Assembly: GCA_016936815.1 (NCBI GenBank)
Contig: JAFGXD010000090.1
Location: 67,833 to 131,832, forward strand
DNA length: 64,000 nucleotides
Direction: 5' to 3'
Source of the DNA: Bacteroidales bacterium
GTDB lineage: Bacteria > Bacteroidota > Bacteroidia > Bacteroidales > GWF2-38-335
The number at the start of each line of letters is the position of its first letter. Position 1 is the first letter of the stretch. A program made the translations under genes and the position numbers. This document shows positions 1 through 64,000 of this stretch, piece after piece. The notes under the pieces were generated by a model that saw nothing but the letters and a program-made list of their open reading frames with translations, was not told the origin of the DNA and did not search any database.

Positions 1-301
1 GAAGAAAAGTATAGGCATCGTGAACTTTTAGAAATCTAAGCCCGTCTTCTGAATTTGCGTATTCTCTGTAAACATCGGGACGTAGCAAATCTGTTTCCTC
101 GAAACTTAACTCACCCGAAGATAAACCGGTTATTTCATCGAAAATATTTCTGGCACTTGCTATAGGAGTTTTTTCAAGTTGATTTATGGAAACCGGCTCT
201 TTAGAATCTAAAAGTAAATTAGATAAAAAGACTCTAAACCAGGTGTTTCCCGATTTTGGGTAAGAGGCAAGCCAAATAATATTCTTCTTATCTTTTTGCA
301 T
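1..301 (-). CDS. Sulfotransferase-domain protein, 5' part only (gene runs off the left edge of the window)
   Basis: Not in the ORF track because it is open-ended. My hand translation of the minus strand from ATG at 301-299 gives MQKDKKNIIWLASYPKSGNTWFRVFLSNLL...GLRFLKVHDAYTFL with no stop down to position 1. YPKSGNTW matches the PAPS 5'-phosphosulfate-binding loop (PKSGTTW) of Sulfotransfer_1-type enzymes. The start lies 1 nt after the PqqD stop. Confidence 0.7.
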   Translation of the reverse strand, partial: MQKDKKNIIWLASYPKSGNTWFRVFLSNLLLDSKEPVSINQLEKTPIASARNIFDEITGLSSGELSFEETDLLRPDVYREYANSEDGLRFLKVHDAYTFL

Positions 302-302
302 A

Positions 303-581
303 TTAGAAAACCACAACGAGTTTTTTTTCTGCCATTTCTTCTAGAAATTCAATTGTATCTGCTTCACATTCGGCTCTTTCAACATCATATTCTTCCATTA
401 ATTGAACAACAAGATCATCTACTTTTATTTCATCTGAAATTCTTTCCCAAATGGCAGAACCTATTTCGTTAAGTCCGTAATATTCACCATTTTCAACCGA
501 CATCATAACAACCTCTCCGTCTAATTTACTAAACACCATTTCGGGAGTTCTTTTAACAATATTGTTTAATTCAATTTTCAT
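303..581 (-). CDS. PqqD-family protein (RiPP recognition element / peptide chaperone)
   Basis: 92 aa. The pattern FSKLDGEVVMMSVENGEYYGLNEIGSAIWERISDEIKVDDLVVQLMEEYDVERAECEADTIEFLEEMAEKKLV fits the PqqD family signature (x-LN-x-G-x-IW, then EEY-V, then D-x-x-FL-x-x-L). Confidence 0.75.
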   Translation of the reverse strand: MKIELNNIVKRTPEMVFSKLDGEVVMMSVENGEYYGLNEIGSAIWERISDEIKVDDLVVQLMEEYDVERAECEADTIEFLEEMAEKKLVVVF

Positions 582-605
582 AAGAATTTAATAAATTCGT
601 TTCTA

Positions 606-613
606 CAAACCTA
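606..613 (-). promoter_or_regulatory. Candidate Bacteroidota -7 promoter box (TAGGTTTG on the minus strand) for the PqqD-sulfotransferase pair
   Basis: The minus strand reads TAGGTTTG, matching TAnnTTTG, about 25 nt upstream of the PqqD ATG at 581. Confidence 0.35.
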
Positions 614-694
614 CATGATTTTTAAATAAAACACAAGGGATAAGCATTTAGAGTTTAAGAGATTTTTATGATTTGTAGGAAATAATTAACAAAA

Positions 695-1894
695 CTATTT
701 AGCCAACCACAAAACAGGATTCATTTTGGTAAACTCTTTCCAAATTTCAAAATGTACAACTGTAGAGTTATCGTCGGGGTCGGTGTAAACTATTCCAAGC
801 ACATCTTTTCTTTTTAGCTGATCGCCGGTTACCACATAAACTTCCTTAAGGTTAGAATAAAGAGTAAAATACAGTCCATGCTGCATTAAAACCGCTTTAG
901 TTCCCGAAGGAAGATTAATTATTTGCACCACTTTTCCTTCGAAAACACAGCTCACACTAGCTCCTTTTTGGGTTGTAATATCAATTCCTGAATTCTCTAA
1001 CGATACACCGGTTGGGTGTTTGTATGGGCCAAAACCCAAGCTAATTACTCCCGATGTTGTTGGCCACGGCAATCCTCCTTTATTACCGCCAAACTGGTCG
1101 GAAACAATCTGTTCGGCAGGCGAAAGCTGTATTCCTTTAGAGGCTGTTTGCTTTTGAATTCTTTCAATAGCCTTTCTAATTTCCTGATCTATTCTTTGTA
1201 TTTCCTTTCGTTTTTCGGCAAGTTTTTTCTTTAAATCTTGCTCTTTAGCCTGTAGCTTTGTTATTTCACCGGCTTGTAGTTGTTTTTCGCTTGAAAGCTT
1301 TTTAGCTTCATTATTTTTCTCTGAAATTAGATTTTGCTTCTGAGTCTTAATCTCTTCAAGTTTAACAATCTTTTCGTTAATTGTTGTTTGAACCGACTTA
1401 ATAATACTAATTTGATTTTTTCTGTATTCCGAGTACTCCTTAACAAACTCTATTCTCTTGTAAGCCTGATTAAAATCGTCGGAAGAAAGAACATACATAA
1501 GTTGCAAATATGGATCGCGATTGTTATAGGCATAAACCACCATTCTGGAATATTCTTCCTTTAAATTCTCCAAATCTTTTCCCATAGAGGCAATAACTTC
1601 ATTGTTTTCAGTTATTTTCTCATCTAAAATTTCAATTTCGGAGCCAATAATGCTTATTTGGTCTTTTCTTAGCTCAATATTCTTGTTAATAAGTTGAAGT
1701 TTATTTTCCGAAATAGCCTTTGTCTTTTGTGCTTCCTGAAGAAACTTTTGAATGTTTTTTATCTCTTTTTCGTTGTTTGCCTTTTTGTTTTTCAACTTAT
1801 CTAAATCTGATTTGCTTTGGGAAAAGCTATTAAGCTGCATGAAAAAAATCCATACAAAAAGAAAAATTATTTTTGGCAAAAAGCTCTTATTCAT
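695..1894 (-). CDS. M23-family peptidoglycan metalloendopeptidase / murein hydrolase activator (EnvC-like) with a long N-terminal coiled coil
   Basis: 399 aa with a signal peptide and about 230 aa of K/E/Q-rich coiled coil. The C-terminal region (GIDITTQKGASVSCVFEGKVV...HFEIW) is a typical LytM/M23 domain. Confidence 0.85.
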   Translation of the reverse strand: MNKSFLPKIIFLFVWIFFMQLNSFSQSKSDLDKLKNKKANNEKEIKNIQKFLQEAQKTKAISENKLQLINKNIELRKDQISIIGSEIEILDEKITENNEVIASMGKDLENLKEEYSRMVVYAYNNRDPYLQLMYVLSSDDFNQAYKRIEFVKEYSEYRKNQISIIKSVQTTINEKIVKLEEIKTQKQNLISEKNNEAKKLSSEKQLQAGEITKLQAKEQDLKKKLAEKRKEIQRIDQEIRKAIERIQKQTASKGIQLSPAEQIVSDQFGGNKGGLPWPTTSGVISLGFGPYKHPTGVSLENSGIDITTQKGASVSCVFEGKVVQIINLPSGTKAVLMQHGLYFTLYSNLKEVYVVTGDQLKRKDVLGIVYTDPDDNSTVVHFEIWKEFTKMNPVLWLAK

Positions 1895-2798
1895 CTTCTT
1901 TGTTTATTCTTTGAAACTTTTCCGGTATAGAAAAAATAAATTTCAAAGATTTATCGAGTGTAATTTTACTATATTCTAACGAGATTTTTACGTTTTTTTC
2001 TTCAAATTTTATTTCAATATCAGATTTTGTTGGAAAACACTTAGTTGTATCGTTCTGATTAAAACCTGAATATTTAATATTGAATGCCAAATCTAAATCG
2101 AAATCATTAATTTGTACCTCCTCAATTTTAAAGAAATCCGGATTAATAATAACTGTTTGGTCAATTAGACCTTCTGTTTTATTTTTCTTCTGAAGCCTTT
2201 TAACTTTCTTTTCCTTAACCGAATTCAGGTAGTAATAAACAGAATCGTTATCGGCATTAAAATGTTGTCTAAGTTTTATGGAATCGTCGGGCATTGGATA
2301 CATAAAAAGCTCATTCATAATTAAATCCTGCACCAAATTGTAATCTAACTCCAAATGAAACATGTTTGAAAGATATTCATAATCGCCCACAAAATATTGA
2401 GAACTTAGTTTGTTCAGAAACTTAACGGAATCTTGTGTTAACGATACTCTGGCCATTTCAATTCCTAATGCGGGAATAATTGAAACCCAAATTGTTGAAT
2501 CTTTACTAATTCTTATATTTGCTTTAACAGATTGACTTTTTTCACCATTATCGAATTCAATATTTAATTTAGACGAAAACGTATTGAAATTCAGATACTT
2601 TTCTTCCAATTCCTGATGAATTTTTTTCACCGAAAGGGATTTAAGCTTTTTGTTTTTGTCGTGGTTTTCCTCAACAGAGGCGGTCTTTTTTGTCTTACAT
2701 GATACTAATCCAAAACAAGCAAGTACTAATGCAATTGATATAATAATTATTTGAAAAGTTTTGTTCATTAATTTATTCCGGTTTGTTTGCTTCTTCAA
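1887..2798 (-). CDS. DUF4292-like (LolB-fold) lipoprotein
   Basis: 303 aa with a lipobox (LVSC). The segment KANIRISKDSTIWVSIIPALGIEMARVSLTQDSVKFLNK matches my memory of DUF4292. The conserved Bacteroidota order TPR - DUF4292 - M23 supports the call. An alternative start at 2768 (MNKTFQ) would remove the overlap with the upstream gene. Confidence 0.65.
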   Translation of the reverse strand: MKKQTNRNKLMNKTFQIIIISIALVLACFGLVSCKTKKTASVEENHDKNKKLKSLSVKKIHQELEEKYLNFNTFSSKLNIEFDNGEKSQSVKANIRISKDSTIWVSIIPALGIEMARVSLTQDSVKFLNKLSSQYFVGDYEYLSNMFHLELDYNLVQDLIMNELFMYPMPDDSIKLRQHFNADNDSVYYYLNSVKEKKVKRLQKKNKTEGLIDQTVIINPDFFKIEEVQINDFDLDLAFNIKYSGFNQNDTTKCFPTKSDIEIKFEEKNVKISLEYSKITLDKSLKFIFSIPEKFQRINKEDE

Positions 2799-4386
2799 TT
2801 TTGTTTATTAATTCCTTGGTATTGATTCCCAAATCTTTTGCTTTTTGCCATTGTGCTATGGCAGCGGTTTTATCGTTTAACTTGAATAAAATATCGCCAT
2901 AAACTTCGAAAATTTCGGCATTTTCTTCGGGTGCAAATTTAATAGCTTTTTCAATTATTTCCTTTGCTTTTGCAAATTGCAAGTTGTTTTTTAACAAGAA
3001 TTTGGCATAATCGAACAACAAAATATCGTCGTTTGGCATTAAACCCAAAGCTTTTTGGTAGGTAATATCAGCTTCAGAAGTTTCACCGTTATTGCTGTAA
3101 GCTTCGGCAAGAAACGAAAGAAACTGTATTTCCATATTCTTATTATCTACTAAAAAATCCATTCCTTCCGTAAGTTTTTCAATAGCTTTTTTATTATCTC
3201 CGGTTTTTACTGCTGCCAAACCATAAAATAAATAAAACTGAGGAAGATTGGGGAAATATTCCAGAGCTTCTGCAGCTTCGGGAAGCATTTTTTCATAAGC
3301 TTTAAGCTCATTTTCAATAAGTAGCAACTGTTCCCAAATTATATACTTGTCTTTTTCGGTTTTTACAACCAACTCGTATTTATCTCTTGCGGCTTCATAA
3401 TTCCCTGTAATAGAGAGAAAATCTGCTTCCAGAGTATGAACTTTAATATCGTCGGGATGTTTTTCGAGAAGTATATCTAACATTTCTCTAGCCTGTTCTT
3501 TAACCTGGGAAGATTTATCGGCATAGGGGACAAATCTTGCAAGCATTTTAATTTTTAGGTCGGTGTCAACATCGTAAGAACCAAAGGCTTTTTTTAGGTG
3601 CTGAAAACTTAAATCGGGCTTTCCGGCATTATTGTAAAATTCAGCTAAAGAAAGATTGGCAAGACCATTCTCAGGATCTTTTTCCAGAATACCCTGATAA
3701 ATTTGAAAAGCTTTATCGGGCTGATTATTATCTAAATACGATTCGGCAAGTATTCCATGATAACGATATTCAAAAGGAAATGCATTTTTAAGTTTAATAA
3801 TTTCCTCAATTGCTTTTTGTTTGTTTCCGCTAATTAAGTACACCCTTTCTTTCTCTAAAGAAATTTGCTCATTAACACCAACAATTGCCTCGGCGTTATT
3901 GTAAGAATTTATTGCCTCCTTTGTTTTGCCTTGTCGGGTAAGCATTATACCAAGTTGAAGGTGATAATCGGGATCTTCGGGAAAAAGTTTTGTAAGGTTT
4001 TTGTAAACTTTTATAGCCTCATCGGGAAGGTTGTTTTGCTCGTAAAGGGTTGCCAGCAAAAGCAAATACCATTTATTAGAATTATCTATTTCAACAGCAT
4101 TTTTGGCATGCACCAAAGCTCCCATATAGTTTCCTTGATTGTTAAACGATCTTGCCAATTCATAAAAAGCCGCCGAACTGCCGGGATCAATTTGAGTACA
4201 ACGGGTAAAAAACAAGGCCGCTTCGCTAAAATTTCCCAACATTTTTTGCTTGTTGCCTTCGTAAAAATTGCGGTAGTACTCCATTTTGGCCTGACCAACA
4301 ACTTCCTTTTTTTTTTGAGCTTGGGCTGAAAAAAGCAAAGAGAGAGAAAAAACTAATAATATGGTTCTATTTTGAAATAGATGCAT
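2773..4386 (-). CDS. Tetratricopeptide-repeat protein (secreted or periplasmic)
   Basis: The ORF-track protein has many TPR-like A/Y/L repeats. I moved the start to the internal Met (MHLFQNRTILLVFSLSLLFSAQAQ, a signal peptide); cat at 4384-4386 was verified. Confidence 0.8.
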   Translation of the reverse strand: MHLFQNRTILLVFSLSLLFSAQAQKKKEVVGQAKMEYYRNFYEGNKQKMLGNFSEAALFFTRCTQIDPGSSAAFYELARSFNNQGNYMGALVHAKNAVEIDNSNKWYLLLLATLYEQNNLPDEAIKVYKNLTKLFPEDPDYHLQLGIMLTRQGKTKEAINSYNNAEAIVGVNEQISLEKERVYLISGNKQKAIEEIIKLKNAFPFEYRYHGILAESYLDNNQPDKAFQIYQGILEKDPENGLANLSLAEFYNNAGKPDLSFQHLKKAFGSYDVDTDLKIKMLARFVPYADKSSQVKEQAREMLDILLEKHPDDIKVHTLEADFLSITGNYEAARDKYELVVKTEKDKYIIWEQLLLIENELKAYEKMLPEAAEALEYFPNLPQFYLFYGLAAVKTGDNKKAIEKLTEGMDFLVDNKNMEIQFLSFLAEAYSNNGETSEADITYQKALGLMPNDDILLFDYAKFLLKNNLQFAKAKEIIEKAIKFAPEENAEIFEVYGDILFKLNDKTAAIAQWQKAKDLGINTKELINKIEEANKPE

Positions 4387-5371
4387 AATCTCCAATATTA
4401 ATTTCTGTTGTATCTCCTTTAATGTCAACGTAATTACCAATCATTGAGTTTTCAACGTTAAGACTTTTTATTTTCGAATTTCTTTGAATAATGCTGTTAC
4501 GAATAATTGAGCTGCTCACGCTTGTATTTCTTCCCACGGAAACGTAAGGTCCAATTATAGAATTCTCAATAATGGCATTATCGCCTATATAGCAAGGTTT
4601 AACAACAATTGAATTTACAATTTTTGCCGAAGGAGAAATTAGTTCTTCGTCTTTATGATATTCCAGAATTCTTTGATTGGTATAAACGGTGGCATTTTTA
4701 TTTCCACAATCTAACCATTCCTTAACCTGCCCTGTTTTAAATTTAATGCTTTTGTTTTTCATGTTTTCCAGAGCGTCGGTAAGTTGGTATTCGCCGTTAA
4801 CTATTACCTTATTATCAATTAAATACCTAAGCTCTTCCTTTAAAACCTCTCCCTGTTTGAAATAATAAATTCCAATAATGGCCAAATCGGAAACAAAAGT
4901 TTTTGGCTTTTCAATAAAATCGGAAATAAAGCCATCCTTATCGAGTTTTACCACGCCAAAAGCTGAAGGGTCTTCCACTTTTTGCACCCAAATGCTGGCG
5001 TCGGAGTTAACATCCAGTTTAAAATCGGCCTTAAAAAGAGTGTCTGCAAAAGCCACAATTACCGGGCCGTTAAGAGATTCTTCAGCACATAAAATAGCAT
5101 GTCCTGTACCCAAAGCCTCGTGTTGGTAATAAATTTTGGGATTTGCTCCAAGCGATTTGGCAATATTGCAAAGAGAGTCTTCAACATCGTTTCCAAAATC
5201 GCCAACAATAAAACCAATTTCAGTAATTTTTTCTCCTGCTACCAGCGCCAATTCTTCAACAAGACGCTGAACAATAGGTTTTCCGGCGATGGGAATAAGC
5301 GGTTTAGGAATAGTAAGAGTATGTGGTCTCATACGTTTTCCCATTCCTGCCATTGGAATAATTATCTTCAT
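4367..5371 (-). CDS. Sugar-phosphate nucleotidyltransferase (NTP_transferase domain plus C-terminal left-handed beta-helix)
   Basis: The N-terminus MKIIIPMAGMGKRMRPHTLTIPKPLIPIAGKPIV matches the G-x-G-x-R-x-x-P nucleotidyltransferase signature. The C-terminal hexapeptide-like repeats (IGDNAIIENSIIGPYVSVGRNTSV) indicate the beta-helix. Confidence 0.85.
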   Translation of the reverse strand: MKIIIPMAGMGKRMRPHTLTIPKPLIPIAGKPIVQRLVEELALVAGEKITEIGFIVGDFGNDVEDSLCNIAKSLGANPKIYYQHEALGTGHAILCAEESLNGPVIVAFADTLFKADFKLDVNSDASIWVQKVEDPSAFGVVKLDKDGFISDFIEKPKTFVSDLAIIGIYYFKQGEVLKEELRYLIDNKVIVNGEYQLTDALENMKNKSIKFKTGQVKEWLDCGNKNATVYTNQRILEYHKDEELISPSAKIVNSIVVKPCYIGDNAIIENSIIGPYVSVGRNTSVSSSIIRNSIIQRNSKIKSLNVENSMIGNYVDIKGDTTEINIGDYASISK

Positions 5372-5391
5372 AATTTATTATTTTTGAAAAA

Positions 5392-5826
5392 TTATTTTTG
5401 TCCTGTATGTCCAAAGCCTCCCGCACCTCTTTCGGTTTCTTCAAGGGTTTCAACCTGTTGCCAGCTAATAGTTTCGTGTTTGGCAATAATCATTTGGCAA
5501 ACTCTTTCGCCATCGTTAACCACAAAATCTTCGTTTGAAAGGTTGACAAGAATAATGCCAATTTCGCCTCGGTAATCGGCATCTATAGTTCCGGGAGTAT
5601 TTAAAACCGTAATTCCTTTTTTTAGTGCCAGTCCGCTTCTTGGACGTATTTGCGCTTCAAATCCTTTAGGAAGTTCAATAAAAAGTCCCGAAGGAATTAA
5701 TGCTCTTTGCAAAGGTTTAAGAACAACAGGTTCGTTAAGGTTTGCGCGTATATCCATACCTGCCGAAAGCCCGGTAGCATACTCGGGAAGCGGATGTTTC
5801 GAATGATTTACAATTCTAACAGTCAT
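5392..5826 (-). CDS. dut: dUTP diphosphatase
   Basis: 144 aa with the motifs [32 protein letters not shown] and a C-terminal [11 protein letters not shown]. Confidence 0.95.
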
Positions 5827-5947
5827 TGAAAAATTTGTTTTAAAAAGATAATCGGTAAAGATAAGTAAAAAGGAGTTAAAAATAAATTGCTTTTTATCAT
5901 CGCAGGCGTTCAGCGAAGCAAATAGTATTAAACAGTTATTTGCAAAA

Positions 5948-7150
5948 CTAGTATTTAAACAATTCTTTAAGTTTGTTTTCTAATTCGTAGCCTCTTAAAT
6001 TCTTTGCTATAATCATTCCGTTTTGGTCAAGAAGATAATTAAGAGGAATATTTTCAATAGCATACTTAGAGGCACAAATTTGCTTTTCGTCAATTACATG
6101 AATCCACTCAATCATATTATCCGCTTTTATTAATCTACTCCAATTACTTTTATCTGATGGGCGGTCGAGAGACACATGATAGATTTCGAAACCTTTTTTT
6201 GAAGCTTTATATTTGTTATGTAAACGAACAAAAACGGGGTTTTCCATTCTACATGGTTTGCACCAAGTTGCCCAAAAGACCAGTAGCACATATTTTCCTT
6301 TTGTAGAAGAAAGAGAAACGAGCTCATCTAATTCTGTTTTTAAAGTAATTTCGGGAGCATACATTCCAGGTTTTAATTCAATATCTTCATTGGTTTTAGA
6401 ATTCTCTAATTCCTCCATTTCAGCAATAAATTCGCTTAATCCCAGAGTTATTTTAGAATTGGGAAGCTTTTTTACAAGACCATTTTCAACCTTTTTAAAA
6501 ATTTCCAAATCTTCAACAGGGTTAAAAATAAAGTTTTGAGGACCTACTTGCTGTGTAAGAGCTACATAAGAGCTTAATTCTCCGGGGTTTTCATCAATAA
6601 AATTAATGAGATATGTTTTTTCATCATGTAAAATACTGTCGGAAAGTCTCTCCAATTCTATTAAAACTGTATCGAAATTGTTAAGAGACTGAGATGTTTT
6701 ATAAATAAAATTAAGCGAATCTAAAAGAAGAAGATTATTATATAAATGAGACTGCATTTTTGCCAGATTTACTGATTCACCTGTTCCGGAAACTTTTGCG
6801 GTTCCGGCCAGATTAGATAAATTTCCATTTACAATTATTTGGTCTGCTGTGTCAATAATTAGTTTAACGGGGTCGTCTATACTACGGTATAAAAGCATTA
6901 CAGAGGGCTCTGAAAGAACACCGTAGAAACGGAAATTTCCATCGTCATCAATTTTTGCTGAATCTTTAACCAACAGTTCATTTGAAGTAATTTCAGCAAG
7001 ATAAATTTTTTGATGCACACCATGTTCAAGGTTTCCTTTTATAGAAAAACCGGACTTTTTCTTTTCTTTTGTTCCGCATGAAGAAAACACAAAAAGTAAA
7101 ATACTTAATACAGCAATAGCTCTTACAATATTATTTAATAATAAATTCAT
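5948..7150 (-). CDS. TlpA/AhpC-family thiol:disulfide oxidoreductase lipoprotein with an N-terminal DUF4369-like domain
   Basis: 400 aa with lipobox SSC. The C-terminal thioredoxin fold carries the active site WATWCKPC. Confidence 0.85.
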
Positions 7151-7161
7151 TTCAACAAATT

Positions 7162-8466
7162 TTATTTTATCAAAGATAAGTCTTTCATAATAAATCTGGC
7201 AGTTGTTCTGCTCTTTTGTTCAACAAGTATTTCCTTGTTTATTGTAACACGGTCGATAGTCTTTTGATTATAATGCCTAATTGTTACTAATTCTAAACCA
7301 GTATTATAAAGAATTCTATATTTTTCTTTCAATCTATTAATTACCTCTTGAATTTTTCTTTCCTCATAATCTACTGATACAGAAAAACTTAATGCCGAGT
7401 TTTGCATCATATTAATCTTTAATCTATACTCTGCAAAAAAACCAAAAATTTCACTTAGAGCTTCTTCCATAATAAAAGAAAAATCTCGAGGCCTAATTGA
7501 AATAAGAACCTGATTCATTTTAAAAATAAAAGATGGGGTTCTGCTGTCTTCATCGATATTATCGTTAATAACTGAACCAAAATCATTGGGATTAATGAAT
7601 GATTTTACAAACAATGGGATATTTTTATTTTGAAGTGGTTTTATAGTTTTTGGATGAATAATTGTTGCTCCGTAATAGGCAAGTTCAATTGCCTCAAGAT
7701 ATGAAATATGATTAAGTTTTTCTGTATTATCGAACCATTTTGGGTCTGCATTTAGGATTCCGGGCACGTCTTTCCAAATTGTAAGCGATTGAGCATTAAG
7801 GATATTTGCCAAAATTGCTCCTGTAAAATCGGAACCTTCACGGCCAAGTGTTGTTGTTATGTTTTCTGTAGTGGACCCAATAAATCCCTGTGTAAAAATT
7901 ACAGGATGTTTTTTATAGTTGAATTTTTCAATAACAATTGGCTTACTAATTTCCATTAAAACATTTGCATCGCGGTAATGGTTTGTGGTTTTTAGGCAGG
8001 ATCTAATGTCAATCCAAACAGACTTTATTCCATTATCATTAATGAAAGCGTCAATTATTTTGGTTGAAATTATTTCTCCGTAAGAAACAATTTGGTCGTA
8101 TTCGAAATCGTAATTAAGTGAGGGTGTTTTCGAGCAATATTCTCTAAGTTCATAGAAAAACAAATCAATTTCTTTAAAAATTTTATGAGAGGGCTCATTA
8201 AATAACTGATGAATAATTTCAAGATGATAGTTCTCAACTTCTGAAATTAGAGCAGAAATGTTTTGCTTTCCATTGAAAAAAGAATCAACAACTTTTTCTA
8301 AAGCATTTGTTGTTTTACCCATTGCAGAAACAACAATTATCATTGGCGATGAAGGATTGGCAATAATTTTAGCAATATTTCTAACAGCATCGGCATTCTT
8401 AACAGAAGCACCACCAAACTTGTATATCTTAAGGCTTTGTATATCAGTGTTTTTTGTTTTATTCAT
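7162..8466 (-). CDS. lysC: Aspartate kinase
   Basis: 434 aa. KIYKFGGASVKNADAVRNIA, VVSAMGKTTN, GREGSDFTGA, and C-terminal ACT-like regions. Confidence 0.88.
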   Translation of the reverse strand: MNKTKNTDIQSLKIYKFGGASVKNADAVRNIAKIIANPSSPMIIVVSAMGKTTNALEKVVDSFFNGKQNISALISEVENYHLEIIHQLFNEPSHKIFKEIDLFFYELREYCSKTPSLNYDFEYDQIVSYGEIISTKIIDAFINDNGIKSVWIDIRSCLKTTNHYRDANVLMEISKPIVIEKFNYKKHPVIFTQGFIGSTTENITTTLGREGSDFTGAILANILNAQSLTIWKDVPGILNADPKWFDNTEKLNHISYLEAIELAYYGATIIHPKTIKPLQNKNIPLFVKSFINPNDFGSVINDNIDEDSRTPSFIFKMNQVLISIRPRDFSFIMEEALSEIFGFFAEYRLKINMMQNSALSFSVSVDYEERKIQEVINRLKEKYRILYNTGLELVTIRHYNQKTIDRVTINKEILVEQKSRTTARFIMKDLSLIK

Positions 8467-8578
8467 AAAAAATATTTTTAAACAAAATCAAAAAAAAATT
8501 AATTCAAAGATAATTAAGCAAACCGAACAATAAAAAATTCTTACCTTTAACCACCATAAAAACCATTATTTTTTTAAG

Positions 8579-9613
8579 ATGCCTACAAAATATCAACCTA
8601 TTACGTTAAATGAAGTAATTATTCAGGAGCAATCGGCATTTCCTTATGCCAAAGGCGAGTTATCCAGATTATTAAGTCATATTGGAATTGCAGCAAAAAT
8701 TGTTCACCGAGAAGTAAACAAGGCGGGCTTAGTAGACATTCTTGGTGCAGCGGGTTCTACCAACATACAGGGCGAGGGTCAGCAGAAACTGGATGTTTTT
8801 GCCAACGAGCAATTTATAGCCGCTATGAAATCTAGCGGAATTGTTTGCGGAATTGCTTCTGAGGAAGATGATGAGATAGTAATTTTCGATGATGAATTAT
8901 CTTTAGATGGAAAATATGTGGTTTGTTTCGATCCGCTTGATGGATCTTCAAACATTGATGTAAACGTTTCGGTTGGAACAATTTTTTCAATTTACAGAAG
9001 AATAACTCCTGTAGGTTTAAAAGCCGATATTTCTGATTTTATGCAAGAGGGAACAAAGCAAGCGGCAGCAGGTTACATTATATACGGCTCTTCTACAATG
9101 ATGGTATATACAACAGGCTTAGGAACCACAGGTTTTACATTAGATCCTTCTATTGGCGAATTTTGTCTTTCAAATAAATTTATGAAAACACCGGAAAATG
9201 GAAAGCTATATTCAATAAATGAAGGCAATTACATTAAATTTCCAATGGGTGTAAAAAAATATATTAAGTACTGTCAGGAACACGATCCCGATACAAACAG
9301 GCCTTATTCTTCAAGATATATTGGCTCTTTGGTTGCAGATTTTCACAGAAATTTACTTAAGGGTGGGATTTTTATTTATCCTCGAACCAATGGAAATCCA
9401 AACGGAAAACTGCGACTTTTATACGAATGTAATCCTGTGGCATTTTTGGCCGAACAAGCCGGAGGACTGGCAACCGATGGTAATGGGACAAGAATTTTGG
9501 AGATACAACCAACATCTTTGCACCAAAGGGTTCCACTTTTCACAGGCTCCAGAAAAATGGTTGAGAAGGCCGAAGAGTTTATGAGAACTTTTCCGGACGA
9601 GTGTTGCGAATAA
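8579..9613 (+). CDS. fbp: Fructose-1,6-bisphosphatase, class 1
   Basis: 344 aa with the motifs [45 protein letters not shown]. Confidence 0.95.
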
Positions 9614-9632
9614 AAACTTCTGCAAGAATCTT

Positions 9633-10256
9633 ATGTGTTTTATTTCTGAAATTAAACTGGCTATTAAGGGTAAATTGCCGGGTATTTCTGCACAGCAAAA
9701 AATGGCTCCTTCAATTAGAAACATAGAAGCGTTATTGAATAAAAGTAAACCACCGCTTAGAAACTCAGCAGTTCTAATACTCTTGTTTTTTGATAAAGAA
9801 TGGAAAGTTGTATTAACAAAGCGTCACGAATATATAGGCCCTCATAGCAATCAGGTTTCTTTTCCCGGAGGTAAACAAGAGCCAACCGATAAAAATTTGG
9901 TAGAAACTGCAATAAGAGAAACCTTTGAGGAAATAGGAATTAAATCCGAGAATGTAGAAGTTTTAGGTTTATTAAGTCCTCTATTTATTCCTGTAAGCAA
10001 CAATATGGTTCAGCCAGTGGTAGGTTTTTATAAAGAAAAGCCGGTTTTTATTCCATCCGAATTTGAGGTAAAAGAAATTATTGAAGTCGGAATTCAACAT
10101 TTAACAAATCATAAAACAAGAAAAACCGAGACCATTAAAATTGAAGACAGAACAATTGATGCTCCTTATTTTGAAATTGGCAACCACCATGTTTGGGGAG
10201 CTACAGCAATGATTTTAAGCGAATTTTGTGAATTGGTAAACTCTATAAATCAATGA
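9633..10256 (+). CDS. NUDIX hydrolase (CoA pyrophosphatase-like)
   Basis: Nudix box GGKQEPTDKNLVETAIRETFEEIG. The length and N-terminal context are typical of the NudL/CoAse type. Confidence 0.8.
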   Translation: MCFISEIKLAIKGKLPGISAQQKMAPSIRNIEALLNKSKPPLRNSAVLILLFFDKEWKVVLTKRHEYIGPHSNQVSFPGGKQEPTDKNLVETAIRETFEEIGIKSENVEVLGLLSPLFIPVSNNMVQPVVGFYKEKPVFIPSEFEVKEIIEVGIQHLTNHKTRKTETIKIEDRTIDAPYFEIGNHHVWGATAMILSEFCELVNSINQ

Positions 10257-11664
10257 GGTTTTTATAATGCCCAAAAACCTCTAGAACCCTTTTTACAAAA
10301 TTTACGGTTTCGTTCCCCCTGCAATAACCATTCTTAACAACAGAGTCACGATAATATTCGGGGTTAGATTTCAGCAATAAGAATGTGTCTACATTATTTT
10401 CCCAAATATTTGGATTTTTACCGTATTTTTTTGCAAGATTGCGAGCATCAATTACATGGCCGGGGCCAATATTATAAGAGGCAAGTATAAATTTAATTCT
10501 TTCCAGAGTATCTGTTATTTCTTCTTTAAAAATATTGTCAAGTGAGTTTATTACCTTTATGCCGGCAGCAATATTTGCAGTAGGTCCTGATTCAATATCA
10601 ATACCGTAAGTTGCTGCTGTTTGAGGCATAAGCTGCATTAACCCTGCGGCGCCGGCCCACGATCTAACGGAATTATCGAAATTAGATTCATGATATATTA
10701 AGGATGAAATAAGTCTCCAATCCCAATAAGTTTCTTTACTTAATTCCTTTATTATTTCATCGTATTGAGAAATTTTACCCCCAATAAGTGAATAATAATC
10801 ACTATTTATCATATTTTTGTACTTAGGATTATTAAAATATCTATAATAGATACTTTCAAATCTTTTAGTTTTTTTAAAATCATTGAGCCAATTATTTATG
10901 CTAATTCTCAAAGAATCGTTACCCTTAGCAACTGCCCAGGCAAAGTTTACCTCATCTCCCAATCCGGTTTCAATATCAATATTTTGAAGATAAGTAGCAT
11001 TAATTCTTGCCACATCTTCGTCGCACACAGTATAATCAATTTTTCCCTCAGAAACCATTAGAACTAATTCTTCAATTCCAAGACTAACAGCGTCAAATGA
11101 ATTGATAACAATTTTGTGTTCTTTTTCGATTCTCTTTAACAAAGGAACAAAGGATGAGTGTTCCTGAACAAATACTGTTTTCCCATTGAGCTTTTTAATG
11201 TCTCGGATTAATTTCTCATCCATCTTGCTTTTTGAGAGATTTTTATAGTTTTCAGGTTTTCTTTGAACTAAAACCGGTCTTGTACTTCCTAAGGGAATAG
11301 TAAAATCAATAAATACTTTTCTGGTTTTTGTTATCGAAAGGTTTACTGCAAGCACATCAACTTTACCATTTTTTATCAAGTTAATTTTTTCTTCAATATT
11401 ATTGCTAATAACTATTTCAAGGTCAAGCCCCATATAGTCAGAATATTCTTTTAACAATTCGTATTGAAATCCTAATGGCGTTCCTCTGTAAATAAAATAA
11501 CTTGTTGAATTATTGTCAGTTACAGCAACTAATTTACCTCTTTCTTTTATTTCTGAAAGATTAGAAAATTTTCTAATCTCATTTTCATCTTCATCACTAA
11601 AATTGCAAGCGGAAAAACTTAACACAAGAAGTAAAATAATTATATTTTCGGAAATAATTTTCAT
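10243..11664 (-). CDS. mltF: Lytic murein transglycosylase with a periplasmic solute-binding-like domain (MltF-like)
   Basis: 473 aa with a lipoprotein signal (FSAC). The N-terminal half is SBP_bac_3-like. The C-terminal SLT domain shows ISSLIYHESNFDNSVRSWAGAAGLMQLMPQTA, with a catalytic Glu in the HES motif. Confidence 0.85.
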   Translation of the reverse strand: MKIISENIIILLLVLSFSACNFSDEDENEIRKFSNLSEIKERGKLVAVTDNNSTSYFIYRGTPLGFQYELLKEYSDYMGLDLEIVISNNIEEKINLIKNGKVDVLAVNLSITKTRKVFIDFTIPLGSTRPVLVQRKPENYKNLSKSKMDEKLIRDIKKLNGKTVFVQEHSSFVPLLKRIEKEHKIVINSFDAVSLGIEELVLMVSEGKIDYTVCDEDVARINATYLQNIDIETGLGDEVNFAWAVAKGNDSLRISINNWLNDFKKTKRFESIYYRYFNNPKYKNMINSDYYSLIGGKISQYDEIIKELSKETYWDWRLISSLIYHESNFDNSVRSWAGAAGLMQLMPQTAATYGIDIESGPTANIAAGIKVINSLDNIFKEEITDTLERIKFILASYNIGPGHVIDARNLAKKYGKNPNIWENNVDTFLLLKSNPEYYRDSVVKNGYCRGNETVNFVKRVLEVFGHYKNLIDL

Positions 11665-11732
11665 TTATAATAAAATGAGCCCAGTACTTGTATTATTTAA
11701 TAAACTACTTGCAATATACGAAATTTATTTTT

Positions 11733-11740
11733 TATATTTG
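11733..11740 (+). promoter_or_regulatory. Candidate -7 box TATATTTG for tRNA-His (a TTG lies 21 nt upstream, at 11709-11711)
   Basis: Exact TAnnTTTG match 16 nt upstream of the first tRNA nucleotide. Confidence 0.45.
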
Positions 11741-11755
11741 CAACCCAATTAAAAT

Positions 11756-11829
11756 GGTGGATGTAGCTCAGGGGTTAGAGCACTGGATTGTGGTTCCAGG
11801 GGTCGTGGGTTCAAATCCCATCTTCCACC
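11756..11829 (+). tRNA. tRNA-His (anticodon GTG)
   Basis: Cloverleaf folded by hand. Acceptor GTGGATG/CTTCCAC has one T-T mismatch. D arm is GCTC-AGGGGTTA-GAGC. Anticodon stem is CTGGA/TCCAG with loop TTGTGGT; the anticodon GTG is at 11790-11792. T arm is GTGGG-TTCAAAT-CCCAT. An extra 5' G(-1) at 11756 opposite discriminator C at 11829 is the His identity element. No encoded CCA. Confidence 0.9.
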
Positions 11830-11895
11830 CAAATTATATGAGAAACAAACACGAGTTTGTTTCTTTTTTTTTACTTTTGTGCTTCAAACTTTTAT

Positions 11896-12552
11896 ATGAT
11901 GAGCAAAAACAATAACATAGAGGTTGTGAATAATGGCATAAGCACCTCTGAAGAAGGCAGCTACAGAAAAATTGAATCTTACAATACAGAAGCAACTGAA
12001 TCTTTGAAAAAAAGTTATTTTGATGTACTTCAAGCTTTGGGAGAAGACCCAAATAGAGAAGGTCTATTGGATACACCAATGCGAGTTGCCAAAGCAATGC
12101 AATTCTTAACTCACGGGTATTCGCTTAATCCTGAAGAAATTGTAAAATCGGCAATGTTTGTTGAGGAGTATCAGCAAATGGTTATTGTTAAAGATATTGA
12201 AATATATTCACTTTGCGAGCACCACATGATTCCCTTTTTTGGAAAAGCTCATGTTGCCTATATTCCCGATGGTTTTATTACAGGCTTAAGTAAAATTGCC
12301 AGAGTTGTTGAAGCTTTTTCCAGAAGATTACAGGTTCAGGAAAGACTAACAACTCAAATTAGGGATTGCTTGCAAAAAACTCTTAATCCTCTTGGAGTAG
12401 CTGTAGTTATTGAAGCTCAACATATGTGCATGCAAATGAGAGGGGTGCAAAAACAAAATTCGGTTACTACTACTTCGGCTTTTACCGGGGTTTTTCTTTC
12501 AGAACCTACAAGACAAGAATTCATTCATCTTATTGGAACTAAACTTCATTAA
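11896..12552 (+). CDS. folE: GTP cyclohydrolase I
   Basis: Motifs [56 protein letters not shown]. The start was moved to ATG 11896 (MMSKNN); the track's N-terminal extension would abut the tRNA. Confidence 0.93.
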
Positions 12553-12853
12553 AAGTTTATTTGCCTATTTCAGCTTACCGACAAGATTCTTCGAAAGAAA
12601 ATGCAAGAAGTTTAGGGGAAGTTGACCAGTCGTTTAACGGGAAGACCCTCATTGTCAATTAGATTTTACAATTTTTTTGATTAGTAATTATATAGTTTGT
12701 TGCCATTACTTTATTGCATTTTACAGCAGAAAAAATACTATTTATCAATTTTTAGTCAATATAACCATTAATTGATGAACTAAACTTTTGTGTGTAAATA
12801 AAAATGTCTATTTTAGTTTCTCCAAAATTATTTTACGGTTTAAACTTTGTCCT

Positions 12854-15800
12854 ATGAAAAAATTGTTCTTTCTGGCATTTACAACTCTATCGTTAATGCT
12901 TTATTCTCAGGCTCCAACAGCTAATTTAAGAGCTTATTATCCATTAAACCATTATATGGATTTGGGACCGAATAGTTTCCTACTTTCTCCCAACGGAGTC
13001 ATATCACCAATGACCGATAGATTTGCTAATGTAGGTGAATCTTATTATTTTAATGGAACGGCTGCTTATTTTGAAACTCCAAATAATGTTATTCCTGCTA
13101 CAGGCGATTATACAGTTAATGTTTGGATTCAGCATAACAGCATGCAAACAGCACCCTACACCATTATTTCACAAAACAAAAATACGGGAAATAATTTCTC
13201 AATAAGCATAGATCCTACAAATTCAGGACAATTATCAGTAGGCAGCTCTTGGGCTACAGGGTTTTATTTTGCAGAAGACCCAATGTGGCACATGATTACT
13301 ATTGTTAAAACCGGTACGGATGTTTCTTTGTATTTGGATGGTGTGTTTCAGGAATCTAAAGGAAGTACAATAGCAAATCCGGATGGAAATGTTTTTAGGA
13401 TAGGAAGAAAATTTGACTCTTTTACCGAGTATTTCGATGGTTCCATTGACGATGTAAGGGTTTATTCTGCTGCTCTTACAAATGCCGAAATCGATGCCCT
13501 GTATAATGAAAACCACTGCTTAAGAGCTTATTACCCATTTTCAGGAGATATGGATGATGTTAGTGAATATAATTGGGATATATCGGGTTTTTCCGGAGTT
13601 TCAATTAGTGCCGATCGTTTTAATGAATCTGCAAGCGCTTATTATTTTAGCGCTTCAGGAAGCTATATGCATACAAATAATATTGTTATTCCTACAGCTA
13701 CTCCTTTTGCAGTAAATCTTTGGGCAAAGCACCTTTCGTCACAATCAGGCGCATTTACAATGATTAATCAGGACAAAAGTATGGGAAGCATGTTTAGCAT
13801 AGAGAAATCTGCCACAGGTACAATTATTATTGGAGAAGGATGGGGAGATACAGGCCATAATTACCCCGACGATGACCAATGGCACATGTTTACCGTTGTT
13901 GCAGGAACCGGAAATACAATACTTTATATAGATGGAGAGTATATTCAGGATTATGGATCTTCAATTATGTCACCCGATTTGTCGGGGTTTGTAATTGGAG
14001 CAACCACAAGTTTTACGGGAAATTTTAATGGCTACATAGACGATGTTAGGGTTTTTTCTTGTGAATTAATGCCTACCGATGTTCAGCAACTTTACAACGA
14101 AGGAAATTATTCCTTAGTAGCTTGTTTGGAAGCAGATTACTTACTGGAAAACAATACTAACGATGTAACAGGAAATTCCCATGATGGATTAGGTACTGCT
14201 CTTACTTCTACTGCAAATCGTTTTGGAGTCTCCGATAGAGCATATCTTTTCAACGGTTCAAGTTCAAAAATTTCAATACCTTCAACAGGATTCGACTTTT
14301 CTACGGGTGTAACATTTGCTGCTTGGGTAAAACCCAATTCAGTTAAGGAATCAGGAATTGTTAGCTTTATGGACGAATCTTCTTATGGAATAAGATTGAC
14401 AACCGGTGATGAAATAAGCCCATATTTTAAACTTCAAGTAGGAAATACATCAGTTTATAATTATGCTGAAGCTTTTGAAACTTATTATCCAAACAATTGG
14501 TATCACGTTGCAGCTTCCTATGATCCAACAATGGGAGATATGCTTGTTTATGTAAATGGTCAACCGCTTGGAATGAATATGGAAATGGGAACTTACGATT
14601 TTTCCGGAACAGCTTTTATAGGACAGCTTGAATCCGGGTTAGGTTATTTTGATGGCATAATAGATGATGTTAAAATTTACGATTGTGTGCTTGACGCTAC
14701 TGATATAGAGGCTTTGGCAAATGCCGATTTCTTTATTTCGAAACATCCTGTTAACGATACGGCATGCAGCAACCAGTCTTTTATGTTTGAATGTAATGCT
14801 TTTGGAGAAAACCTAACTTATCAATGGTATTTTAACAGCTCTCCCATTAGTGGTGCAAATTCTAGTATTTACGAAAAAATGATGGCAGAAATTACAGACG
14901 CAGGTTCTTATTACTGTGAAGTATCTAATGGTGCAGGCTTTATTTATTCAAATAATGTTCAGCTTATTTGGAGTTCTCCGTCTATTAATATTACCGTTGG
15001 TGATAATATTTTGTGTAATGGAAATTGCAATGGTTCTCTAATTGCAACTGTAACAGGCGGTTCTACTCCATATTCTTATGAATGGGATGTAGCAACAGGT
15101 ACTCAAACTACTGCCGAAGCTACTTCTTTATGCGCAGGAAATTACTCAATAGTTGTAACAGATAACAATGGTTGTTCTAACTCCGCTGCTTATGAATTAA
15201 TTCAACCTATAGCGCTTTCCATAAATACAATTACTCCAACAGATGCCTTGTGTTTTGGTGAAAATAACGGAACAATTACAATAATCGCTTCAGGTGGCAC
15301 CGGAATTCTTTGGTATAATGTTACGGGCACACAACAATCCTCAGGTGTTTTTAGCAATCTTTCATCGGGCGATTATTATGTTACCGTTACAGATAATAAT
15401 GGTTGTGAAGAGGTTTCCGGAAATGTATATGTCGGGGAACCAACAGAATTGGTTATTAATAATGTTTGGACCAATGATGCAACATGTTATGGTCTTTGCA
15501 ATGGATATGCAACCATTGATTTTGCCGGTGGTACCTTGCCCTATCAATATAATGCCGGTTTTGGTTATCAGTCAAGTAACCTTATTGAAGATTTATGTGC
15601 AGGAAACTACAATGTAACTGTAATGGATGCAAATAGTTGCACAGGTAGTTATCCTATTACAATAAATGGACCGGATGAATTAATCGTTTCGGCTAGTCCA
15701 ACTAACATTAGTTGTAATGGACTTGAAGACGGACAAATTCTCTTGACTATTTCAGGAGGCTCGGTTATAACTAGTTACGATTGGAGTACTCCCGATGGAA

Positions 15801-18589
15801 GCGGAATTATTCCGGGAGCATCAGAACAAACAAATTTAGGTGCCGGACTTTATAATATTACTGTTACCGATGCTAATAACTGTTCAGCTTCAAACTCTGC
15901 TTCAATTGCAGAACCCGATGCAATTAGTGTTGTTGAAATAAAAACTGATGCTCTTTGTGCCGGCGATTGTAACGGATCTATTGAATTAACTGTTACCGGA
16001 GGAACCGGAACTCTAAGCTATTTATGGTCGGCAATGGATTTTGATAGCGAATCGGAAGATATTTACGACCTTTGCGCCGATTTGTACTCTCTTTCCATAA
16101 CAGATCAAAATAATTGTCAGTTTACAGATTTTTACGAGGTAAACGAACCTGCGCCTATTGTTTTTAATGATATTAGCGTTTCCGATGTTTCATGTGCAGG
16201 GGTTTGCGATGGTGTTATTCAAGTAGAGGTTTCGGGAGGTAATTCTCCATACAATTATGATGTTGGATACGGACAACAAACTTCAAATATTATAAATGGA
16301 CTTTGTGGTAACTCATATTTTGTTGAGATAACCGATAATAACGGATGTTCAGAAACAAGCGATGAAATTTATATTTATGAACCTGAAGCTCTTGTTGTTG
16401 AAGAAGTTGTTAACGATGTTTCCTGCTTTGATGGTTATAACGGTAGTATTGAGTTAAGTATAAGCGGCGGCACAACCGGTTATTCTGTTGAATGGGCAAC
16501 AAGCGGAGGCTTTTCTTCTAGTGAGCAATGGATTTATGATTTGGTTGCCGGCGAATATAATTTAACTGTAACAGATGCAAATTCATGCAGTTATTTAAAT
16601 ACTATTGAAGTTCACCAACCTTCAGAACCTTTAATAATTTACACTGTTTCTCAAACAAATTCCGGATGTTCAGGTTTATGCGACGGATCTTTTCAGGTAA
16701 TCGCTGAAGGAGGAGTTGAGCCTTACATTTATTCGCAAGATATGTTCAATTGGCAGTCGTCAGGAAATTTTGTGAACCTATGTCCTGGATTTTATAGCAT
16801 TTATGTTCAAGATTATGCCGGTTGTATTATGAGTACTTCAGATATACAAATTCAGGAAACTTCCGGATTTACTGTTGATGTTTCTGTAACTCAGGATGCT
16901 GCTTGTGGATTATCGAATGGTGCAGCTGAGGTAGATATTACGGGAGGTTCTTCAAATATTGTAATTAACTGGTCTAATGGTGAACTTGGCTACGATGCCG
17001 ACAGTCTTCCCGCCGGAATGAATTATGTGGTTGTTGCTGATACCCTTAACGGCTGTTCGGTAACTGAGTTTTTTAATATTAACAATGTTGGCGCTGCAAC
17101 CTTATCCGGAGTAGTTACAAATGCAATTTGTTACGGTGGTTCAGGTGGTTCAATTGACCTATCTGTTACCGGCGGTGTTCCTCCATATTTGTACGAATGG
17201 ACTACAGGCGATGAAACTCAGGATATTAGTGGACTTACTGCCGGGGCTTACGATGTTTCTGTAATTGATGATATGGGTTGTATTTCAACAAGGCATTTTG
17301 TGCTAACTCAGCCTTCTGCTTTGGCAATTAGCTTTTCTGTAACAAATGCTACTTGCGGTTCGGCCGATGGTTCTGTAACTGCAACCGTTTCCGGAGGAAC
17401 TCCCCCATATAACTACAATTGGTCGTCGGGAGGCTCTTTGGCTACAGTTACAGGCCTTACAGCTGGTTCATTTACTCTAACAGTTACCGACAACAACGGA
17501 TGTGTTAAGACTAAAAATGTAATGCTTAGCAATGAAGGCGCTCCTGTTATTGTGTTAGATTCTGTTCAAGCAGCAATTTGTAGTGGACAAGGAGCAATTT
17601 ATGTTACAGTAAGCGGAGGTTCAGGAACTTACGACTTCGACTGGTCTAACGGAGCAACAACAGAAGATTTAACTGGTGCAAGCCCAGGCGAATATATTCT
17701 TACTGTTCAGGATGGAACTTGTTATGCAATGCTTGAAGAAACTGTTCCGGGAATTGTTCCTCAAACTCAGCCAATTTGTGTTGTAACTGTAGATGTAAAT
17801 ACAGGAACAAACCTTGTTGTTTGGGAGAAAGTTCAAACTTCCGGAATTTCTCATTATAATATTTGGAGAGAATCTTCTGTTCCTGATAGTTACTTACTTG
17901 TTGGATCGGTTCCCTACGATGACATGAGCGAATTTACCGACTCTGTAGCAAATCCTTTCTCACGTTCTTGGAGGTATAAAATATCGGCAGTTGACAGTTG
18001 CGGACACGAATCCGCCTTAAGTAATCACCACAAAACCATTCACTTAACAATGAACGTTGGTCTTAGCGGCGCAGTAAATCTAATTTGGGACGACTACGAA
18101 GGATTTACTTTCTATACTTATTACATACACCGACATACCGATTTAAATGGATGGGAAATTTTAGATTCATTGCCAAAAACCCTTCATTCATTTGCAAATT
18201 ATCCACCATCAACTGAAGGTTTGTGGTATTTTGTAACAGTAAGCACACCGTTTACTTGCTCGCCTACCAGCAGTTCTAAAGATGTTGGAGGACCATACCA
18301 GCAATCTGTTTCGAACTTGGAAGACAACGGTATTTCTGTTGATATTCAGAACATTATTAATACCCAAGTTTCAATTTATCCAAACCCAAGTAATGGTTTG
18401 TTTAATGTTGTTTCTACCGATAAAATCGAAAAGGTTAGGATTCTTAACATTGGAGGTCAGCTAATTAGAGAAGTAAACTCAAATATGAATTCAGTTGAAA
18501 TGGATATTCAGGATGTAATGCCCGGTGTTTATATTATTTCAATAAAAACAGAAAAAGGACAAGCAATAGGAAAGATTATTAAGCAATAA
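12854..18589 (+). CDS. Giant T9SS-secreted surface protein: signal peptide, 3 LamG/ConA-like lectin domains, Ig-like domain, 12 SprB-type repeats, FN3-like region, T9SS C-terminal sorting domain
   Basis: Start set at ATG 12854 (MKKLFFLAFTTLSLMLYSQ signal peptide). The domains were read from the translation; see the sub-features. 1911 aa from this start. Confidence 0.85.
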   Translation: MKKLFFLAFTTLSLMLYSQAPTANLRAYYPLNHYMDLGPNSFLLSPNGVISPMTDRFANVGESYYFNGTAAYFETPNNVIPATGDYTVNVWIQHNSMQTAPYTIISQNKNTGNNFSISIDPTNSGQLSVGSSWATGFYFAEDPMWHMITIVKTGTDVSLYLDGVFQESKGSTIANPDGNVFRIGRKFDSFTEYFDGSIDDVRVYSAALTNAEIDALYNENHCLRAYYPFSGDMDDVSEYNWDISGFSGVSISADRFNESASAYYFSASGSYMHTNNIVIPTATPFAVNLWAKHLSSQSGAFTMINQDKSMGSMFSIEKSATGTIIIGEGWGDTGHNYPDDDQWHMFTVVAGTGNTILYIDGEYIQDYGSSIMSPDLSGFVIGATTSFTGNFNGYIDDVRVFSCELMPTDVQQLYNEGNYSLVACLEADYLLENNTNDVTGNSHDGLGTALTSTANRFGVSDRAYLFNGSSSKISIPSTGFDFSTGVTFAAWVKPNSVKESGIVSFMDESSYGIRLTTGDEISPYFKLQVGNTSVYNYAEAFETYYPNNWYHVAASYDPTMGDMLVYVNGQPLGMNMEMGTYDFSGTAFIGQLESGLGYFDGIIDDVKIYDCVLDATDIEALANADFFISKHPVNDTACSNQSFMFECNAFGENLTYQWYFNSSPISGANSSIYEKMMAEITDAGSYYCEVSNGAGFIYSNNVQLIWSSPSINITVGDNILCNGNCNGSLIATVTGGSTPYSYEWDVATGTQTTAEATSLCAGNYSIVVTDNNGCSNSAAYELIQPIALSINTITPTDALCFGENNGTITIIASGGTGILWYNVTGTQQSSGVFSNLSSGDYYVTVTDNNGCEEVSGNVYVGEPTELVINNVWTNDATCYGLCNGYATIDFAGGTLPYQYNAGFGYQSSNLIEDLCAGNYNVTVMDANSCTGSYPITINGPDELIVSASPTNISCNGLEDGQILLTISGGSVITSYDWSTPDGSGIIPGASEQTNLGAGLYNITVTDANNCSASNSASIAEPDAISVVEIKTDALCAGDCNGSIELTVTGGTGTLSYLWSAMDFDSESEDIYDLCADLYSLSITDQNNCQFTDFYEVNEPAPIVFNDISVSDVSCAGVCDGVIQVEVSGGNSPYNYDVGYGQQTSNIINGLCGNSYFVEITDNNGCSETSDEIYIYEPEALVVEEVVNDVSCFDGYNGSIELSISGGTTGYSVEWATSGGFSSSEQWIYDLVAGEYNLTVTDANSCSYLNTIEVHQPSEPLIIYTVSQTNSGCSGLCDGSFQVIAEGGVEPYIYSQDMFNWQSSGNFVNLCPGFYSIYVQDYAGCIMSTSDIQIQETSGFTVDVSVTQDAACGLSNGAAEVDITGGSSNIVINWSNGELGYDADSLPAGMNYVVVADTLNGCSVTEFFNINNVGAATLSGVVTNAICYGGSGGSIDLSVTGGVPPYLYEWTTGDETQDISGLTAGAYDVSVIDDMGCISTRHFVLTQPSALAISFSVTNATCGSADGSVTATVSGGTPPYNYNWSSGGSLATVTGLTAGSFTLTVTDNNGCVKTKNVMLSNEGAPVIVLDSVQAAICSGQGAIYVTVSGGSGTYDFDWSNGATTEDLTGASPGEYILTVQDGTCYAMLEETVPGIVPQTQPICVVTVDVNTGTNLVVWEKVQTSGISHYNIWRESSVPDSYLLVGSVPYDDMSEFTDSVANPFSRSWRYKISAVDSCGHESALSNHHKTIHLTMNVGLSGAVNLIWDDYEGFTFYTYYIHRHTDLNGWEILDSLPKTLHSFANYPPSTEGLWYFVTVSTPFTCSPTSSSKDVGGPYQQSVSNLEDNGISVDIQNIINTQVSIYPNPSNGLFNVVSTDKIEKVRILNIGGQLIREVNSNMNSVEMDIQDVMPGVYIISIKTEKGQAIGKIIKQ
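12920..14725 (+). repeat. Three tandem LamG (Laminin_G_3 / concanavalin-A-like) domains, each about 195-200 aa
   Basis: Each unit starts L(R/E)A(Y/D)Y(P/L) and ends DG-x-IDDV(R/K)(V/I)(Y/F)-x-x-x-L-x-x-x-(E/D)(I/V)-x-x-L(Y/A)N (DGSIDDVRVYSAALTNAEIDALYNE / NGYIDDVRVFSCELMPTDVQQLYNE / DGIIDDVKIYDCVLDATDIEALAN). Confidence 0.75.
14970..17750 (+). repeat. Array of 12 in-frame SprB-type repeats (about 75-80 aa each)
   Basis: Recurrent pattern C-x-G-x-x-(N/D)G-x-(I/A)-x-x-x-x-x-GG-x-x-P-Y-x-Y-x-W ... L-x-AG-x-Y-x-(V/L)-T-V-x-D-x-N-x-C. I counted 12 units by eye. Confidence 0.8.
18365..18586 (+). other. T9SS type-A C-terminal sorting domain (Por_Secre_tail-like)
   Basis: The last about 74 aa read VSIYPNPSNGLFNV...VRILNIGGQLIREV...MPGVYIISIKTEKGQAIGKIIKQ. 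YPNP-x-x-G, then G-x-Y-x-(V/I), then K-(I/L)-(I/V)-K is the typical CTD signature. Confidence 0.85.
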
Positions 18590-19126
18590 TTAATAATCTT
18601 CTCCTTCTTCAACTTCGTCGATATTGGTAAAAAGATTGTAATCGTCAAGATCTTCGCCGGAACGGGTTTCTTCTCCGTAAATGGCATCCAGGTCTTCGTC
18701 TAGTATGTCGTTTATGCTTACATCTTCTATGCAAATTTGCTTTGGAGCATCGCCTCTTTCGGAGATAAGATAAGGATACTTTTTCCCTTTAGTTTCTTCT
18801 GTTGTACCAAACAATTCCAAATAAAAAGCTCTATTTGAAAAAAAATCGAATACGTAAATAAGTCGGTCTTTTGGTTTTTTCAAGAAATCGCCCAATTTAC
18901 ATTCATCCATGGAAATGTCTTCATCCTGCATTTTCATTAAGGGAATTTCAAAGCCTCTTTCCCAGTTTTCATCGGCAATAAAGAAGGAAGTCATTTGTGA
19001 TTTGTCGTAGTTGCAGGCATCTTGTATTGCAAAATGAAAATCTGCAAATGTATGAGTTTCTTTCATGGCAATATCCCTGAAAAACTCATCCGAATCGGAA
19101 GAAACAAGTCTGAATTTTAGTTCCAT
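18590..19126 (-). CDS. Hypothetical acidic protein, possibly MM3350 / pRiA4b-ORF3-like fold
   Basis: 178 aa. FRDIAMKETHTFADFHFAIQDACNYDKSQMTSFFI and RLIYVFDFFSNRAFYLEL loosely resemble the two conserved blocks of PRiA4_ORF3-family proteins. The C-terminal tail is very acidic. Assigned from memory only. Confidence 0.4.
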   Translation of the reverse strand: MELKFRLVSSDSDEFFRDIAMKETHTFADFHFAIQDACNYDKSQMTSFFIADENWERGFEIPLMKMQDEDISMDECKLGDFLKKPKDRLIYVFDFFSNRAFYLELFGTTEETKGKKYPYLISERGDAPKQICIEDVSINDILDEDLDAIYGEETRSGEDLDDYNLFTNIDEVEEGEDY

Positions 19127-19130
19127 AATT

Positions 19131-20150
19131 TTAACTTTTTAGTTCGGTTAAAAATGCCAAAGTATCAATTCCGTCGGCATAATCATCAATTTCGGGTTGC
19201 TGTGCTTTTCCGGGTTTTATTGTCTTTAAACCCTCAACTTCCTTGCCCACAACACATTGAAGTTTATCCGAAAGATTGTTTAAATTACCAACTAAGTTAG
19301 TAATTTGTTGGTAATATTCATAATAAACTACGGAAACAGGGCTTGCAAGTTCCACGCTTTCCTTTAACAAACAAAATTCTGTGTCGAGAAATTCCAAACG
19401 ATTGACTAAAAAAATTGACTTATAATAATCGTAATTGTTACAATATTTATAATGGTTTTGAATGTATGAATACTTTGAAATAGCGTTAATCAATGGTTCA
19501 AAATTATATCCATTGGGTAAATAGATTTTTGAAACCGATCTGCATCCTAATCCAAAAAAGAGAAACATATCATCTGCCAATCCCATTAACTCGCTTTCTG
19601 TTTCATTACCGGTAAGAACAGCCACCGAATTTCTATTTCTTCTAATAATACTTGGAACATTTCTGAAGTAATACTCGAAATACCCTGCCGAATTGTTGCT
19701 TCCTGTTGCAATATATGCATCTTTATCTTTGAGCATATTTTCTGAAAGGTCAATATAATCGGTCCAAAGCGGATTAATTTCTATTAAAGCGTTTATTATC
19801 TTTTTGAATAAGAAATCGTCTTTTGAAGATAATTTGGCATGAAAAGCATTTCCCGAAATTAGAACACAAAGAAAATCGTGGAAACCAACAAGAGGAAGGT
19901 TCCCGGCTGTAACAACTCCAATTTTCAGGGGGTTAGCATTCTTTTTAGCCAATGGATATTTGCTCAACCATTTTTCCAAGTTTTTTCTTTCCAGCAAAGC
20001 TGAAATAGATTTAAGTGCATAATCAACATTTTCTTTGGTAAACCATGGGTTCGACTGTTCGCAAAGGTAATAATCGTCAGGTTGGAGAAAATTCTCCATT
20101 CTTTTTCCAAGTTGGCAAAACGAATCTATTCTTTTTTGTAAATCTGGCAT
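19131..20150 (-). CDS. LuxC-like acyl-CoA reductase family protein
   Basis: 339 aa. The N-terminus (RIDSFCQLGKRMENFL...NPWFTKENVDYALKSI...KIGVVTAGNLPLVGFHDFLCVLISGN) matches the about 340-aa acyl-CoA reductase family common in Bacteroidota, as I remember it. Confidence 0.6.
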   Translation of the reverse strand: MPDLQKRIDSFCQLGKRMENFLQPDDYYLCEQSNPWFTKENVDYALKSISALLERKNLEKWLSKYPLAKKNANPLKIGVVTAGNLPLVGFHDFLCVLISGNAFHAKLSSKDDFLFKKIINALIEINPLWTDYIDLSENMLKDKDAYIATGSNNSAGYFEYYFRNVPSIIRRNRNSVAVLTGNETESELMGLADDMFLFFGLGCRSVSKIYLPNGYNFEPLINAISKYSYIQNHYKYCNNYDYYKSIFLVNRLEFLDTEFCLLKESVELASPVSVVYYEYYQQITNLVGNLNNLSDKLQCVVGKEVEGLKTIKPGKAQQPEIDDYADGIDTLAFLTELKS

Positions 20151-20333
20151 AATAGCAAATCTAATTAATTTTTTAATGTTTTTTTCAATGAAGAGTCAAA
20201 TATATATAACAGGGCTATTACAAAAGAACAATAGCCCGTAACCAAATTAACCGGATATATTGCATCAACCGGCTCAAAATGCGATACAGCAACTATTTAT
20301 TATGTGATAAGCTTCCGAATTTAAAATTAAGAA

Positions 20334-21461
20334 TTATTCCATCAAATACTTCCAATAGTTTTCTCTACTGATAATATTAAACTTAAAATTGCTGTAATTG
20401 TTTTGGAAGTCTTTAGGAACATTTATAGTCTTTTTATAACTATACTTACATTCAAATAATTCATAATTACTGTTCAGCTCTTCAACATAGTCAATTTCCT
20501 TCTTTTGATAATTACGCCAAAAGTAAGTTTTCAAATGTTTTTTATAATTATGAATCATTTTTATTCTTTCGGAAACAACAAAGTTTTCCCATAATTGTCC
20601 AATATCATTTCGAAGGTTCAGTGGGTTAAAATTTCTTATTAAGGAATTTCTGATACCACAATCGTAGAAATATATTTTTTGACTTTTTCCAATTTCATTT
20701 CTTGGATTATTACTAAGAGCAGGCAAGCGAAAAATCACATAATTATATTCCAATAACTCAATATATCGCTTAATTGTATTTACATGAACACCGAGTTTAT
20801 TAGATAATTCGTTAAGAGAAACCTCACTGCCAATCTGAAATGCTAATAGTTTTATTAGATTATAAAGCAAATCCGGTTTCTTAAGGTTTTCAAATTGCAG
20901 AATATCTTTAAATAAGTAGTTTGAAGAAATATTATCAAGTTCTTCTATTGCAAAATCTTCGTTATTAGAATAAACTTCAGGATATAGGCCAAAACGGAGA
21001 ATATTATCAAGTTTTGCATTTACAGTTATCAATTCCTCATTTCCAACAGCCTCTTCAAAACTTAATGGAGACATAATAAACTCCCTTGAACGTCCGGTCA
21101 ACGGCTCTCCGGAAACTTGCTTTAAATGAAATGATGATGAGCCGGTAGCAATAAGCTTAATTTCGGGAAATGTATCATGAATAATCTTTAGAATATTCCC
21201 GATGTTTCTTATACTTTGAGCCTCATCAAAAACAATGTATTTGTATTTGCCAATGCTTGCAAACAATAATTCGGAATTACCGGTTTCTAAAGCCTCTTTA
21301 TTTTGGAGCAATTCACAATTAAAATATTTTGAATCGGGTAAGTCTTCAATTATTGATTTTACCAATGTCGTTTTTCCAACTCTTCGTGCCCCCCAAATTA
21401 AAATTACTTTATTTAGTTTACAAGCATCCAAAATTTGCTTTCTTATTGTTCTTTGTATCAT
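20334..21461 (-). CDS. AAA+ ATPase with a C-terminal DUF4143-like domain
   Basis: Start moved to MIQRTIRKQ (cat at 21459-21461 verified). Walker A is GARRVGKTT and Walker B is IVFDEAQ. The C-terminal half (HTH-like LNELSNKLGVHVNTIKRYIELLE, then EIDYVEE) is typical of the AAA_14/DUF4143 family. Confidence 0.8.
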   Translation of the reverse strand: MIQRTIRKQILDACKLNKVILIWGARRVGKTTLVKSIIEDLPDSKYFNCELLQNKEALETGNSELLFASIGKYKYIVFDEAQSIRNIGNILKIIHDTFPEIKLIATGSSSFHLKQVSGEPLTGRSREFIMSPLSFEEAVGNEELITVNAKLDNILRFGLYPEVYSNNEDFAIEELDNISSNYLFKDILQFENLKKPDLLYNLIKLLAFQIGSEVSLNELSNKLGVHVNTIKRYIELLEYNYVIFRLPALSNNPRNEIGKSQKIYFYDCGIRNSLIRNFNPLNLRNDIGQLWENFVVSERIKMIHNYKKHLKTYFWRNYQKKEIDYVEELNSNYELFECKYSYKKTINVPKDFQNNYSNFKFNIISRENYWKYLME

Positions 21462-21507
21462 AAAAACTATTTTTAATATACAAATATAATAAAAAACACA
21501 AGTCCAA

Positions 21508-21558
21508 CTGCACAAATTTTAATAAATATATGCAGTTAGCTGCATAAATTTTAATAAA
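21508..21558. repeat. 19-nt direct repeat (CTGCAcAAATTTTAATAAA / CTGCAtAAATTTTAATAAA, 32-nt period) flanking a short palindrome TGCAG-TTAG-CTGCA
   Basis: Read directly at 21508-21526 and 21540-21558, with the palindrome at 21531-21544. It lies just upstream of a TATATTTG -7 box (minus strand, 21481-21488) for the ATPase gene. Confidence 0.6.
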
Positions 21559-21610
21559 AGCTACGAAAAAGTGGTTTGAAGCCCACTTCTGTATGAGTTT
21601 TTATTATCTT

Positions 21611-22381
21611 CTAACATGTATGTTCTAATTCAATTAGTAATTTCCCATTCATCCTCCACCTTACCCAACCTTCATAATACTTGTTGTCTGAACAAGTTTC
21701 ACATATTGAATCACAAGAAACATATAGCCAATCTCCTTCTATCTTTCGACACACAAACCCATTTTTCGAATAGTCAAGATTGATGGCGTCAGATTTATTG
21801 TTTGGTAACTTCCTTAAAGGGTTAGAAGATTTTGTGCCAATAAAAGAATTCATCAGGAGATTTTCCCAACTTTCGACTAAAGTAATATTTTCTTTTTTGT
21901 TTATTAAAACAACCTCATTACCAAAAAGTACTCGAAATTTTCCTGAATTGAATGAAACTAAATCAAAAATAATAATGAAATAATCAGGATCATAAGCTCT
22001 TATAGAGATAGATTTAGACTTTACTAATGCATTTGTCTCTTCTCCATCAGAAGCAATATAATCCAAAATTTTTCCTTCCAAATCATATAAATAAATGGTA
22101 TCCAAAATTGGTTCCATTAAGTCCGTCCTTATCTTCAAAACTCCGTTTGAGTATATTGAATCAGAAGGTTTAATGATTATTTGTTCCAATAAGTCCGACT
22201 CAAACCTAACAAGTCTTTTTGAAAATGTTGAATCAAAAAGCTCAATATTTTCATTCGATGGAACAACTTCAACCGAATTGTCTTTTTGTGAAGTTGAAGA
22301 TTTCACCTCTTGCTTTTGGTTTCCACAACCAAGAAATATTACTATTGAGAAAATGATTGTAATTATTCTATTCATTGTCAC
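21611..22381 (-). CDS. Hypothetical lipoprotein
   Basis: 256 aa with signal peptide plus lipobox (IFLGCG). The C-terminus is Cys-rich (CDSICETCSDNKYYEGWVRW). No family recognised. Confidence 0.6.
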   Translation of the reverse strand: MTMNRIITIIFSIVIFLGCGNQKQEVKSSTSQKDNSVEVVPSNENIELFDSTFSKRLVRFESDLLEQIIIKPSDSIYSNGVLKIRTDLMEPILDTIYLYDLEGKILDYIASDGEETNALVKSKSISIRAYDPDYFIIIFDLVSFNSGKFRVLFGNEVVLINKKENITLVESWENLLMNSFIGTKSSNPLRKLPNNKSDAINLDYSKNGFVCRKIEGDWLYVSCDSICETCSDNKYYEGWVRWRMNGKLLIELEHTC

Positions 22382-22530
22382 AGCCTTTTTATGGTGCTAT
22401 TAGTCATTCTGGCAAATTATTGGGTTTAAAGATAATAATTTTTCATTTTCTCCTTACTTTTTTCAAAATTCTTTTGAAATACGATCGGTTGAAAGCAATG
22501 GCTATGATTGGAAATATAATACTCTGAAAA

Positions 22531-23115
22531 CTAATTTCTTATAATCTTAATTTCCGAATTCAAGCCGATTTTTACTATTGAAGAAGCTTTTGCAATGGAT
22601 GTTTCTTCCCGACCATAATCAACTGTATAATCAACAGCATCAATAATTTTCTGTGATATTTCTGAAAAATTTCCGGGAGATTTTTCTCCTGTAAAATTTG
22701 CTGAGGTTGAAACAATGGGCTTGTTAAATTTCCTGATTAAAGATTTTGAAAATTCTTCATTGGTTATTCTAACACCTATGCTGCCATCTTCAGCAAGTAA
22801 ATCGCTGCAAAGATTAATAGCCCCTGGAAGAATAATAGTAATGGGACTTGTACTCAATTCAAAGATTTCAATAGCCATTTCAGGAATTTCTCTAATGTAT
22901 TTCCCCAGTTTCAGGCTGTCGTCGAGCAAAATCAACATAGATTTTCCCACTTCTCTTCCTTTAATAGAAAATATTTTCTTCACAGCCTCAGGATTTGTAG
23001 CGTCGCATCCTATTCCCCAAATTGTATCGGTAGGATAAAGAATTACTCCTCCTTTCCTTAATACTTCTACTGCTTTTGTAATTTCTAGATCCATGTTTTC
23101 ATTTATGTGCTGCAT
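22531..23115 (-). CDS. tsaC: L-threonylcarbamoyladenylate synthase (YrdC/TsaC family)
   Basis: 194 aa. GGVILYPTDTIWGIGCDATN, KIFSIKGREVGKSMLILL, VSTSANFTG. Confidence 0.88.
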   Translation of the reverse strand: MQHINENMDLEITKAVEVLRKGGVILYPTDTIWGIGCDATNPEAVKKIFSIKGREVGKSMLILLDDSLKLGKYIREIPEMAIEIFELSTSPITIILPGAINLCSDLLAEDGSIGVRITNEEFSKSLIRKFNKPIVSTSANFTGEKSPGNFSEISQKIIDAVDYTVDYGREETSIAKASSIVKIGLNSEIKIIRN

Positions 23116-23116
23116 C

Positions 23117-24250
23117 CTACCTTTTTATCAGCAACTGCTCATAAACCTTAATAAGATTATTAGTAACGTTTTTGTTATTAAACCTTTGAACATATTCTAA
23201 ACCCTTTGCGCTCATTTGTTCACCAAGATTTTTATCCTCAATAACTTTAATAATTGCATCAGCCAATTCTTCGGTATTTTGCGATTCAACATAAATACTG
23301 TCGGGGCCGCCGGCTTCACTAAAACAACCTCCTTTTGAAGTAATAACCGGTGTTCCCGAATATAATGCCTCAATTATTGGCAAACCAAATCCTTCGAATG
23401 TTGATGGATAAACACAAACAAGGGCTGATTGGTAAAGCAAAGGTAAATCGGTATTTGTAACATTGTGTAAAAGTGTTATTTGCTCTCCTAATTTATGCTC
23501 GTTGATGTAAGCCTTTATTTTTTCGGCATAATAGGTTGAGCGACCAACAATAACCAATGGCATTGATATTTTATTCTGATGAATTGCCTTCACAATCTCC
23601 CATGCATTCTTGCGTGACTCAATAGTTCCAACGTTTAGTATAAACTCTTTGGGAAGATTATATTTGGCTCTTACCTGCATTAATTCTTCCTCTCCGGCTT
23701 TCTTCTTGAAAGAATCATTACAGGTTTGATAAACGACTTCAATTTTCTCGGGAAAAATATCATAAAAGTCTATTATATCCGACTTAGTTTGTTCAGATAT
23801 TGCAATAATTTTATCGGCTTTAATACAAGCATTTTTAAATTTCAAATCGTAAATCTTTCTGTCTATTGGCTTATACCAGTTAGGAAAACGTTTAAAAATT
23901 AAGTCGTGAATTGTAACAACTGTTTTTGTCTTTTCTCCCACATTAACAGGTAATTCGTTGCTTAAACCATGAAAAATGTCGAGTTCCTTACTATTAATTT
24001 CTTTGCTTACAGAAACCGATCTCCAACGAGATTTAAGCAGTTTATCTAATGCCCTTGAAGGCTCTATTACTTCAATTTTTGCCTTAAATTCATTTGACTT
24101 TATATCAAATATCTCAGGGTTAAGTTTTGTAGTGAATAAATAAATAGAATAATCCTCAATTTGAGCTAAAGCACGAATAACATCCCGACTATAGTTTCCT
24201 AAACCACTACTATTATTAAACGCTCTCTTTGCATCAAATCCTATTTTCAT
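23117..24250 (-). CDS. Glycosyltransferase, family 4 (GT-B fold)
   Basis: 377 aa. The C-terminal motif YPSTFEGFGLPIIEALYSGTPVITSKGGCFSEAGG contains the E-x7-E region. Confidence 0.85.
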   Translation of the reverse strand: MKIGFDAKRAFNNSSGLGNYSRDVIRALAQIEDYSIYLFTTKLNPEIFDIKSNEFKAKIEVIEPSRALDKLLKSRWRSVSVSKEINSKELDIFHGLSNELPVNVGEKTKTVVTIHDLIFKRFPNWYKPIDRKIYDLKFKNACIKADKIIAISEQTKSDIIDFYDIFPEKIEVVYQTCNDSFKKKAGEEELMQVRAKYNLPKEFILNVGTIESRKNAWEIVKAIHQNKISMPLVIVGRSTYYAEKIKAYINEHKLGEQITLLHNVTNTDLPLLYQSALVCVYPSTFEGFGLPIIEALYSGTPVITSKGGCFSEAGGPDSIYVESQNTEELADAIIKVIEDKNLGEQMSAKGLEYVQRFNNKNVTNNLIKVYEQLLIKR

Positions 24251-24256
24251 AATTTT

Positions 24257-24973
24257 TTAATCTCTGCTACCCATAAATAGCATAATAAAATAGAGTAGAG
24301 TAGCAAGAGCTGAAAGAGCTGCAACCACGTAAGTATAAGCTGCCCAACGTAAAGCATCTTTCGATTGAGAGTGCGTTCTGCTATCGGTTACACCTGCATT
24401 TTTTATCCATACAAGAGCTCTTTGGCTGGCATTTATTTCAACCGGAAGAGTTACAAATGCAAAAAGAGTGAAAATTCCATAACAAGCAATAATTATTGCC
24501 AAAGCAGTATCCCAGTTCATAAATGCCGGTAATGCACCTGCAAAAATAAACATACCAATAAAAATTACATTTATTATAGTGGAAGAAATATTCTGAACAG
24601 GCACCATAGCAGAACGAAACTCAAGCCATGAATAAGCATTTGCATGCTGAATAGCGTGACCACATTCGTGAGCAGCCACAGCAGCCGCAGCAACACTTCT
24701 GCCGCTATAAACGTCTTTGCTCAAATTTACCGTCTTATTGCGAGGATTATAATGATCCGATAAAGTTCCTGCAACTGAAACAACCCTAACATCGTAAATG
24801 CCGTGGTCATGAAGCATTTTTTCAGCAACTTCTTTTCCCGACATGCCATTAGCAGTAGCTATTTTAGAATATCTTTTGAAACGAGATTTTAGCTGCCCAC
24901 CAACAATCAGACTAAGTACCAGAAATACCAGAAAAATTATCAGATATCCTGGAGAAATTACAATTCCATTCAT
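24257..24973 (-). CDS. Membrane zinc metallopeptidase (Zn_peptidase_2 / YpfJ-unrelated neutral zinc peptidase family)
   Basis: 238 aa with an N-terminal TM segment, an HECGHAIQH (HExxH) motif and C-terminal TM helices. Confidence 0.8.
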   Translation of the reverse strand: MNGIVISPGYLIIFLVFLVLSLIVGGQLKSRFKRYSKIATANGMSGKEVAEKMLHDHGIYDVRVVSVAGTLSDHYNPRNKTVNLSKDVYSGRSVAAAAVAAHECGHAIQHANAYSWLEFRSAMVPVQNISSTIINVIFIGMFIFAGALPAFMNWDTALAIIIACYGIFTLFAFVTLPVEINASQRALVWIKNAGVTDSRTHSQSKDALRWAAYTYVVAALSALATLLYFIMLFMGSRD

Positions 24974-25098
24974 TTTCTTAAAAATTTAGTTACAAAAATC
25001 AATATGCAAATTTATATCCAAACATAGCATATTTCCAAATTTCGGCAAAATTGTCGCATTTGTCTTAAGTATAATTAACAAAGAGGAAAAAATGTCAT

Positions 25099-25452
25099 TT
25101 ATAGCATTGGATTAATAACTTCTGTACTATCAGTAATTGTAATAGTAATATTACCCTCCAAATCAATTTTAAATTTTTCTTTGGTTTTAAGAAAAACCTT
25201 GTTTCCATTGGCTTCCATATAAAATTCAATTACATTTTCCATTGGAAAATCATTTTTATCCTCAACCCTAATTGTTGTAGTGCTTGATTCTCCGGGAATT
25301 AAATAGCCTGAAAGGTAAAAATCTCCATATTTAATTCCTGATATTTGCACATTATGCACTTTGTTTTCAACAGTTATTTGCGCCTCATAATCTTTGCAAG
25401 AGATAAATCCAAAAATGGAGATTATAAAAATTGATATAAGTATTTTTTTCAT
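25099..25452 (-). CDS. Hypothetical small lipoprotein
   Basis: 117 aa with signal peptide plus lipobox (GFISC). No recognisable family. Confidence 0.55.
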   Translation of the reverse strand: MKKILISIFIISIFGFISCKDYEAQITVENKVHNVQISGIKYGDFYLSGYLIPGESSTTTIRVEDKNDFPMENVIEFYMEANGNKVFLKTKEKFKIDLEGNITITITDSTEVINPML

Positions 25453-25463
25453 GATAATAGAAT

Positions 25464-26048
25464 TTAATTGTTAACCGGAATATTGAAAGTGCCTATATAT
25501 GTACTAATTGCACCATCCTCAACTTCAAAAGGTATTGTAATATGAGGATAAACACTTATTGTATCAGAATTTGCATCGGTAAACTTAAGAGATTCTATTC
25601 TACAGAGATAGGTTCCCGGTTCAATAACGCTAAAATCCAGAAGCAAATTGGCATACTCGCCGGCAAGAGTAAGTGTGTCGTTTTCGGGAATAAATTTTGC
25701 AACCAACGGATAATTAATTGACTGATTACTAAGTATTAAATTTCCGCTTATATAATAATTTACTGTAGAAGTATCAATAGTTGAAGTACTAAACTTACCC
25801 CAAAGATTGTCGTTTACTGTAAAAACGATTTCATTTATCTGTGGACTAACCACATATTTTTCTCCCGTACCATCATCACTTGTTAAATTAATAATGCAAA
25901 GAATTTCCCTAAAATCTGCTTTGTTATTTGCAGAATAAATAGTTGATTCGTTGTAATAGGTTGGATTAGAATACAAACCTTCGTTTTCGCTGCAATTGTG
26001 GAGCAAAAAGCTAGAAAGTGCTAAGAATACAATTATTAGTTTTTTCAT
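25464..26048 (-). CDS. Hypothetical lipoprotein
   Basis: 194 aa with signal peptide plus Cys (LLHNC). No recognisable family. Confidence 0.55.
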   Translation of the reverse strand: MKKLIIVFLALSSFLLHNCSENEGLYSNPTYYNESTIYSANNKADFREILCIINLTSDDGTGEKYVVSPQINEIVFTVNDNLWGKFSTSTIDTSTVNYYISGNLILSNQSINYPLVAKFIPENDTLTLAGEYANLLLDFSVIEPGTYLCRIESLKFTDANSDTISVYPHITIPFEVEDGAISTYIGTFNIPVNN

Positions 26049-26074
26049 GTTTTTTATAATTTTAAATCGGTTTA

Positions 26075-27376
26075 TTATGGTTCGAAATCTTCATAAAGAA
26101 GGTATTTTTTTCGTATTTGCTTAAATTTTTCTAAATCGGGTTGCCATGATTTTCTTATTTCTTCGTAATTTTTCCCTTCAATAATTTGCTTTTTTAAAGA
26201 TTTATTGCCGGCAAGTAAATCGAACATATTATTTTTAAGAAAAAATTTAGATTTGTCCGGAAAAATTGAATATGCATAAATAAAATAATTCAGGTTTAGT
26301 TTAGGTAAAGAATCGAATTGCTCTTCCTTAATTCTAAAATCGAAACCAAAACATTCTTCACCATTGAGTAATGGATTTTTTGCTCCTTCATTTGGTTTGG
26401 GAATAAAGCTAAAATTAATTCCCTCAACTTTTTTTAGTAAAGGATGCCCAACAACCTGAAACTGCATATTGGTTCCTCTTCCAACACTTAAGTTTGTGCC
26501 TTCGAAGAAGCAAATTGAGGGATAAAGTTCAACAGATCTATCGTTTGGTAGATTTGGAGAGGGCTTAACAGGAAGAGAATAATTGAATTTATGAGTATAA
26601 TTTTCGCAAGTAATTACTTGCAAATCACAAAGCAATTCATTTTTCAGCCATTTTTCTCCGTTAATCATTTGGGCATATTCTCCAACAGTCATTCCGTGTA
26701 CAACAGGTACAGGATGCATTCCAATAAAAGATTTCAGGGCCGGTTCCAAAACAGGACCATCAACATAATATCCGTTTGGATTAGGTCGGTCGAGTATAAT
26801 AAGCTTAACGTTATTTTCAGCGCAAGCTTCCATAATATAGTGCATTGTAGAGATATAAGTGTAAAATCTAGCTCCAACGTCTTGTAAATCGAAAATTATT
26901 ATTTCAATATTTTTTAATTCATCATTGCTTGGTTTTTTATTGTTTCCATAAAGCGAAACAATTGGCAGTCCTGTTTTTGTATCCATTGTGTTATTAATAA
27001 CCTCACCGGCATCAGCATTACCTCTAAAACCATGTTCGGGACAGAAAATTTTTTTTATCTTCATTTCTAAAGCAAAGAGGCTATCTACTAGATGACAATT
27101 TTCAATCATTGAGGTTTGATTTGCAACAACAGCAACATTTTTATTCTTAAGAATTGGAAAATAAATATGAGTTCTTTGTGCACCTACAATAATTTTTTTG
27201 TTCTGAATTTGCTCAGGAATCGAATCTTTTATAATTACTTGATTTTCTATTTTTTTAGCATCAGAGGAATTGCAAGAGATAAAACCAAATAGACAGGCAA
27301 AAATAATAAAAGTTGATTTTTTATTTAAGAATGCCATTTTATTTATGGAACTAACGAGAGTTTTAATTTCTGTCAT
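26075..27376 (-). CDS. namZ: DUF1343 family protein (exo-beta-N-acetylmuramidase NamZ-like)
   Basis: 433 aa with lipobox (GFISC). GAQRTHIYFPILKNKNVAVVANQTS, FCPEHGFRGNADAGE, IIIFDLQDVGARFYTYISTM and ILDRPNPNG are characteristic DUF1343 blocks. The start may instead be Met14 at 27337. Confidence 0.8.
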   Translation of the reverse strand: MTEIKTLVSSINKMAFLNKKSTFIIFACLFGFISCNSSDAKKIENQVIIKDSIPEQIQNKKIIVGAQRTHIYFPILKNKNVAVVANQTSMIENCHLVDSLFALEMKIKKIFCPEHGFRGNADAGEVINNTMDTKTGLPIVSLYGNNKKPSNDELKNIEIIIFDLQDVGARFYTYISTMHYIMEACAENNVKLIILDRPNPNGYYVDGPVLEPALKSFIGMHPVPVVHGMTVGEYAQMINGEKWLKNELLCDLQVITCENYTHKFNYSLPVKPSPNLPNDRSVELYPSICFFEGTNLSVGRGTNMQFQVVGHPLLKKVEGINFSFIPKPNEGAKNPLLNGEECFGFDFRIKEEQFDSLPKLNLNYFIYAYSIFPDKSKFFLKNNMFDLLAGNKSLKKQIIEGKNYEEIRKSWQPDLEKFKQIRKKYLLYEDFEP

Positions 27377-27404
27377 AATTCAATAACATTTGTTTATTTT
27401 TAGG

Positions 27405-28052
27405 TTAAAGGTAAAGAGAATCCTTGAAAAAATAGAACAAACAAATAGCAACAAAAACACCTACAACATATCCAAGATATACTTGCAAAGGGCTATGAGC
27501 ATTAAGTTTGAGTCTTGAATAGGCTGTAAAACCGGCTATTAAAATAAGAATAACAATAACCAACTGTAAATTAGCATTTGAATATAACATTAGGCTATAA
27601 ACAGATCCTGTAAGTCCTCCTATTCCAATCATGTGCATGCTAACTTTTGTTAAAAAATTAATTCCCAGACCAATAAGAACAGAAGTTCCGGCGGTAAACA
27701 TAAAGGTTTTATAAACTAAAGGAGCCTGTAACCTAAACAATACATACCACGCAAAAAAGTAAAAAATGGCAAAAAGAAACAAAGGACTTAACCTTTCTTT
27801 TGATGTTTTTATTTCAATACTGGTAATAATTTTCTGGTGTAGCATCATAGGAATAAAAGCAGAGGGAAGCAAAATTGTTGAAATAGCTGTAATAATAATT
27901 AGATATAATTCACCATCCTCTGTTAAATGTAGGCGATCTCCAAAATAAGTATTGATAATATAAATGCCAATTGTTGGAGCAAGCATTGGGTGAAAAATCC
28001 AGGAAATTGCTTTAGCAAAATAATACTCTTTAGATTTTTTCATTTCCATCAT
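27405..28052 (-). CDS. Integral membrane protein, PAP2-superfamily-like
   Basis: About 6 TM helices. SMHMIG and YSRLKLNAHSPLQV resemble PAP2 motifs C2 and C3 (PSGH / SRxxxxxHxxxD), but the final Asp is replaced. The start is ambiguous (28052, 28049 or 28043); I chose one that avoids overlap with rpoN. Confidence 0.5.
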   Translation of the reverse strand: MMEMKKSKEYYFAKAISWIFHPMLAPTIGIYIINTYFGDRLHLTEDGELYLIIITAISTILLPSAFIPMMLHQKIITSIEIKTSKERLSPLFLFAIFYFFAWYVLFRLQAPLVYKTFMFTAGTSVLIGLGINFLTKVSMHMIGIGGLTGSVYSLMLYSNANLQLVIVILILIAGFTAYSRLKLNAHSPLQVYLGYVVGVFVAICLFYFFKDSLYL

Positions 28053-28053
28053 C

Positions 28054-29508
28054 TTACAATTCCTTTCGCAAACGAGCAACAGGAATATTCAGTTGTTCTC
28101 GGTATTTAGCCACGGTTCTTCTTGCAATAACATAGCCTTTTTCCTTAAGAATTTCTGTTAGTTTATCGTCGGTTACAGGTTTCTTTTTATTCTCATTATC
28201 AATACATTCCTGCAAAATAGATTTTATTTCTCTGGTAGAAACCTCTTCACCGGAATCGGTTTGCATTGCTTCAGAGAAAAAATACTTAAGAGAAATAATA
28301 CCAAATTGTGTTTGAATATATTTGGAGCTGGCAACCCTGGAAATAGTAGAAATATCCAGACCGGTTTTATCGGCAATATCTTTAAGAATCATAGGTCTTA
28401 GTTTTGTTTCGTCCCCGTCTTGAAAGTATTCTTCCTGAAATTCAATAATTGCGTTCATTGTTACCAACAAAGTATTTTGTCGTTGTTTTATAGCATCAAT
28501 AAACCATTTCGCAGAATCGAGTTTTTGTTTTACAAACGAAATAGCATCTTTTTGCTGACGGGAAGGTTTTTGTTTCTGACTTGTATAACCTTCAATCATA
28601 TCGGCGTAAGTTGGAGAAACCCTAAGGTCGGGAACATTTCTGGCGTTAAGGGAAAGTTGAAGAATCCCATCATTATTTTCAAGAATAAAATCCGGAATTA
28701 TTTGCTGAAAAGATTTGTTACCCGAATCGGCAAAAGAGCTCCCCGGTTTTGGATTTAGTTTAAGAATTTCATCAACGGCAGCCTTCATTTCTTCGTCTGA
28801 AAGCCCTAGTTTCTTGATTATTTTGTCGTAATGTTTTTTAGTAAACTCATCGAAATTTTTTCTAAGAATTAATTCTGCATTTTTTACGGAAACATTTTCT
28901 TGATTTCTTTTTTCAATTTGAAGAATTAGGCATTCTTGTAAATTTCTTGCACCAACTCCGGCCGGATCAAAATCTTGAATTATTCTTAAAATTGACAAAA
29001 GTTTTTCTTCGGTAACAGCCATATTCATAGAAAAGGCTAAGTCGTCTACAATAGCTTCTAAATCTCTTCGCAAATATCCATCCTCATCAATATTTCCAAT
29101 AATGTATTTAGCAAGAGCTTTTTCTTCTTCGGTTAGCATTCTCAGACCTAATTGTGTTTCAAGTTGTTCGTGAAATGAAGTGCCCCCGGAATAAGGAATA
29201 TCTTTTCTTTCGTCGCCTGCGGAATGATTTTTAGTAACCAACTTATAAGAAGGAATATCTTCATCATTCAGATAATCTTCCAAAGAAAATTCGTCACCGG
29301 ATTCATCGTTTTCATTATCAGAAGTATTTTCCTCAGCTTGCTCCGAATACTCTTCTTCAGAACCTTCTTCCAAAGCCGGATTTTCTTCCATTTCCTTTTT
29401 AATTCTTTGTTCGAGTTGCATGGTTGGAATTTCCAGCAACTTAATCATTTGAATTTGTTGCGGAGAAAGTTTCTGCAACATTTTTTGTTGTAAACTTTGT
29501 TTCAACAT
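28054..29508 (-). CDS. rpoN: RNA polymerase sigma-54 factor
   Basis: 484 aa. Gln-rich N-terminal region I (LKQSLQQKMLQKLSPQQIQMIKLLE), an acidic linker, and the C-terminal RpoN box (ARRTVAKYREQLNIP). Confidence 0.95.
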   Translation of the reverse strand: MLKQSLQQKMLQKLSPQQIQMIKLLEIPTMQLEQRIKKEMEENPALEEGSEEEYSEQAEENTSDNENDESGDEFSLEDYLNDEDIPSYKLVTKNHSAGDERKDIPYSGGTSFHEQLETQLGLRMLTEEEKALAKYIIGNIDEDGYLRRDLEAIVDDLAFSMNMAVTEEKLLSILRIIQDFDPAGVGARNLQECLILQIEKRNQENVSVKNAELILRKNFDEFTKKHYDKIIKKLGLSDEEMKAAVDEILKLNPKPGSSFADSGNKSFQQIIPDFILENNDGILQLSLNARNVPDLRVSPTYADMIEGYTSQKQKPSRQQKDAISFVKQKLDSAKWFIDAIKQRQNTLLVTMNAIIEFQEEYFQDGDETKLRPMILKDIADKTGLDISTISRVASSKYIQTQFGIISLKYFFSEAMQTDSGEEVSTREIKSILQECIDNENKKKPVTDDKLTEILKEKGYVIARRTVAKYREQLNIPVARLRKEL

Positions 29509-29634
29509 GCTTTAAGCGATTTAATTTTAAAAAAAACTTACGCAAGTTAGGTAAAAATAGTGAAAAACGATTTATACCAAATAAAAGATTAAACGGGAAA
29601 AATATTTAGTAAGTTTCGTTTATAAAATAAAACA

Positions 29635-30318
29635 TTAATTCACAAACTTATATCCAACGCCTTTAATGGTAACAATGTGCTTTTCGCCTATTTTTTCGCG
29701 AAGTTTCCTTATATGTACATCAATTGTTCTATCTCCAACCACAACATCATCGCCCCAAACAAAGTCATAAATTTCTTCCCTTGTAAAAACTCTCCCGGGT
29801 TTAGATTCAAGCATAGCTAGCAGTTCGAATTCCTTTTTTGGAAGGTTAAGTTCTTTATTATTAATAATTACCAGATATTTTTCTCTATCAATTACAATTT
29901 CTTTTCTTTCTTCTTCCTTTTCTTTCTTCTTTGGCTTTTCCAGTTTTCTTCTTTTTAGCAAGGCATTAATTCTACTAATCAACACTTTAGGCTTTATTGG
30001 TTTAGCAATATAATCATCGCCCCCAGCTTCAAATCCTGCAATTTGCGAATAATCTTCGCCTCTTGCAGTAAGAAAAGCAATTAAAATATTCTGAAATTCA
30101 GGTATTTTTCTTATTTCTTCACAAGCTTCAATACCATCCATTTCAGGCATCATTACATCCATTATTATAAGGTCTGGTTTTTCTTGAATCACAAGTTTTA
30201 TTGCTTCTTTCCCATTTTGTGCCGATAATACTTCAAAACCTTCCTTTTTAAGATTGTAGCAAAGAAACTCTCTTATATCGGGCTCGTCGTCTACCAATAA
30301 AATTTTAGCCTTCTCCAT
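29635..30318 (-). CDS. OmpR/PhoB-family response regulator
   Basis: Receiver domain (KILLVDDEPDI...DLIIMDVMMPEMDG...LTA...KP) plus a winged-helix trans_reg_C domain (LPKKEFELLAML...RTIDVHIRKLREKI...TIKGVGYKF). Start moved to MEKAKILLVDD. Confidence 0.9.
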   Translation of the reverse strand: MEKAKILLVDDEPDIREFLCYNLKKEGFEVLSAQNGKEAIKLVIQEKPDLIIMDVMMPEMDGIEACEEIRKIPEFQNILIAFLTARGEDYSQIAGFEAGGDDYIAKPIKPKVLISRINALLKRRKLEKPKKKEKEEERKEIVIDREKYLVIINNKELNLPKKEFELLAMLESKPGRVFTREEIYDFVWGDDVVVGDRTIDVHIRKLREKIGEKHIVTIKGVGYKFVN

Positions 30319-30455
30319 TTTATTTTTTTTTGAAAAATACAATAAAAATATGATTTATCAAACATTTATTTTTTTCCAGATAAAAACAAAAATGATTACT
30401 CTTCTAACTAAGGCTAATTAGTAGATTGACAAATAACAAATTATTGCCTAAATGA

Positions 30456-30485
30456 AACAAAAAAACCCGCTATGGTAGCGGGTTT
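30456..30485 (-). terminator. Rho-independent terminator downstream of ssb
   Basis: The minus strand reads ACCCGCTA-cca-TAGCGGGT followed by a T run. The stem pairs 30465-30472 with 30476-30483. Confidence 0.75.
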
Positions 30486-30511
30486 CGAAATATATATTGA
30501 TAACAGGAAAA

Positions 30512-30859
30512 CTATTCTTTTTCCTTATTTGAACCAAGAAATAGTATTTCACTTACGTTTACTTCCGTAACATATTTTTTAACACCTTCTTTGTCTTCAT
30601 AAGAACGAGTTACAAGTTTACCTTCAACAGCAACTTCCTTGCCTTTTTTTAAGAATTTTTCGGCCAATTCTGCTGTTTTTCCCCAAGCAACTAAATTATG
30701 CCAATGGGTTTCTTTAATTGTTTTACCATCATTGTCTTTGTAAGATTCATTTACAGCAAGATTAATTCTTGCCATTTTTCTGTCTTTCTCAAATGATTTA
30801 ATTTCTGGATCTGAGCCCAAATTTCCAATAAGTTGCACACGATTTCTAAGAGAATTCAT
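30512..30859 (-). CDS. ssb: Single-stranded DNA-binding protein, short OB-fold-only form (115 aa, no acidic DDIPF-type tail)
   Basis: MNSLRNRVQLIGNLGSDPEIK...ETHWHNLVAWGKTAE...GKEVAVEGKLVTRSYEDKEG. It ends ...GSNKEKE. Start moved to Met23 of the track ORF. Confidence 0.88.
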   Translation of the reverse strand: MNSLRNRVQLIGNLGSDPEIKSFEKDRKMARINLAVNESYKDNDGKTIKETHWHNLVAWGKTAELAEKFLKKGKEVAVEGKLVTRSYEDKEGVKKYVTEVNVSEILFLGSNKEKE

Positions 30860-31020
30860 TTCATATATTTTTTTAGTTAATAATAACAAAGATTGATTAT
30901 GTATATTATAACATGCGGTAAACAAACGATAATTATCGGTTAAAATAATAATATTTAATGTATTTAATGTTTTGAGGCAAAAAATATATTTAGTACCTTT
31001 GTGTACATAATGTATTTTGT

Positions 31021-31365
31021 ATGAGAATTTGCATTCAATGTAACGAAAGATTTTCCGGCAGGTCTGACAAAAAGTTTTGTTCAGATTATTGTAGAAATCA
31101 GTATAATTATTCCAAATCTAGGTATGCAGAAAAGGATATTCTGGATTTACATTGCAGAATAAGAAAAAACCACAGAATAATTTGTAATATCTACAAAAGT
31201 GGATGTGGCAAAATTGACATTAATATTTTAAAAGGATTAGGTTATAATCTTGAAATTGTTACCGGCATTAACTTAGAAAATTCAATTTTTAGCATTTACG
31301 ATATTTCTTTTAAATTTGAAGAAAATTATTTGGTGTTTTTACATGAAACTGTTGTGAAAAAATAA
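31021..31365 (+). CDS. Hypothetical protein with an N-terminal FCS/YacG-like zinc ribbon
   Basis: 114 aa. CIQC-x12-FCSDYC forms a CxxC...FCSxxC four-Cys ribbon. The rest has no recognisable family. Confidence 0.55.
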   Translation: MRICIQCNERFSGRSDKKFCSDYCRNQYNYSKSRYAEKDILDLHCRIRKNHRIICNIYKSGCGKIDINILKGLGYNLEIVTGINLENSIFSIYDISFKFEENYLVFLHETVVKK

Positions 31366-31370
31366 GCAAA

Positions 31371-31397
31371 CCGGGGAGTTTTTGTAAAACTCCCCGG
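31371..31397 (+). terminator. Stem-loop terminator after the zinc-ribbon gene
   Basis: CCGGGGAGTTTT-tgt-AAAACTCCCCGG, a perfect 12-bp stem, starts 6 nt after the stop. The downstream T tract is weak. Confidence 0.6.
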
Positions 31398-31616
31398 CTA
31401 TGTTTAACTAAAATTAAAGCTATGAAAAAAATCACATCCCTTTAAATGCTTATTACGATAACAAATAAAAATGGTTACAATTAATAAAAAATATCATCAT
31501 TCCCTTAATTTTTATTACAGGAATACTGACAAAAAGCAAGGATAGAATATTTTCAAAAACAGTTTGTTTTCAACAAAAAAATTATTTTATTTGCATAATC
31601 TTATTTTTTGTTAGTT

Positions 31617-32315
31617 ATGATGATAAAAGAGTTTATCATAGATTTTATTCGCCTTTTTTTTCCTGTAACATGTTCTGTGTGTCATAAAAATCTCTCAAAA
31701 AACGAAGGTGTGCTATGTAGTTCATGCTATTTTAATATGCCAAGAACACGTTTTCATAACGATGAAAATAATGCAGTTTGTCAGCTATTTTGGGGTAGAG
31801 TAAAAATTGAAAAAGCAACAGCCTTGTTTTATTATTTTAAACACAGCAAATATCAAAGTTTAATTCACCAATTAAAATACAAAGGGAAAACAGATGTAGG
31901 ACAAGAATTAGGCAAAATGCTAGGTGGAGAATTATTAAGAAGCGGTTTTTTAAAAGACATAGATGTTTTGGTTCCTGTTCCATTGCATCCCAAAAAAGAA
32001 AAGAAAAGAGGTTATAATCAAAGCTTCTACATTTGTAAAGGAATAAGTGAAGTTAGCGGTATACCAATAGATTCAAATACTCTTGTAAGAAATGTTTATA
32101 CAGAAACTCAAACAAAAAGAAATAGAAACGACAGGTATTGCAATGTAAAAGACGCTTTTTCTAATAAACATTCGGAAAATTTTTCAAGCAAGCATATTCT
32201 TCTAATCGACGATGTTGTAACAACTGGGGCCACTCTTGAATCATGCTCAAACAAAATTCTGGAAATTGCTAATTCTAAGGTTAGTATTGCTTCTTTAGCC
32301 GTTGCATCCAATTAA
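31617..32315 (+). CDS. comF: ComF-family protein (phosphoribosyltransferase domain with an N-terminal 4-Cys motif)
   Basis: N-terminal C-x2-C ... C-x2-C (CSVCHKNL...CSSCYFNM). C-terminal PRTase motif ILLIDDVVTTGATL. The first ATG at 31617 is used; the track start at 31608 is TTG. Confidence 0.85.
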   Translation: MMIKEFIIDFIRLFFPVTCSVCHKNLSKNEGVLCSSCYFNMPRTRFHNDENNAVCQLFWGRVKIEKATALFYYFKHSKYQSLIHQLKYKGKTDVGQELGKMLGGELLRSGFLKDIDVLVPVPLHPKKEKKRGYNQSFYICKGISEVSGIPIDSNTLVRNVYTETQTKRNRNDRYCNVKDAFSNKHSENFSSKHILLIDDVVTTGATLESCSNKILEIANSKVSIASLAVASN

Positions 32316-32459
32316 TAATAACGGGTTTGTGTCAACCTCAAACAACCTTTTGTCAAAAATTTTGTCTAACCTGTTGTTTAATAAGAACAAAAATCATATC
32401 TTGAAGCCCCATTTTAATCAGAATTTACAGAAATAATAATACTTAATTATTTATCAACT

Positions 32460-35400
32460 ATGAAAAAATTTATCTGTCTATTTATTGTTTTCTTGTCGTT
32501 AACCATTGTTAATGCTCAGGAGTTTTCTCTTATTTATACAGGCCCTACGGGTTATGGCAATGGTTCCGGCGAGTGGTTTGACTATAACAGCGACGGAAAT
32601 TTAGACCTTTTTGTCAATGGTAGTACCAATGGGGGATCTTACAGCACCTCCCTTTATACAGGTAACGGAAGTGGCGGTTTTACTCAAAATACCGCAGGGC
32701 TTACCATGTTGACTTATGGTACACATCCCGGTTCGGCAGGAGATTATAACAACGATGGCAAAATTGATTTGTTTCTTACCGGATATTATGGAACTTCCAG
32801 TGCTTATCTTTACAGAAATAATGGAAGTACTTTTACAAACATAACCGGACATGGTGTTGAAGGTATTCAACAAGGTACCGTTGCTTGGGGAGACTACGAC
32901 AACGATGGTTTTAAAGATTTGCTTGTTTCAGGATGGGGAAGCACAAAATATTCAAGAGTTTATAAAAACAACGGTAATGGCACTTTTACTCAAAAAGCCT
33001 CTTTTACCGGATATAATTTAAGTTCAGCCGTATGGGCAGATTACGATAACGACGGTAATTTGGATTTTTTCCTTTGCGGTTATACCGGATCAGTTGCACA
33101 GTCTCATATTTATAAAAACAATGGAGATGGCACTTTTTCACAACAGCAAACCCTTACTGGTATTTATAATTCCTCGGCTGCATGGGGAGACTATGATGCA
33201 GATGGCGATTTAGACCTTATTGTTTGTGGAATAAATGCTTCTTCTGTCAGATATACTATTTTGTACAAAAACGATATGGGTACTTTTATTAATGAATCAA
33301 ACGCTTCGTTTACTCCTGTTTCCGGTGGAGTTGTTGATTGGGGAGATTTTAACAACGATGGATTACCCGATGTTCTTTTAGCAGGTAATAACGGAACAAC
33401 CAGAATAGCAAAAATATATGTAAATATGGGTGGAGGGGTTTTCTCTGAAGCTGCTGAAACAATTGAAGGGGTTGACAATGCATCAGGAGGTTGGGGAGAT
33501 TTCGACGGTGATGGTGATTTAGATTTCTTTCTTTCAGGCGCTTACGGAACTGATGTTTTTTCATTAAAAGCTTATATTAATAATTCTTCTCAAACAAATG
33601 GTGCACCAACTATTCCGAATAATCTTAGTTCAACCAATTCCTGTGTTGATGCAATGCTAACTTGGAACCCATCAACTGATGATCATACTCCAGCACAATC
33701 TCTTTCTTACAATATTCGTGTGGGAACAACATCAGGAGGGGTAAATATTGTTTCACCTGAATCTAATGGTAATTACAGAAAGGTTTATAGAATTGGGAAT
33801 GCAGGGCTAAAAACAAGCTTTCATCTTAAAAACCTTGCTCCGGGAACATATTATTGGAGTGTTCAGGCAATTGATGGTTCAAATGTTGCCTCTGCTTTTG
33901 GTCCAGAACAATCATTTGTTGTTGAAGAACCCGCCGCAATAACATCAGAACCTGTTCCTTTTAATGCTTGCGATGGAAGTGTTGGTAACTTAAATGTGGC
34001 AGCCTCCGGCACTAATTTAAATTATGAATGGTTTAAAAATAGTATGCCAACAGGTGTAACAACATCTGTATTAAATTTCCCAATGCTTACAACTTCTGAT
34101 GCCGGAACTTACTACTGCGAAATTAGTAATGTATGCGGAATGGTAACAAGCATTCCTGCTACAGTAACAGTGTTTACTAACCCAACAGCCACAATATCAA
34201 CAACTGATGTAAGCTGTTTTGCAGGAAATAATGGGACAGCAACAGCAAACCCATCAGGAGGTACAAGCCCATATTTATATTCATGGAATCCTTCCGGACA
34301 AACAAGTCAAACTGCAATTAATTTATCAGAAGGAACTTATAGCCTCACAATTACCGATGTTAATGGCTGTTCATCAAACGCTTCTGCTAATATTATCCAA
34401 CCTGCTTCACCTCTTACTGTAAGTATTTCGGGAACGAATAATCCGTGTAATGGTTTATCCTCCGGAGATGCAACAGCAACAGTTAGTGGTGGAACTCCGA
34501 ATTATTCATTTTCCTGGTCTAATGGTTTTACAACTAATACAATTACAAGTCTTGTTGCCGATACCTATACAGTAACAGTAGTAGATGCTAATGGTTGTTC
34601 CGATATTCAATCTGTAATTATAACCGAACCTCCTGTTCTTACTCTTTCAGTGTCAACAACCCCTGAAACTTGCTTCGGAACCTGCGATGGTTCTGCAACA
34701 GGAACTGCATCGGGAGGAACGCCTCCTTACAATTATAACTGGCTAACAGGTTCAACAACTATTACTGATGTAAACCTTTGTGTAGGTTCTGCATTTGTTA
34801 CGGTTACCGATGCTAATTCTTGTACTGTTTCTGCCTCAGGTTCCATTTCAGGAAATCCTGCAATTACAGGAACAGCAACAACAACAGATGTTTCATGTTA
34901 CGGATTATTTGATGGTGAAGCTACTGTATTTCCAACAGGTGGAACAGGAACATATACCTACTTATGGGACGACGGTCTTGCTCAAACAACGGCTACTGCT
35001 ACCGGTTTGGGAGCCGGATTATACAATTGTATTATTACCGATGGAAACAGTTGCTTTTACATGGTTCCGGTTACAATTAACCAACCCGATGAGTTCGTGT
35101 TAAGTTTAATGACTTACAATAATCCAACTTGCTACGGTTATTGCGACGGTAACATTGAGGTAAACACTATTAATGGATATGGAACAATTAACTACTCTTG
35201 GAATAGCGGTCAAACTACTGCTAATATTTCCGGTCTTTGCGAAAATAATTATCTGTTAACTGCAACAGATGAAATCGGATGCCAAGCAACACTTGCAGTA
35301 AATTTAACAGCTCCTGCTCAATTAACTCTAAGCGAATTTGCAACTAACTGCTCATGTTATAGCTATTCAGACGGCTCAATTGATCTTAATGTTATTGGCG

Positions 35401-37466
35401 GAACCCCTCCATATACTTATGAATGGACAGGAGCATATTCCTCTGAAGATTTAGCAGGTATAGCATCCGGGGGTTATATTGTTACAGTTACCGATGCTAA
35501 TTTCTGTACTGCAACTATTTCTTCTTTTGTAGACCAACCTGCAGAAATATTAGTTGATGCAGGAGTTGATTTTACGGTATGTGAGACTAGTACCGATTTT
35601 TCTCTTAATGGAATGGTTTCAGGAGCAACCGGAGGAATATGGACAGGAGGAACAGGAACATTCATACCTGATGCAACAAGCTTAAATGCCTCATACAGTC
35701 CTTCTATTGCCGATATTTCGGGCGGTATTTTAACTCTTACATTAACTTCAACAGGAAATGGAGGATGCTCTTCTGTTATGGATGAAATAATTGTAACATT
35801 CGAAACAAGCCCTGTTGTTAATGCAGGAACCGACAATGGAACATGTATTGGTGAATCTATAACTCTTTCAGGTACAATGTCGGGCTCAAGTGCTTCAACA
35901 TGGACAAGTACAGGAACAGGAGCTTTTGTTAACCCAAACGATTTGGTAACAATATATACGCCAAGTCCTGATGACGCTATTGCAGGAACAGTTAGTTTTA
36001 CATTAACAAGTGGCAATTTAGGTGTTTGTCCGCAAGTTAGCGACGATGTTGTTTACACCATCTATCCCGATATTACCAGCAGTATTTCTACTACGGACGT
36101 TAGTTGTTTTGGAGGTTCAGATGGCGCAATTGATTTGACGGTATTAACAGGAACAGGACCTTTTACATATCAGTGGAATACGGCAGAATCTTCGGAAGAT
36201 TTATCAGGTTTGCTTGCAGGCACATATTCTGTTACAATAACCGGTGCAGGAGGTTGCTCGGCAATAAATTCAGCAACAATTTCAGAACCTTCAATTCTTA
36301 CAGCCTCAATTACTTCATCCACAGATGAAACATATTTTGGAGCTTGTAATGGAACCGCTACAGTTAGCCCATCAGGTGGAACAGGAACTTACGACTTTTT
36401 ATGGAGCAATAGCGAAACTACTGCTATTGCAACAAATTTATGCGCAGGCGTTTACAATGTTACTGTTACCGATTCAAATGGTTGCCAGGTAGTAGATTTT
36501 GCAACAATTGGAGCAGGACCTGTTACCGGCATTTCAGGTACTGTAACATTTTCCGAAGGTGTTTTTGCCGAAGACGAGGTAAATATTGAGCTATTTTTTG
36601 ACAACGGAACTTTTATGGAATATGTTGCTAATACAAACTGCTTATCAGGTGGAAGTTTCAGCTTCGAGCCACTTATGGTTGAAGGAGATTACTACTTAAG
36701 GGCTGCCGTAAACGCATCAGCTTCTTATCCTAATATAGTTGTTTCTTATTACGATAGCACATTTACATGGACTGACGCAACTCCAATTGCAGTAAGCTTT
36801 GGAAATGTGGAAACAGTTGATTTCAAAATGTTTGAATTAACCCCAACTACATCTAGTGGCGCAGGAAATATTAGCGGTACTATATATTATGTATCATTAA
36901 CAAAAGATATTGGCGAACCTGTTCCGGGAGCTGAAATTTACCTTGAACAAGAACCTGAAGGAGAACCTATTGCCAGTACCGAAACCGATAATGACGGCAA
37001 TTATGACTTTATTGATGTTCCTGGCGGCAACTATTCTTTAACTGTTGATATTCCTGGATTCCCACAAGTTAACACATACGATATTACTGTAAGTGAAGAT
37101 GATACAACTTTCACTGATTTGAATTTCCTTGTAGATACAACTGCCGGAGATCAAAATATTGATACAAGCACATTTACAGTTGGAATTAGTTCTTTTGAAA
37201 ATGAAAAATTCAATATTTCTGTTTACCCGAGTCCATTTAAGGAGAATATTGATGTTAAAGTTGAATTAAAATCATCTGCAATAGTAAAATTAACTTTGCT
37301 GAATATTGAAGGCAAAAAAGTTGCAGAAATTGAAAAGGGTAATCTAAATGAAGGTGTTCATATTATTAATCTGAACAATTATATTAAAACTATTAATCCG
37401 GGCACCTATTACATAAGTGTTCAAATTAATGAAAATGTTTATTTCAGGAAATTGATAAAAATGTAA
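32460..37466 (+). CDS. Giant T9SS-secreted surface protein: FG-GAP/VCBS beta-propeller, FN3-like, Ig-like, 6+2 SprB-type repeats, two about 85-aa Cys-containing repeats, CarboxypepD_reg-like domains, T9SS C-terminal domain
   Basis: 1668 aa with a signal peptide (MKKFICLFIVFLSLTIVNAQ). Repeated (W/A)GDYDNDG-x-(L/K)D(L/F) motifs spaced about 55-65 aa apart are FG-GAP blades. The other domains were read from the translation. Confidence 0.85.
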   Translation: MKKFICLFIVFLSLTIVNAQEFSLIYTGPTGYGNGSGEWFDYNSDGNLDLFVNGSTNGGSYSTSLYTGNGSGGFTQNTAGLTMLTYGTHPGSAGDYNNDGKIDLFLTGYYGTSSAYLYRNNGSTFTNITGHGVEGIQQGTVAWGDYDNDGFKDLLVSGWGSTKYSRVYKNNGNGTFTQKASFTGYNLSSAVWADYDNDGNLDFFLCGYTGSVAQSHIYKNNGDGTFSQQQTLTGIYNSSAAWGDYDADGDLDLIVCGINASSVRYTILYKNDMGTFINESNASFTPVSGGVVDWGDFNNDGLPDVLLAGNNGTTRIAKIYVNMGGGVFSEAAETIEGVDNASGGWGDFDGDGDLDFFLSGAYGTDVFSLKAYINNSSQTNGAPTIPNNLSSTNSCVDAMLTWNPSTDDHTPAQSLSYNIRVGTTSGGVNIVSPESNGNYRKVYRIGNAGLKTSFHLKNLAPGTYYWSVQAIDGSNVASAFGPEQSFVVEEPAAITSEPVPFNACDGSVGNLNVAASGTNLNYEWFKNSMPTGVTTSVLNFPMLTTSDAGTYYCEISNVCGMVTSIPATVTVFTNPTATISTTDVSCFAGNNGTATANPSGGTSPYLYSWNPSGQTSQTAINLSEGTYSLTITDVNGCSSNASANIIQPASPLTVSISGTNNPCNGLSSGDATATVSGGTPNYSFSWSNGFTTNTITSLVADTYTVTVVDANGCSDIQSVIITEPPVLTLSVSTTPETCFGTCDGSATGTASGGTPPYNYNWLTGSTTITDVNLCVGSAFVTVTDANSCTVSASGSISGNPAITGTATTTDVSCYGLFDGEATVFPTGGTGTYTYLWDDGLAQTTATATGLGAGLYNCIITDGNSCFYMVPVTINQPDEFVLSLMTYNNPTCYGYCDGNIEVNTINGYGTINYSWNSGQTTANISGLCENNYLLTATDEIGCQATLAVNLTAPAQLTLSEFATNCSCYSYSDGSIDLNVIGGTPPYTYEWTGAYSSEDLAGIASGGYIVTVTDANFCTATISSFVDQPAEILVDAGVDFTVCETSTDFSLNGMVSGATGGIWTGGTGTFIPDATSLNASYSPSIADISGGILTLTLTSTGNGGCSSVMDEIIVTFETSPVVNAGTDNGTCIGESITLSGTMSGSSASTWTSTGTGAFVNPNDLVTIYTPSPDDAIAGTVSFTLTSGNLGVCPQVSDDVVYTIYPDITSSISTTDVSCFGGSDGAIDLTVLTGTGPFTYQWNTAESSEDLSGLLAGTYSVTITGAGGCSAINSATISEPSILTASITSSTDETYFGACNGTATVSPSGGTGTYDFLWSNSETTAIATNLCAGVYNVTVTDSNGCQVVDFATIGAGPVTGISGTVTFSEGVFAEDEVNIELFFDNGTFMEYVANTNCLSGGSFSFEPLMVEGDYYLRAAVNASASYPNIVVSYYDSTFTWTDATPIAVSFGNVETVDFKMFELTPTTSSGAGNISGTIYYVSLTKDIGEPVPGAEIYLEQEPEGEPIASTETDNDGNYDFIDVPGGNYSLTVDIPGFPQVNTYDITVSEDDTTFTDLNFLVDTTAGDQNIDTSTFTVGISSFENEKFNISVYPSPFKENIDVKVELKSSAIVKLTLLNIEGKKVAEIEKGNLNEGVHIINLNNYIKTINPGTYYISVQINENVYFRKLIKM
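34176..35540 (+). repeat. Six in-frame SprB-type repeats
   Basis: Same C-x-G-x-x-(N/D)G ... GGT-x-PY-x-Y-x-W ... T-V-x-D-x-NGC pattern as in the first giant protein. Confidence 0.8.
36068..36512 (+). repeat. Two further SprB-type repeats
   Basis: DVSCFGGSDGAIDL...FTYQWN...YSVTITGAGGC, then FGACNGTATVSPSGGTGTYDFLW...YNVTVTDSNGC. Confidence 0.75.
37215..37463 (+). other. T9SS C-terminal sorting domain
   Basis: ISVYPSPFKENIDVKV...LTLLNIEGKKVAEI...PGTYYISVQINENVYFRKLIKM. Confidence 0.8.
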
Positions 37467-37484
37467 TAAGTCTACAAATACAAC

Positions 37485-37514
37485 AAAAGAGCCTCCGATA
37501 TCGGAGGCTCTTTT
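37485..37514. terminator. Bidirectional rho-independent terminator between convergent genes
   Basis: Perfect palindrome AAAAGAGCCTCCGA-TA-TCGGAGGCTCTTTT with an A run on one side and a T run on the other. It serves the + strand giant gene and the - strand PLP-enzyme gene. Confidence 0.85.
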
Positions 37515-37541
37515 GTTTTGATATATTGTTAGTTTTTCGAT

Positions 37542-38729
37542 TTATTTTTTCAAACAATCTTTTATAAGTTCAAAAGTATTTTCAATATCGTTATCTAAAC
37601 CTACAGAAAATCTTATTAAACCCGGAGAAAGTCCCATTTCTTTTTGTGTTTCTTCAGGAACTTCAGATGATGTTGATTTTCCTGAATTGCTGAAAAGGGT
37701 TTTAAAATAACCTAAACTTACTGCCAAATAGCCAACTCCTGCTTCTTGCATGGCTTCCATAAGTTTGTTTGCCTTTTCCGAAGTTTCTAGGTCAATTGCT
37801 ATCATTCCACCAAAACCAAATTGCGGATTCATTATTTTTTTAAACAGCTCATAATCTTTATGTTCTGCAAGCCCGGGATAATTAACTTTAAGGCCAATTT
37901 CCTTAAATTTTTCAGCTAAATAAATTGCGTTTTTGCTATGTTGCTTCATTCTTAAATGCAGGGTATGAATATTTTTTAAAATTGAAGACGACCTCATTGG
38001 GTCTAAAACCGGACCAAGTAGCATTGCCGTTCCATCGTTAACATTAGACAGCGAATTAATAAAATCTTCGTCTGCACAAATAGCCCCTGCAACACAATCG
38101 TTTTTACCGTTTACAAATTTTGTCAAACTATAAACAACAACATCAGCTCCTAATCGATAAGGACTCACAATCATAGGAGTAAAAGTATTGTCGACTACAA
38201 GTTTAATATTGTTCCTTTTTGCAATTTCTGAAAGAGCGGGAATATCTGAGATTTGCAAAAGAGGATTAGTCATTGTTTCTGTGTAAATAAGCTTTGTATT
38301 GGGTTTTATAGCAGCTTTAACAGAATCTAAATCGGAAATGTTTACAAAAGATACCGAGATATTAAATTTTGGAAGATAGTTTTTTAAGAAAGCATAAGTT
38401 CCACCATAAGTAGTAACAGAGGTAACAATATGGTCGCCGGAATTGCACATTTGCAACAAAGCGCATGTTATTGCTGCCATACCGGAACCTGTAACCCAAG
38501 CAGATTGAGTTCCTTCCATTGCAGCCATTGCATCGGCAAGGTATTTATTAGTGGGATTCCAGTGACGTGAATACAGAAAGCAGCCGGGTGCATGACCTTC
38601 AAAAGTGTCAATCATAGTTTTTGCTTCCAAAAAAGTGTAAGTGGAACTATCGGTTATTGAAGGATTTACGCCTCCAAATTCGCCAAATTGAGACAGCTCC
38701 TGAATGTTTCGTGCGGGATCGTATTTCAT
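37542..38729 (-). CDS. Cys/Met-metabolism PLP-dependent enzyme (methionine gamma-lyase-like)
   Basis: 395 aa. YSRHWNPT, GSGMAAI, and the PLP-lysine motif VYSLTKFVNGKND. The length and motifs fit the trans-sulfuration / MGL family; the exact specificity was not determined. Confidence 0.75.
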   Translation of the reverse strand: MKYDPARNIQELSQFGEFGGVNPSITDSSTYTFLEAKTMIDTFEGHAPGCFLYSRHWNPTNKYLADAMAAMEGTQSAWVTGSGMAAITCALLQMCNSGDHIVTSVTTYGGTYAFLKNYLPKFNISVSFVNISDLDSVKAAIKPNTKLIYTETMTNPLLQISDIPALSEIAKRNNIKLVVDNTFTPMIVSPYRLGADVVVYSLTKFVNGKNDCVAGAICADEDFINSLSNVNDGTAMLLGPVLDPMRSSSILKNIHTLHLRMKQHSKNAIYLAEKFKEIGLKVNYPGLAEHKDYELFKKIMNPQFGFGGMIAIDLETSEKANKLMEAMQEAGVGYLAVSLGYFKTLFSNSGKSTSSEVPEETQKEMGLSPGLIRFSVGLDNDIENTFELIKDCLKK

Positions 38730-38846
38730 GATAATAAGAATTAATGTTCATTCAAAATTATAAAGACTGAAACTATAAATAGGTGTTTTCATCAATATTT
38801 AACAGCAATAATTGTCAAATATTTAAATATTAAAAGTAAATATTAA

Positions 38847-38854
38847 TATATTTG
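38847..38854 (+). promoter_or_regulatory. Candidate -7 box TATATTTG for the Lrp/AsnC regulator gene
   Basis: Exact TAnnTTTG match 28 nt upstream of ATG 38883, within the divergent intergenic region shared with the PLP-enzyme gene. Confidence 0.4.
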
Positions 38855-38882
38855 CAAATATTAACATTTTGAATTAACAAAA

Positions 38883-39353
38883 ATGAACAAAAACTTTCAA
38901 ATTGACAGTCTGGATAAAAAAATTCTTTCGATACTATCTAAAGACGCACGAATTCCCTTTCTGGAAGTAGCCCGATTATGCAATGTAACTGGTTCTGCAA
39001 TTCATCAGAGAGTTCAAAAACTTAGAGAAGAAGGTGTAATTTCAGGTTCAAAATTTATTATTGAGCCGAAAGGATTGGGATATACTACATGCGCTTATCT
39101 TGGTGTTCAGGTAAATCTTACTTCAGTTAGGTCTCACGATTATGTCTTCGAACAAATTGTTAAAATTCCTGAGGTTGTTGAGTGTCACCATATTTCCGGA
39201 AAATATTCTTTATTGCTTAAGGTTTATACCAAAAGTAATGAGCATTTAAAAAATATTATTGTTGAGAAAATACAGTCAATTATTGAAGTTGTTAGCACAG
39301 AGACATTTATTTCCCTTCAAGAGGGATTTACAAGAGATTTGCCTAATGAGTAA
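38883..39353 (+). CDS. Lrp/AsnC-family transcriptional regulator
   Basis: 156 aa. N-terminal HTH (LDKKILSILSKDARIPFLEVARLCNVTGSAIHQRVQKLREEGVI) plus a C-terminal RAM/AsnC_trans_reg domain. Confidence 0.9.
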   Translation: MNKNFQIDSLDKKILSILSKDARIPFLEVARLCNVTGSAIHQRVQKLREEGVISGSKFIIEPKGLGYTTCAYLGVQVNLTSVRSHDYVFEQIVKIPEVVECHHISGKYSLLLKVYTKSNEHLKNIIVEKIQSIIEVVSTETFISLQEGFTRDLPNE

Positions 39354-39478
39354 TTTTTAGACAGGTAAAAATACCCTTTTATTATTAGAGACAAACCACC
39401 CTAAGAATTCAGGCTAAAAAACTCTTGAGAACTATTCCTTTTGCTTATAATTTTACACTATTACCAAATTTTAAGAAA

Positions 39479-39934
39479 ATGAAATATTTTGTCCTTATCT
39501 CGATATTGTCTTCAAGCCTTTTATTTTATAATAACATTGTAGCTCAATCCATTCTGTTTAAGTCTGATAACAGCATTGTTTCTGTTCAGGATAACCAATT
39601 GAATCCATGTATTAAAAAGATTGAAGCTTTTGAAGCAGAAGGAAAGGTTTACCTGAAATGGATTGTAAACGGAGAAAAAGAAAACTGCTTCTTTTATATA
39701 CAACGTTCAAACGACGGAATAAACTATGAAACAATTGCCCTAAAACAAGCTGTTGGTAATAGTGCAAAATTAGATTTGCTTTACTGTTATACCGATGAAA
39801 AAACTCCTGAAAAAACAACATATTACAGAATTGCACGTTGCTTCAACTGTGGATTGAAATTATATTCAGAACTTGCAATGATTAGTCCTTCTGTAAAAGA
39901 AAACGAAATTAGTCCGGTTTTTGCTGCCGAATAA
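39479..39934 (+). CDS. Hypothetical secreted protein (beta-sandwich/FN3-like by sequence pattern)
   Basis: Start set at MKYFVLISILSSSLLFYNNIVAQ (signal peptide). GKVYLKWIV...FYIQRSNDGINYETI...TYYRI resembles a small FN3-like module. No family assigned. Confidence 0.5.
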   Translation: MKYFVLISILSSSLLFYNNIVAQSILFKSDNSIVSVQDNQLNPCIKKIEAFEAEGKVYLKWIVNGEKENCFFYIQRSNDGINYETIALKQAVGNSAKLDLLYCYTDEKTPEKTTYYRIARCFNCGLKLYSELAMISPSVKENEISPVFAAE

Positions 39935-39958
39935 AAATTTTCGATAAAAAAATTATTT

Positions 39959-41203
39959 CTACAAACTTTCAAGCAATTCTTCTGCTTCAGTTTTTAGTTG
40001 TCCTTTATTTTCTATTATTTCCATAAGTAATTTTTCGGCTTTTTGGTTCTCTCCTGCATCTATGTAAATATTTGCCAAATGCCATTTTGCTTTAATACAA
40101 TACGGATTTTCTTTATTTTCTGCAATCTTCATAAAAATTTCTTCAGCTTTGCTTGTTTCTCCATTAGAAAGGTAAGATAATGCCAAATTAAATGGTTCAA
40201 CCTCTTGGGAAATATTCCCTAAATTATTTTTTTCCTCTTGTAGCGCCTTTTGGTCTAATGGTTCGTAATCACCTTTTCCGGATTCTAATTCTACCTCATT
40301 TTTATCTGCTTGTTCTCCACCAGAAAGCCTAACATTTCTGGTATTAGAACCGGGCTTTTTAGCACTTTCTTTTCTTTTACTTCCTCTATCCTCCCTTTTT
40401 GCAAACAAACCTGCGGTAAAGCCGTCATCAGATTCTTCTATGGCAGTTTTAGGTACATCTTTTTGTTGTTCGTCGGCCACAACAATAGTATAAACAGGCG
40501 TTTCCATATCTTCCGATTTTACATTTGCTGAAACATTTCCACCCCTAGCACCAGAAATCTCCCTTTCTTCTTGTTCTTTAAGTTCAGTTTCGTTTTCAAT
40601 TAATACTTTTGTATCACTTATAGCATCAACAGCATCATAATCAACTAAGGTTCTGCTTGTTTCAGCAATGTTTTTCTTTTCACTTTCCCCCGTCTTCTTA
40701 ATTATGTCTGCTCCTCCCAAGGGTGCCTTTTCAGAAAAGGTTTGATTATTATTCTTCATTGAATCTTCATTTTTTTCCTCTTCTGTTTTTGTAAGTTCTT
40801 GCGCTATTTCTTGATTTTTGGCAGATTCTTCATTTTTTGAAACTAGTTTTTGTTCTTTATTTCTAATATTATTATCCAAAACAAAATATGAAGCAGCTAG
40901 TACAATTACCACGGCAGCAGCCAAATATCTCATTCTTCTGTCGATTCTTATTATTTTTGACTCTCTGTTTTGGGAATTTTTTCTAATTTTTGTATTAATT
41001 TTATTAATCTGTGTCTCTGCCATTGCTCTAGAGCCCACCAATTCAATGCCTTCAAGCATATCGGAGCACATTTCGCAATCGGCCAAATGCAATTCGAATT
41101 TACGAATTTCTTCAGCAGAGAGTTTTCCTTCAAGGTATGAATAAAAAGCCTCTGTAGGTGGACATTCGCCTTTGCTGAAGATAATATGTTGTTTCTTGTT
41201 CAT
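39959..41203 (-). CDS. Anti-sigma factor: zf-HC2 N-terminal domain, one TM helix, long charged linker, C-terminal TPR-like domain
   Basis: H-x3-C-x2-C motif (HLADCEMCSDM). TM helix YLAAAVVIVLAASYFVL. A K/E-rich low-complexity region. C-terminal TPR-like helices (KAEEIFMKIAENKENPYCIKAKWHLANIYIDAGENQKAEKLL). The ATG overlaps the sigma-factor stop (ATGA). Confidence 0.75.
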   Translation of the reverse strand: MNKKQHIIFSKGECPPTEAFYSYLEGKLSAEEIRKFELHLADCEMCSDMLEGIELVGSRAMAETQINKINTKIRKNSQNRESKIIRIDRRMRYLAAAVVIVLAASYFVLDNNIRNKEQKLVSKNEESAKNQEIAQELTKTEEEKNEDSMKNNNQTFSEKAPLGGADIIKKTGESEKKNIAETSRTLVDYDAVDAISDTKVLIENETELKEQEEREISGARGGNVSANVKSEDMETPVYTIVVADEQQKDVPKTAIEESDDGFTAGLFAKREDRGSKRKESAKKPGSNTRNVRLSGGEQADKNEVELESGKGDYEPLDQKALQEEKNNLGNISQEVEPFNLALSYLSNGETSKAEEIFMKIAENKENPYCIKAKWHLANIYIDAGENQKAEKLLMEIIENKGQLKTEAEELLESL

Positions 41204-41778
41204 ATTTGTTTTTCCATTAAAATCTTCAAATTTCTTTTACCATTCTGAATAAAACTCTTAACTTTTTTTAAGTCGAAGCCTGTTAATTCCGCAACCTCGT
41301 TATACGACTTATCTTCTAAATAAAACAGCTTTATACATTGTTTTTGTTCTTCATTTAATTGATTAATGGCTACTTCAAGTTTTTCAAGTTTTATTTCTTT
41401 GTCTTGTTCATTATCATGATACATTTCCTCACCATTTTCCATAAACAGATGAAGTTCGTTTTTATACTGTTCTTGAAATTTCTGCTTGTACTTCTCAGAT
41501 CGTAGGGTAAGCAGACAATGATTTCTGGACACAACATGAAGCCATGGTTTAAATTTTTCTACCTTGTGTTCTTTAAGGTCGGTAAAAAGTTTCTCGAAAA
41601 TAAGCATTACCGCCTCGCTTGCATCGTCGGAATTGTGTAGGTACTTCATGCAAACGTAGAAAACAAAATCAGTATGTCGTTCGAACAAAATGCCAACAAT
41701 AGATTTATCGCTAGTTTTGCGATATTTTTCTATTAACTCACTATCTGTTAATTTATGTGCGTTTTTAAATCCAAACAT
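41200..41778 (-). CDS. ECF-type RNA polymerase sigma-70 factor
   Basis: 192 aa. Region 2 (DASEAVMLIFEKLF...FKPWLHVVSRNHCL) and region 4 HTH (QKQCIKLFYLEDKSYNEVAELTGFDLKKVKSFIQNGKRNL). Translationally coupled to the anti-sigma gene. Confidence 0.85.
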   Translation of the reverse strand: MFGFKNAHKLTDSELIEKYRKTSDKSIVGILFERHTDFVFYVCMKYLHNSDDASEAVMLIFEKLFTDLKEHKVEKFKPWLHVVSRNHCLLTLRSEKYKQKFQEQYKNELHLFMENGEEMYHDNEQDKEIKLEKLEVAINQLNEEQKQCIKLFYLEDKSYNEVAELTGFDLKKVKSFIQNGKRNLKILMEKQI

Positions 41779-41842
41779 TTTAAAAAAAGAGGCATTTTGT
41801 ATGCGAAGATAATGGTTTTAAATACAATACTTCTCTTCTCCC

Positions 41843-41873
41843 TTTGCAAATTTCACTATTAATTTTATATTTG
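41843..41873 (+). promoter_or_regulatory. Canonical Bacteroidota promoter TTTG-N19-TATATTTG upstream of the first TPR-PP2C gene
   Basis: TTTG at 41843-41846 and TATATTTG at 41866-41873 with 19-nt spacing. It lies about 85 nt upstream of ATG 41958. Confidence 0.55.
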
Positions 41874-41957
41874 CATAACAAGTATTGTTTATATTAGATT
41901 AGGATTGCTTTCATAATTTAATATAACGCTGTTTTTTGCCCATTTTGGTTTTTAAAT

Positions 41958-44180
41958 ATGAAAAAGATTCAAATAATTGTTTTTTCACTTTTTTACCTTT
42001 ATAATTATTCTCAAAATAGGGAATTAGACTCGTTGCAAAACTTATACAATAACACCGAAATTGATTCAGTTAAAATAGAGCTGTTAAATGAGGAAATAGG
42101 ATATTTTTATGAACGCAATAATCCGGACTCTGCAATTTATTATTACGAAAAATCAATAGAAATGGCGAACAGTCATTTGAAAAATATTGACAAAAAACCT
42201 AGCAATGAACAATTAACCTATTTAAAACTTAAAGCAAATGCATTACGATATATAGGAATAGTATATTATGAAAAGGGAACTTACGATAAAGCAATAAAAA
42301 ATGTACTGGAATCTTTAGGAATTTATGAAGGTATTATTGGGAATACAAAAAATAAACAAATTATTATTGATGCAAAAAACGGTCAAACTTACTGTTTTAT
42401 TCCCTTAGGAAATATTCATTACGATCAAAGTAGTTTCGATAAAGCACTCGAATACTATACAAAAGCACTAAGAATACATGATGAATTAGGAAATGTTCAG
42501 CCTAAATCCGGTTGTAATGTTAATATTGGAAATGTGTATTTTGAGAAAAAACAACTTGATAAAGCGTTGGAATTCTATTTTAAAGCGTTGGAAATAGCTG
42601 AATCTTTAGGTGATAAAAAATCTATGTCGAAATGCTATAATAATATTGCCAATGTATTTTCCTTACAGAACAAATTTGAGAATGTAATAGAGTATTATTC
42701 TAAATCTTTGAAAATTAAAGAAGAAACATCCGACAAGCATGGTGTTGCTATGGTAAATACAAACCTTGCCGAATTATATGTAAGAATGGCAGATTCACTT
42801 TACGAAAAAAACAATCCGGCAAAGAGACTTGAAGCTCTAAATCTTGCAATAGAACATGGCAAAAGAGGTTTAGAAATAGCTAAAGAAATAGATGCTCTCC
42901 CATTAATAAATCCTTCGGCAAGTGCTATAATGAGAGCTTACAAAAGATTAGGAAACTTTTCGGAGGCATTTAAATATGCTGAAATATATATGGAAAGCAA
43001 GGATAGCATGTTTCAGGATGAAAAAATAAAATCGATTTCCGATGCTGAAAAACGTTTCGAAACAGAAAAAAAGCAATTAATGATTGACAAGCTAAATCAG
43101 GAAAAAGAAATAAATGAATATGAATTGTTAGTACAAAAAGAACAAGCCGACCGTCAGAATCTATTTATATGGTTTATTATTTCCGGTTTGTTGCTTATGG
43201 TTGTTTTTGCTGTATTTATTGTAAACAGACTAAGAATTACACGTAAACAGAAGAAAATAATTGGATTACAAAAAAAGGTGGTCGATGAAAAGAATATTCG
43301 TTTAAACCAACATATAGAAGAAATAAGTGCACAACGCGATGAAATTGAAGCCCAAAGAGATTTGCTTGAAGTTCAAAATCAACACATTGAATATCAAAAG
43401 CAAAGAATAACAGACAGTATTAATTATGCCAAAAGAATTCAAGAAGCAGTTTTGCCAACCGGTGAATATGCCAACAGAATTTTAGGTGAACATTTTATTT
43501 TATTTAAACCAAAAGATATTGTTTCTGGAGATTTTTATTGGGCAACCAGAATAAATAATTTTCTTATTGTTACAGTAGTAGATTGCACAGGACATGGAGT
43601 TCCGGGAGCTTTCATGAGTATGCTGGGCGTATCTTTTCTCAACGAAATTGTTAGAAAAAAAGAAGTTACTAAAGCATCTGATGTTCTCGATAGTTTAAGA
43701 AGTTCAATAATTGAAGCTCTGCAGCAAAAGAAAATGCTGATGCATAACAGTAGAGTTTCTTTAAGTGTAAAAGATGGTATGGATTTGGTATTATGTGTTT
43801 TAGATATTAATACAAAAATTCTGGAATTTGCCGGCGCCAATAATCCCCTATATATTGTAAAAACCAATAAAGAATTAATTGAATTATTGCCAGATAAACA
43901 ACCGGTTGCCATTTACGAAAAAATGAAACCTTATACTAACAATACCATTCAACTGGAAAAAGGAGATGCTGTTTATTTATGTACAGATGGTTTTTCTGAC
44001 CAGTTCGGGGGAGAGAAATGCAAGAAATTTATGGCTAAAAACCTAAAAGTATTATTTGTAGAAATTGCTGAAAAGTCTATGCAAGAACAAAATGTCATTC
44101 TTAATGATACCTTTAATAAATGGAAAGGAGATACCGACCAAATTGATGATGTTACAATTTTGGGATTAAGAATAGAATAA
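41958..44180 (+). CDS. Sensor phosphatase: signal peptide, extracytoplasmic TPR array, TM helix, heptad signalling helix, SpoIIE/PP2C domain (paralog 1)
   Basis: 740 aa. TM helix LFIWFIISGLLLMVVFAVFIV. Heptads HIEEISA/QRDEIEA/QRDLLEV/QNQHIEY/QKQRITD. PP2C motifs VSGDFYW, DCTGHGVPGAFMSMLG, KDGMD, TDGFSDQFGG, QIDDVTILGL. Confidence 0.85.
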   Translation: MKKIQIIVFSLFYLYNYSQNRELDSLQNLYNNTEIDSVKIELLNEEIGYFYERNNPDSAIYYYEKSIEMANSHLKNIDKKPSNEQLTYLKLKANALRYIGIVYYEKGTYDKAIKNVLESLGIYEGIIGNTKNKQIIIDAKNGQTYCFIPLGNIHYDQSSFDKALEYYTKALRIHDELGNVQPKSGCNVNIGNVYFEKKQLDKALEFYFKALEIAESLGDKKSMSKCYNNIANVFSLQNKFENVIEYYSKSLKIKEETSDKHGVAMVNTNLAELYVRMADSLYEKNNPAKRLEALNLAIEHGKRGLEIAKEIDALPLINPSASAIMRAYKRLGNFSEAFKYAEIYMESKDSMFQDEKIKSISDAEKRFETEKKQLMIDKLNQEKEINEYELLVQKEQADRQNLFIWFIISGLLLMVVFAVFIVNRLRITRKQKKIIGLQKKVVDEKNIRLNQHIEEISAQRDEIEAQRDLLEVQNQHIEYQKQRITDSINYAKRIQEAVLPTGEYANRILGEHFILFKPKDIVSGDFYWATRINNFLIVTVVDCTGHGVPGAFMSMLGVSFLNEIVRKKEVTKASDVLDSLRSSIIEALQQKKMLMHNSRVSLSVKDGMDLVLCVLDINTKILEFAGANNPLYIVKTNKELIELLPDKQPVAIYEKMKPYTNNTIQLEKGDAVYLCTDGFSDQFGGEKCKKFMAKNLKVLFVEIAEKSMQEQNVILNDTFNKWKGDTDQIDDVTILGLRIE

Positions 44181-44228
44181 TAATCATTAAAAGAATAGCT
44201 AATAATTAGAAATTCTTATGTTTGTATT

Positions 44229-46490
44229 ATGAACAATTTTTTCCTTGTCCTAATATTATGTGTTTTTCTTTTGAAAACCGGAATCTCTCAAACAAAGAAA
44301 ATTGATAGCTTGACCAATCAAATAGAAATTCTACCTTCCGGTGCCGAAAAAGTGGATACCTACATCAGACTTTTTCATGTTTATAGAGACATTAATACCG
44401 ATTCCGCTATTTTTTGCATTGAAAAAGCTGAAAATGAAGCAAAAAAAATTAACAATCCAAAAAAAATAGGGGATGTTAAACTAAACTACGGTATTTTATG
44501 TCGCTATACCAATGAATTCGATAAATCGGAAAATTACTATCTTGAAGCAATTGACATCTATAGAAAACATGCTGATTCTTTGGGTGTTTCATCAGGATAT
44601 AATAATTTGGGTTCACTTATGGCCGATTTGGGAAAGTTTTCTGAAGCTCTAAACTATTATCTTTCTGCTTTGCGAATTGATGAAAGTTTGCAAGACTTAG
44701 GTAATCTGGCTAATTCTTATAATAATGTTGGACTTATTCATTACAATTTGGAAAACTATGACAAAGCAATGGATTATTATCTAAAATCCTTAGATGTAAG
44801 AAAACAATTGGGCGACACCTTAGAATTTGCTCTTATTTACAACAACATAGGAATTTTATACTATTTCGAAGAAAAATACGAAAAGACATTGCAATATTTC
44901 AATATGGCTTTGGAAATTTGGGAACGTTACGGAAGAAAACGAAGAATGGCAATGCCTTTATATAATCTTGCAGAACTTTATATGGAGCTTTTTCAGTATA
45001 AAGAAGCTCTAAGCAATATTCAAAAAGCTACTACTATTAACGAGGAATTATGCGACAGCTTTGAGCTAATTTCTAATTATAATTTAATGGCTGAAATATA
45101 TCAGAAACGTAAAGACTACAAGAATGCAGAAATAAACTATCTTAAGGCTCTTGAACTTACTAAAGTAACAAAATCATTTGCTGAAATACATGCTGTTTAC
45201 GGCAAAATATCCGATTTTTATGAGGAGACAGGAAACCCCGGAAAAGCTTTGAAATTTTTTAAGGAATATCATGCTCTTAACGATTCCATTTTTAACCTTA
45301 AATCTACTGAGGCTATGGCAAAAATGCAAGCCGAATACGATAGAGATAAAAAACTGCTTTTAAAAGATGCTCAAATTAAGCAACAAGCTGTAGAGAAACA
45401 AAAAATGCAGGCCGAAAAGGCTAAACAACAAACAATTAACATATTTCTAATTGTAGGTCTGGGATTGGCTTCTGTGTTGGGAATTGTAATTTTTATGAAC
45501 TATAAGCGAAAAAAACGCGACAATTTGGTTCTAACCCTAAAGAACGAAGAAATAAGACAACAAAAAGAAGAAATTGAAGCCCAAAGAGATGAAATTGAGT
45601 GTCAAAGAGATGAGATTGAAATTCAGAGAGATAGTGTAATGGCTCAAAGAGATTTAATATCTAAGCAAAAAAAATCTTTAGACGACAGTATTGTATATGC
45701 CGAAAGAATTCAAAGGGCTTTATTACCATCCCGGGAAATGCTTAAAAAGGAATTCGAAGACTATTTTATTAGCTTTTTGCCCAGAGATGTGGTTTCAGGA
45801 GACTTTTATTGGAGTACAAGAATGGGAAAAAGCCTAATTATTGCTGCCGCAGATTGTACAGGACATGGAGTTCCGGGAGCATTAATGAGTATGTTAGGTA
45901 TTTCTTTTCTTAACGAAATTGTTAACGGTTATGGAATACAAAAAACTAACGAAATAGCTAACAGATTAAGAGAAATGGTAATTCAGGCATTAAAACAAAA
46001 AGAGCTTGATTCTACACAAAAAGACGGAATGGATTTAGCAATTGTTAACATTAATATGGAAACCCTTAGCTTAAGTTTTACCGGAGCAAACAATCCACTT
46101 TATATTATCAGCAATAATTCAAGAACCGACTTGGAAAAATATAAATCGGCAGAACTTCAAGATGTTGCACTTTACGAAATTAAAGGAGATAAAATGCCTG
46201 CAGCAATTCATGTTGTTATGCAACCTTTTAATTCAACAAATATTAAAATTTTTAACGGCGATAGTGTTTATCTATTTTCCGATGGATTTGCCGATCAGTT
46301 TGGAGGAGAAACTATTAATGGAAAGAAATTCAAATATAAAGCCTTCAAAGATTTACTTCTAAAAATTAATAATAAACCTATGTGCGAACAAAAAGAAATT
46401 ATTGAAAAAACTTTTTTTAATTGGAAAGGAGCTTTCATGCAAATGGACGACTTACTGGTAATGGGAATTAGAGTCTTTTCCAAAAAATAA
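44229..46490 (+). CDS. Sensor phosphatase TPR-TM-signalling helix-SpoIIE/PP2C (paralog 2)
   Basis: 753 aa with the same architecture. It has six heptads (QKEEIEA QRDEIEC QRDEIEI QRDSVMA QRDLISK QKKSLDD). PP2C motifs VSGDFYW, DCTGHGVPGALMSMLG, KDGMD, SDGFADQFGG, QMDDLLVMGI. Confidence 0.85.
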   Translation: MNNFFLVLILCVFLLKTGISQTKKIDSLTNQIEILPSGAEKVDTYIRLFHVYRDINTDSAIFCIEKAENEAKKINNPKKIGDVKLNYGILCRYTNEFDKSENYYLEAIDIYRKHADSLGVSSGYNNLGSLMADLGKFSEALNYYLSALRIDESLQDLGNLANSYNNVGLIHYNLENYDKAMDYYLKSLDVRKQLGDTLEFALIYNNIGILYYFEEKYEKTLQYFNMALEIWERYGRKRRMAMPLYNLAELYMELFQYKEALSNIQKATTINEELCDSFELISNYNLMAEIYQKRKDYKNAEINYLKALELTKVTKSFAEIHAVYGKISDFYEETGNPGKALKFFKEYHALNDSIFNLKSTEAMAKMQAEYDRDKKLLLKDAQIKQQAVEKQKMQAEKAKQQTINIFLIVGLGLASVLGIVIFMNYKRKKRDNLVLTLKNEEIRQQKEEIEAQRDEIECQRDEIEIQRDSVMAQRDLISKQKKSLDDSIVYAERIQRALLPSREMLKKEFEDYFISFLPRDVVSGDFYWSTRMGKSLIIAAADCTGHGVPGALMSMLGISFLNEIVNGYGIQKTNEIANRLREMVIQALKQKELDSTQKDGMDLAIVNINMETLSLSFTGANNPLYIISNNSRTDLEKYKSAELQDVALYEIKGDKMPAAIHVVMQPFNSTNIKIFNGDSVYLFSDGFADQFGGETINGKKFKYKAFKDLLLKINNKPMCEQKEIIEKTFFNWKGAFMQMDDLLVMGIRVFSKK

Positions 46491-46566
46491 AACCTTATTA
46501 GTTTTAACCCGTAAACGGAAAAGTTTGAAACGAATTAATGGTATTATTGCCTAAGAAAACTAAAAT

Positions 46567-48765
46567 ATGAGAAAAATCCTACTGTTTGTTCTAATATTTA
46601 ACCTTTTGTCTTATAATTTCTTAGCAAATGAAATAGATAGTTTAATGAATTTAATTAAACTTGAAAAAAACGATTCTATTAAAGCTTCATTGTATTTGGA
46701 AGCTTATGTTTATACAAAATATAACAATTTTGATTCTTCCCTAAAATATATTAAAGAAGCTGAAAAAATAGCCAAAGCCCACAAAATGCAAGTTCTTCTT
46801 GCCATGTGTTATAACGATTTCGGTAATTACTACGAAAAATGCAGTGAATACGATAAATCTTTGGAATATTATAATAAATCTTTGGAAATTTATTCGAAAC
46901 ACCAACATAAAAAAGGAATTGCCGATGCCTACGTAAATATGGGAATTGTTCAGGAAAAAACAGGCAATTACGAAAAATCTTTGCAATTATATTTAAAAGG
47001 TCTTGAAATAGACGAACAAAGAGGAGATTCTGCTTCAATTGCAGGAAGTTACAATAACATAGGATTAGTATTTAGGAGAATTGGCGATTATAATAAGTCT
47101 AGGGAATATCTACTAAAATCTGTTGAAATAAAAAAGAAATTACCCGATAAAAACAGCCTTGCTATTACCCTTAACAACCTTGGGGTGGCAGAAATAATGA
47201 TGGAAGATATTCCCGCAGGTCTGAAATATTTTAAAGATGCACTAAAAATTTATGAAGAATTAAATAACATACGAGGTATTGCCGATGCTTCAGGAAATAT
47301 TGGAAATGTTTACCGAAAAAATAAAGATTACGAAAATGCACATAAATATCTGCTTTTTGCACTTGAAAAAAGACAAGAAATGAAAGAGTATTTTGGGCAA
47401 GCAAAAAATCTTATAATGATTGCCGACAATTTGCGTGAATCAGGTAAAACTAAAGAAGCAATGGTTTATGCAAATAAAGGACTTGAACTGGCACAAAAAA
47501 TAAAAACTCCTGAAATAGAAATGGAATCGTATAGAAGCATTTCAAATATTTATTCTGAAAAAGGAGATTATAAAAACGCCTTGTCTTTTTACATTAAAAT
47601 GAGCGAATTTAAAGACAGCCTTTACAAAGCAGGCATTTCATCTACAATACAGGAACTAGAAGCAAAATATGAATTTTCTAAAAAGCAGGAAGAAATAGCA
47701 ACTCTTGAAAAAGAAAAACTAGCCGATAAACTAAAAATTGCTGAAGAAAAAGAAGCCAATCGTCAACAAAAACTAACTAACGAAAAACAAAAAATTGCAC
47801 TTTTTGCTGCCTTAATAGGATTGCTAATAATTTCCATTTTTTCTATTGTAGTATTCAGGCTTTTTAGACAAAAACGACAGGCTAATATTTTACTTAACCA
47901 ACAAAAAGAGGAAATCCTTTCCCAAAGAGATGAAATAGAGGCACAACGAGATTTGGCAGCACAACAAAGAGACCTTATCTCGGAACAAAAACAAGATATT
48001 ACTGATAGTATTCAATATGCATATAAAATACAATCGGCTATTTTTCCAAATCCTGAAGAAATTAAACTGGTACTAAACGACTTTTTTATTTTTTATAAAC
48101 CACGTGATATTGTTTCAGGAGATTTCTACTGGGTTTCTAAGCAAGGGAAAAAGGTAATTATTATAGCTGCCGATTGCACAGGACACGGGGTCCCGGGAGC
48201 TTTTATGAGTATGTTGGGTGTAGCCTTTCTTAATGAAATAGTAAATAAAGAAAACATTAGCTCTCCCGATACTATCTTAAACCGCTTGAGAGAAAACATT
48301 ATTCTTGCCCTAAAACAAACCAACCAGTCGGGCGAACAAAAAGACGGAATGGATGTGGCCGCAATTACTATAGATACAGAAAACAATACCGTAAGTTTTT
48401 CGGGCGCAAACAACCCTCTTTACCTTATTAAAAATAATAAATTGCTTGAAATAAAAGGCGATAAAATGCCGGTTTCAATTCACACACAAATGAAACCATT
48501 TACTTTGCATAAATTTAATGTTGAAAAAAATGATAATGTATATATTTTCTCCGATGGATTTCCGGATCAGTTTGGAGGACCCAAAGGAAAAAAATTCAAA
48601 TATCAACAGTTTAAACTTTTGCTTGAAAGTATTTCAGAAAAACCTATGGTAGAACAAGAAAAAATTTTAAATGAAACTTTTAATAATTGGATTAATTATT
48701 CAAATAACTATGAAGTAAGATACGAACAAATAGATGATGTGCTAGTAATGGGAATAAAACTTTAA
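46567..48765 (+). CDS. Sensor phosphatase TPR-TM-signalling helix-SpoIIE/PP2C (paralog 3)
   Basis: 732 aa with five heptads (QKEEILS QRDEIEA QRDLAAQ QRDLISE QKQDITD). PP2C motifs VSGDFYW, DCTGHGVPGAFMSMLG, KDGMD, SDGFPDQFGG, QIDDVLVMGI. Confidence 0.85.
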   Translation: MRKILLFVLIFNLLSYNFLANEIDSLMNLIKLEKNDSIKASLYLEAYVYTKYNNFDSSLKYIKEAEKIAKAHKMQVLLAMCYNDFGNYYEKCSEYDKSLEYYNKSLEIYSKHQHKKGIADAYVNMGIVQEKTGNYEKSLQLYLKGLEIDEQRGDSASIAGSYNNIGLVFRRIGDYNKSREYLLKSVEIKKKLPDKNSLAITLNNLGVAEIMMEDIPAGLKYFKDALKIYEELNNIRGIADASGNIGNVYRKNKDYENAHKYLLFALEKRQEMKEYFGQAKNLIMIADNLRESGKTKEAMVYANKGLELAQKIKTPEIEMESYRSISNIYSEKGDYKNALSFYIKMSEFKDSLYKAGISSTIQELEAKYEFSKKQEEIATLEKEKLADKLKIAEEKEANRQQKLTNEKQKIALFAALIGLLIISIFSIVVFRLFRQKRQANILLNQQKEEILSQRDEIEAQRDLAAQQRDLISEQKQDITDSIQYAYKIQSAIFPNPEEIKLVLNDFFIFYKPRDIVSGDFYWVSKQGKKVIIIAADCTGHGVPGAFMSMLGVAFLNEIVNKENISSPDTILNRLRENIILALKQTNQSGEQKDGMDVAAITIDTENNTVSFSGANNPLYLIKNNKLLEIKGDKMPVSIHTQMKPFTLHKFNVEKNDNVYIFSDGFPDQFGGPKGKKFKYQQFKLLLESISEKPMVEQEKILNETFNNWINYSNNYEVRYEQIDDVLVMGIKL

Positions 48766-48860
48766 AATAAAAATAACGGATATTTTTGTAACAAAAACTA
48801 CTTAAATTAAGTAATTAATAGGCAATAAAATCATTTTTTTTCAAAAACATACGATAAAGA

Positions 48861-48891
48861 TTTGCAACAAATAGTATTTGTATTATATTTA
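48861..48891 (+). promoter_or_regulatory. Possible promoter TTTG-N19-TATATTTA upstream of the kinase / DUF1987 pair
   Basis: TTTG at 48861-48864 and TATATTTA at 48884-48891 (last base A rather than G). It lies 20 nt upstream of ATG 48911. Confidence 0.35.
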
Positions 48892-48910
48892 TGGGTTTTA
48901 AATAAGAAAA

Positions 48911-50035
48911 ATGTTAGAAGAAACGGAAAATAGAAAGTTGAATTTTGCTCTGGAACTGTTCAGAATAATGCAGAAAGACAATCTGGGTTATATTTACAGG
49001 GGTAGATTCAATCAGGAGATAACCGACAGTATCTTGTCGCTTACCGAAACTAATTTAGATAAGGAAGAAGAATCTCCTAAAATTAAAAAGAGAGTATATT
49101 CCATTATGGTAGAATGTTTACAAAACATTACAAGACATCAGGATGATACCAAAGAAGAATCCAATGATAGTTTTGGTGTTTTTGTTATTCAAAAAGAAGG
49201 TGAGAAATACTACATTACCAGCGGTAATCTTATTGATAAAGAAAACATTCCAAACATAACCGACCTTATTGAAAAGATAAACAGTCTCGATAAAGACGAG
49301 TTGAAAGATTATTATAAAGAGGTTTTGTCTACCGGTGAATTATCGAGCAAAGGAGGTGCCGGTTTAGGTCTCATTGATATGGCTAGAAAATCCGGAAATA
49401 AACTGGCATATAGGTTTAAAGATGTTTCAGAAAAATTTGCGTATTTCTACTTACATACTATTCCTTCATTAAGTGTTGAAGGTGAAGATTTCGCCGACGA
49501 TGAATCGCTAACAAATATTGTTCATATTCACGAAATTTTAAATAACGAAAACATACTTCTAATTTTTAATGGGGTATTTAATCAGGGTTCACTCTTAAGT
49601 CTGCTTAACACTATTGAAGGTCAAATGGCCGGCCCTGCTAATACCAGAAGAAAAATGTTTTACATTGTGGTTGAAATGCTTCAAAACATTGTAAAACACG
49701 GATATAGTAATAAAAACAGTATTGGAAATCCCGGTCTGTTTTTAATAAGTGAAAAAGATGATAATTATTTTCTTACAACAGGAAATTATATTGAAAAACA
49801 AAATGTTGCAACTTTAAAGAAAAAATTAGAGAAGGTAAACAGTTTATCAGGAAAAGATTTGGAAAATTATTATAATGAGAGATTAGTTGACTTCGACAGC
49901 GACAATAATAAAAAATCGGGGTTGGGCGTTATTGACCTTAAAATGAAATCGGAAAATGAACTAAGGTTCGAACTTACAGAATTGGACGACAAAATGTCGT
50001 TTTTTGTACTTCAAGCCAAGGTGAAAATTACATAA
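48911..50035 (+). CDS. Tandem-duplicated SiaB/RsbW-like GHKL serine/threonine protein kinase (two modules in one polypeptide)
   Basis: 374 aa, read as two homologous halves of about 185 aa offset by about 187 residues. N-box-like E-x3-N-x3-H occurs in both (VECLQNITRH with E68/N72/H76; VEMLQNIVKH with E255/N259/H263). ATP-lid GGAGLGLIDMARKSGN is in half 1 versus KKSGLGVIDLKMKSEN in half 2. Other aligned blocks: FGVFVIQKEGEKYYITSGN / PGLFLISEKDDNYFLTTGN and SLDKDELKDYY / SLSGKDLENYY. Confidence 0.7.
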   Translation: MLEETENRKLNFALELFRIMQKDNLGYIYRGRFNQEITDSILSLTETNLDKEEESPKIKKRVYSIMVECLQNITRHQDDTKEESNDSFGVFVIQKEGEKYYITSGNLIDKENIPNITDLIEKINSLDKDELKDYYKEVLSTGELSSKGGAGLGLIDMARKSGNKLAYRFKDVSEKFAYFYLHTIPSLSVEGEDFADDESLTNIVHIHEILNNENILLIFNGVFNQGSLLSLLNTIEGQMAGPANTRRKMFYIVVEMLQNIVKHGYSNKNSIGNPGLFLISEKDDNYFLTTGNYIEKQNVATLKKKLEKVNSLSGKDLENYYNERLVDFDSDNNKKSGLGVIDLKMKSENELRFELTELDDKMSFFVLQAKVKIT

Positions 50036-50038
50036 TTT

Positions 50039-50410
50039 ATGAATTCATTTATTTTAGAACCTGCAGAAGATACTCCGGAAATAAATTTTAATCCGGAAAC
50101 CAATGTTTTCTATATTTCTAAAAGATCTTTACCCGAAAATGCAATTGATTACTATGGGCCCGTATTAGAATGGATTCAAGGCTTCTTAGATGAGAAGCCT
50201 AAGCAACTTACCATTGAATTTAAACTTGAGTATTTTAATACTGCCTCGGCAAAACAGTTGGCTAAACTGCTTTTGGTTTTAGAAAAATATAAAGAAAGCA
50301 CAAAAATATTGGTTAATTGGTTTTATAAACCTGAAGATAAAGACATGTTAGCTTCCGGAACCAGATTTTCAAAACTTATTCCTATTGATTTTAATTTTAT
50401 CGAGTATTAA
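50039..50410 (+). CDS. DUF1987 protein (SiaC-like regulatory phosphoprotein)
   Basis: 123 aa. ILEPAEDTPEINFNPETNVFYISKRSLPENAIDYYGPVLEWIQ and FKLEYFNTASAKQL match the DUF1987 pattern as I remember it. Thr68 (codon 50240-50242) sits in the YFNT motif. The start is 3 nt after the kinase stop. Confidence 0.75.
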   Translation: MNSFILEPAEDTPEINFNPETNVFYISKRSLPENAIDYYGPVLEWIQGFLDEKPKQLTIEFKLEYFNTASAKQLAKLLLVLEKYKESTKILVNWFYKPEDKDMLASGTRFSKLIPIDFNFIEY

Positions 50411-50413
50411 AAT

Positions 50414-52777
50414 TTATACCCTTATTCCAAAAACAAGCACATCGTCCATTTGCTGAGAATTACCCACCCAACCATCAAACTCCCCACTTAATTCAGAAAG
50501 TTGCTCTTTTATGCTTTTATTACTTAAACCTACAAGAAGATTTTCGAAACGCGAAGCCATGTATTTGCTATTGTCTTCTCCGCCAAACTGGTCTTTATAA
50601 CCATCTGTAAACAAATAAATCATGGTTCCTTTATCAAATTCAAGTTTATGTGTATTATAAACAACTTCTTCTTTTTGTGAGAAATAGCCTCCTATATTAA
50701 AAATATCTCCTTCAACTTGTTTTAGAATTCTGTTTTTAATTAAAAATATTGAATTATTAGCTCCTGCAAAAAATATTTCTCCGGAGTTTTTGTCAATTTT
50801 TAATAAAGAAATCACCATTCCATCGTTTTGAGCATCGTCGGCATTTTCTCCTTGTTTTAGAGCCTTTATTACTCCTTTGTTAAGATTGTATAGTATTTCA
50901 GATGGCTCAAATATTTCTTTTTCATTAACAATTTCACTAAGTAAAGTATGTCCAATCATACTCATAAAAGCCCCCGGGACCCCGTGTCCTGTGCAATCAA
51001 CAATCGCTAAAAACACCATATTCTCTTTTTCCGAAAACCAATAAAAATCTCCTGAAACAACATCCTTCGGTCTAAAAAACACAAACGATTCGGGAAAAAC
51101 TCTTTCAATATCTTTATTTGATGGCAAGATTGATTCCTGAATTTTTTTTGCATATTGTATGCTATCGGTAATAATCTTATGCGATTTGTGTAATAACTCT
51201 CTTTGTAATTCAATTTCACTGTTTCTTTTAAGCAATTCTCTATTTGCTCTTTTCTTTAGTTGATTTCTGCCAAAAAGCATTATTGCCAAAGTAAACAAGA
51301 AAAGTAATCCACCAATGGCTGTGTAAATTATTGTTTTATTTCTTTGTTGTTCATTTTTATGCCGTGAATCCGAAAGTTGTTGCTCCTTTTTTAATAGTTC
51401 ATTTTTTTTCTTTATTTCATCTAACTTATATCTTATCTGCATTTCCGACAACAACTTAGATTTTTCTTTGTCCATTATTGAATCTTTATACTGCGAATGA
51501 ATATTTAGATAATCGAATGCCAATTCCTTTTTTCCTAATTTTTCTAATGCATGAGCAAGCTCAAAACTGCTTTCTTTTATTCCTTCAAAATAACCAATAG
51601 AAAAAGAAATTTTCATTGCTTCCTCCAATAAAATAATTGCAACATTAATTTGATCTCTATGAATTTTAATTCCGGCAATTATTATCTTGCTGTTTACCAG
51701 CCCCTTTCTGTCGTTTATCTCATATTGAAATGTAGCACTCTTTTCAATATAATTTAAAGCATTTTTGTATTGTTCTAAATGAAAATACAGAGTACCAATA
51801 TTAAACAACAATGTTGCTTGTTCAGGCTTAAAGCCCTTTTTTTCAGCAAGTTCATATGCTTTTTCAAAATAAATTATTGCCGAATCGGCCTTTTGTATTT
51901 GATTGTAAATACTTCCAATATTGGTAAGTGCATTTACAAGGCCTTTTGTATCACCTCTTTCTATACAAATTCTCTGAGCATTTACACAATATCCCATAGC
52001 TGTTTCCCATTCTCCCTGCTTATTTTGTATGCTGCTAATATTAAGATATAAAGAAGCTAATAATGATTTGTCATTAATTCTTTCTAATATTTCCATTGCA
52101 TTAAAATAATGTTCAATAGCTAATTTTAAGCTTCCAATATCTTCATATATTACGCCTAAATTCGAAAGGTTAGTTGCAATACCAAGTTCATTTTTGTTTA
52201 TTCTGCATATTTCAAGCGATTTTTCATAAAGTTCAATAGCTTTTTGATGTTGACCTGTTAACTTATAACAAAGCCCCAGATTGCTTACGGGCTTACTGTC
52301 TTCTCCCGGTTTACCATGTTTCTGAAGAACATCTATAGAATTTTTTAAATATTGAATAGAAGTGGAATAATCGCCTTTATCCAAATAAATTAAACCTAAA
52401 ATGTTGTATTGAAGGCCTTCCAGACGTTTATTTTTTCCTTTTTTGGCAAGTTCGAAAGCCCTAAGCGATAAAATTTCAGCAGAATCAAGATTTCCTCTAA
52501 GCAAATGATAGGTTGCAAGATTGTCGTAGCTAAATAATAACCCGTTGTTATATTTATTTTTCTTAGCTAGAACTAATGCCTGATAAGAATACTGTGCATT
52601 TAATTGTGGATTAGAATATTTGTATTCGCTAGCTAAACTATTTAATAGGTCGGTTTTTTGGTTTTCATTTTGTGCATAAGAAAGAGCCAATTTCAAACTA
52701 TCTGCAATATTATTCGAAAATCCGGAAGAGAAACAGATAATAAAAAATATTACAAGTCTATTTTTCATAAATTTCAA
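50414..52777 (-). CDS. Sensor phosphatase TPR-TM-signalling helix-SpoIIE/PP2C (paralog 4)
   Basis: 787 aa with a signal peptide and a long TPR array. TM helix IIYTAIGGLLFLFTLAIMLFG. Three heptads (RNSEIEL QRELLHK SHKIITD). PP2C motifs VSGDFYW, DCTGHGVPGAFMSMIG, NDGMV, TDGYKDQFGG, QMDDVLVFGI. Confidence 0.85.
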   Translation of the reverse strand: MKFMKNRLVIFFIICFSSGFSNNIADSLKLALSYAQNENQKTDLLNSLASEYKYSNPQLNAQYSYQALVLAKKNKYNNGLLFSYDNLATYHLLRGNLDSAEILSLRAFELAKKGKNKRLEGLQYNILGLIYLDKGDYSTSIQYLKNSIDVLQKHGKPGEDSKPVSNLGLCYKLTGQHQKAIELYEKSLEICRINKNELGIATNLSNLGVIYEDIGSLKLAIEHYFNAMEILERINDKSLLASLYLNISSIQNKQGEWETAMGYCVNAQRICIERGDTKGLVNALTNIGSIYNQIQKADSAIIYFEKAYELAEKKGFKPEQATLLFNIGTLYFHLEQYKNALNYIEKSATFQYEINDRKGLVNSKIIIAGIKIHRDQINVAIILLEEAMKISFSIGYFEGIKESSFELAHALEKLGKKELAFDYLNIHSQYKDSIMDKEKSKLLSEMQIRYKLDEIKKKNELLKKEQQLSDSRHKNEQQRNKTIIYTAIGGLLFLFTLAIMLFGRNQLKKRANRELLKRNSEIELQRELLHKSHKIITDSIQYAKKIQESILPSNKDIERVFPESFVFFRPKDVVSGDFYWFSEKENMVFLAIVDCTGHGVPGAFMSMIGHTLLSEIVNEKEIFEPSEILYNLNKGVIKALKQGENADDAQNDGMVISLLKIDKNSGEIFFAGANNSIFLIKNRILKQVEGDIFNIGGYFSQKEEVVYNTHKLEFDKGTMIYLFTDGYKDQFGGEDNSKYMASRFENLLVGLSNKSIKEQLSELSGEFDGWVGNSQQMDDVLVFGIRV

Positions 52778-52778
52778 T

Positions 52779-55700
52779 TTATTCTTTTATTGAAAAACCT
52801 ATTACAAGAACATCATCTATTTGTCTTTGGTCTTTTTTCCAATCGGTAAATGCTAACTCTAAAGCTTCCTTTTGTTGCTGCATTTTAAGATTATTGTTAG
52901 CTGTTAGGAATTCCTCGAATCTGGCAGCCAAAAACTTATTATTATTTTCTCCGCCAAACTGGTCTTGAAATCCGTCGGTGTACATATAAACAGAGGTTTT
53001 CTCTACAATTTTAATATTATAATTTGTAAACTCAACATCTTCGCTAAATGAAAAGAATCCTCCTATAGAATAAATATCTCCTGCAATAATATTAGTCTTA
53101 TTTCCTTGAACCAGAAGAACATTGTGGTTGGCCGCAGATATTTCCAGACTGTTATTTTTCTTATCGTAACAGCAAACCGAAACGTCCATTCCATCGTCTT
53201 GTGTGTTTAGCGATTGTTCTGTTTGTTTTAAAACAGAAATAACTTGCTTATTTAGTAAACTAAGAATTTCAGAAGGTTTATGAATTTGTTTTTCTTTTAC
53301 AATTTCGTTAAGCAAAGTATTACCAATCATACTCATAAAAGCTCCAGGCACACCATGTCCGGTGCAATCGGCTACAGCAATAAATAATTTGTCTTCTGTT
53401 GTATGAAGCCAATAAAAATCGCCGGAAACAATATCTCTTGGTTTAAATAGAATAAATGATTCTGATAATATTTCTTTTAACTCGTCAATTCCCGGCAAAA
53501 TAGAATCCTGAATTTTTTTGGCATAAATAATACTGTCGGTAATTAAATTATGCGATTTTTCGAGTTCCTGATTGGCAATTTCGAGTTGGTCTTTTTGAGC
53601 CATAATCTCTTCTTTCTGTTGCATAATTTCTTCTTCAGCAGCTTTTACTTTACTTATATCCGAATCTATTGCAACCACTTTAATAACTTTTCCAAGCTCG
53701 TCTAAAACAGGTGTTAATGTTGTTTGTGTCCATAATTTTCCGTCTTTTGTTCTGGTCATAGATTCATAAATAACGGAAGCTTTTTCATCAACACATTTAT
53801 GAAAAATTTCGGCAATTCTTGGATTGGAACTAGATTTCAAAATGTTTCCACCTTTAATGTCAATGTATTGTTGAAGAGTAAAACCATATTTCTTGGTGAG
53901 ACTTTCGTTTACCCACTCAAAATTACCTTTTTCGTCCATTATTATTACAGCATTGTCGGTTTCTCTGGCAACAATAGAAAGTTTTTCAAGTTCCTTATTT
54001 GCATTTTCAAGCAAATCGCGCTGCGACATTATTTCTTCTTTCTGAATAAGTATTTCTTCTTCAGCTTGTTTTAGTTTGTTAATATTGGATTCAATAAGTA
54101 CAATTTTTCTAATATTTTTATCCCCGTCCATTACCGGAGTTAGAGTTGTTTGCATCCAAATATTTTTGTCTTTTGCAGGAAACTGAGCAGAATAAGAAAC
54201 CGACCTTTTTTCATTAAGACATTTATGAAAAATTTCATGTATTCTTTTACTGGAGCTGGATTCTAATATGTTTTTACCGTATTTAGCAATAAACTCATCC
54301 AAAGTATAACCATAAAGCCGGGTAAAGGCTTCGTTTGCCCATTCAAAATTACCTACCCCATCCATTATTAAAATGCTGTTATCGGTTTCTCTGGCTACCA
54401 ATGAAAGTTTTTCAAGCTCCGTATTTATGGTAATTAGTTGGTCGTTTGCCGATTGTATTTCTTCCTTCTGTTGCTGAATTTCTGCAGTTCGGTCGCTAAT
54501 AATTTTTTCTAACTTACGATTATCTGCTTTAAGCTTAATTGAGTAGATTCTCAGGACAATAAAAATAAGTATTACCCCAACACCAACATAAATTAAATAT
54601 GCCCACCAGGTTCTGTGCCAGGGAGGCAAAATTTCAAATGAATATACTGCAACCGGGCTTTCTAACCCGTATAAATTTTTAGATTTAACTTCAAATTTAT
54701 ATTCCCCTTCCGGAAGATTTGTATATTTAGCAGAAGTGTCTTTACTCCAATTTGTCCACTCATCGTCGTAACCAACCAGTCTCCATGAATAAAGGGTTCT
54801 TTCTTCGTAATGATAATATAAAGAGGCAAAACTAATTTCAATTGAGTTATTGCTAAAATTTATTTTAGGCAAGGAGTCTATTCCCTTAACATACATACCA
54901 TTAAATATTACCGAGTTTTTTCCAATAACTACTTTTTTAATTATTGTTTTTATGTTTTCTATTTCATTAATAACTATTTCGGGGTTATAACAAAACAAAC
55001 CTTCGTCGCCTCCAAACCAAAATAGTTTTTTAACTGTGTCGGCATAAACCATAAATATTGAACTTGAATTTGGAATATGTGTAAAAGGTTTCTCAATTAA
55101 AAAATATCCCTGATTACTTAATGAAACTACTCCAACTCGCGACTGTCCATTTGTTGCAAGAAACTTATTTCCAATATTTTCACTTGCTCTCTCGATTATA
55201 AATTTTTTTTCTGCCAAGTCCGAAAAAATTTTATTATTTTTTACAAAAAGATTTTCTTCTTTCACAACTGCTGCATCGGGATTATATATATAAGTTTCAC
55301 TTGTATCCATAACCATAAGTTTAGTATCTATAAAAAATGGTTTGGTAAAATTTTTTGGAAGCCCATGCTCAATTGAAAAATAATCTATCCTGCAATTAGA
55401 ACTAATTGAATCCCTGAAGTTTATTCTTGCCATTTTTTGTCCTTCGCTAATCCAACAATCGCCTTTAGAATCGATATAAAAATATTGCAACTCCTCATGA
55501 AAAACATCAATTGACCCTAAGCCTTTCCATTTTTTACCTTCAATTTTATAAATATACAGACCATTATCGTCGCCTATTAAAACATAATCCGTTTGTAAAG
55601 GGTGCTGACGTATTGCCCTGATACGATTATGTTTATTGAATTCTTTGGCTTTCAAACCTTCAATAGTGAAAATTCCTTCTCGTGATGCTGCATAAAGTTC

Positions 55701-56882
55701 TCCATTTATTTCATTAATTGCCAGACATCCGTCTTTTATTCCCTCAACAGGCTGAAAATGAAAATTGGCCGAATTCTTATCAGCAACAGTATTTTCAACA
55801 ATTAACATATACAAACCATCCATTGTAGCTACATAAAGGTTGTTTTTGTACCTAATTGCCTGAATAACAAGCCCGGAAAGACCTGTGTTTTCGCCAAAAT
55901 GAGTAACAGGAGCATCCAAATTCACTCTAGCCAGACCTTTATTAAGCATTATCCACAATACATTGTTTTCATCTACAAAAACATTATTAACTGTTTCTGT
56001 TTCAAGTCCGGTTTGCTTGTTTAATAATCTTTTAAGTTTTCCGCTTCTGTCCATTATTATTACTCCGGCATAATCCGTTGCAAGTAAATAATATCCGTTC
56101 TTTATTACAATTCCGGTATATAAACCATTTGTTTTTATATAATCATCAAAAGAGGTGTGCAAAGGTTTAATTGTATCATCAATAAGACTTAGGATAAAAA
56201 GTCCGTCTTTATTGGTTCCTACAAGAAGTGTATTTTCTGTATAAGGCAAAACAACGTAAACATCTTTATCGGCAAAAAAATCTCCTGAGGGCAACAAAGA
56301 AAGTTGGTTTCCCGAAAACATTGAAAGTCCACTTCCTTTAACATAGGCCAAAATAAAACTTTCTATCTGAAATATTTTAATAATTGGTTGTTCAGACTTT
56401 ATTGTTGATAGGTTTTCGTTCTCAAGAACAAAAATTTTTGAAAGACCATTAAAAACAACTCGGGATTTATCTATTAATATTTGTCTGATTTCGAAACCTA
56501 AATCCTTTTCTGATAATGATTTAGAAATAATATGAGGTGATATTCTTCCAACACTATCGGGTTTTAAATAACCAAAAACGTTGCTGCCTCCAAAATATAT
56601 TCTTCCGTTATGGTCTTTTGCAAGAGATCTGCAAACCCCACCAATTCTTATTGTTCTCCAACTTACACCGTCGTATTCTAAAATTCCATTACCATTTCCA
56701 ACATAAACCATTCCTCTGTTATCTTTTACAAATGCCCAGTTTTGGGGATGTCCGTTGTAATCGGCCGGACTAAAATTTCTAATTTCCGGAGATCCTATTC
56801 CAATGGAATTTAAGTCTTGTCCCTGTACATAGGTGAAAGAAAAAAACAGAAAAATCAGAATTTTGTTCTTATATTTATGCAT
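52779..56882 (-). CDS. Sensor phosphatase: signal peptide, twin Reg_prop beta-propellers plus Y_Y_Y domain (HTCS-type periplasmic sensor), TM helix, 2 x (coiled coil + PAS), SpoIIE/PP2C
   Basis: 1367 aa. The periplasmic part is about 730 aa and ends in YSWRLVGYDDEWTNWSKDTSAKYTNLPEGEYKFEVKSKN (Y_Y_Y). TM helix WWAYLIYVGVGVILIFIVL. Two near-identical PAS modules follow. PP2C motifs VSGDFYW, DCTGHGVPGAFMSMIG, DDGMD, TDGFQDQFGG, QIDDVLVIGF. The stop is 1 nt from the start of paralog 4. Confidence 0.85.
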   Translation of the reverse strand: MHKYKNKILIFLFFSFTYVQGQDLNSIGIGSPEIRNFSPADYNGHPQNWAFVKDNRGMVYVGNGNGILEYDGVSWRTIRIGGVCRSLAKDHNGRIYFGGSNVFGYLKPDSVGRISPHIISKSLSEKDLGFEIRQILIDKSRVVFNGLSKIFVLENENLSTIKSEQPIIKIFQIESFILAYVKGSGLSMFSGNQLSLLPSGDFFADKDVYVVLPYTENTLLVGTNKDGLFILSLIDDTIKPLHTSFDDYIKTNGLYTGIVIKNGYYLLATDYAGVIIMDRSGKLKRLLNKQTGLETETVNNVFVDENNVLWIMLNKGLARVNLDAPVTHFGENTGLSGLVIQAIRYKNNLYVATMDGLYMLIVENTVADKNSANFHFQPVEGIKDGCLAINEINGELYAASREGIFTIEGLKAKEFNKHNRIRAIRQHPLQTDYVLIGDDNGLYIYKIEGKKWKGLGSIDVFHEELQYFYIDSKGDCWISEGQKMARINFRDSISSNCRIDYFSIEHGLPKNFTKPFFIDTKLMVMDTSETYIYNPDAAVVKEENLFVKNNKIFSDLAEKKFIIERASENIGNKFLATNGQSRVGVVSLSNQGYFLIEKPFTHIPNSSSIFMVYADTVKKLFWFGGDEGLFCYNPEIVINEIENIKTIIKKVVIGKNSVIFNGMYVKGIDSLPKINFSNNSIEISFASLYYHYEERTLYSWRLVGYDDEWTNWSKDTSAKYTNLPEGEYKFEVKSKNLYGLESPVAVYSFEILPPWHRTWWAYLIYVGVGVILIFIVLRIYSIKLKADNRKLEKIISDRTAEIQQQKEEIQSANDQLITINTELEKLSLVARETDNSILIMDGVGNFEWANEAFTRLYGYTLDEFIAKYGKNILESSSSKRIHEIFHKCLNEKRSVSYSAQFPAKDKNIWMQTTLTPVMDGDKNIRKIVLIESNINKLKQAEEEILIQKEEIMSQRDLLENANKELEKLSIVARETDNAVIIMDEKGNFEWVNESLTKKYGFTLQQYIDIKGGNILKSSSNPRIAEIFHKCVDEKASVIYESMTRTKDGKLWTQTTLTPVLDELGKVIKVVAIDSDISKVKAAEEEIMQQKEEIMAQKDQLEIANQELEKSHNLITDSIIYAKKIQDSILPGIDELKEILSESFILFKPRDIVSGDFYWLHTTEDKLFIAVADCTGHGVPGAFMSMIGNTLLNEIVKEKQIHKPSEILSLLNKQVISVLKQTEQSLNTQDDGMDVSVCCYDKKNNSLEISAANHNVLLVQGNKTNIIAGDIYSIGGFFSFSEDVEFTNYNIKIVEKTSVYMYTDGFQDQFGGENNNKFLAARFEEFLTANNNLKMQQQKEALELAFTDWKKDQRQIDDVLVIGFSIKE
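53650..54500 (-). repeat. Internal tandem duplication of a (coiled-coil + PAS) module, about 142 aa / 425 nt per copy
   Basis: Copy 1 is AEIQQQKEEIQSANDQLITINTELEKLSLVARETDNSILIMDGVGNFEWANEAFTRLYGYTLDEF...IWMQTTLTPVMD. Copy 2 is EEEILIQKEEIMSQRDLLENANKELEKLSIVARETDNAVIIMDEKGNFEWVNESLTKKYGFTLQQY...LWTQTTLTPVLD. Confidence 0.8.
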
Positions 56883-56989
56883 TGTTTTTAGGCTTTAAAA
56901 TGTAAAAGTAAAATTTATTTTTCAAATTCAAAACTAAGTTCTTGAAAACCAAATTAAACATTGTTAAACAAATGCGATTTTTTATAAAA

Positions 56990-57817
56990 ATGAAAACCAA
57001 ATTCTTTTATACGGCAATTCTGCTTGTTTTGTTAATAAGCTCCTGCAAAGAAACAAATAAAGAATGTACTAATGAAAAAGCAAAAACCTCAGAATCTACA
57101 AAAGGAGATTACGAGCATTTGGTTTTAGCAACAGTTTGGTTTCAACAATCGGCTGAAATGCAGGCAATTTACATTCAATCGTACAATTGGGCAAAAATAA
57201 TGCTTGAAAAAAACCTTGCTGAAAAATCCACCAAAAAACAGGCTGCTGTGGTAATGGATATTGATGAAACTATTTTAGATAACAGTCCCTTTGAAGTAAA
57301 ATGTATTGAAACAGGCAAAGGGTATTCGAGTGAAACATGGTTAAATTGGACAGCTACTTCAAATGCAAAGGCACTTCCCGGCGCTTTAGATTTTGTGAAA
57401 TTTGCCGACGAAAAGGGCGTGAAAGTGTTTTTTATTAGCAACCGTCTTACAAAAGAGCTAAAAACTACAATGGATAACATGCAAAATCTGGGATTTCCAA
57501 ATATAGACAGTTCATTTTTTCTTTTGAAGGAAGAAACAAGTGGCAAAAAAGATCGCAGAACGACTGTTGAAACAGAACATGAAATTATTCTTTTTGTGGG
57601 CGACGTACTTACCGATTTTTCGGAAATTTACGAAAAAAGAGACGAAAAACTTGGTAAAGATTTGGTAGAAAAGGATAAAGAACTTTTTGGAACTAAATAT
57701 ATTATTTTGCCAAACCCTATGTATGGCGAATGGGAAAAGGCAGTTTACAACAATTCTTTTAAGTGGTCAGAAGAACAAAAAGACAGTTTAAGAAAAAGAG
57801 TTTTAATTAGTTATTAA
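56990..57817 (+). CDS. Class C acid phosphatase / 5'-nucleotidase, lipoprotein e(P4) family (HAD IIIB)
   Basis: Lipobox LISSC. HAD motif I is VVMDIDETILDNSPF. Also FISNR and GDVLTDF. The start was set at ATG 56990; the track start at 56942 is TTG. Confidence 0.8.
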   Translation: MKTKFFYTAILLVLLISSCKETNKECTNEKAKTSESTKGDYEHLVLATVWFQQSAEMQAIYIQSYNWAKIMLEKNLAEKSTKKQAAVVMDIDETILDNSPFEVKCIETGKGYSSETWLNWTATSNAKALPGALDFVKFADEKGVKVFFISNRLTKELKTTMDNMQNLGFPNIDSSFFLLKEETSGKKDRRTTVETEHEIILFVGDVLTDFSEIYEKRDEKLGKDLVEKDKELFGTKYIILPNPMYGEWEKAVYNNSFKWSEEQKDSLRKRVLISY

Positions 57818-57831
57818 TTAATTTTATTTAT

Positions 57832-58539
57832 ATGAGACTATTATTAATTTCAAATTCAACCAATGCCGGTGAGGCTTATCTTGATTATCCGAAAAACAAT
57901 ATTAAGGACTTTTTGGGTTCAAAATCTGTTAAAGCGCTTTTTATTCCTTATGCAGGAGTAAGTTTTTCCTATGATGAATACGAGACTAAAGTAAAATCAA
58001 AATTTAATGAAATAGGTCACGATATTGTTTCAATACACAAATTCGACGACCCTATTAAAGCTGTTAAGGAAGCAGAAGCAATTGTTGTGGGTGGAGGAAA
58101 TACCTGGCATCTTTTAAGAGAAGTTCACGATAAAAAAATTACAGAAGCTGTAAGAGAAAAAGTTATTGGCGGAACTCCTTACATAGGATGGAGTGCAGGC
58201 AGCAACCTTGCTTGTCCAACAATTAAAACTACAAACGATATGCCCATTATCGACCCTCTTGGCTTCGAGGCTTTTAATCTTATTCCTTTTCAAATAAATC
58301 CGCACTATTTAGATGCAAACCCCGATGGACATGCAGGAGAAACAAGAGAGCAAAGATTGGAAGAGTTTATGGTAGTAAATAAAGACATTTATATTGCCGG
58401 TTTACGTGAAGGAACAATGTTTTTAGTGGAAAATAAAAGCATTAAACTTATTGGACCAAGAGCTTGTAGAATTTTTAAATATGATAAAACTCCAGTGGAA
58501 TTGACTGAAAAAGATGATTTTAACTTTTTGTTAGGGTAG
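57832..58539 (+). CDS. pepE: Dipeptidase E (peptidase S51)
   Basis: 235 aa. LLLISNS, VGGGNTWHLL, GWSAGSN (catalytic Ser), INPHY. Confidence 0.88.
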   Translation: MRLLLISNSTNAGEAYLDYPKNNIKDFLGSKSVKALFIPYAGVSFSYDEYETKVKSKFNEIGHDIVSIHKFDDPIKAVKEAEAIVVGGGNTWHLLREVHDKKITEAVREKVIGGTPYIGWSAGSNLACPTIKTTNDMPIIDPLGFEAFNLIPFQINPHYLDANPDGHAGETREQRLEEFMVVNKDIYIAGLREGTMFLVENKSIKLIGPRACRIFKYDKTPVELTEKDDFNFLLG

Positions 58540-58646
58540 TTTTTACACAATTAATAGCCGATAAAAACCAGTAATTATCAGTAAAATCTAATTTTCTTTA
58601 TCCATTAATCTTATTTTAATAGACCCATTCATTAAATCAAAAGTCA

Positions 58647-59471
58647 ATGATTTCGATTATTACTGCAATATATAATCAATTGGATATGAACAAGATTTTT
58701 TATAAATATCTTGTTGCCAATACATCTTTACCTTTCGAATTAATTATTGTTGATAATAATTCAAACGATGGAAGCCGGGAATTTTTCGAAAATCTTCCTA
58801 ACACCATTGTTATTAAAAATAAAAGCAATTACAACTACCCATATTGCCAGAACATAGGTATTAAACATGCTAAATATGAGATACTTTGTTTTTTTAACAA
58901 CGATATTATTATTTCGAAAAATTGGGATAAACATATTCTAAGAATTCTTAATGAAAACAAAGAAATTAAAGTTTTGTCGGTTGCCACTAACGATCATTTG
59001 GAAAGCAAAATTGCAGCGCGTAAAATAAATAGAAAGTGGAAAAAAATTAAATACCCTCTAATAAAACTATTTGGAACAAAAACATTTTCACTTAAGCTTA
59101 TGCTTAGACTAATGTATGGAAATATTAACAATTTTGCAGACAAGAGATTTAAAAAATGGGCATATTCAACAATTGAAGGATACAGCGGTTCGGCAATAAT
59201 TATTACAAAGGATTGTCTTGAAACTATAGGTTTATGGGACGAAAGGATTCAGGCTGCAGATTTCGACCTTTTTAACAGGGTAAAAAAACAATCTTTATCC
59301 AATAAAAAAATAATGGCAATTCAATTGGCGCTTGGAGTTTATTTTCATCATTACCAAAGACTTACAGTAAAAACTAAATATCCTGAATTTGTAAATAAGA
59401 ATCAGATGATTAGTTTGGAACAAAAATGGAAGGATGAAACAAAGTTTCTACGCAAAGATATTATTGGATAA
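58647..59471 (+). CDS. Glycosyltransferase family 2
   Basis: 274 aa. ISIITAIYNQ ... ELIIVDNNSNDGS ... FFNNDI (DxD-like). Confidence 0.8.
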   Translation: MISIITAIYNQLDMNKIFYKYLVANTSLPFELIIVDNNSNDGSREFFENLPNTIVIKNKSNYNYPYCQNIGIKHAKYEILCFFNNDIIISKNWDKHILRILNENKEIKVLSVATNDHLESKIAARKINRKWKKIKYPLIKLFGTKTFSLKLMLRLMYGNINNFADKRFKKWAYSTIEGYSGSAIIITKDCLETIGLWDERIQAADFDLFNRVKKQSLSNKKIMAIQLALGVYFHHYQRLTVKTKYPEFVNKNQMISLEQKWKDETKFLRKDIIG

Positions 59472-59496
59472 AATATTAGTATCTAAAAAATCTGTT

Positions 59497-60489
59497 TTAT
59501 CGCAACTTCTCTGTCAATGACTTTATTTCTATTTCTGGGTTGGCATTTTTAAATAGAATTCGGTAAACGGCTTCCAAAATTGGCATTTCAATTTCAAGTT
59601 CTTTTTTAGTTTTATACAAGCATTTTGTGGCATGATATCCCTCGGCAACCATTTTCATTTCGTTAAGAGCTTGAGCAACAGGCAATCCGCTGCCAATTTT
59701 TTTGCCTAAACTTCTATTTCTGCTGTATTCCGAATATGCAGTAACAAGCAAATCGCCAAGATATGCCGATTCGTTAATATCTCTCCTTATTGGATAAACC
59801 GCTAAGGCAAATCGTTTTATTTCTCTAATTGCATTACTTACCAAAACCGCCTGAAAATTGTCGCCATAACCTAAACCCTGACTTATTCCTGCACCCAAAG
59901 CCATTATATTTTTTAGAGTTGCCGAGTATTCTGTTCCATACACATCATCGGAAAGTATTGTCCGAATATAATCTCTAGCAAAAAAGTTAGAAATAATAGC
60001 GGCAAAATCCTGATTTTCTGAAGCAATTGTAAGATAAGAAAGTTTTTCTTGAGCTACTTCTTCGGCATGAGAGGGGCCGGAAATTACGCAAAGTTGTGAA
60101 AGTGGAATTTGATAATGCTGATTAAGATAAGAACAAACTGTTTTATTTTTTTCTTCAATTACCCCTTTTACCGCAGAAACAATCATCTTGCACTTCAAAA
60201 TGTTGTCAGACACCCCATTAAGTACAGAGGTAAGGAACTCTGAAGGAATAACCAACAAAATTATGGAGCTTGCCTCAACAGCTTTTTCAACATTATTAAA
60301 AAAACTAATGAATTTTAGGTTTAGCTTTACTCCCGAAAGAAATTCAGGGTTATTTCCTTCCGATTTCAAGTAATTTATGGTTTCCGGTTTTCTAACAAAC
60401 CAATTTACATGAATTTCGTTTTCGGTGAGAAGCTTAATAAGTGCAGTAGCCCAGCTTCCGTCGCCTATTACAGTTATTTTTCTATCCAA
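59497..60489 (-). CDS. gpsA: NAD(P)H-dependent glycerol-3-phosphate dehydrogenase
   Basis: 330 aa. N-terminal Rossmann [13 protein letters not shown], plus [29 protein letters not shown]. Confidence 0.92.
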
Positions 60490-62212
60490 TGTTTTCTATC
60501 CAGTTTTTAACTTCGTCAATACTAGGGTTTTTTAGTTCCAGTTTGTGCTTTTTATTAAGACCACAAATTTGCTGATGAAGCTTGTTTGGATTTGCTTCTT
60601 TTAGCATTGAAACCTCATGATAACCGGCTTTTTGAATTAATGAAATCCATTCTGTAGGAATTCCGAGTTTTTCGAAATCTGCAGGATCCGATTTTTCAAC
60701 TTTCTTTTCGGGACGCATTTGTGGAAAAAAGAGAACATCCTGAATAGAATTTGAGTTAGTCATTAGCATTGTAAGTCGGTCAATTCCAATACCAAGACCT
60801 GCTGTTGGAGGCATACCGTATTCTATTGCTCTAAGGAAATCTTCGTCAAGCATCATTGCTTCTTCGTCGCCGCGTTTTGCCAGAAGCAGTTGTTCTTCAA
60901 AGCGTTCTCTTTGGTCAATTGGATCGTTTAGCTCCGAATAAGCGTTACATATTTCTTTTCCGTTGCAAACAGCTTCAAATCTTTCTACAAGGCCTTCAAC
61001 AGATCGATGTTTTTTAGCCAGAGGCGACATTTCAACCGGATAATCCATAATAAAAGTAGGTTGAATTAGTTTGCCTTCGCAATGTTCTCCGAAAATTTCA
61101 TCAATTAATTTTCCCTTACCCATTGTTTCATCAACATCAACTTTAAGTTTTTTTGCAGTTTCTCTTAGTTCGTTCTCGTCCATTTTAGAAACATCAACGC
61201 CTGTAAACTCCTGAATAGCTTCAAACATGGTATATCTTTTCCATGGTCGTTTAAAATCAATTGTATTTTCGCCCATTTTTACCGCAGTGGTTCCATGAAG
61301 ATCAAGAGCTACTCTTTCAACCATTTCTTCAACAAGTTCCATCATCCAGTAATAATCTTTGTAGGCAACATATAGTTCCATTTGAGTAAATTCCGGATTA
61401 TGGAATCTAGACATTCCTTCGTTACGGAAGTCTTTCGCAAATTCGTAAACACCTTCGAAACCGCCAACAATAAGTCTTTTAAGATAAAGTTCGTTGGCAA
61501 TGCGAAGATACAAAGTCATATCTAAAGTATTGTGATGGGTTTTAAACGGTCGGGCAGCAGCTCCACCATAAAGTGGCTGAAGAACAGGGGTTTCAACCTC
61601 CATATAACCTTTCTCGTTAAGGTATTTACGCATTGAATTTGTTAGCATTGTTCTTTTAATAAAAGCTTCTCTAACTTGCGGATTTACAATTAAATCGAGT
61701 GAACGCTGACGATATCTTTGGTCGGGATCGGTAAAAGCATCGTAAACAACACCATCTTTTTCCTTAACAATTGGCAGTGGACGAATTGATTTAGAGAGAA
61801 TTGTGAAGCTATTTACCTCAACAGTAACTTCGCCCATTTGAGTTCTAAAAACCTTTCCACTAACTCCAATAATATCGCCAATATCAAGTAGTCTTTTAAA
61901 AACATCGTTATAGAGAGATTTGTCTTCATCGGGACAAATAACATCGCGGTTAAAATAAACCTGAATTCGTCCAAACTCGTCCTGTAATTCGGCAAATGAA
62001 GCTTTTCCCATAATTCTGCGACTCATTATACGTCCGGCTATGGTAACATTTTTCAAATTATTTTCTTCGTCCTTAAAGCTGTTCAAAATTTGTTTCGAAT
62101 TCGAGTTAGTCTCGTATTTCTCCGCCGGATATGGATTTATTCCTCTGCTTCGTAATTCCTCAAGTGCTTGTCTTCGTAGCACTTCCTGCTCGCTTAATTC
62201 TAAGATGCTCAT
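60482..62212 (-). CDS. lysS: Lysine--tRNA ligase (class II) with an about 70-aa C-terminal extension
   Basis: 576 aa with an OB anticodon-binding domain. Class II motifs: [20 protein letters not shown] (motif 2) and [13 protein letters not shown] (motif 3). After FFPQMRPEK the protein continues for about 70 residues. Confidence 0.93.
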
Positions 62213-62333
62213 AATTTTTATTTCAGAATATTAAATTTTATTTCAGCCATAAGATCTGAAAAGATTTGCAAAGATAATATTTATTAGGAGTTAAAGAATA
62301 GGAGAAATGAATCCTTTAAAAAGGATAAGATTA

Positions 62334-62903
62334 TTATTTTTTCAAAAGCAATTTTTCAATTACCGGCGGATAATGTTCATATTCAAGGCTATGTATTTTT
62401 TTTGCTAAACTTTCGGGATTATCTTCGGAAGAAATCAAACATTTAGCTTGAAAAATAATTTCACCATCATCATATACATTATTTACGTAATGAATAGTTA
62501 TTCCCGATTCATTTTCGCCATTTGCAATTACAGCTTTATGAACATAATCGCCATACATACCCTTTCCCCCGTATTTTGGCAGGAGAGCCGGATGTATATT
62601 AATAATGCGTGAGTTAAAATTATTAATAAGATTTTCAGGAACCAGCCACATAAAACCGGCAAGAACAATTAAATCAATTTTTTTTTGTTTTAGTTCCTTT
62701 AATACATTATCGGTATTGTAAAACTCATGTTTATTAAAAATATAGGAACTAATACTGTGATTTTTGGCTCGTTCTAAAACAAAGGCATTTGCATTGTTAG
62801 TCAGTATTATAGAAACCTCAACACTTCTATTGTTATTAAAATACTTTATAATGTTTTCAACATTTGTACCTGAACCTGAAGCAAAAAGAGCAATTTTTTT
62901 CAT
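62334..62903 (-). CDS. purN: Phosphoribosylglycinamide formyltransferase
   Basis: Start moved to MKKIALFASGSGTN. Also LAGFMWLVP and NIHPALLPKYGGKGMYG (the H-P-(S/A)-L-L-P motif). Confidence 0.9.
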   Translation of the reverse strand: MKKIALFASGSGTNVENIIKYFNNNRSVEVSIILTNNANAFVLERAKNHSISSYIFNKHEFYNTDNVLKELKQKKIDLIVLAGFMWLVPENLINNFNSRIINIHPALLPKYGGKGMYGDYVHKAVIANGENESGITIHYVNNVYDDGEIIFQAKCLISSEDNPESLAKKIHSLEYEHYPPVIEKLLLKK

Positions 62904-63099
62904 TGATAAAAAAGAATTAAATGTCTTGAAAAATGCGCTAGCAAAGATATTATAATTCATTGAAATAAAACGTTAGTGTAAATTCAAATCAACCTTAGTC
63001 AAAAAACATTAGTTTTTTTTTGATTTATTTCACAAATATCTATTTCTTTGCACTCTCAAAAAAAATGAACTTTTGATTATTAACTAAAAATTTAAAATT

Positions 63100-63336
63100 A
63101 TGTCTGACATTTCATCAAGAGTAAAAGCAATTATCGTTGACAAATTAGGCGTTGATGAAAACGAGGTAACTCCTGAAGCAAGTTTCACCAATGACTTGGG
63201 TGCCGATTCACTTGATACAGTTGAGTTAATTATGGAATTCGAAAAAGAATTCAACATTGCAATTCCTGACGATCAAGCCGAAAACATTGGAACAGTTGGC
63301 GATGCTATTTCATACATTGAAAGCAATACCAAGTAA
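63100..63336 (+). CDS. acpP: Acyl carrier protein
   Basis: 78 aa with the phosphopantetheine site [17 protein letters not shown]. Confidence 0.95.
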
Positions 63337-63371
63337 GAAATAATGTAAAATTTTGTTTTAAATTTAGAATT

Positions 63372-64000
63372 ATGGAATTAAAAAGGGTTGTTGTCACGGG
63401 ATTGGGTGCCATTAATGCACTCGGAAATAATGTTCCTGCTTTTTGGGAAGGTCTCAAAAACGGCGTTAGTGGTTGTGATATGATTACTCGCTTCGATGCT
63501 TCTAAGTTTAAAACAAAATTTGCATGTGAGGTGAAAAACTTCGATCCAAAGGAAGTAATGGATCGAAAAGAGCTTAGAAAACTGGATTTGTACGCAGTTT
63601 TTGCAATGGTTGCAACAGATGAGGCCATGAAAGATTGCGGTATTGATTTAGAAAAGCTCGATAAGGATCATGCCGGAGTAATTTTTACCTCAGGAATTGG
63701 TGGTTTGGAAACCTTTTTGGAAGAAATAAGAGCTTTTGCTTTGGGCGATGGAACACCTCGTTTCAGTCCTTTCTTTATTCCAAAAATGATTGCCGACATT
63801 GCTGCAGGTCATATTTCCATGAAATACGGTTTGCGCGGACCAAACTTTGCAACTGTTTCCGCTTGTGCTTCCTCAACCAACGCAATTATTGATGCATATA
63901 CCTATATTAGACTAGGTAAGGCATGTTTCTTTGTTGCAGGAGGTTCTGAAGCTGCTATTAACGAAACAGGTATTGGTGGATTTAATGCTATGCAGGCTAT
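63372..64000 (+). CDS. fabF: Beta-ketoacyl-ACP synthase II, 5' part (runs off the right edge)
   Basis: Not in the ORF track because it is open-ended. My translation from ATG 63372 gives MELKRVVVTGLGAINALGNNVPAFWEGLKNGVSGCDMITRFDASKFKTKFACEV...GPNFATVSACASSTNAI, which includes the active-site Cys motif. It follows acpP, as in most bacteria. Confidence 0.9.
   Translation, partial: MELKRVVVTGLGAINALGNNVPAFWEGLKNGVSGCDMITRFDASKFKTKFACEVKNFDPKEVMDRKELRKLDLYAVFAMVATDEAMKDCGIDLEKLDKDHAGVIFTSGIGGLETFLEEIRAFALGDGTPRFSPFFIPKMIADIAAGHISMKYGLRGPNFATVSACASSTNAIIDAYTYIRLGKACFFVAGGSEAAINETGIGGFNAMQA

Follow-up and report, generated by a model that had tools for sequence, protein, structure and literature searches.

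A probable threonine-phosphorylation switch of the SiaABC type, lacking SiaD, in a Bacteroidales bacterium

In this Bacteroidales contig five genes for large proteins that end in a PP2C phosphatase domain surround the genes for a kinase and for a small SiaC-family protein. The locus raises the question of what such a group of genes would sense, and on what it would act when no output gene lies beside it. We analysed the window (the whole 64-kb stretch of DNA) and compared it with 82 related loci from different species. It is rather probable that these genes make up a threonine-phosphorylation switch of the SiaABC type that lacks the SiaD cyclase, works independently of a diguanylate cyclase and integrates several periplasmic signals.

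Family identity of the seven proteins

An ORF check of the window recovered all seven reading frames at the coordinates and on the strands listed here. The list also gives three promoter-like elements.

41843..41873, + strand: Bacteroidota-type promoter-like element TTTG-N19-TATATTTG, ~85 nt upstream of P1; consensus match only
41958..44180, + strand: P1, 740 aa; signal-peptide-like N-terminus, predicted periplasmic TPR array, TM 404-422, heptad linker, SiaA-type PP2C domain
44229..46490, + strand: P2, 753 aa; TPR sensor, TM 405-423, SiaA-type PP2C domain
46567..48765, + strand: P3, 732 aa; TPR sensor, TM 412-430, SiaA-type PP2C domain
48861..48891, + strand: promoter-like element TTTG-N19-TATATTTA; its end lies 19 nt ahead of the kinase start codon
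48911..50035, + strand: tandem SiaB-family Ser/Thr kinase, 374 aa; SiaB domains ~1-187 and ~188-374
50039..50410, + strand: SiaC-family (DUF1987) predicted phosphoprotein, 123 aa; acceptor Thr68
50414..52777, - strand: P4, 787 aa as ORF; TPR sensor, TM 483-501, SiaA-type PP2C domain
52779..56882, - strand: P5, 1367 aa; predicted periplasmic sensor of Reg_prop beta-propellers and Y_Y_Y, TM 761-779, two PAS domains, SiaA-type PP2C domain
56929..56958 (approximate), - strand: promoter-like element TTTG ... TAGTTTTG upstream of P5; from a pattern scan, consensus match only

P1, P2, P3, the kinase and the SiaC-type gene run in one direction with gaps of 48, 76, 145 and 3 nt, and P5 and P4 converge on the SiaC-type gene with a gap of 3 nt. 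The start of P4 is probably the ATG at 52768, giving 784 aa and matching the gene call on an independent Logan contig; an identical 732-aa gene call for P3 was also found on an independent Logan contig.

The C-termini of all five large proteins matched Pfam SpoIIE (PF07228, cut-off 25 bits) with scores of 41–74 bits (73.8, 41, 56, 60.7 and 66 bits for P1 to P5), and the motifs VSGDFYW, DCTGHGVPGA(F/L)MSM, DGM, (T/S)DG(F/Y)xDQFGG and Q(I/M)DD(V/L) were read in the translations, as the first-pass annotation had claimed for intact SpoIIE-type PP2C domains. The best NCBIfam match was SiaA in each case (C-terminal part; 1.3e-57, 4.2e-45, 6e-50, 1.7e-54 and 2.5e-57 for P1 to P5). The alignments start at about model position 357 and leave the preceding stretch of the SiaA model unmatched. 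The sole PDB match of the P1 PP2C domain was the SiaA-PP2C structure 6k4e (1.1e-32). Equivalents of the SiaA active-site residues D457, D474, G477, D600, G601 and D653 (PMC7647112) are present in 5/5 domains; P4 has Val where SiaA has D534. Pairwise identities were 38–52% for the PP2C domains and 24–30% for the sensors, and the five PP2C domains are, judged from their sequences, old paralogues.

Pfam confirmed the reported sensors, TPR repeats in four proteins (several families in P1; TPR_12, 164 bits, in P2) and propeller/Y_Y_Y in P5 (Reg_prop 33 bits, Y_Y_Y 57.5 bits), and added two cytoplasmic PAS domains in P5 (PAS_9, 72 bits) that had been overlooked. The N-terminal sensors of P1–P4 aligned with the TPR region at the N-terminus of the NCBIfam FimS model (1e-24 to 1e-28) and thus resemble the TPR sensor kinases of the FimS type in Porphyromonas. 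P5 shares its Reg_prop and Y_Y_Y module, typical of HTCS sensors, with the hybrid two-component systems of Bacteroides. In contrast to both, the cytoplasmic output here is a PP2C domain in place of a histidine kinase, alone or with a response regulator. In all five large proteins the N-terminus is basic and then hydrophobic, and a single strong TM segment precedes a K/R-rich stretch; they also share a heptad linker of the QKEEIEAQRDEIEAQRD type. This agrees with the pattern described earlier; signal peptide and topology are predicted from this arrangement.

The kinase carries two copies of Pfam DUF6272 (254 bits), scored 279.8 bits against NCBIfam NF038262 (SiaB_fam_kinase, cut-off 85) and matched SiaB in the PDB (6kko_A, 3e-15); its halves are 31% identical to each other. 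An AlphaFold model had a pLDDT of 84 and a pTM of 0.82, the latter indicating a defined two-domain arrangement. The top Foldseek matches of this model were 6kko_A/B (SiaB; TM on target 0.88/0.86), followed by SpoIIAB, RsbW and UsfX (TM on target 0.6–0.73, probability 1.0). The kinase is a true tandem, as proposed, and belongs to the SiaB family; no match to Pfam HATPase_c_2 was found. Both halves retain a catalytic Glu (E68, E255) as well as Asn, GN and GLG motifs, and the glycine-rich lid is weakened in the C-terminal half (KSGLGV for GAGLGL).

The assignment of the small protein to DUF1987 held (Pfam SiaC PF09345, 121.5 bits; PDB SiaC 6k4f/6kko_C, 1.8e-9). Thr68, in the peptide LLYLNTSSIK, aligns with the Thr that is phosphorylated in P. 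aeruginosa SiaC (PMC7647112), and of 69 homologues 63 have Thr and 6 have Ser at this position. Kinase and SiaC-type protein both fall under the NCBIfam equivalog cut-offs (139 vs 225 bits for SiaB; 71 vs 150 bits for SiaC) and may have shifted in function. Overall, the data support the assignment of all three core components to the Sia type specifically, beyond generic PP2C, GHKL and STAS-like families.

The kinase-SiaC pair and its neighbours in related loci

At least 589 species genomes carry the tandem-kinase/SiaC pair. A separate SiaC gene lies directly after the kinase in 59 of the 82 loci, and in 12 further loci a single protein of ~505 aa combines both; kinase and SiaC-like protein thus probably work as functional partners. 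In a paralogous branch a kinase-kinase-SiaC fusion adjoins a gene for a pentapeptide-repeat K+ channel. The first-pass annotation knew of no described function for the arrangement in Bacteroidota, and no paper on a Bacteroidota Sia-type system was found; 'SiaB family protein kinase' is, however, the name that NCBI already gives to such proteins, and hundreds of species carry the module.

What is conserved is the pair alone. The sequence GTATTATATTTA, preceded by TTTG, recurs 17–32 nt before the start of orthologous kinases (loci L004, L006, L007, L008, L011, L012 and others), which suggests that the pair has its own promoter. The element upstream of P1, in a 179-nt divergent intergenic region, is likewise a putative promoter, and the one upstream of P5 possibly serves a P5-P4 operon.

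SiaA-type PP2C genes follow SiaC contiguously in 15/82 loci (one to three genes each, convergent), and 67/82 have no contiguous PP2C gene. PP2C genes occupied 13/77, 12/73 and 5/66 of the gene positions +2, +3 and +4 after SiaC, compared to 0–4% elsewhere in the 10-kb flanks, a significant clustering beside SiaC. The P5-type architecture (Y_Y_Y-PAS-PP2C) follows the pair in seven other loci. No contiguous PP2C gene was seen upstream of the kinase (0/82), the P1–P3 trio is without counterpart in these loci, and the window, with three PP2C genes upstream and two downstream of the pair, is the largest cluster seen. The word 'island' in the first-pass annotation thus suggests a stricter linkage than the loci show.

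These counts bear on the possibility that the five phosphatases are independent signalling proteins, clustered by genome organisation, of which some or none act on the SiaC-like neighbour. Given the promoter-like element of the pair, the phosphatase genes are an optional part of the unit, perhaps with other substrates; the rarity of adjacent PP2C genes, the unmatched trio, the apparent age of the paralogues and the SiaA-type PP2C genes scattered away from the pair on other Bacteroidota contigs fit the same view. Against it are the strong enrichment immediately after SiaC, the specifically SiaA-like PP2C domains, the canonical PP2C-SiaB-SiaC operons of the same phylum (L005, L062), and the 64 kb itself, in which no alternative substrate gene (STAS or other DUF1987) was found. 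We regard such independence as unlikely, and infer from the enriched adjacency and the family type that all five phosphatases feed one SiaC.

The output of the switch

Family scans of ORFs in the 64-kb window gave no GGDEF, EAL or STAS match, and no GG[DE]EF motif occurs in its six frames, in agreement with the first-pass annotation. A conserved GGDEF neighbour of the pair, which would have made this an ordinary Sia locus, was not recurrent either: GGDEF, EAL and STAS were absent from the top 25 families among the two nearest non-PP2C neighbours on each side in the 82 loci, and no conserved output gene adjoins the pair. Where a neighbouring gene offers a plausible output, its product is a K+ channel or, at the end of one single-SiaB operon, a TerB-ABC transporter, and no cyclase.

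The adjacent ECF sigma/anti-sigma pair had been put forward as a candidate target. The orthologues of the window's own ECF sigma lie without Sia genes nearby in 3/3 loci, and this candidate was rejected as a conserved partner.

In a classical partner switch the kinase itself would be the effector that holds a target such as a sigma factor, as do RsbW and SpoIIAB; the dephosphorylated SiaC-like protein would bind the kinase and free the target, acting as antagonist and not as output. The anti-sigma kinases SpoIIAB, RsbW and UsfX are indeed the next-best structural matches after SiaB, STAS antagonists are structural relatives of SiaC (PMC8457831, PMC7647112), the module occurs mostly as a free-standing two-gene unit like rsbV-rsbW pairs, and a covalent pseudo-dimer might suit asymmetric binding of one target. 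Moreover, genes of the sigma-70 family rank among the more frequent upstream neighbours (10/143 scanned), including, in L042, L044 and L069, a co-directional RpoD-like gene immediately before the pair. This RpoD-like neighbour looks like a housekeeping sigma factor, however, and fits lineage synteny; a 161-aa ECF sigma adjoins the pair in the closest relatives, but its orthologues have no kinase nearby in 58/58 evaluable metagenome loci. With the window's ECF sigma dissociated from Sia genes in the same way, no HATPase_c_2 match in the kinase, and SiaC as the effector in P. aeruginosa, where SiaB does not bind the output SiaD (PMC7278518), a kinase effector appears decidedly unlikely.

That this is an ordinary SiaABCD system with the diguanylate cyclase encoded elsewhere in the genome is highly improbable: the data cover 64 kb of the genome and a cyclase is the only proven target of SiaC (PMC8457831), but a GGDEF gene is missing both from the window and from the top families beside the pair, and the plausible adjacent outputs are of other kinds. 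The first-pass inference that the target is something other than a cyclase nevertheless goes further than these 64 kb allow, and a cyclase or another partner may be encoded elsewhere.

A proposed switch and its relation to known systems

In the SiaABC-type switch that we favour, the cytoplasmic tandem kinase would be a covalent version of the SiaB dimer, the functional form of SiaB (PMC7278518), and would phosphorylate the SiaC-like protein at Thr68, a substrate assignment suggested by homology and gene order. The phosphate would be taken off by up to five membrane-anchored SiaA-type phosphatases, whose periplasmic sensors all differ (FimS-like TPR arrays in four, an HTCS-like propeller/Y_Y_Y with cytoplasmic PAS domains in one), so that several envelope or environmental signals would be summed in the phosphorylation level of one small protein. 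By analogy with SiaC, the unphosphorylated form would bind a target and alter its activity; this target would be encoded away from the module, which has no local diguanylate cyclase.

The locus shares with SiaABCD of P. aeruginosa a membrane-anchored phosphatase with a coiled linker before a PP2C domain of the same active-site residues, the SiaB fold and motifs, an acceptor Thr at the same position of a SiaC-family protein, and adjoining kinase and substrate genes. It differs in that SiaD or any GGDEF gene is missing from the window, the kinase joins two SiaB domains covalently in one chain, five phosphatase genes with TPR or propeller/Y_Y_Y periplasmic sensors replace one, the kinase-SiaC pair is mostly free-standing with its own promoter-like element, and kinase and SiaC score under the equivalog cut-offs.

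A second comparison is the RsbU/RsbP-RsbV-RsbW sigma-B switch of B. subtilis, to which SpoIIE-SpoIIAA-SpoIIAB is related. There RsbU and RsbP, each with its own input domain, converge on one substrate, RsbV. Common to both are a small phosphoprotein that a GHKL-type kinase and PP2C phosphatases switch between two states, the convergence of two or more phosphatases with distinct input domains on one substrate, and, in the model, a kinase fold that resembles SpoIIAB and RsbW. Here, however, the substrate is DUF1987/SiaC and not Pfam STAS, the kinase is of the SiaB family and not HATPase_c_2, the operon has no sigma factor, and the phosphatases are predicted transmembrane sensors with periplasmic domains. 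On the reading favoured here, Bacteroidota would be common carriers of a form of the Pseudomonas SiaABCD biofilm switch that lacks the cyclase.

Components of the phosphatase island

The seven open reading frames claimed by the first-pass annotation were all confirmed at the positions below, which are listed with the left neighbours and the promoter-like element before the kinase gene.

39959-41203, zf-HC2/TPR anti-sigma factor, partner of the ECF sigma factor, left neighbour
41200-41778, - strand, ECF sigma factor, left neighbour, 180 nt upstream of P1
41958-44180, + strand, sensor PP2C phosphatase P1
44229-46490, + strand, sensor PP2C phosphatase P2
46567-48765, + strand, sensor PP2C phosphatase P3
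48861-48891, promoter-like element TTTG-N19-20-TA..TTTA (consensus match), ending 17-32 nt before the kinase start (range over relatives)
48911-50035, + strand, tandem kinase
50039-50410, + strand, SiaC-like protein
50414-52777, - strand, sensor PP2C phosphatase P4
52779-56882, - strand, sensor PP2C phosphatase P5

P1, P2, P3, the kinase and the SiaC-like protein are encoded on one strand, separated by 48, 76, 145 and 3 nt, and P5 and P4 point toward the SiaC gene from the opposite side. The right flank of P5 consists of housekeeping genes (HAD phosphatase, S51 peptidase, gpsA and lysS). The anti-sigma factor on the left has a long acidic low-complexity periplasmic stretch ahead of its TPRs.

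Pfam places a SpoIIE domain at the C-terminus of each of P1-P5, and the metal-binding blocks that had been reported as intact are readable in all five translations. The best NCBIfam model for all five was SiaA (4e-45 to 1e-57), with a match restricted to the C-terminal 270-310 residues and scores under 700, the cut-off for the full-length equivalog. The only PDB sequence matched by the P1 PP2C domain was SiaA-PP2C (6k4e, 1.1e-32). Equivalents of the SiaA active-site residues D457, D474, G477, D600, G601 and D653 (PMC7647112) are present in all five proteins, which are SiaA-type phosphatases with intact metal-binding residues; P4 has a Val at the position of SiaA D534. The sensor regions were largely as first described, that is, TPR arrays in four and Reg_prop plus Y_Y_Y in the fifth, except that two PAS domains of P5 had been missed (Pfam: Reg_prop, Y_Y_Y, two PAS and SpoIIE). 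In translation, the N-termini are basic and then hydrophobic, a single strong transmembrane segment is followed directly by a K/R-rich stretch, and a heptad linker of the type QKEEIEAQRDEIEAQRD precedes the PP2C domain. This fits a topology in which the sensor would lie in the periplasm and the phosphatase in the cytoplasm. Translation of P4 probably starts three codons downstream of the ORF start, at 52768. The PP2C domains share 38-52% and the sensors 24-30% identity; the five genes are old paralogues and not the product of recent amplification.

The kinase, claimed to be duplicated, does contain two DUF6272 domains (Pfam) and reached 279.8 bits in two matched stretches with the family model NF038262 (SiaB_fam_kinase, cut-off 85), which makes it a SiaB-family protein kinase; HATPase_c_2, also expected, gave no match. 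With the SiaB equivalog NF038264 the score was 139 bits, below the cut-off of 225. Among PDB sequences SiaB was found (6kko_A, 3e-15). An AlphaFold model built with 31 homologues (pLDDT 84, pTM 0.82) was closest to SiaB 6kko_A/B (TM on target 0.88/0.86), followed by the anti-sigma kinases SpoIIAB, RsbW and UsfX (0.6-0.73). The halves are 31% identical to each other, and both retain the predicted catalytic Glu (E68 and E255, corresponding to SiaB E61), the Asn after it, the GN motif and the GLG..D..KS lid; the lid of the N-terminal half is the full GAGLGL of SiaB and that of the C-terminal half KSGLGV. SiaB is a dimer (PMC7278518), and the simplest reading of the tandem protein is a covalent pseudo-dimer.

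The adjacent ORF was correctly assigned to DUF1987: it scored 121.5 bits with Pfam SiaC (cut-off 24.5) and 70.9 bits with the NCBIfam SiaC equivalog, below the cut-off of 150. It aligns with PDB 6k4f/6kko_C at 1.8e-9, and Thr68 falls on the phosphorylated threonine of SiaC, giving a SiaC protein with its acceptor residue. The corresponding residue in 69 homologues taken from related loci is Thr (63) or Ser (6).

Promoter-like sequences of the Bacteroidota type (TTTG-N19-20-TAnnTTT[G/A]) precede P1, the kinase gene and P5. The element before the kinase, which includes the string GTATTATATTTA common to the closest relatives, recurs in many related loci (among them L004, L006, L007, L008, L011 and L012). 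Given this conservation in the window and its relatives, the kinase and SiaC genes probably have their own promoter even here. A scan for sigma-70-type promoters and terminators yielded counts equal to the shuffled expectation.

Elsewhere in the window, two SprB-repeat proteins with T9SS C-terminal sorting domains are encoded, one of 1933 residues with Laminin_G_3 (12788-18589) and one of 1668 residues with FG-GAP (32460-37466); both resemble adhesins of the gliding or surface type. In locus L001 the kinase-SiaC pair has a similar SprB/Laminin_G_3 protein 3.4 kb away. Genes for a PRiA4_ORF3-like protein, a LuxC-like acyl-CoA reductase and an AAA_14/DUF4143 ATPase cluster at 18590-21515 and may be a small accessory insertion beside the first SprB gene. 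At 28054-30342, rpoN (sigma-54) adjoins the gene for an OmpR-type response regulator that lacks an adjacent histidine kinase gene.

Gene order around the kinase-SiaC pair

Full-length tandem kinases were found in 1940 clusters at E<=1e-5 and in at least 589 one-genome-per-species contigs. Among the kinase matches listed, almost all were from Bacteroidales, Marinilabiliales or Salinivirgaceae, and some were labelled Chlorobiota. Gene order was compared in 82 non-redundant loci with flanks of up to 10 kb, using HMMs built from the window proteins and ORFs called by a simple longest-ORF rule.

Arrangement of SiaC and PP2C genes in 82 related loci. PP2C counts are lower bounds; many contigs end near the pair.
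One SiaC gene directly after the kinase: 53/82
Two SiaC genes after the kinase: 6/82
SiaC fused to the kinase (kinase-kinase-SiaC protein of ~505 residues): 12/82
No SiaC detected: 10/82
Contig end directly after the kinase: 1/82
Contiguous PP2C genes after SiaC, none: 67/82
Contiguous PP2C genes after SiaC, one: 6/82
Contiguous PP2C genes after SiaC, two: 6/82
Contiguous PP2C genes after SiaC, three: 3/82

SiaC was the recurrent neighbour of the kinase in this comparison, as a separate gene in 59/82 loci and fused in 12/82. Because the two are fused or almost universally adjacent, gene order provides strong evidence that they act together. L026, L029, L030, L032, L033 and L055 are the six loci with two SiaC paralogues behind the tandem kinase.

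SiaA-type PP2C genes occupied gene positions +2, +3 and +4 in 13/77, 12/73 and 5/66 loci, compared with 0-4% in the rest of the flanks, and a PP2C gene directly upstream of the kinase was found in none of the 82. The Y_Y_Y-PAS-PP2C architecture of P5 adjoins the pair in seven other loci. From this enrichment and the recurrence of the P5 type, the downstream P4/P5 pair is an arrangement that recurs; the P1-P3 trio upstream is seen in this genome only. With five PP2C genes the window has the most of any locus compared, the maximum among the relatives being three, counted as a lower bound. A main rival to a single shared substrate is that some or all of the phosphatases act on other proteins; the position of P1-P3 would sit easily with it, and the enrichment behind SiaC speaks for a link to the pair.

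Some related contigs carry further genes of this kind. L005 encodes, at 6421-12648, a GAF-PAS-PAS-PP2C protein, a single-domain SiaB (192 residues), a SiaC (140 residues) and a TerB-ABC transporter fusion, and this canonical-looking single-SiaB operon shares the contig with a tandem-kinase/SiaC pair. In L062 a single SiaB, a SiaC and a DUF4154-PAS-PP2C protein lie beside the triple fusion. CheR (two copies) and CheB are encoded within a few kb of the pair in L005 (3135-4826) and L087 (7018-12223), in L087 next to a GAF-PAS protein; in Bacteroidota without flagella one would not expect chemotaxis-type methylation genes.

Candidate outputs

The claim that the 64 kb hold no GGDEF, EAL or STAS gene held up: these domains had no match in any window ORF scanned, and the GG[DE]EF motif is absent from all six frames of the window. 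In the 82 loci, the two non-PP2C genes closest to the pair on either side were scanned with Pfam (143 upstream and 129 downstream proteins), and the results were summarised as the 25 most frequent families. GGDEF, EAL and STAS were not among these, and the conserved GGDEF neighbour that had been considered as a counter-indication did not appear there. The commonest neighbours were HtrA (15), DapF (10) and sigma-70 family proteins (10) upstream, and Ion_trans_2 (6), polyprenyl synthase (5), polyphosphate kinase (4) and GyrB (4) downstream; most of them look like lineage synteny. A co-encoded SiaD (GGDEF) protein is thus missing from the window, which is 64 kb of the genome, and a cyclase encoded elsewhere in that genome is a further main rival.

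Two cases suggest outputs of a different kind. In 8/12 loci with the kinase-kinase-SiaC fusion (L034, L047, L050, L056 at 5149-6684 and 6735-8729, L062, L063, L065 and L080), the fusion gene is followed by a gene for a pentapeptide-repeat protein of ~660 residues with a K+-channel pore (TIGYGD, Ion_trans_2), which suggests that in this paralogous branch a phospho-switch may gate an ion channel. The second case is the TerB-ABC transporter in L005. Both fit the proposal that DUF1987 proteins modulate adjacent proteins (PMC8457831), and the DUF1987/SiaC family is therefore not tied to cyclases. A polyphosphate kinase gene is often found near the fusion and K+-channel genes.

For the non-fused tandem pair, including that of the window, no adjacent output candidate survives. 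Homologues of the K+ channel, the TerB-ABC transporter, RpoD and a 161-aa sigma factor were all absent from the window. The ECF sigma/anti-sigma pair at 39959-41778, earlier put forward as a candidate target, was not supported: it is a conserved two-gene unit in other Bacteroidota, where orthologues of the sigma factor (78%, 65% and 60% identity) still accompany the TPR anti-sigma gene among unrelated neighbours, with no PP2C, kinase or SiaC gene nearby, and the adjacency in the window was judged coincidental. The 161-aa ECF sigma factor adjoins the kinase divergently in the five closest relatives (L004, L005, L006, L086 and L087); these sigma factors are 61-70% identical to each other and 25-29% to that of the window. 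The kinase was found in 0/58 evaluable metagenome loci with their orthologues, and the association looks like lineage synteny and not a general link. In these five loci the sigma gene forms a block, divergent from the pair, with OMP_b-brl_2 and a one-TM protein of ~350 residues of unknown type (for example L086:7162-9727); the block is absent from the window.

An RpoD-like sigma factor (286 aa) lies near the pair in 13/82 loci, in two arrangements (L017, L018, L023, L030, L033, L048, L051, L053, L054 and L059; L042, L044 and L069). Its distance from the kinase is one to four genes, and in three gut/rumen MAGs it immediately precedes the kinase gene on the same strand. As the kinase has an anti-sigma-like fold, this proximity deserves mention; the factor is probably the housekeeping sigma factor in conserved synteny and was kept as a weak lead. 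In the remaining main rival the kinase would itself be the effector and act like an anti-sigma factor, a reading that would draw on these two observations. An anti-phage role was dismissed: the PADLOC matches were to a generic TPR model and, marginally, to ZorA, and none concerned the kinase, SiaC or P5.

A proposed Sia-type switch in Bacteroidota

Compared with SiaABCD of P. aeruginosa (SiaA PP2C, SiaB kinase, SiaC phosphoprotein, SiaD diguanylate cyclase), the window proteins belong to the SiaA type and the SiaB and SiaC families but do not reach equivalog level, and the defining SiaD partner is absent from the locus. The system would be SiaABC-like in its working and, as a locus, is not a SiaABCD system. 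It also differs from the RsbV/RsbW switch: Pfam (E<=0.01) gave SiaC and DUF6272 only, not STAS and HATPase_c_2, and the kinase resembles SpoIIAB/RsbW at the fold level only (TM on target 0.6-0.73). A sigma factor is typically co-encoded with RsbV/RsbW; here there is an ECF sigma gene 180 nt upstream of P1, whose orthologues elsewhere lack Sia genes nearby, and an RpoD-like one near the pair in 13/82 relatives, a position compatible with synteny.

Family membership, intact catalytic and acceptor residues, gene-order statistics and natural fusions are all observed here, and the best-supported model is a Sia-type phospho-switch, for which we infer the Sia enzymology, a substrate shared by all five phosphatases, the signals and the target. 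The tandem kinase would keep the SiaC-like protein phosphorylated at Thr68, signal-activated membrane phosphatases would strip the phosphate, and the unphosphorylated protein would act on a target whose gene lies elsewhere. One substrate would receive input from several sensors, as RsbV does from RsbU and RsbP in Bacillus. The five-sensor island is an unusually rich instance and not a separate phenomenon.

Annotation pipelines already name the component proteins; the kinase, on a 148,690-bp MAG contig, is called 'SiaB family protein kinase [Bacteroidales bacterium]' at NCBI. Literature searches on DUF6272, DUF1987 or SiaB/SiaC-like proteins outside Pseudomonas, Bacteroidota partner switching and slr1658/slr1659 returned nothing relevant. 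To our knowledge, the only SiaABCD system described is a biofilm/c-di-GMP circuit of Pseudomonas, and Ser/Thr partner switching has not been described in Bacteroidota. We consider it rather unlikely that the tandem-SiaB/SiaC pair is a phylum-wide, cyclic-di-GMP-independent switch whose output differs by lineage (channel, transporter or kinase-held protein) and which here serves as a hub summing five periplasmic sensors; if true, it would be a major unrecognised signalling route of Bacteroidota.

Overall, the window contains the three-protein Sia core with two covalently joined kinase domains and no cyclase, the pair is present in at least 589 species genomes of the Bacteroidota group, and in some genomes the core forms one fused protein next to a K+ channel. 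On this reading, DUF1987/SiaC proteins would act as phospho-regulated adaptors of a general kind rather than as cyclase-specific activators, and the abundant orphan TPR- and Y_Y_Y-PP2C 'sensor phosphatases' of Bacteroidota would in many cases acquire a candidate substrate. Of the loci seen, the window is the richest, with one switch and five sensors within 15 kb, and it offers a convenient start toward the target and the signals.

What the first reader, a model, noticed from the sequence alone, without database searches (positions are those of the whole stretch)
52779..56882. Polysaccharide-type HTCS periplasmic sensor rewired to a PP2C phosphatase output
Seen: the 1367-aa protein has a signal peptide, about 730 extracytoplasmic residues ending in a Y_Y_Y-type module (YSWRLVGYDDEWTNW...YTNLPEGEYKFEVKSKN), and one TM helix. 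The cytoplasmic part is two PAS modules plus PP2C. It lacks the HisKA/HATPase/receiver/AraC cascade. Established: the twin Reg_prop beta-propeller plus Y_Y_Y ectodomain is the glycan-binding sensor of Bacteroides hybrid two-component systems that control polysaccharide utilisation loci. Inference: an oligosaccharide-like periplasmic cue may feed into serine/threonine dephosphorylation (the Sia-like switch) rather than into transcription directly. The stop is 1 nt from the start of the next TPR-PP2C gene, so the two are probably co-transcribed.
Basis: partly seen in the sequence, partly recalled or inferred. Interest (0 to 1): 0.6.

Follow-up and report, generated by a model that had tools for sequence, protein, structure and literature searches.

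The report
Propeller-sensor phosphatase feeding a Sia-type switch
This gene encodes a membrane protein that joins the kind of outside-facing sensor gut Bacteroides use to detect complex sugars to a protein phosphatase, which most likely acts on a small phospho-switch protein encoded next door; the combination is real and never studied, but it is common in this bacterial group.

Summary
The ORF lies on the minus strand (52779-56882, 1367 aa, GenBank MBN2682180.1, a Bacteroidales MAG). It has a signal peptide, an ectodomain of about 738 aa, one TM helix (760-782), two PAS units and a C-terminal PP2C domain. It has no HisKA, HATPase, receiver or AraC domain.

An AlphaFold model of the ectodomain (pLDDT 88.7) matches the solved sensors of Bacteroides hybrid two-component systems (BT4663, TM 0.73; BT3049; BT4673) at only 15-16% identity. 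The PP2C domain is closest to P. aeruginosa SiaA (6K4E, TM 0.91) and keeps every metal-binding residue.

The gene sits in a cluster of five SiaA-like sensor phosphatases around a tandem-fused SiaB kinase and one SiaC phosphoprotein with its phospho-threonine conserved. This layout recurs in three other Bacteroidota MAGs. So the Sia-like inference is well supported by context.

The glycan-ligand inference is untested. There is no PUL in the 64 kb window or beside any of nine homologous loci.

The architecture is not rare. 148 of the 150 best cluster representatives (50% identity) carry both Y_Y_Y and PP2C, with heptad-quantised linkers. I found no paper describing it. The output of SiaC is unknown because no diguanylate cyclase is encoded nearby.

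Verdict: new variant of known kinds, moderate interest.

The parts
52779..56882 (-). Whole gene: sensor phosphatase, 1367 aa (MBN2682180.1)
   Evidence: ORF list and translation. Exact database match.
56820..56882 (-). Probable signal peptide (residues 1-21, MHKYKNKILIFLFFSFTYVQG)
   Evidence: Read from the sequence. This is the low-pLDDT N-terminus of the model. No signal-peptide predictor was available.
54963..56795 (-). Twin beta-propeller sensor region (about residues 30-640)
   Evidence: The AF2 model is all-beta with pLDDT mostly above 90. Foldseek full-length matches to BT4663 (4A2L/4A2M), BT3049 (3V9F) and BT4673 (3OTT/3VA6). Weak Pfam Reg_prop hit.
54630..54947 (-). Membrane-proximal Ig-like Y_Y_Y domain (about residues 646-751)
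   Evidence: Pfam Y_Y_Y, 57.5 bits, at 691-751. phmmer matches to 4A2L and 3V9F in this region, E about 1e-12.
54537..54605 (-). Single transmembrane helix (residues 760-782, WAYLIYVGVGVILIFIVLRIY)
   Evidence: Hydropathy scan; this is the only segment that passes.
54084..54533 (-). Signalling helix plus PAS unit 1 (residues 784-933)
   Evidence: Pfam PAS_9/PAS_3. AF2 cytoplasmic model: helix 784-832, PAS 836-933.
53658..54080 (-). Helix plus PAS unit 2 (residues 935-1075), a tandem duplicate of unit 1
   Evidence: Pfam PAS_4. 57% identity over 145 aa to unit 1. AF2 model.
53499..53654 (-). Long linker helix entering the phosphatase (residues 1077-1128)
   Evidence: AF2 model. It aligns to the helix that precedes the SiaA PP2C domain in 6K4E.
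52782..53498 (-). PP2C (PPM/SpoIIE-type) phosphatase domain with a complete metal-binding set: D1155, D1172, G1175, D1233, D1303, G1304, D1307, D1356/D1357
   Evidence: phmmer to 6K4E, E 1.1e-33. Foldseek to 6K4E, TM 0.91, rmsd 2.3 A. Residue mapping against the SiaA residues listed in PMC7647112.
50414..52777 (-). Downstream, probably co-transcribed TPR-TM-PP2C sensor phosphatase (787 aa from the TTG; the ATG at 52768 is the more likely start)
   Evidence: Pfam and NCBIfam. Topology.
50039..50410 (+). SiaC-family phosphoprotein (DUF1987, 123 aa), the proposed substrate; the threonine in FNTAS aligns with SiaC T68
   Evidence: Pfam SiaC, 121 bits. phmmer to 6K4F/6KKO. The role of T68 is taken from PMC8457831.
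48911..50035 (+). Tandem-fused SiaB-family protein kinase (two DUF6272 halves, 374 aa), the proposed opposing kinase
   Evidence: NCBIfam SiaB_fam_kinase, 280 bits against a cut-off of 85, two stretches. 6KKO_A match. The halves are 31% identical and both keep the E..LQNI and GLG(L/V)ID motifs.
41958..48765 (+). Three further TPR-TM-PP2C sensor phosphatase genes (41958-44180, 44229-46490, 46567-48765), upstream of and on the same strand as siaB/siaC
   Evidence: Pfam and NCBIfam. Catalytic motifs conserved.

Best explanation
The gene encodes a dimeric inner-membrane sensor phosphatase of the SiaA type.

Proposed mechanism:
1. A periplasmic module of two beta-propellers plus a Y_Y_Y domain, with the same fold as the sensors of Bacteroides hybrid two-component systems, detects an extracytoplasmic ligand. 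Its identity is unknown; a glycan is one candidate.
2. The signal passes through the single TM helix and a chain of coiled-coil helices interrupted by two duplicated PAS domains. The PAS domains could add cytoplasmic inputs.
3. This sets the activity of the C-terminal Mn/Mg-dependent PP2C domain.
4. The active phosphatase removes the phosphate from the conserved threonine of the neighbouring SiaC-family protein. The tandem-fused SiaB-family kinase puts the phosphate back.
5. Four TPR-sensor phosphatases in the same cluster act on the same SiaC, so the phosphorylation state of SiaC integrates several envelope signals.
6. Unphosphorylated SiaC then binds and regulates a target that is not encoded in the cluster. 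Unlike in Pseudomonas, that target is not an adjacent diguanylate cyclase.

Shown here: the architecture, the folds, the intact catalytic residues, the conserved phospho-threonine and the recurrent gene neighbourhood.
Inferred: the enzyme-substrate pairing, the direction of regulation, the ligand and the output.
For: Sensor:
- The AF2 ectodomain model (pLDDT 88.7) has BT4663, BT4673 and BT3049 as its 15 best PDB hits (E 1e-28 to 1e-33; TM up to 0.74 over about 790 columns).
- Pfam Y_Y_Y scores 57 bits.

Phosphatase:
- Its best sequence hit in the PDB is SiaA-PP2C 6K4E (E 1.1e-33). Its best structural hit is the same entry (TM 0.91, rmsd 2.3 A, 30% identity).
- NCBIfam's SiaA model is the top hit over the C-terminal 300 residues.
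- All SiaA active-site residues named in PMC7647112 (D457, D474, G477, D534, D600, G601, D604, D653) are conserved.

Partners:
- A SiaB-family kinase scores above the NCBIfam cut-off, and a SiaC family protein lies within 2.4 kb.
- The SiaC threonine equivalent to T68 is conserved.

Conserved context:
- All four PAS-containing relatives examined (the window, L001, L002, L008) sit beside a second sensor PP2C and a convergent double-SiaB plus SiaC pair.
- In a Vicingus MAG, a Reg_prop/Y_Y_Y/PP2C gene lies directly upstream of siaB-siaC on the same strand, like siaA.

Transmission:
- The AF2 cytoplasmic model shows helix-PAS-helix-PAS-long helix-PP2C.
- In the 124 of 148 family representatives with a linker shorter than 130 residues, the Y_Y_Y-to-PP2C distance is quantised in steps of seven: 118 of the 124 fall in two adjacent residue classes mod 7.
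- This fits the coiled-coil-linker control of PPM phosphatases described in PMC12143880.
Against: - No biochemical data exist for any member of this family.
- Most PAS-less members of the wider family are orphan genes far from any sia gene (P0009, P0019, P0020, P0029). Adjacency is therefore not a property of the whole family, and some members may have other substrates.
- The NCBIfam SiaA equivalog score (195 bits) is far below its 700-bit cut-off, because only the C-terminal half matches.
- No SiaD-like GGDEF gene or other conserved candidate output lies next to any locus, so the downstream half of the pathway is open.
- SiaB-SiaC pairs also occur without adjacent phosphatases (L005, L006, L009, L010).
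Confidence: 0.65

Rival explanations
1. One reading: the ectodomain binds a specific oligosaccharide, as HTCS sensors do, and so couples polysaccharide availability to the Sia-type phospho-switch instead of directly to PUL transcription.
For: - The fold is that of the heparin/heparan-sulphate sensor BT4663 and its paralogues.
- BguR has the same sensor class fused to a GerE DNA-binding domain and is genetically required for laminarin use (preprint 10.64898/2026.01.10.698779).
- The next structural neighbour, PorZ (5M11), is reported to handle anionic LPS (listing).
- In Pseudomonas the Sia pathway responds to carbon availability (title and abstract of PMC7647112).
Against: - Identity to the solved glycan sensors is only 15-16%, so binding-site residues cannot be transferred.
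- HTCS and BguR genes sit next to their PULs. Here no SusC/SusD pair or CAZyme cluster exists in 64 kb or beside nine homologous genes.
- The module is a promiscuous sensor fused to many outputs in several phyla, including KSB1, Acidobacteriota and Calditrichia.
Confidence: 0.3
2. The phosphatase does not act on SiaC. It acts on a classical STAS-type anti-sigma antagonist or another phosphoprotein encoded elsewhere, and its position near siaB/siaC is a consequence of sensor phosphatase genes clustering together.
For: - Bacterial PPM phosphatases of the RsbU/SpoIIE group typically act on STAS proteins (PMC11418112 abstract).
- Most PAS-less relatives are orphans.
- An ECF sigma/anti-sigma pair lies at the other end of the cluster.
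Against: - No STAS or RsbW-like gene is present in the window.
- The PP2C domain is much closer to SiaA (E 1e-33) than to any other solved PPM (next best is RssB at 2e-07).
- The neighbourhood with SiaB and SiaC is conserved in 4 of 4 close relatives, whereas the ECF pair is not.
Confidence: 0.12
3. The protein is a catalytically dead scaffold or a decaying paralogue among five redundant phosphatases.
For: There are five paralogous PP2C genes in 15 kb, and the two PAS units are a recent internal duplication. Both suggest rapid turnover of these genes.
Against: - All metal-binding and catalytic residues are intact.
- The ORF is uninterrupted over 4.1 kb in an AT-rich genome.
- Orthologues at 35-40% identity keep the full length and architecture in three other MAGs.
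- Both AF2 models are confident.
Confidence: 0.03

Closest known systems
SiaA of the Pseudomonas aeruginosa SiaABCD module (PP2C phosphatase; PDB 6K4E)
   Same: - The C-terminal PP2C domain is its closest solved relative by sequence and by fold, with the same metal ligands and the same preceding helix.
- The gene is encoded beside SiaB- and SiaC-family genes, and the SiaC threonine is conserved.
   Different: - SiaA has two TM segments and a HAMP domain as its input (PMC7647112). Here the input is a 738-aa propeller/Y_Y_Y ectodomain plus two PAS domains.
- There is no siaD diguanylate cyclase.
- The kinase is a tandem fusion.
- Five phosphatases share one SiaC.
- The NCBIfam SiaA equivalog cut-off is not reached (195 against 700 bits).
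Bacteroides hybrid two-component systems (BT4663, BT3049, BT4673; PDB 4A2L/4A2M, 3V9F, 3OTT/3VA6)
   Same: A periplasmic twin beta-propeller plus Y_Y_Y sensor followed by one TM helix; the structural match covers the full length.
   Different: - No HisKA, HATPase, receiver or AraC domain.
- The output is Ser/Thr dephosphorylation.
- The gene is not next to a PUL.
- 15-16% identity.
[quoted passage not shown]
   Same: Another case where the HTCS-type propeller/Y_Y_Y sensor is joined through a helical linker to a non-phosphorelay output.
   Different: - BguR's output is a GerE DNA-binding domain, and the gene is linked to beta-glucan PULs.
- Here the output is a PP2C phosphatase acting on a partner-switch protein, with no PUL linkage.
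RsbU/RsbP/RssB-type PPM phosphatases controlled through coiled-coil linkers (PMC12143880)
   Same: A sensor domain is joined to a dimeric PPM domain by a coiled-coil linker. The heptad-quantised linker lengths in this family fit that scheme.
   Different: - Those are cytoplasmic proteins that act on STAS proteins or serve as adaptor proteins.
- This one is a transmembrane receptor with a periplasmic sensor and a DUF1987 (SiaC) partner.

Membership tests
Hybrid two-component system (HTCS) | Periplasmic twin-propeller plus Y_Y_Y sensor and a TM helix | tested here: met
   Pfam Y_Y_Y. AF2 plus Foldseek to 4A2L, 3V9F and 3OTT. TM helix at 760-782.
Hybrid two-component system (HTCS) | HisKA and HATPase_c kinase core, receiver domain and AraC-type HTH in the same polypeptide | tested here: not met
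   None of these Pfam families is hit at E <= 0.01. The cytoplasmic part is fully accounted for by PAS, PAS and PP2C.
SiaA-type PP2C phosphatase (Sia partner-switch) | PPM/PP2C fold with a complete set of metal-binding aspartates | tested here: met
   6K4E E 1.1e-33 and TM 0.91. The equivalents of D457, D474, G477, D534, D600, G601, D604 and D653 are conserved.
SiaA-type PP2C phosphatase (Sia partner-switch) | Encoded with a SiaB kinase and a SiaC (DUF1987) phosphoprotein that carries the target threonine | tested here: met
   The SiaB_fam_kinase model scores above its cut-off. Pfam SiaC scores 121 bits. The threonine is aligned with T68. The synteny recurs.
SiaA-type PP2C phosphatase (Sia partner-switch) | Full-length equivalence to SiaA (two TM segments plus a HAMP input; NCBIfam NF038263 cut-off of 700 bits) | tested here: not met
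   195 bits; only model positions 357-657 match. The input domains are different.
SiaA-type PP2C phosphatase (Sia partner-switch) | SiaD diguanylate cyclase as the operon-encoded output | tested here: not met
   No GGDEF domain was found in any ORF that was scanned; these cover most of the window, and a few short ORFs between about 22.5 and 31.4 kb were not scanned. None was found in loci L001, L002 or L008-L010.
SiaA-type PP2C phosphatase (Sia partner-switch) | Actual dephosphorylation of SiaC-P | not testable with these tools
   This needs an enzyme assay.
Reg_prop/Y_Y_Y ligand-binding sensors | Binding of a glycan ligand by the propeller pair | not testable with these tools
   Only the fold similarity could be shown, at 15-16% identity. 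There is no PUL context.

The most novel reading that the evidence does not exclude
Many Bacteroidota possess a multi-input Ser/Thr partner-switch hub. Several periplasmic sensor phosphatases, one with an HTCS-type propeller sensor that reads an envelope or environmental glycan and others with TPR sensors, converge on a single SiaC phosphoprotein. A covalently duplicated SiaB kinase opposes them. SiaC controls a target that is not a diguanylate cyclase. This would be a post-translational signalling layer for surface or polysaccharide cues, parallel to the transcriptional HTCS/PUL layer.
Probability: 0.25. Interest if true: 0.65.

Novelty: new variant of a known kind. Interest (0 to 1): 0.42.

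Why it matters
Glycan sensing in Bacteroidota is understood almost entirely as transcriptional control of PULs by HTCS, SusR-like and ECF/anti-sigma regulators. Here the same sensor fold drives a Ser/Thr phosphatase in a large, unstudied protein family. In one subfamily the phosphatase is wired to a Sia-type phospho-switch.

If the ligand and the SiaC target were identified, this would reveal a post-translational response to periplasmic cues in a phylum that dominates gut and marine polysaccharide turnover. It would also extend the Sia system, known only as a c-di-GMP and biofilm switch in Pseudomonas, to a different output.

The heptad-quantised linkers make the family a clean natural test set for the 'exchangeable coiled-coil toolkit' model of PPM, kinase and cyclase regulation.

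The limits are plain. Everything beyond architecture and context is inference. The architecture itself is abundant and already auto-annotated.

Tried and rejected
1. Plus-strand reading of the given coordinates: full of stops. The gene is on the minus strand.
2. Sigma-70 promoter and terminator scan of 48.7-57.2 kb: 40 promoter-like sites against 39 expected, and 2 terminator-like sites against 4.2 expected. This is uninformative, and Bacteroidota promoters are not modelled by the tool.
3. Genome-collection scan with the double SiaB protein: only 4 loci were found, because a single-sequence query reaches close relatives only.
4. Search for SiaC fusion proteins as a clue to its output: the 120 best of 545 homologues are all stand-alone proteins of 123-135 aa carrying only the SiaC domain.
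5. Search for a conserved non-Sia neighbour as a candidate output: none is shared across the window and L001, L002, L004-L006 and L008-L010. The ECF sigma/anti-sigma pair at 39959-41778 is not conserved in the other loci.
6. LOV or flavin photoreceptor reading of the PAS domains: there are only weak NCBIfam YtvA/LOV hits (E about 1e-5), and no NCRFLQ-type motif is visible in the sequence. Rejected.
7. Literature searches for Reg_prop/Y_Y_Y with SpoIIE, by name or by Pfam accession, found no paper that describes the combination. The library covers only open-access papers and bioRxiv.

Full report
**1. What is in the sequence**

The coordinates 52779-56882 hold one uninterrupted ORF on the minus strand (ATG start, 1367 aa). 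The plus strand of the same interval is full of stops. The protein is identical to GenBank MBN2682180.1. That entry is auto-named 'PAS domain S-box protein' and comes from a Bacteroidales bacterium MAG contig of 148,690 bp. The window has about 32% G+C and carries SprB-repeat proteins with type IX secretion tails, which fits Bacteroidota.

Pfam finds the following:
- Y_Y_Y at 691-751 (57.5 bits).
- A weak summed Reg_prop signal (33 bits, no single repeat significant).
- Two PAS domains (835-934 and 977-1079).
- SpoIIE/PP2C at 1163-1362.
- No HisKA, HATPase_c, receiver or AraC HTH.

A hydropathy scan finds one TM helix at 760-782. The N-terminus looks like a signal peptide.

The stop codon is followed after one base by a TTG. 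An ATG three codons further in is the likelier start of the next gene. The genes are tightly packed either way.

**2. The ectodomain**

The Reg_prop evidence is weak at sequence level, so I modelled residues 1-757 with an alignment of 57 relatives. The model has mean pLDDT 88.7 and pTM 0.86.

Foldseek against the PDB returns these as the 15 best hits:
- The periplasmic sensor of the heparin/heparan-sulphate HTCS BT4663 (4A2L/4A2M; E about 1e-32; TM 0.73-0.74 to the 4A2L form, which I recall as the ligand-free one; about 790 aligned columns).
- BT4673 (3OTT/3VA6).
- BT3049 (3V9F; TM 0.70).

PorZ follows, and after it come generic double propellers such as DDB1. The fold claim is confirmed.

Sequence identity is only 15-16%, so nothing about ligand specificity can be transferred.

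**3. The cytoplasmic part**

A second model (residues 783-1367, pLDDT 86.3) shows this layout:
- helix 784-832
- PAS 836-933
- helix 935-965
- PAS 978-1075
- a 50-residue helix, 1077-1128
- the PP2C domain

The two helix-plus-PAS units are a tandem duplication, 57% identical over 145 residues.

The PP2C domain's best PDB match is the SiaA phosphatase domain of P. aeruginosa, both by sequence (6K4E, E 1.1e-33; next is RssB at 2e-07) and by structure (TM 0.91, rmsd 2.3 A, 30% identity).

The SiaA active-site residues listed by Poh et al. (PMC7647112: D457, D474, G477, D600, G601, D653, plus D534 and D604) are all conserved. Here they are D1155, D1172, G1175, D1233, D1303, G1304, D1307 and D1356/D1357. 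The enzyme is therefore expected to be active.

**4. The neighbourhood**

This is where the finding gains most. The neighbouring genes are:
- Downstream on the same strand: a TPR-TM-PP2C protein (50414-52777).
- Convergent with it and 3 nt away: a SiaC-family protein (DUF1987, 50039-50410; Pfam 121 bits).
- Before that: a 374-aa SiaB-family kinase made of two DUF6272 halves (48911-50035; NCBIfam SiaB_fam_kinase 280 bits against a cut-off of 85).
- Upstream of those, on their strand: three more TPR-TM-PP2C genes (41958-48765).

These assignments rest.

All five phosphatases have an N-terminal signal-like sequence, one TM helix and a SiaA-like PP2C domain with the catalytic motifs intact. The one deviation is a D-to-V change in the downstream TPR protein, at the position of SiaA's auxiliary D534.

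The SiaC threonine that SiaB phosphorylates in Pseudomonas is conserved. That residue is T68 within N67-T68-S69, and its phosphorylation blocks SiaD binding (PMC8457831). Here the motif reads FNTAS.

No GGDEF (SiaD-like) protein was found in the ORFs scanned. These cover most of the window; a few short ORFs between about 22.5 and 31.4 kb were not scanned.

**5. Conservation of the layout**

The closest relatives with the same full architecture (35-40% identity) come from three other Bacteroidota MAGs. In each one the gene is followed by a second sensor PP2C (TPR or Reg_prop/Y_Y_Y type) and faces a double SiaB plus one or two SiaC genes (L001, L002, L008).

In a Vicingus sp. MAG, a PAS-less Reg_prop/Y_Y_Y/PP2C gene lies immediately upstream of a single-domain siaB and siaC on the same strand, the position siaA holds in Pseudomonas.

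By contrast, four PAS-less members of about 1100 aa are orphan genes among housekeeping genes. Double SiaB-SiaC pairs also occur without adjacent phosphatases.

None of the nine homologous loci has a SusC/SusD pair, and neither does the 64-kb window.

**6. How common the architecture is**

- Among the 120 best hits of the word-indexed search, 35 clusters (90% identity level) carry both Y_Y_Y and PP2C. Several are already named 'SpoIIE family protein phosphatase' or 'serine phosphatase RsbU'.
- An exhaustive phmmer search with a PAS-less member against 1.84 billion cluster representatives (50% identity) gave 150 listed hits, all at E <= 1e-177. By local HMM checks, 148 of them carry both domains and 14 also carry PAS-like domains. 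The list is truncated, so the family is larger than this.
- The same sensor also occurs with PAS-PAS-histidine kinase (31-33% identity to the target across sensor and PAS), GAF-kinase, full HTCS, adenylate cyclase, LuxR/GerE and TIR outputs.

The module is therefore a promiscuous sensor, and output swapping between kinase and phosphatase has happened among close relatives.

I found no paper describing the phosphatase combination. The closest published analogue of a 're-wired' HTCS sensor is the BguR preprint, which has a GerE output and controls laminarin use.

**7. Mechanistic clue from linker lengths**

In the 124 family representatives without inserted domains, the distance from the end of the Y_Y_Y match to the start of the PP2C match takes the values 57/58, 64/65, 71/72, 78/79, 85, 93, 100, 107, 114, 121 and 128.

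Of the 124, 118 fall into two adjacent residue classes modulo 7 (chi-square p about 1e-75, although the sequences are related and not independent).

Heptad-quantised length is what a continuous dimeric coiled coil from the membrane to the catalytic domain predicts. It matches the coiled-coil-linker control of PPM phosphatases proposed as a general, modular mechanism by Baral et al. (PMC12143880).

BT4663 signalling is described as a scissor-like movement of the dimer (review PMC8534201). Taken together, the most economical model is that ligand-induced re-positioning of the membrane-proximal Y_Y_Y domains changes the coiled-coil register or crossing angle. That change passes through the PAS dimers and sets PP2C activity.

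**8. Interpretation**

Best explanation (confidence about 0.65): a SiaA-type transmembrane sensor phosphatase that dephosphorylates the neighbouring SiaC. The tandem SiaB opposes it, and it is one of five sensory inputs to the same switch.

- For it: the fold and BguR.
- Against treating it as the default: the lack of any PUL linkage and the module's promiscuity.

The output of SiaC in these organisms is unknown. There is no adjacent cyclase, no fusion proteins appear among the 120 best of 545 homologues, and there is no conserved extra neighbour.

**9. Classification and score**

The protein is not an HTCS, because the kinase, receiver and AraC domains are absent. It is not an equivalog of SiaA, because its input domains differ, the NCBIfam cut-off is not met and there is no SiaD. 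It works like both: an HTCS-type sensor joined to a SiaA-type output.

I class it as a new variant of known kinds. It is abundant in databases and undescribed in the literature I could search. Interest is moderate (0.42). A specialist would find the combination plausible under the 'exchangeable toolkit' view. The multi-input SiaB2-SiaC hub without a cyclase, and the heptad-quantised family, do offer tractable open questions.

Noticed in passing
window 48911-50035 (+): The SiaB-family kinase is a covalent tandem duplication: two DUF6272 halves, 31% identical, each keeping the E..LQNI and GLG(L/V)ID motifs. The doubled form (354-379 aa) recurs in L001, L002, L008, L009 and L010. Flavobacteriales MAGs and Thiomargarita have the single 180-192-aa form, as Pseudomonas does.
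   Followed up: partly
148 cluster representatives (P0242-P0388 and others): Across Reg_prop/Y_Y_Y/PP2C proteins, the linker length between Y_Y_Y and PP2C is quantised in steps of seven residues from 57 to 128. 118 of the 124 short linkers fall in two adjacent classes mod 7. This implies a register-preserving coiled coil.
   Followed up: yes
window 53658-54533 (-): The two helix-plus-PAS units of the target are a recent internal tandem duplication: 57% identity over 145 aa, including the coiled-coil segment ELEKLS(L/I)VARETDN. One relative (L008) has a single PAS unit.
   Followed up: partly
window 39959-41778 (-): An ECF sigma factor and a zf-HC2 anti-sigma factor with a C-terminal TPR/FimV-like region are transcribed divergently from the first TPR-PP2C gene, 179 nt away. 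The pair is not conserved next to the Sia-type loci of the other MAGs, so a functional link is doubtful.
   Followed up: partly
window 50414-52777 (-): The downstream TPR-PP2C paralogue has DGMV where the other four phosphatases and SiaA have DGMD. This is the position of SiaA D534, which helps hold the third metal ion. All other catalytic residues are intact.
   Followed up: no
L011 1-11399 and L012 1-11357: Orphan PAS-less Reg_prop/Y_Y_Y/PP2C genes in two unrelated samples share upstream synteny: a divergent run of SurA/PpiD-like rotamase genes, a MoxR-type AAA ATPase and SelR. This hints at a periplasmic protein-folding or envelope context for that subfamily.
   Followed up: no
window 12788-18589 (+) and 32460-37466 (+): Two very large predicted type IX secretion cargo proteins (1933 and 1668 aa). 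Both have SprB repeats and a Por_Secre_tail; they also carry Laminin_G_3 (first) and FG-GAP (second) domains. They look like gliding or adhesin surface proteins.
   Followed up: no
L007 (Candidatus Thiomargarita nelsonii, LUTY01001871.1) 1113-2091: A SiaB-SiaC pair 33-34% identical to the window's proteins occurs in a giant sulfur gammaproteobacterium. The pair therefore spans distant phyla.
   Followed up: no
window 18590-21515 (-): A PRiA4_ORF3-like protein, a LuxC-like acyl-CoA reductase fragment and a DUF4143/AAA_14 ATPase sit directly after the first SprB giant gene. They may be mobile or defence-associated; I did not examine them.
   Followed up: no
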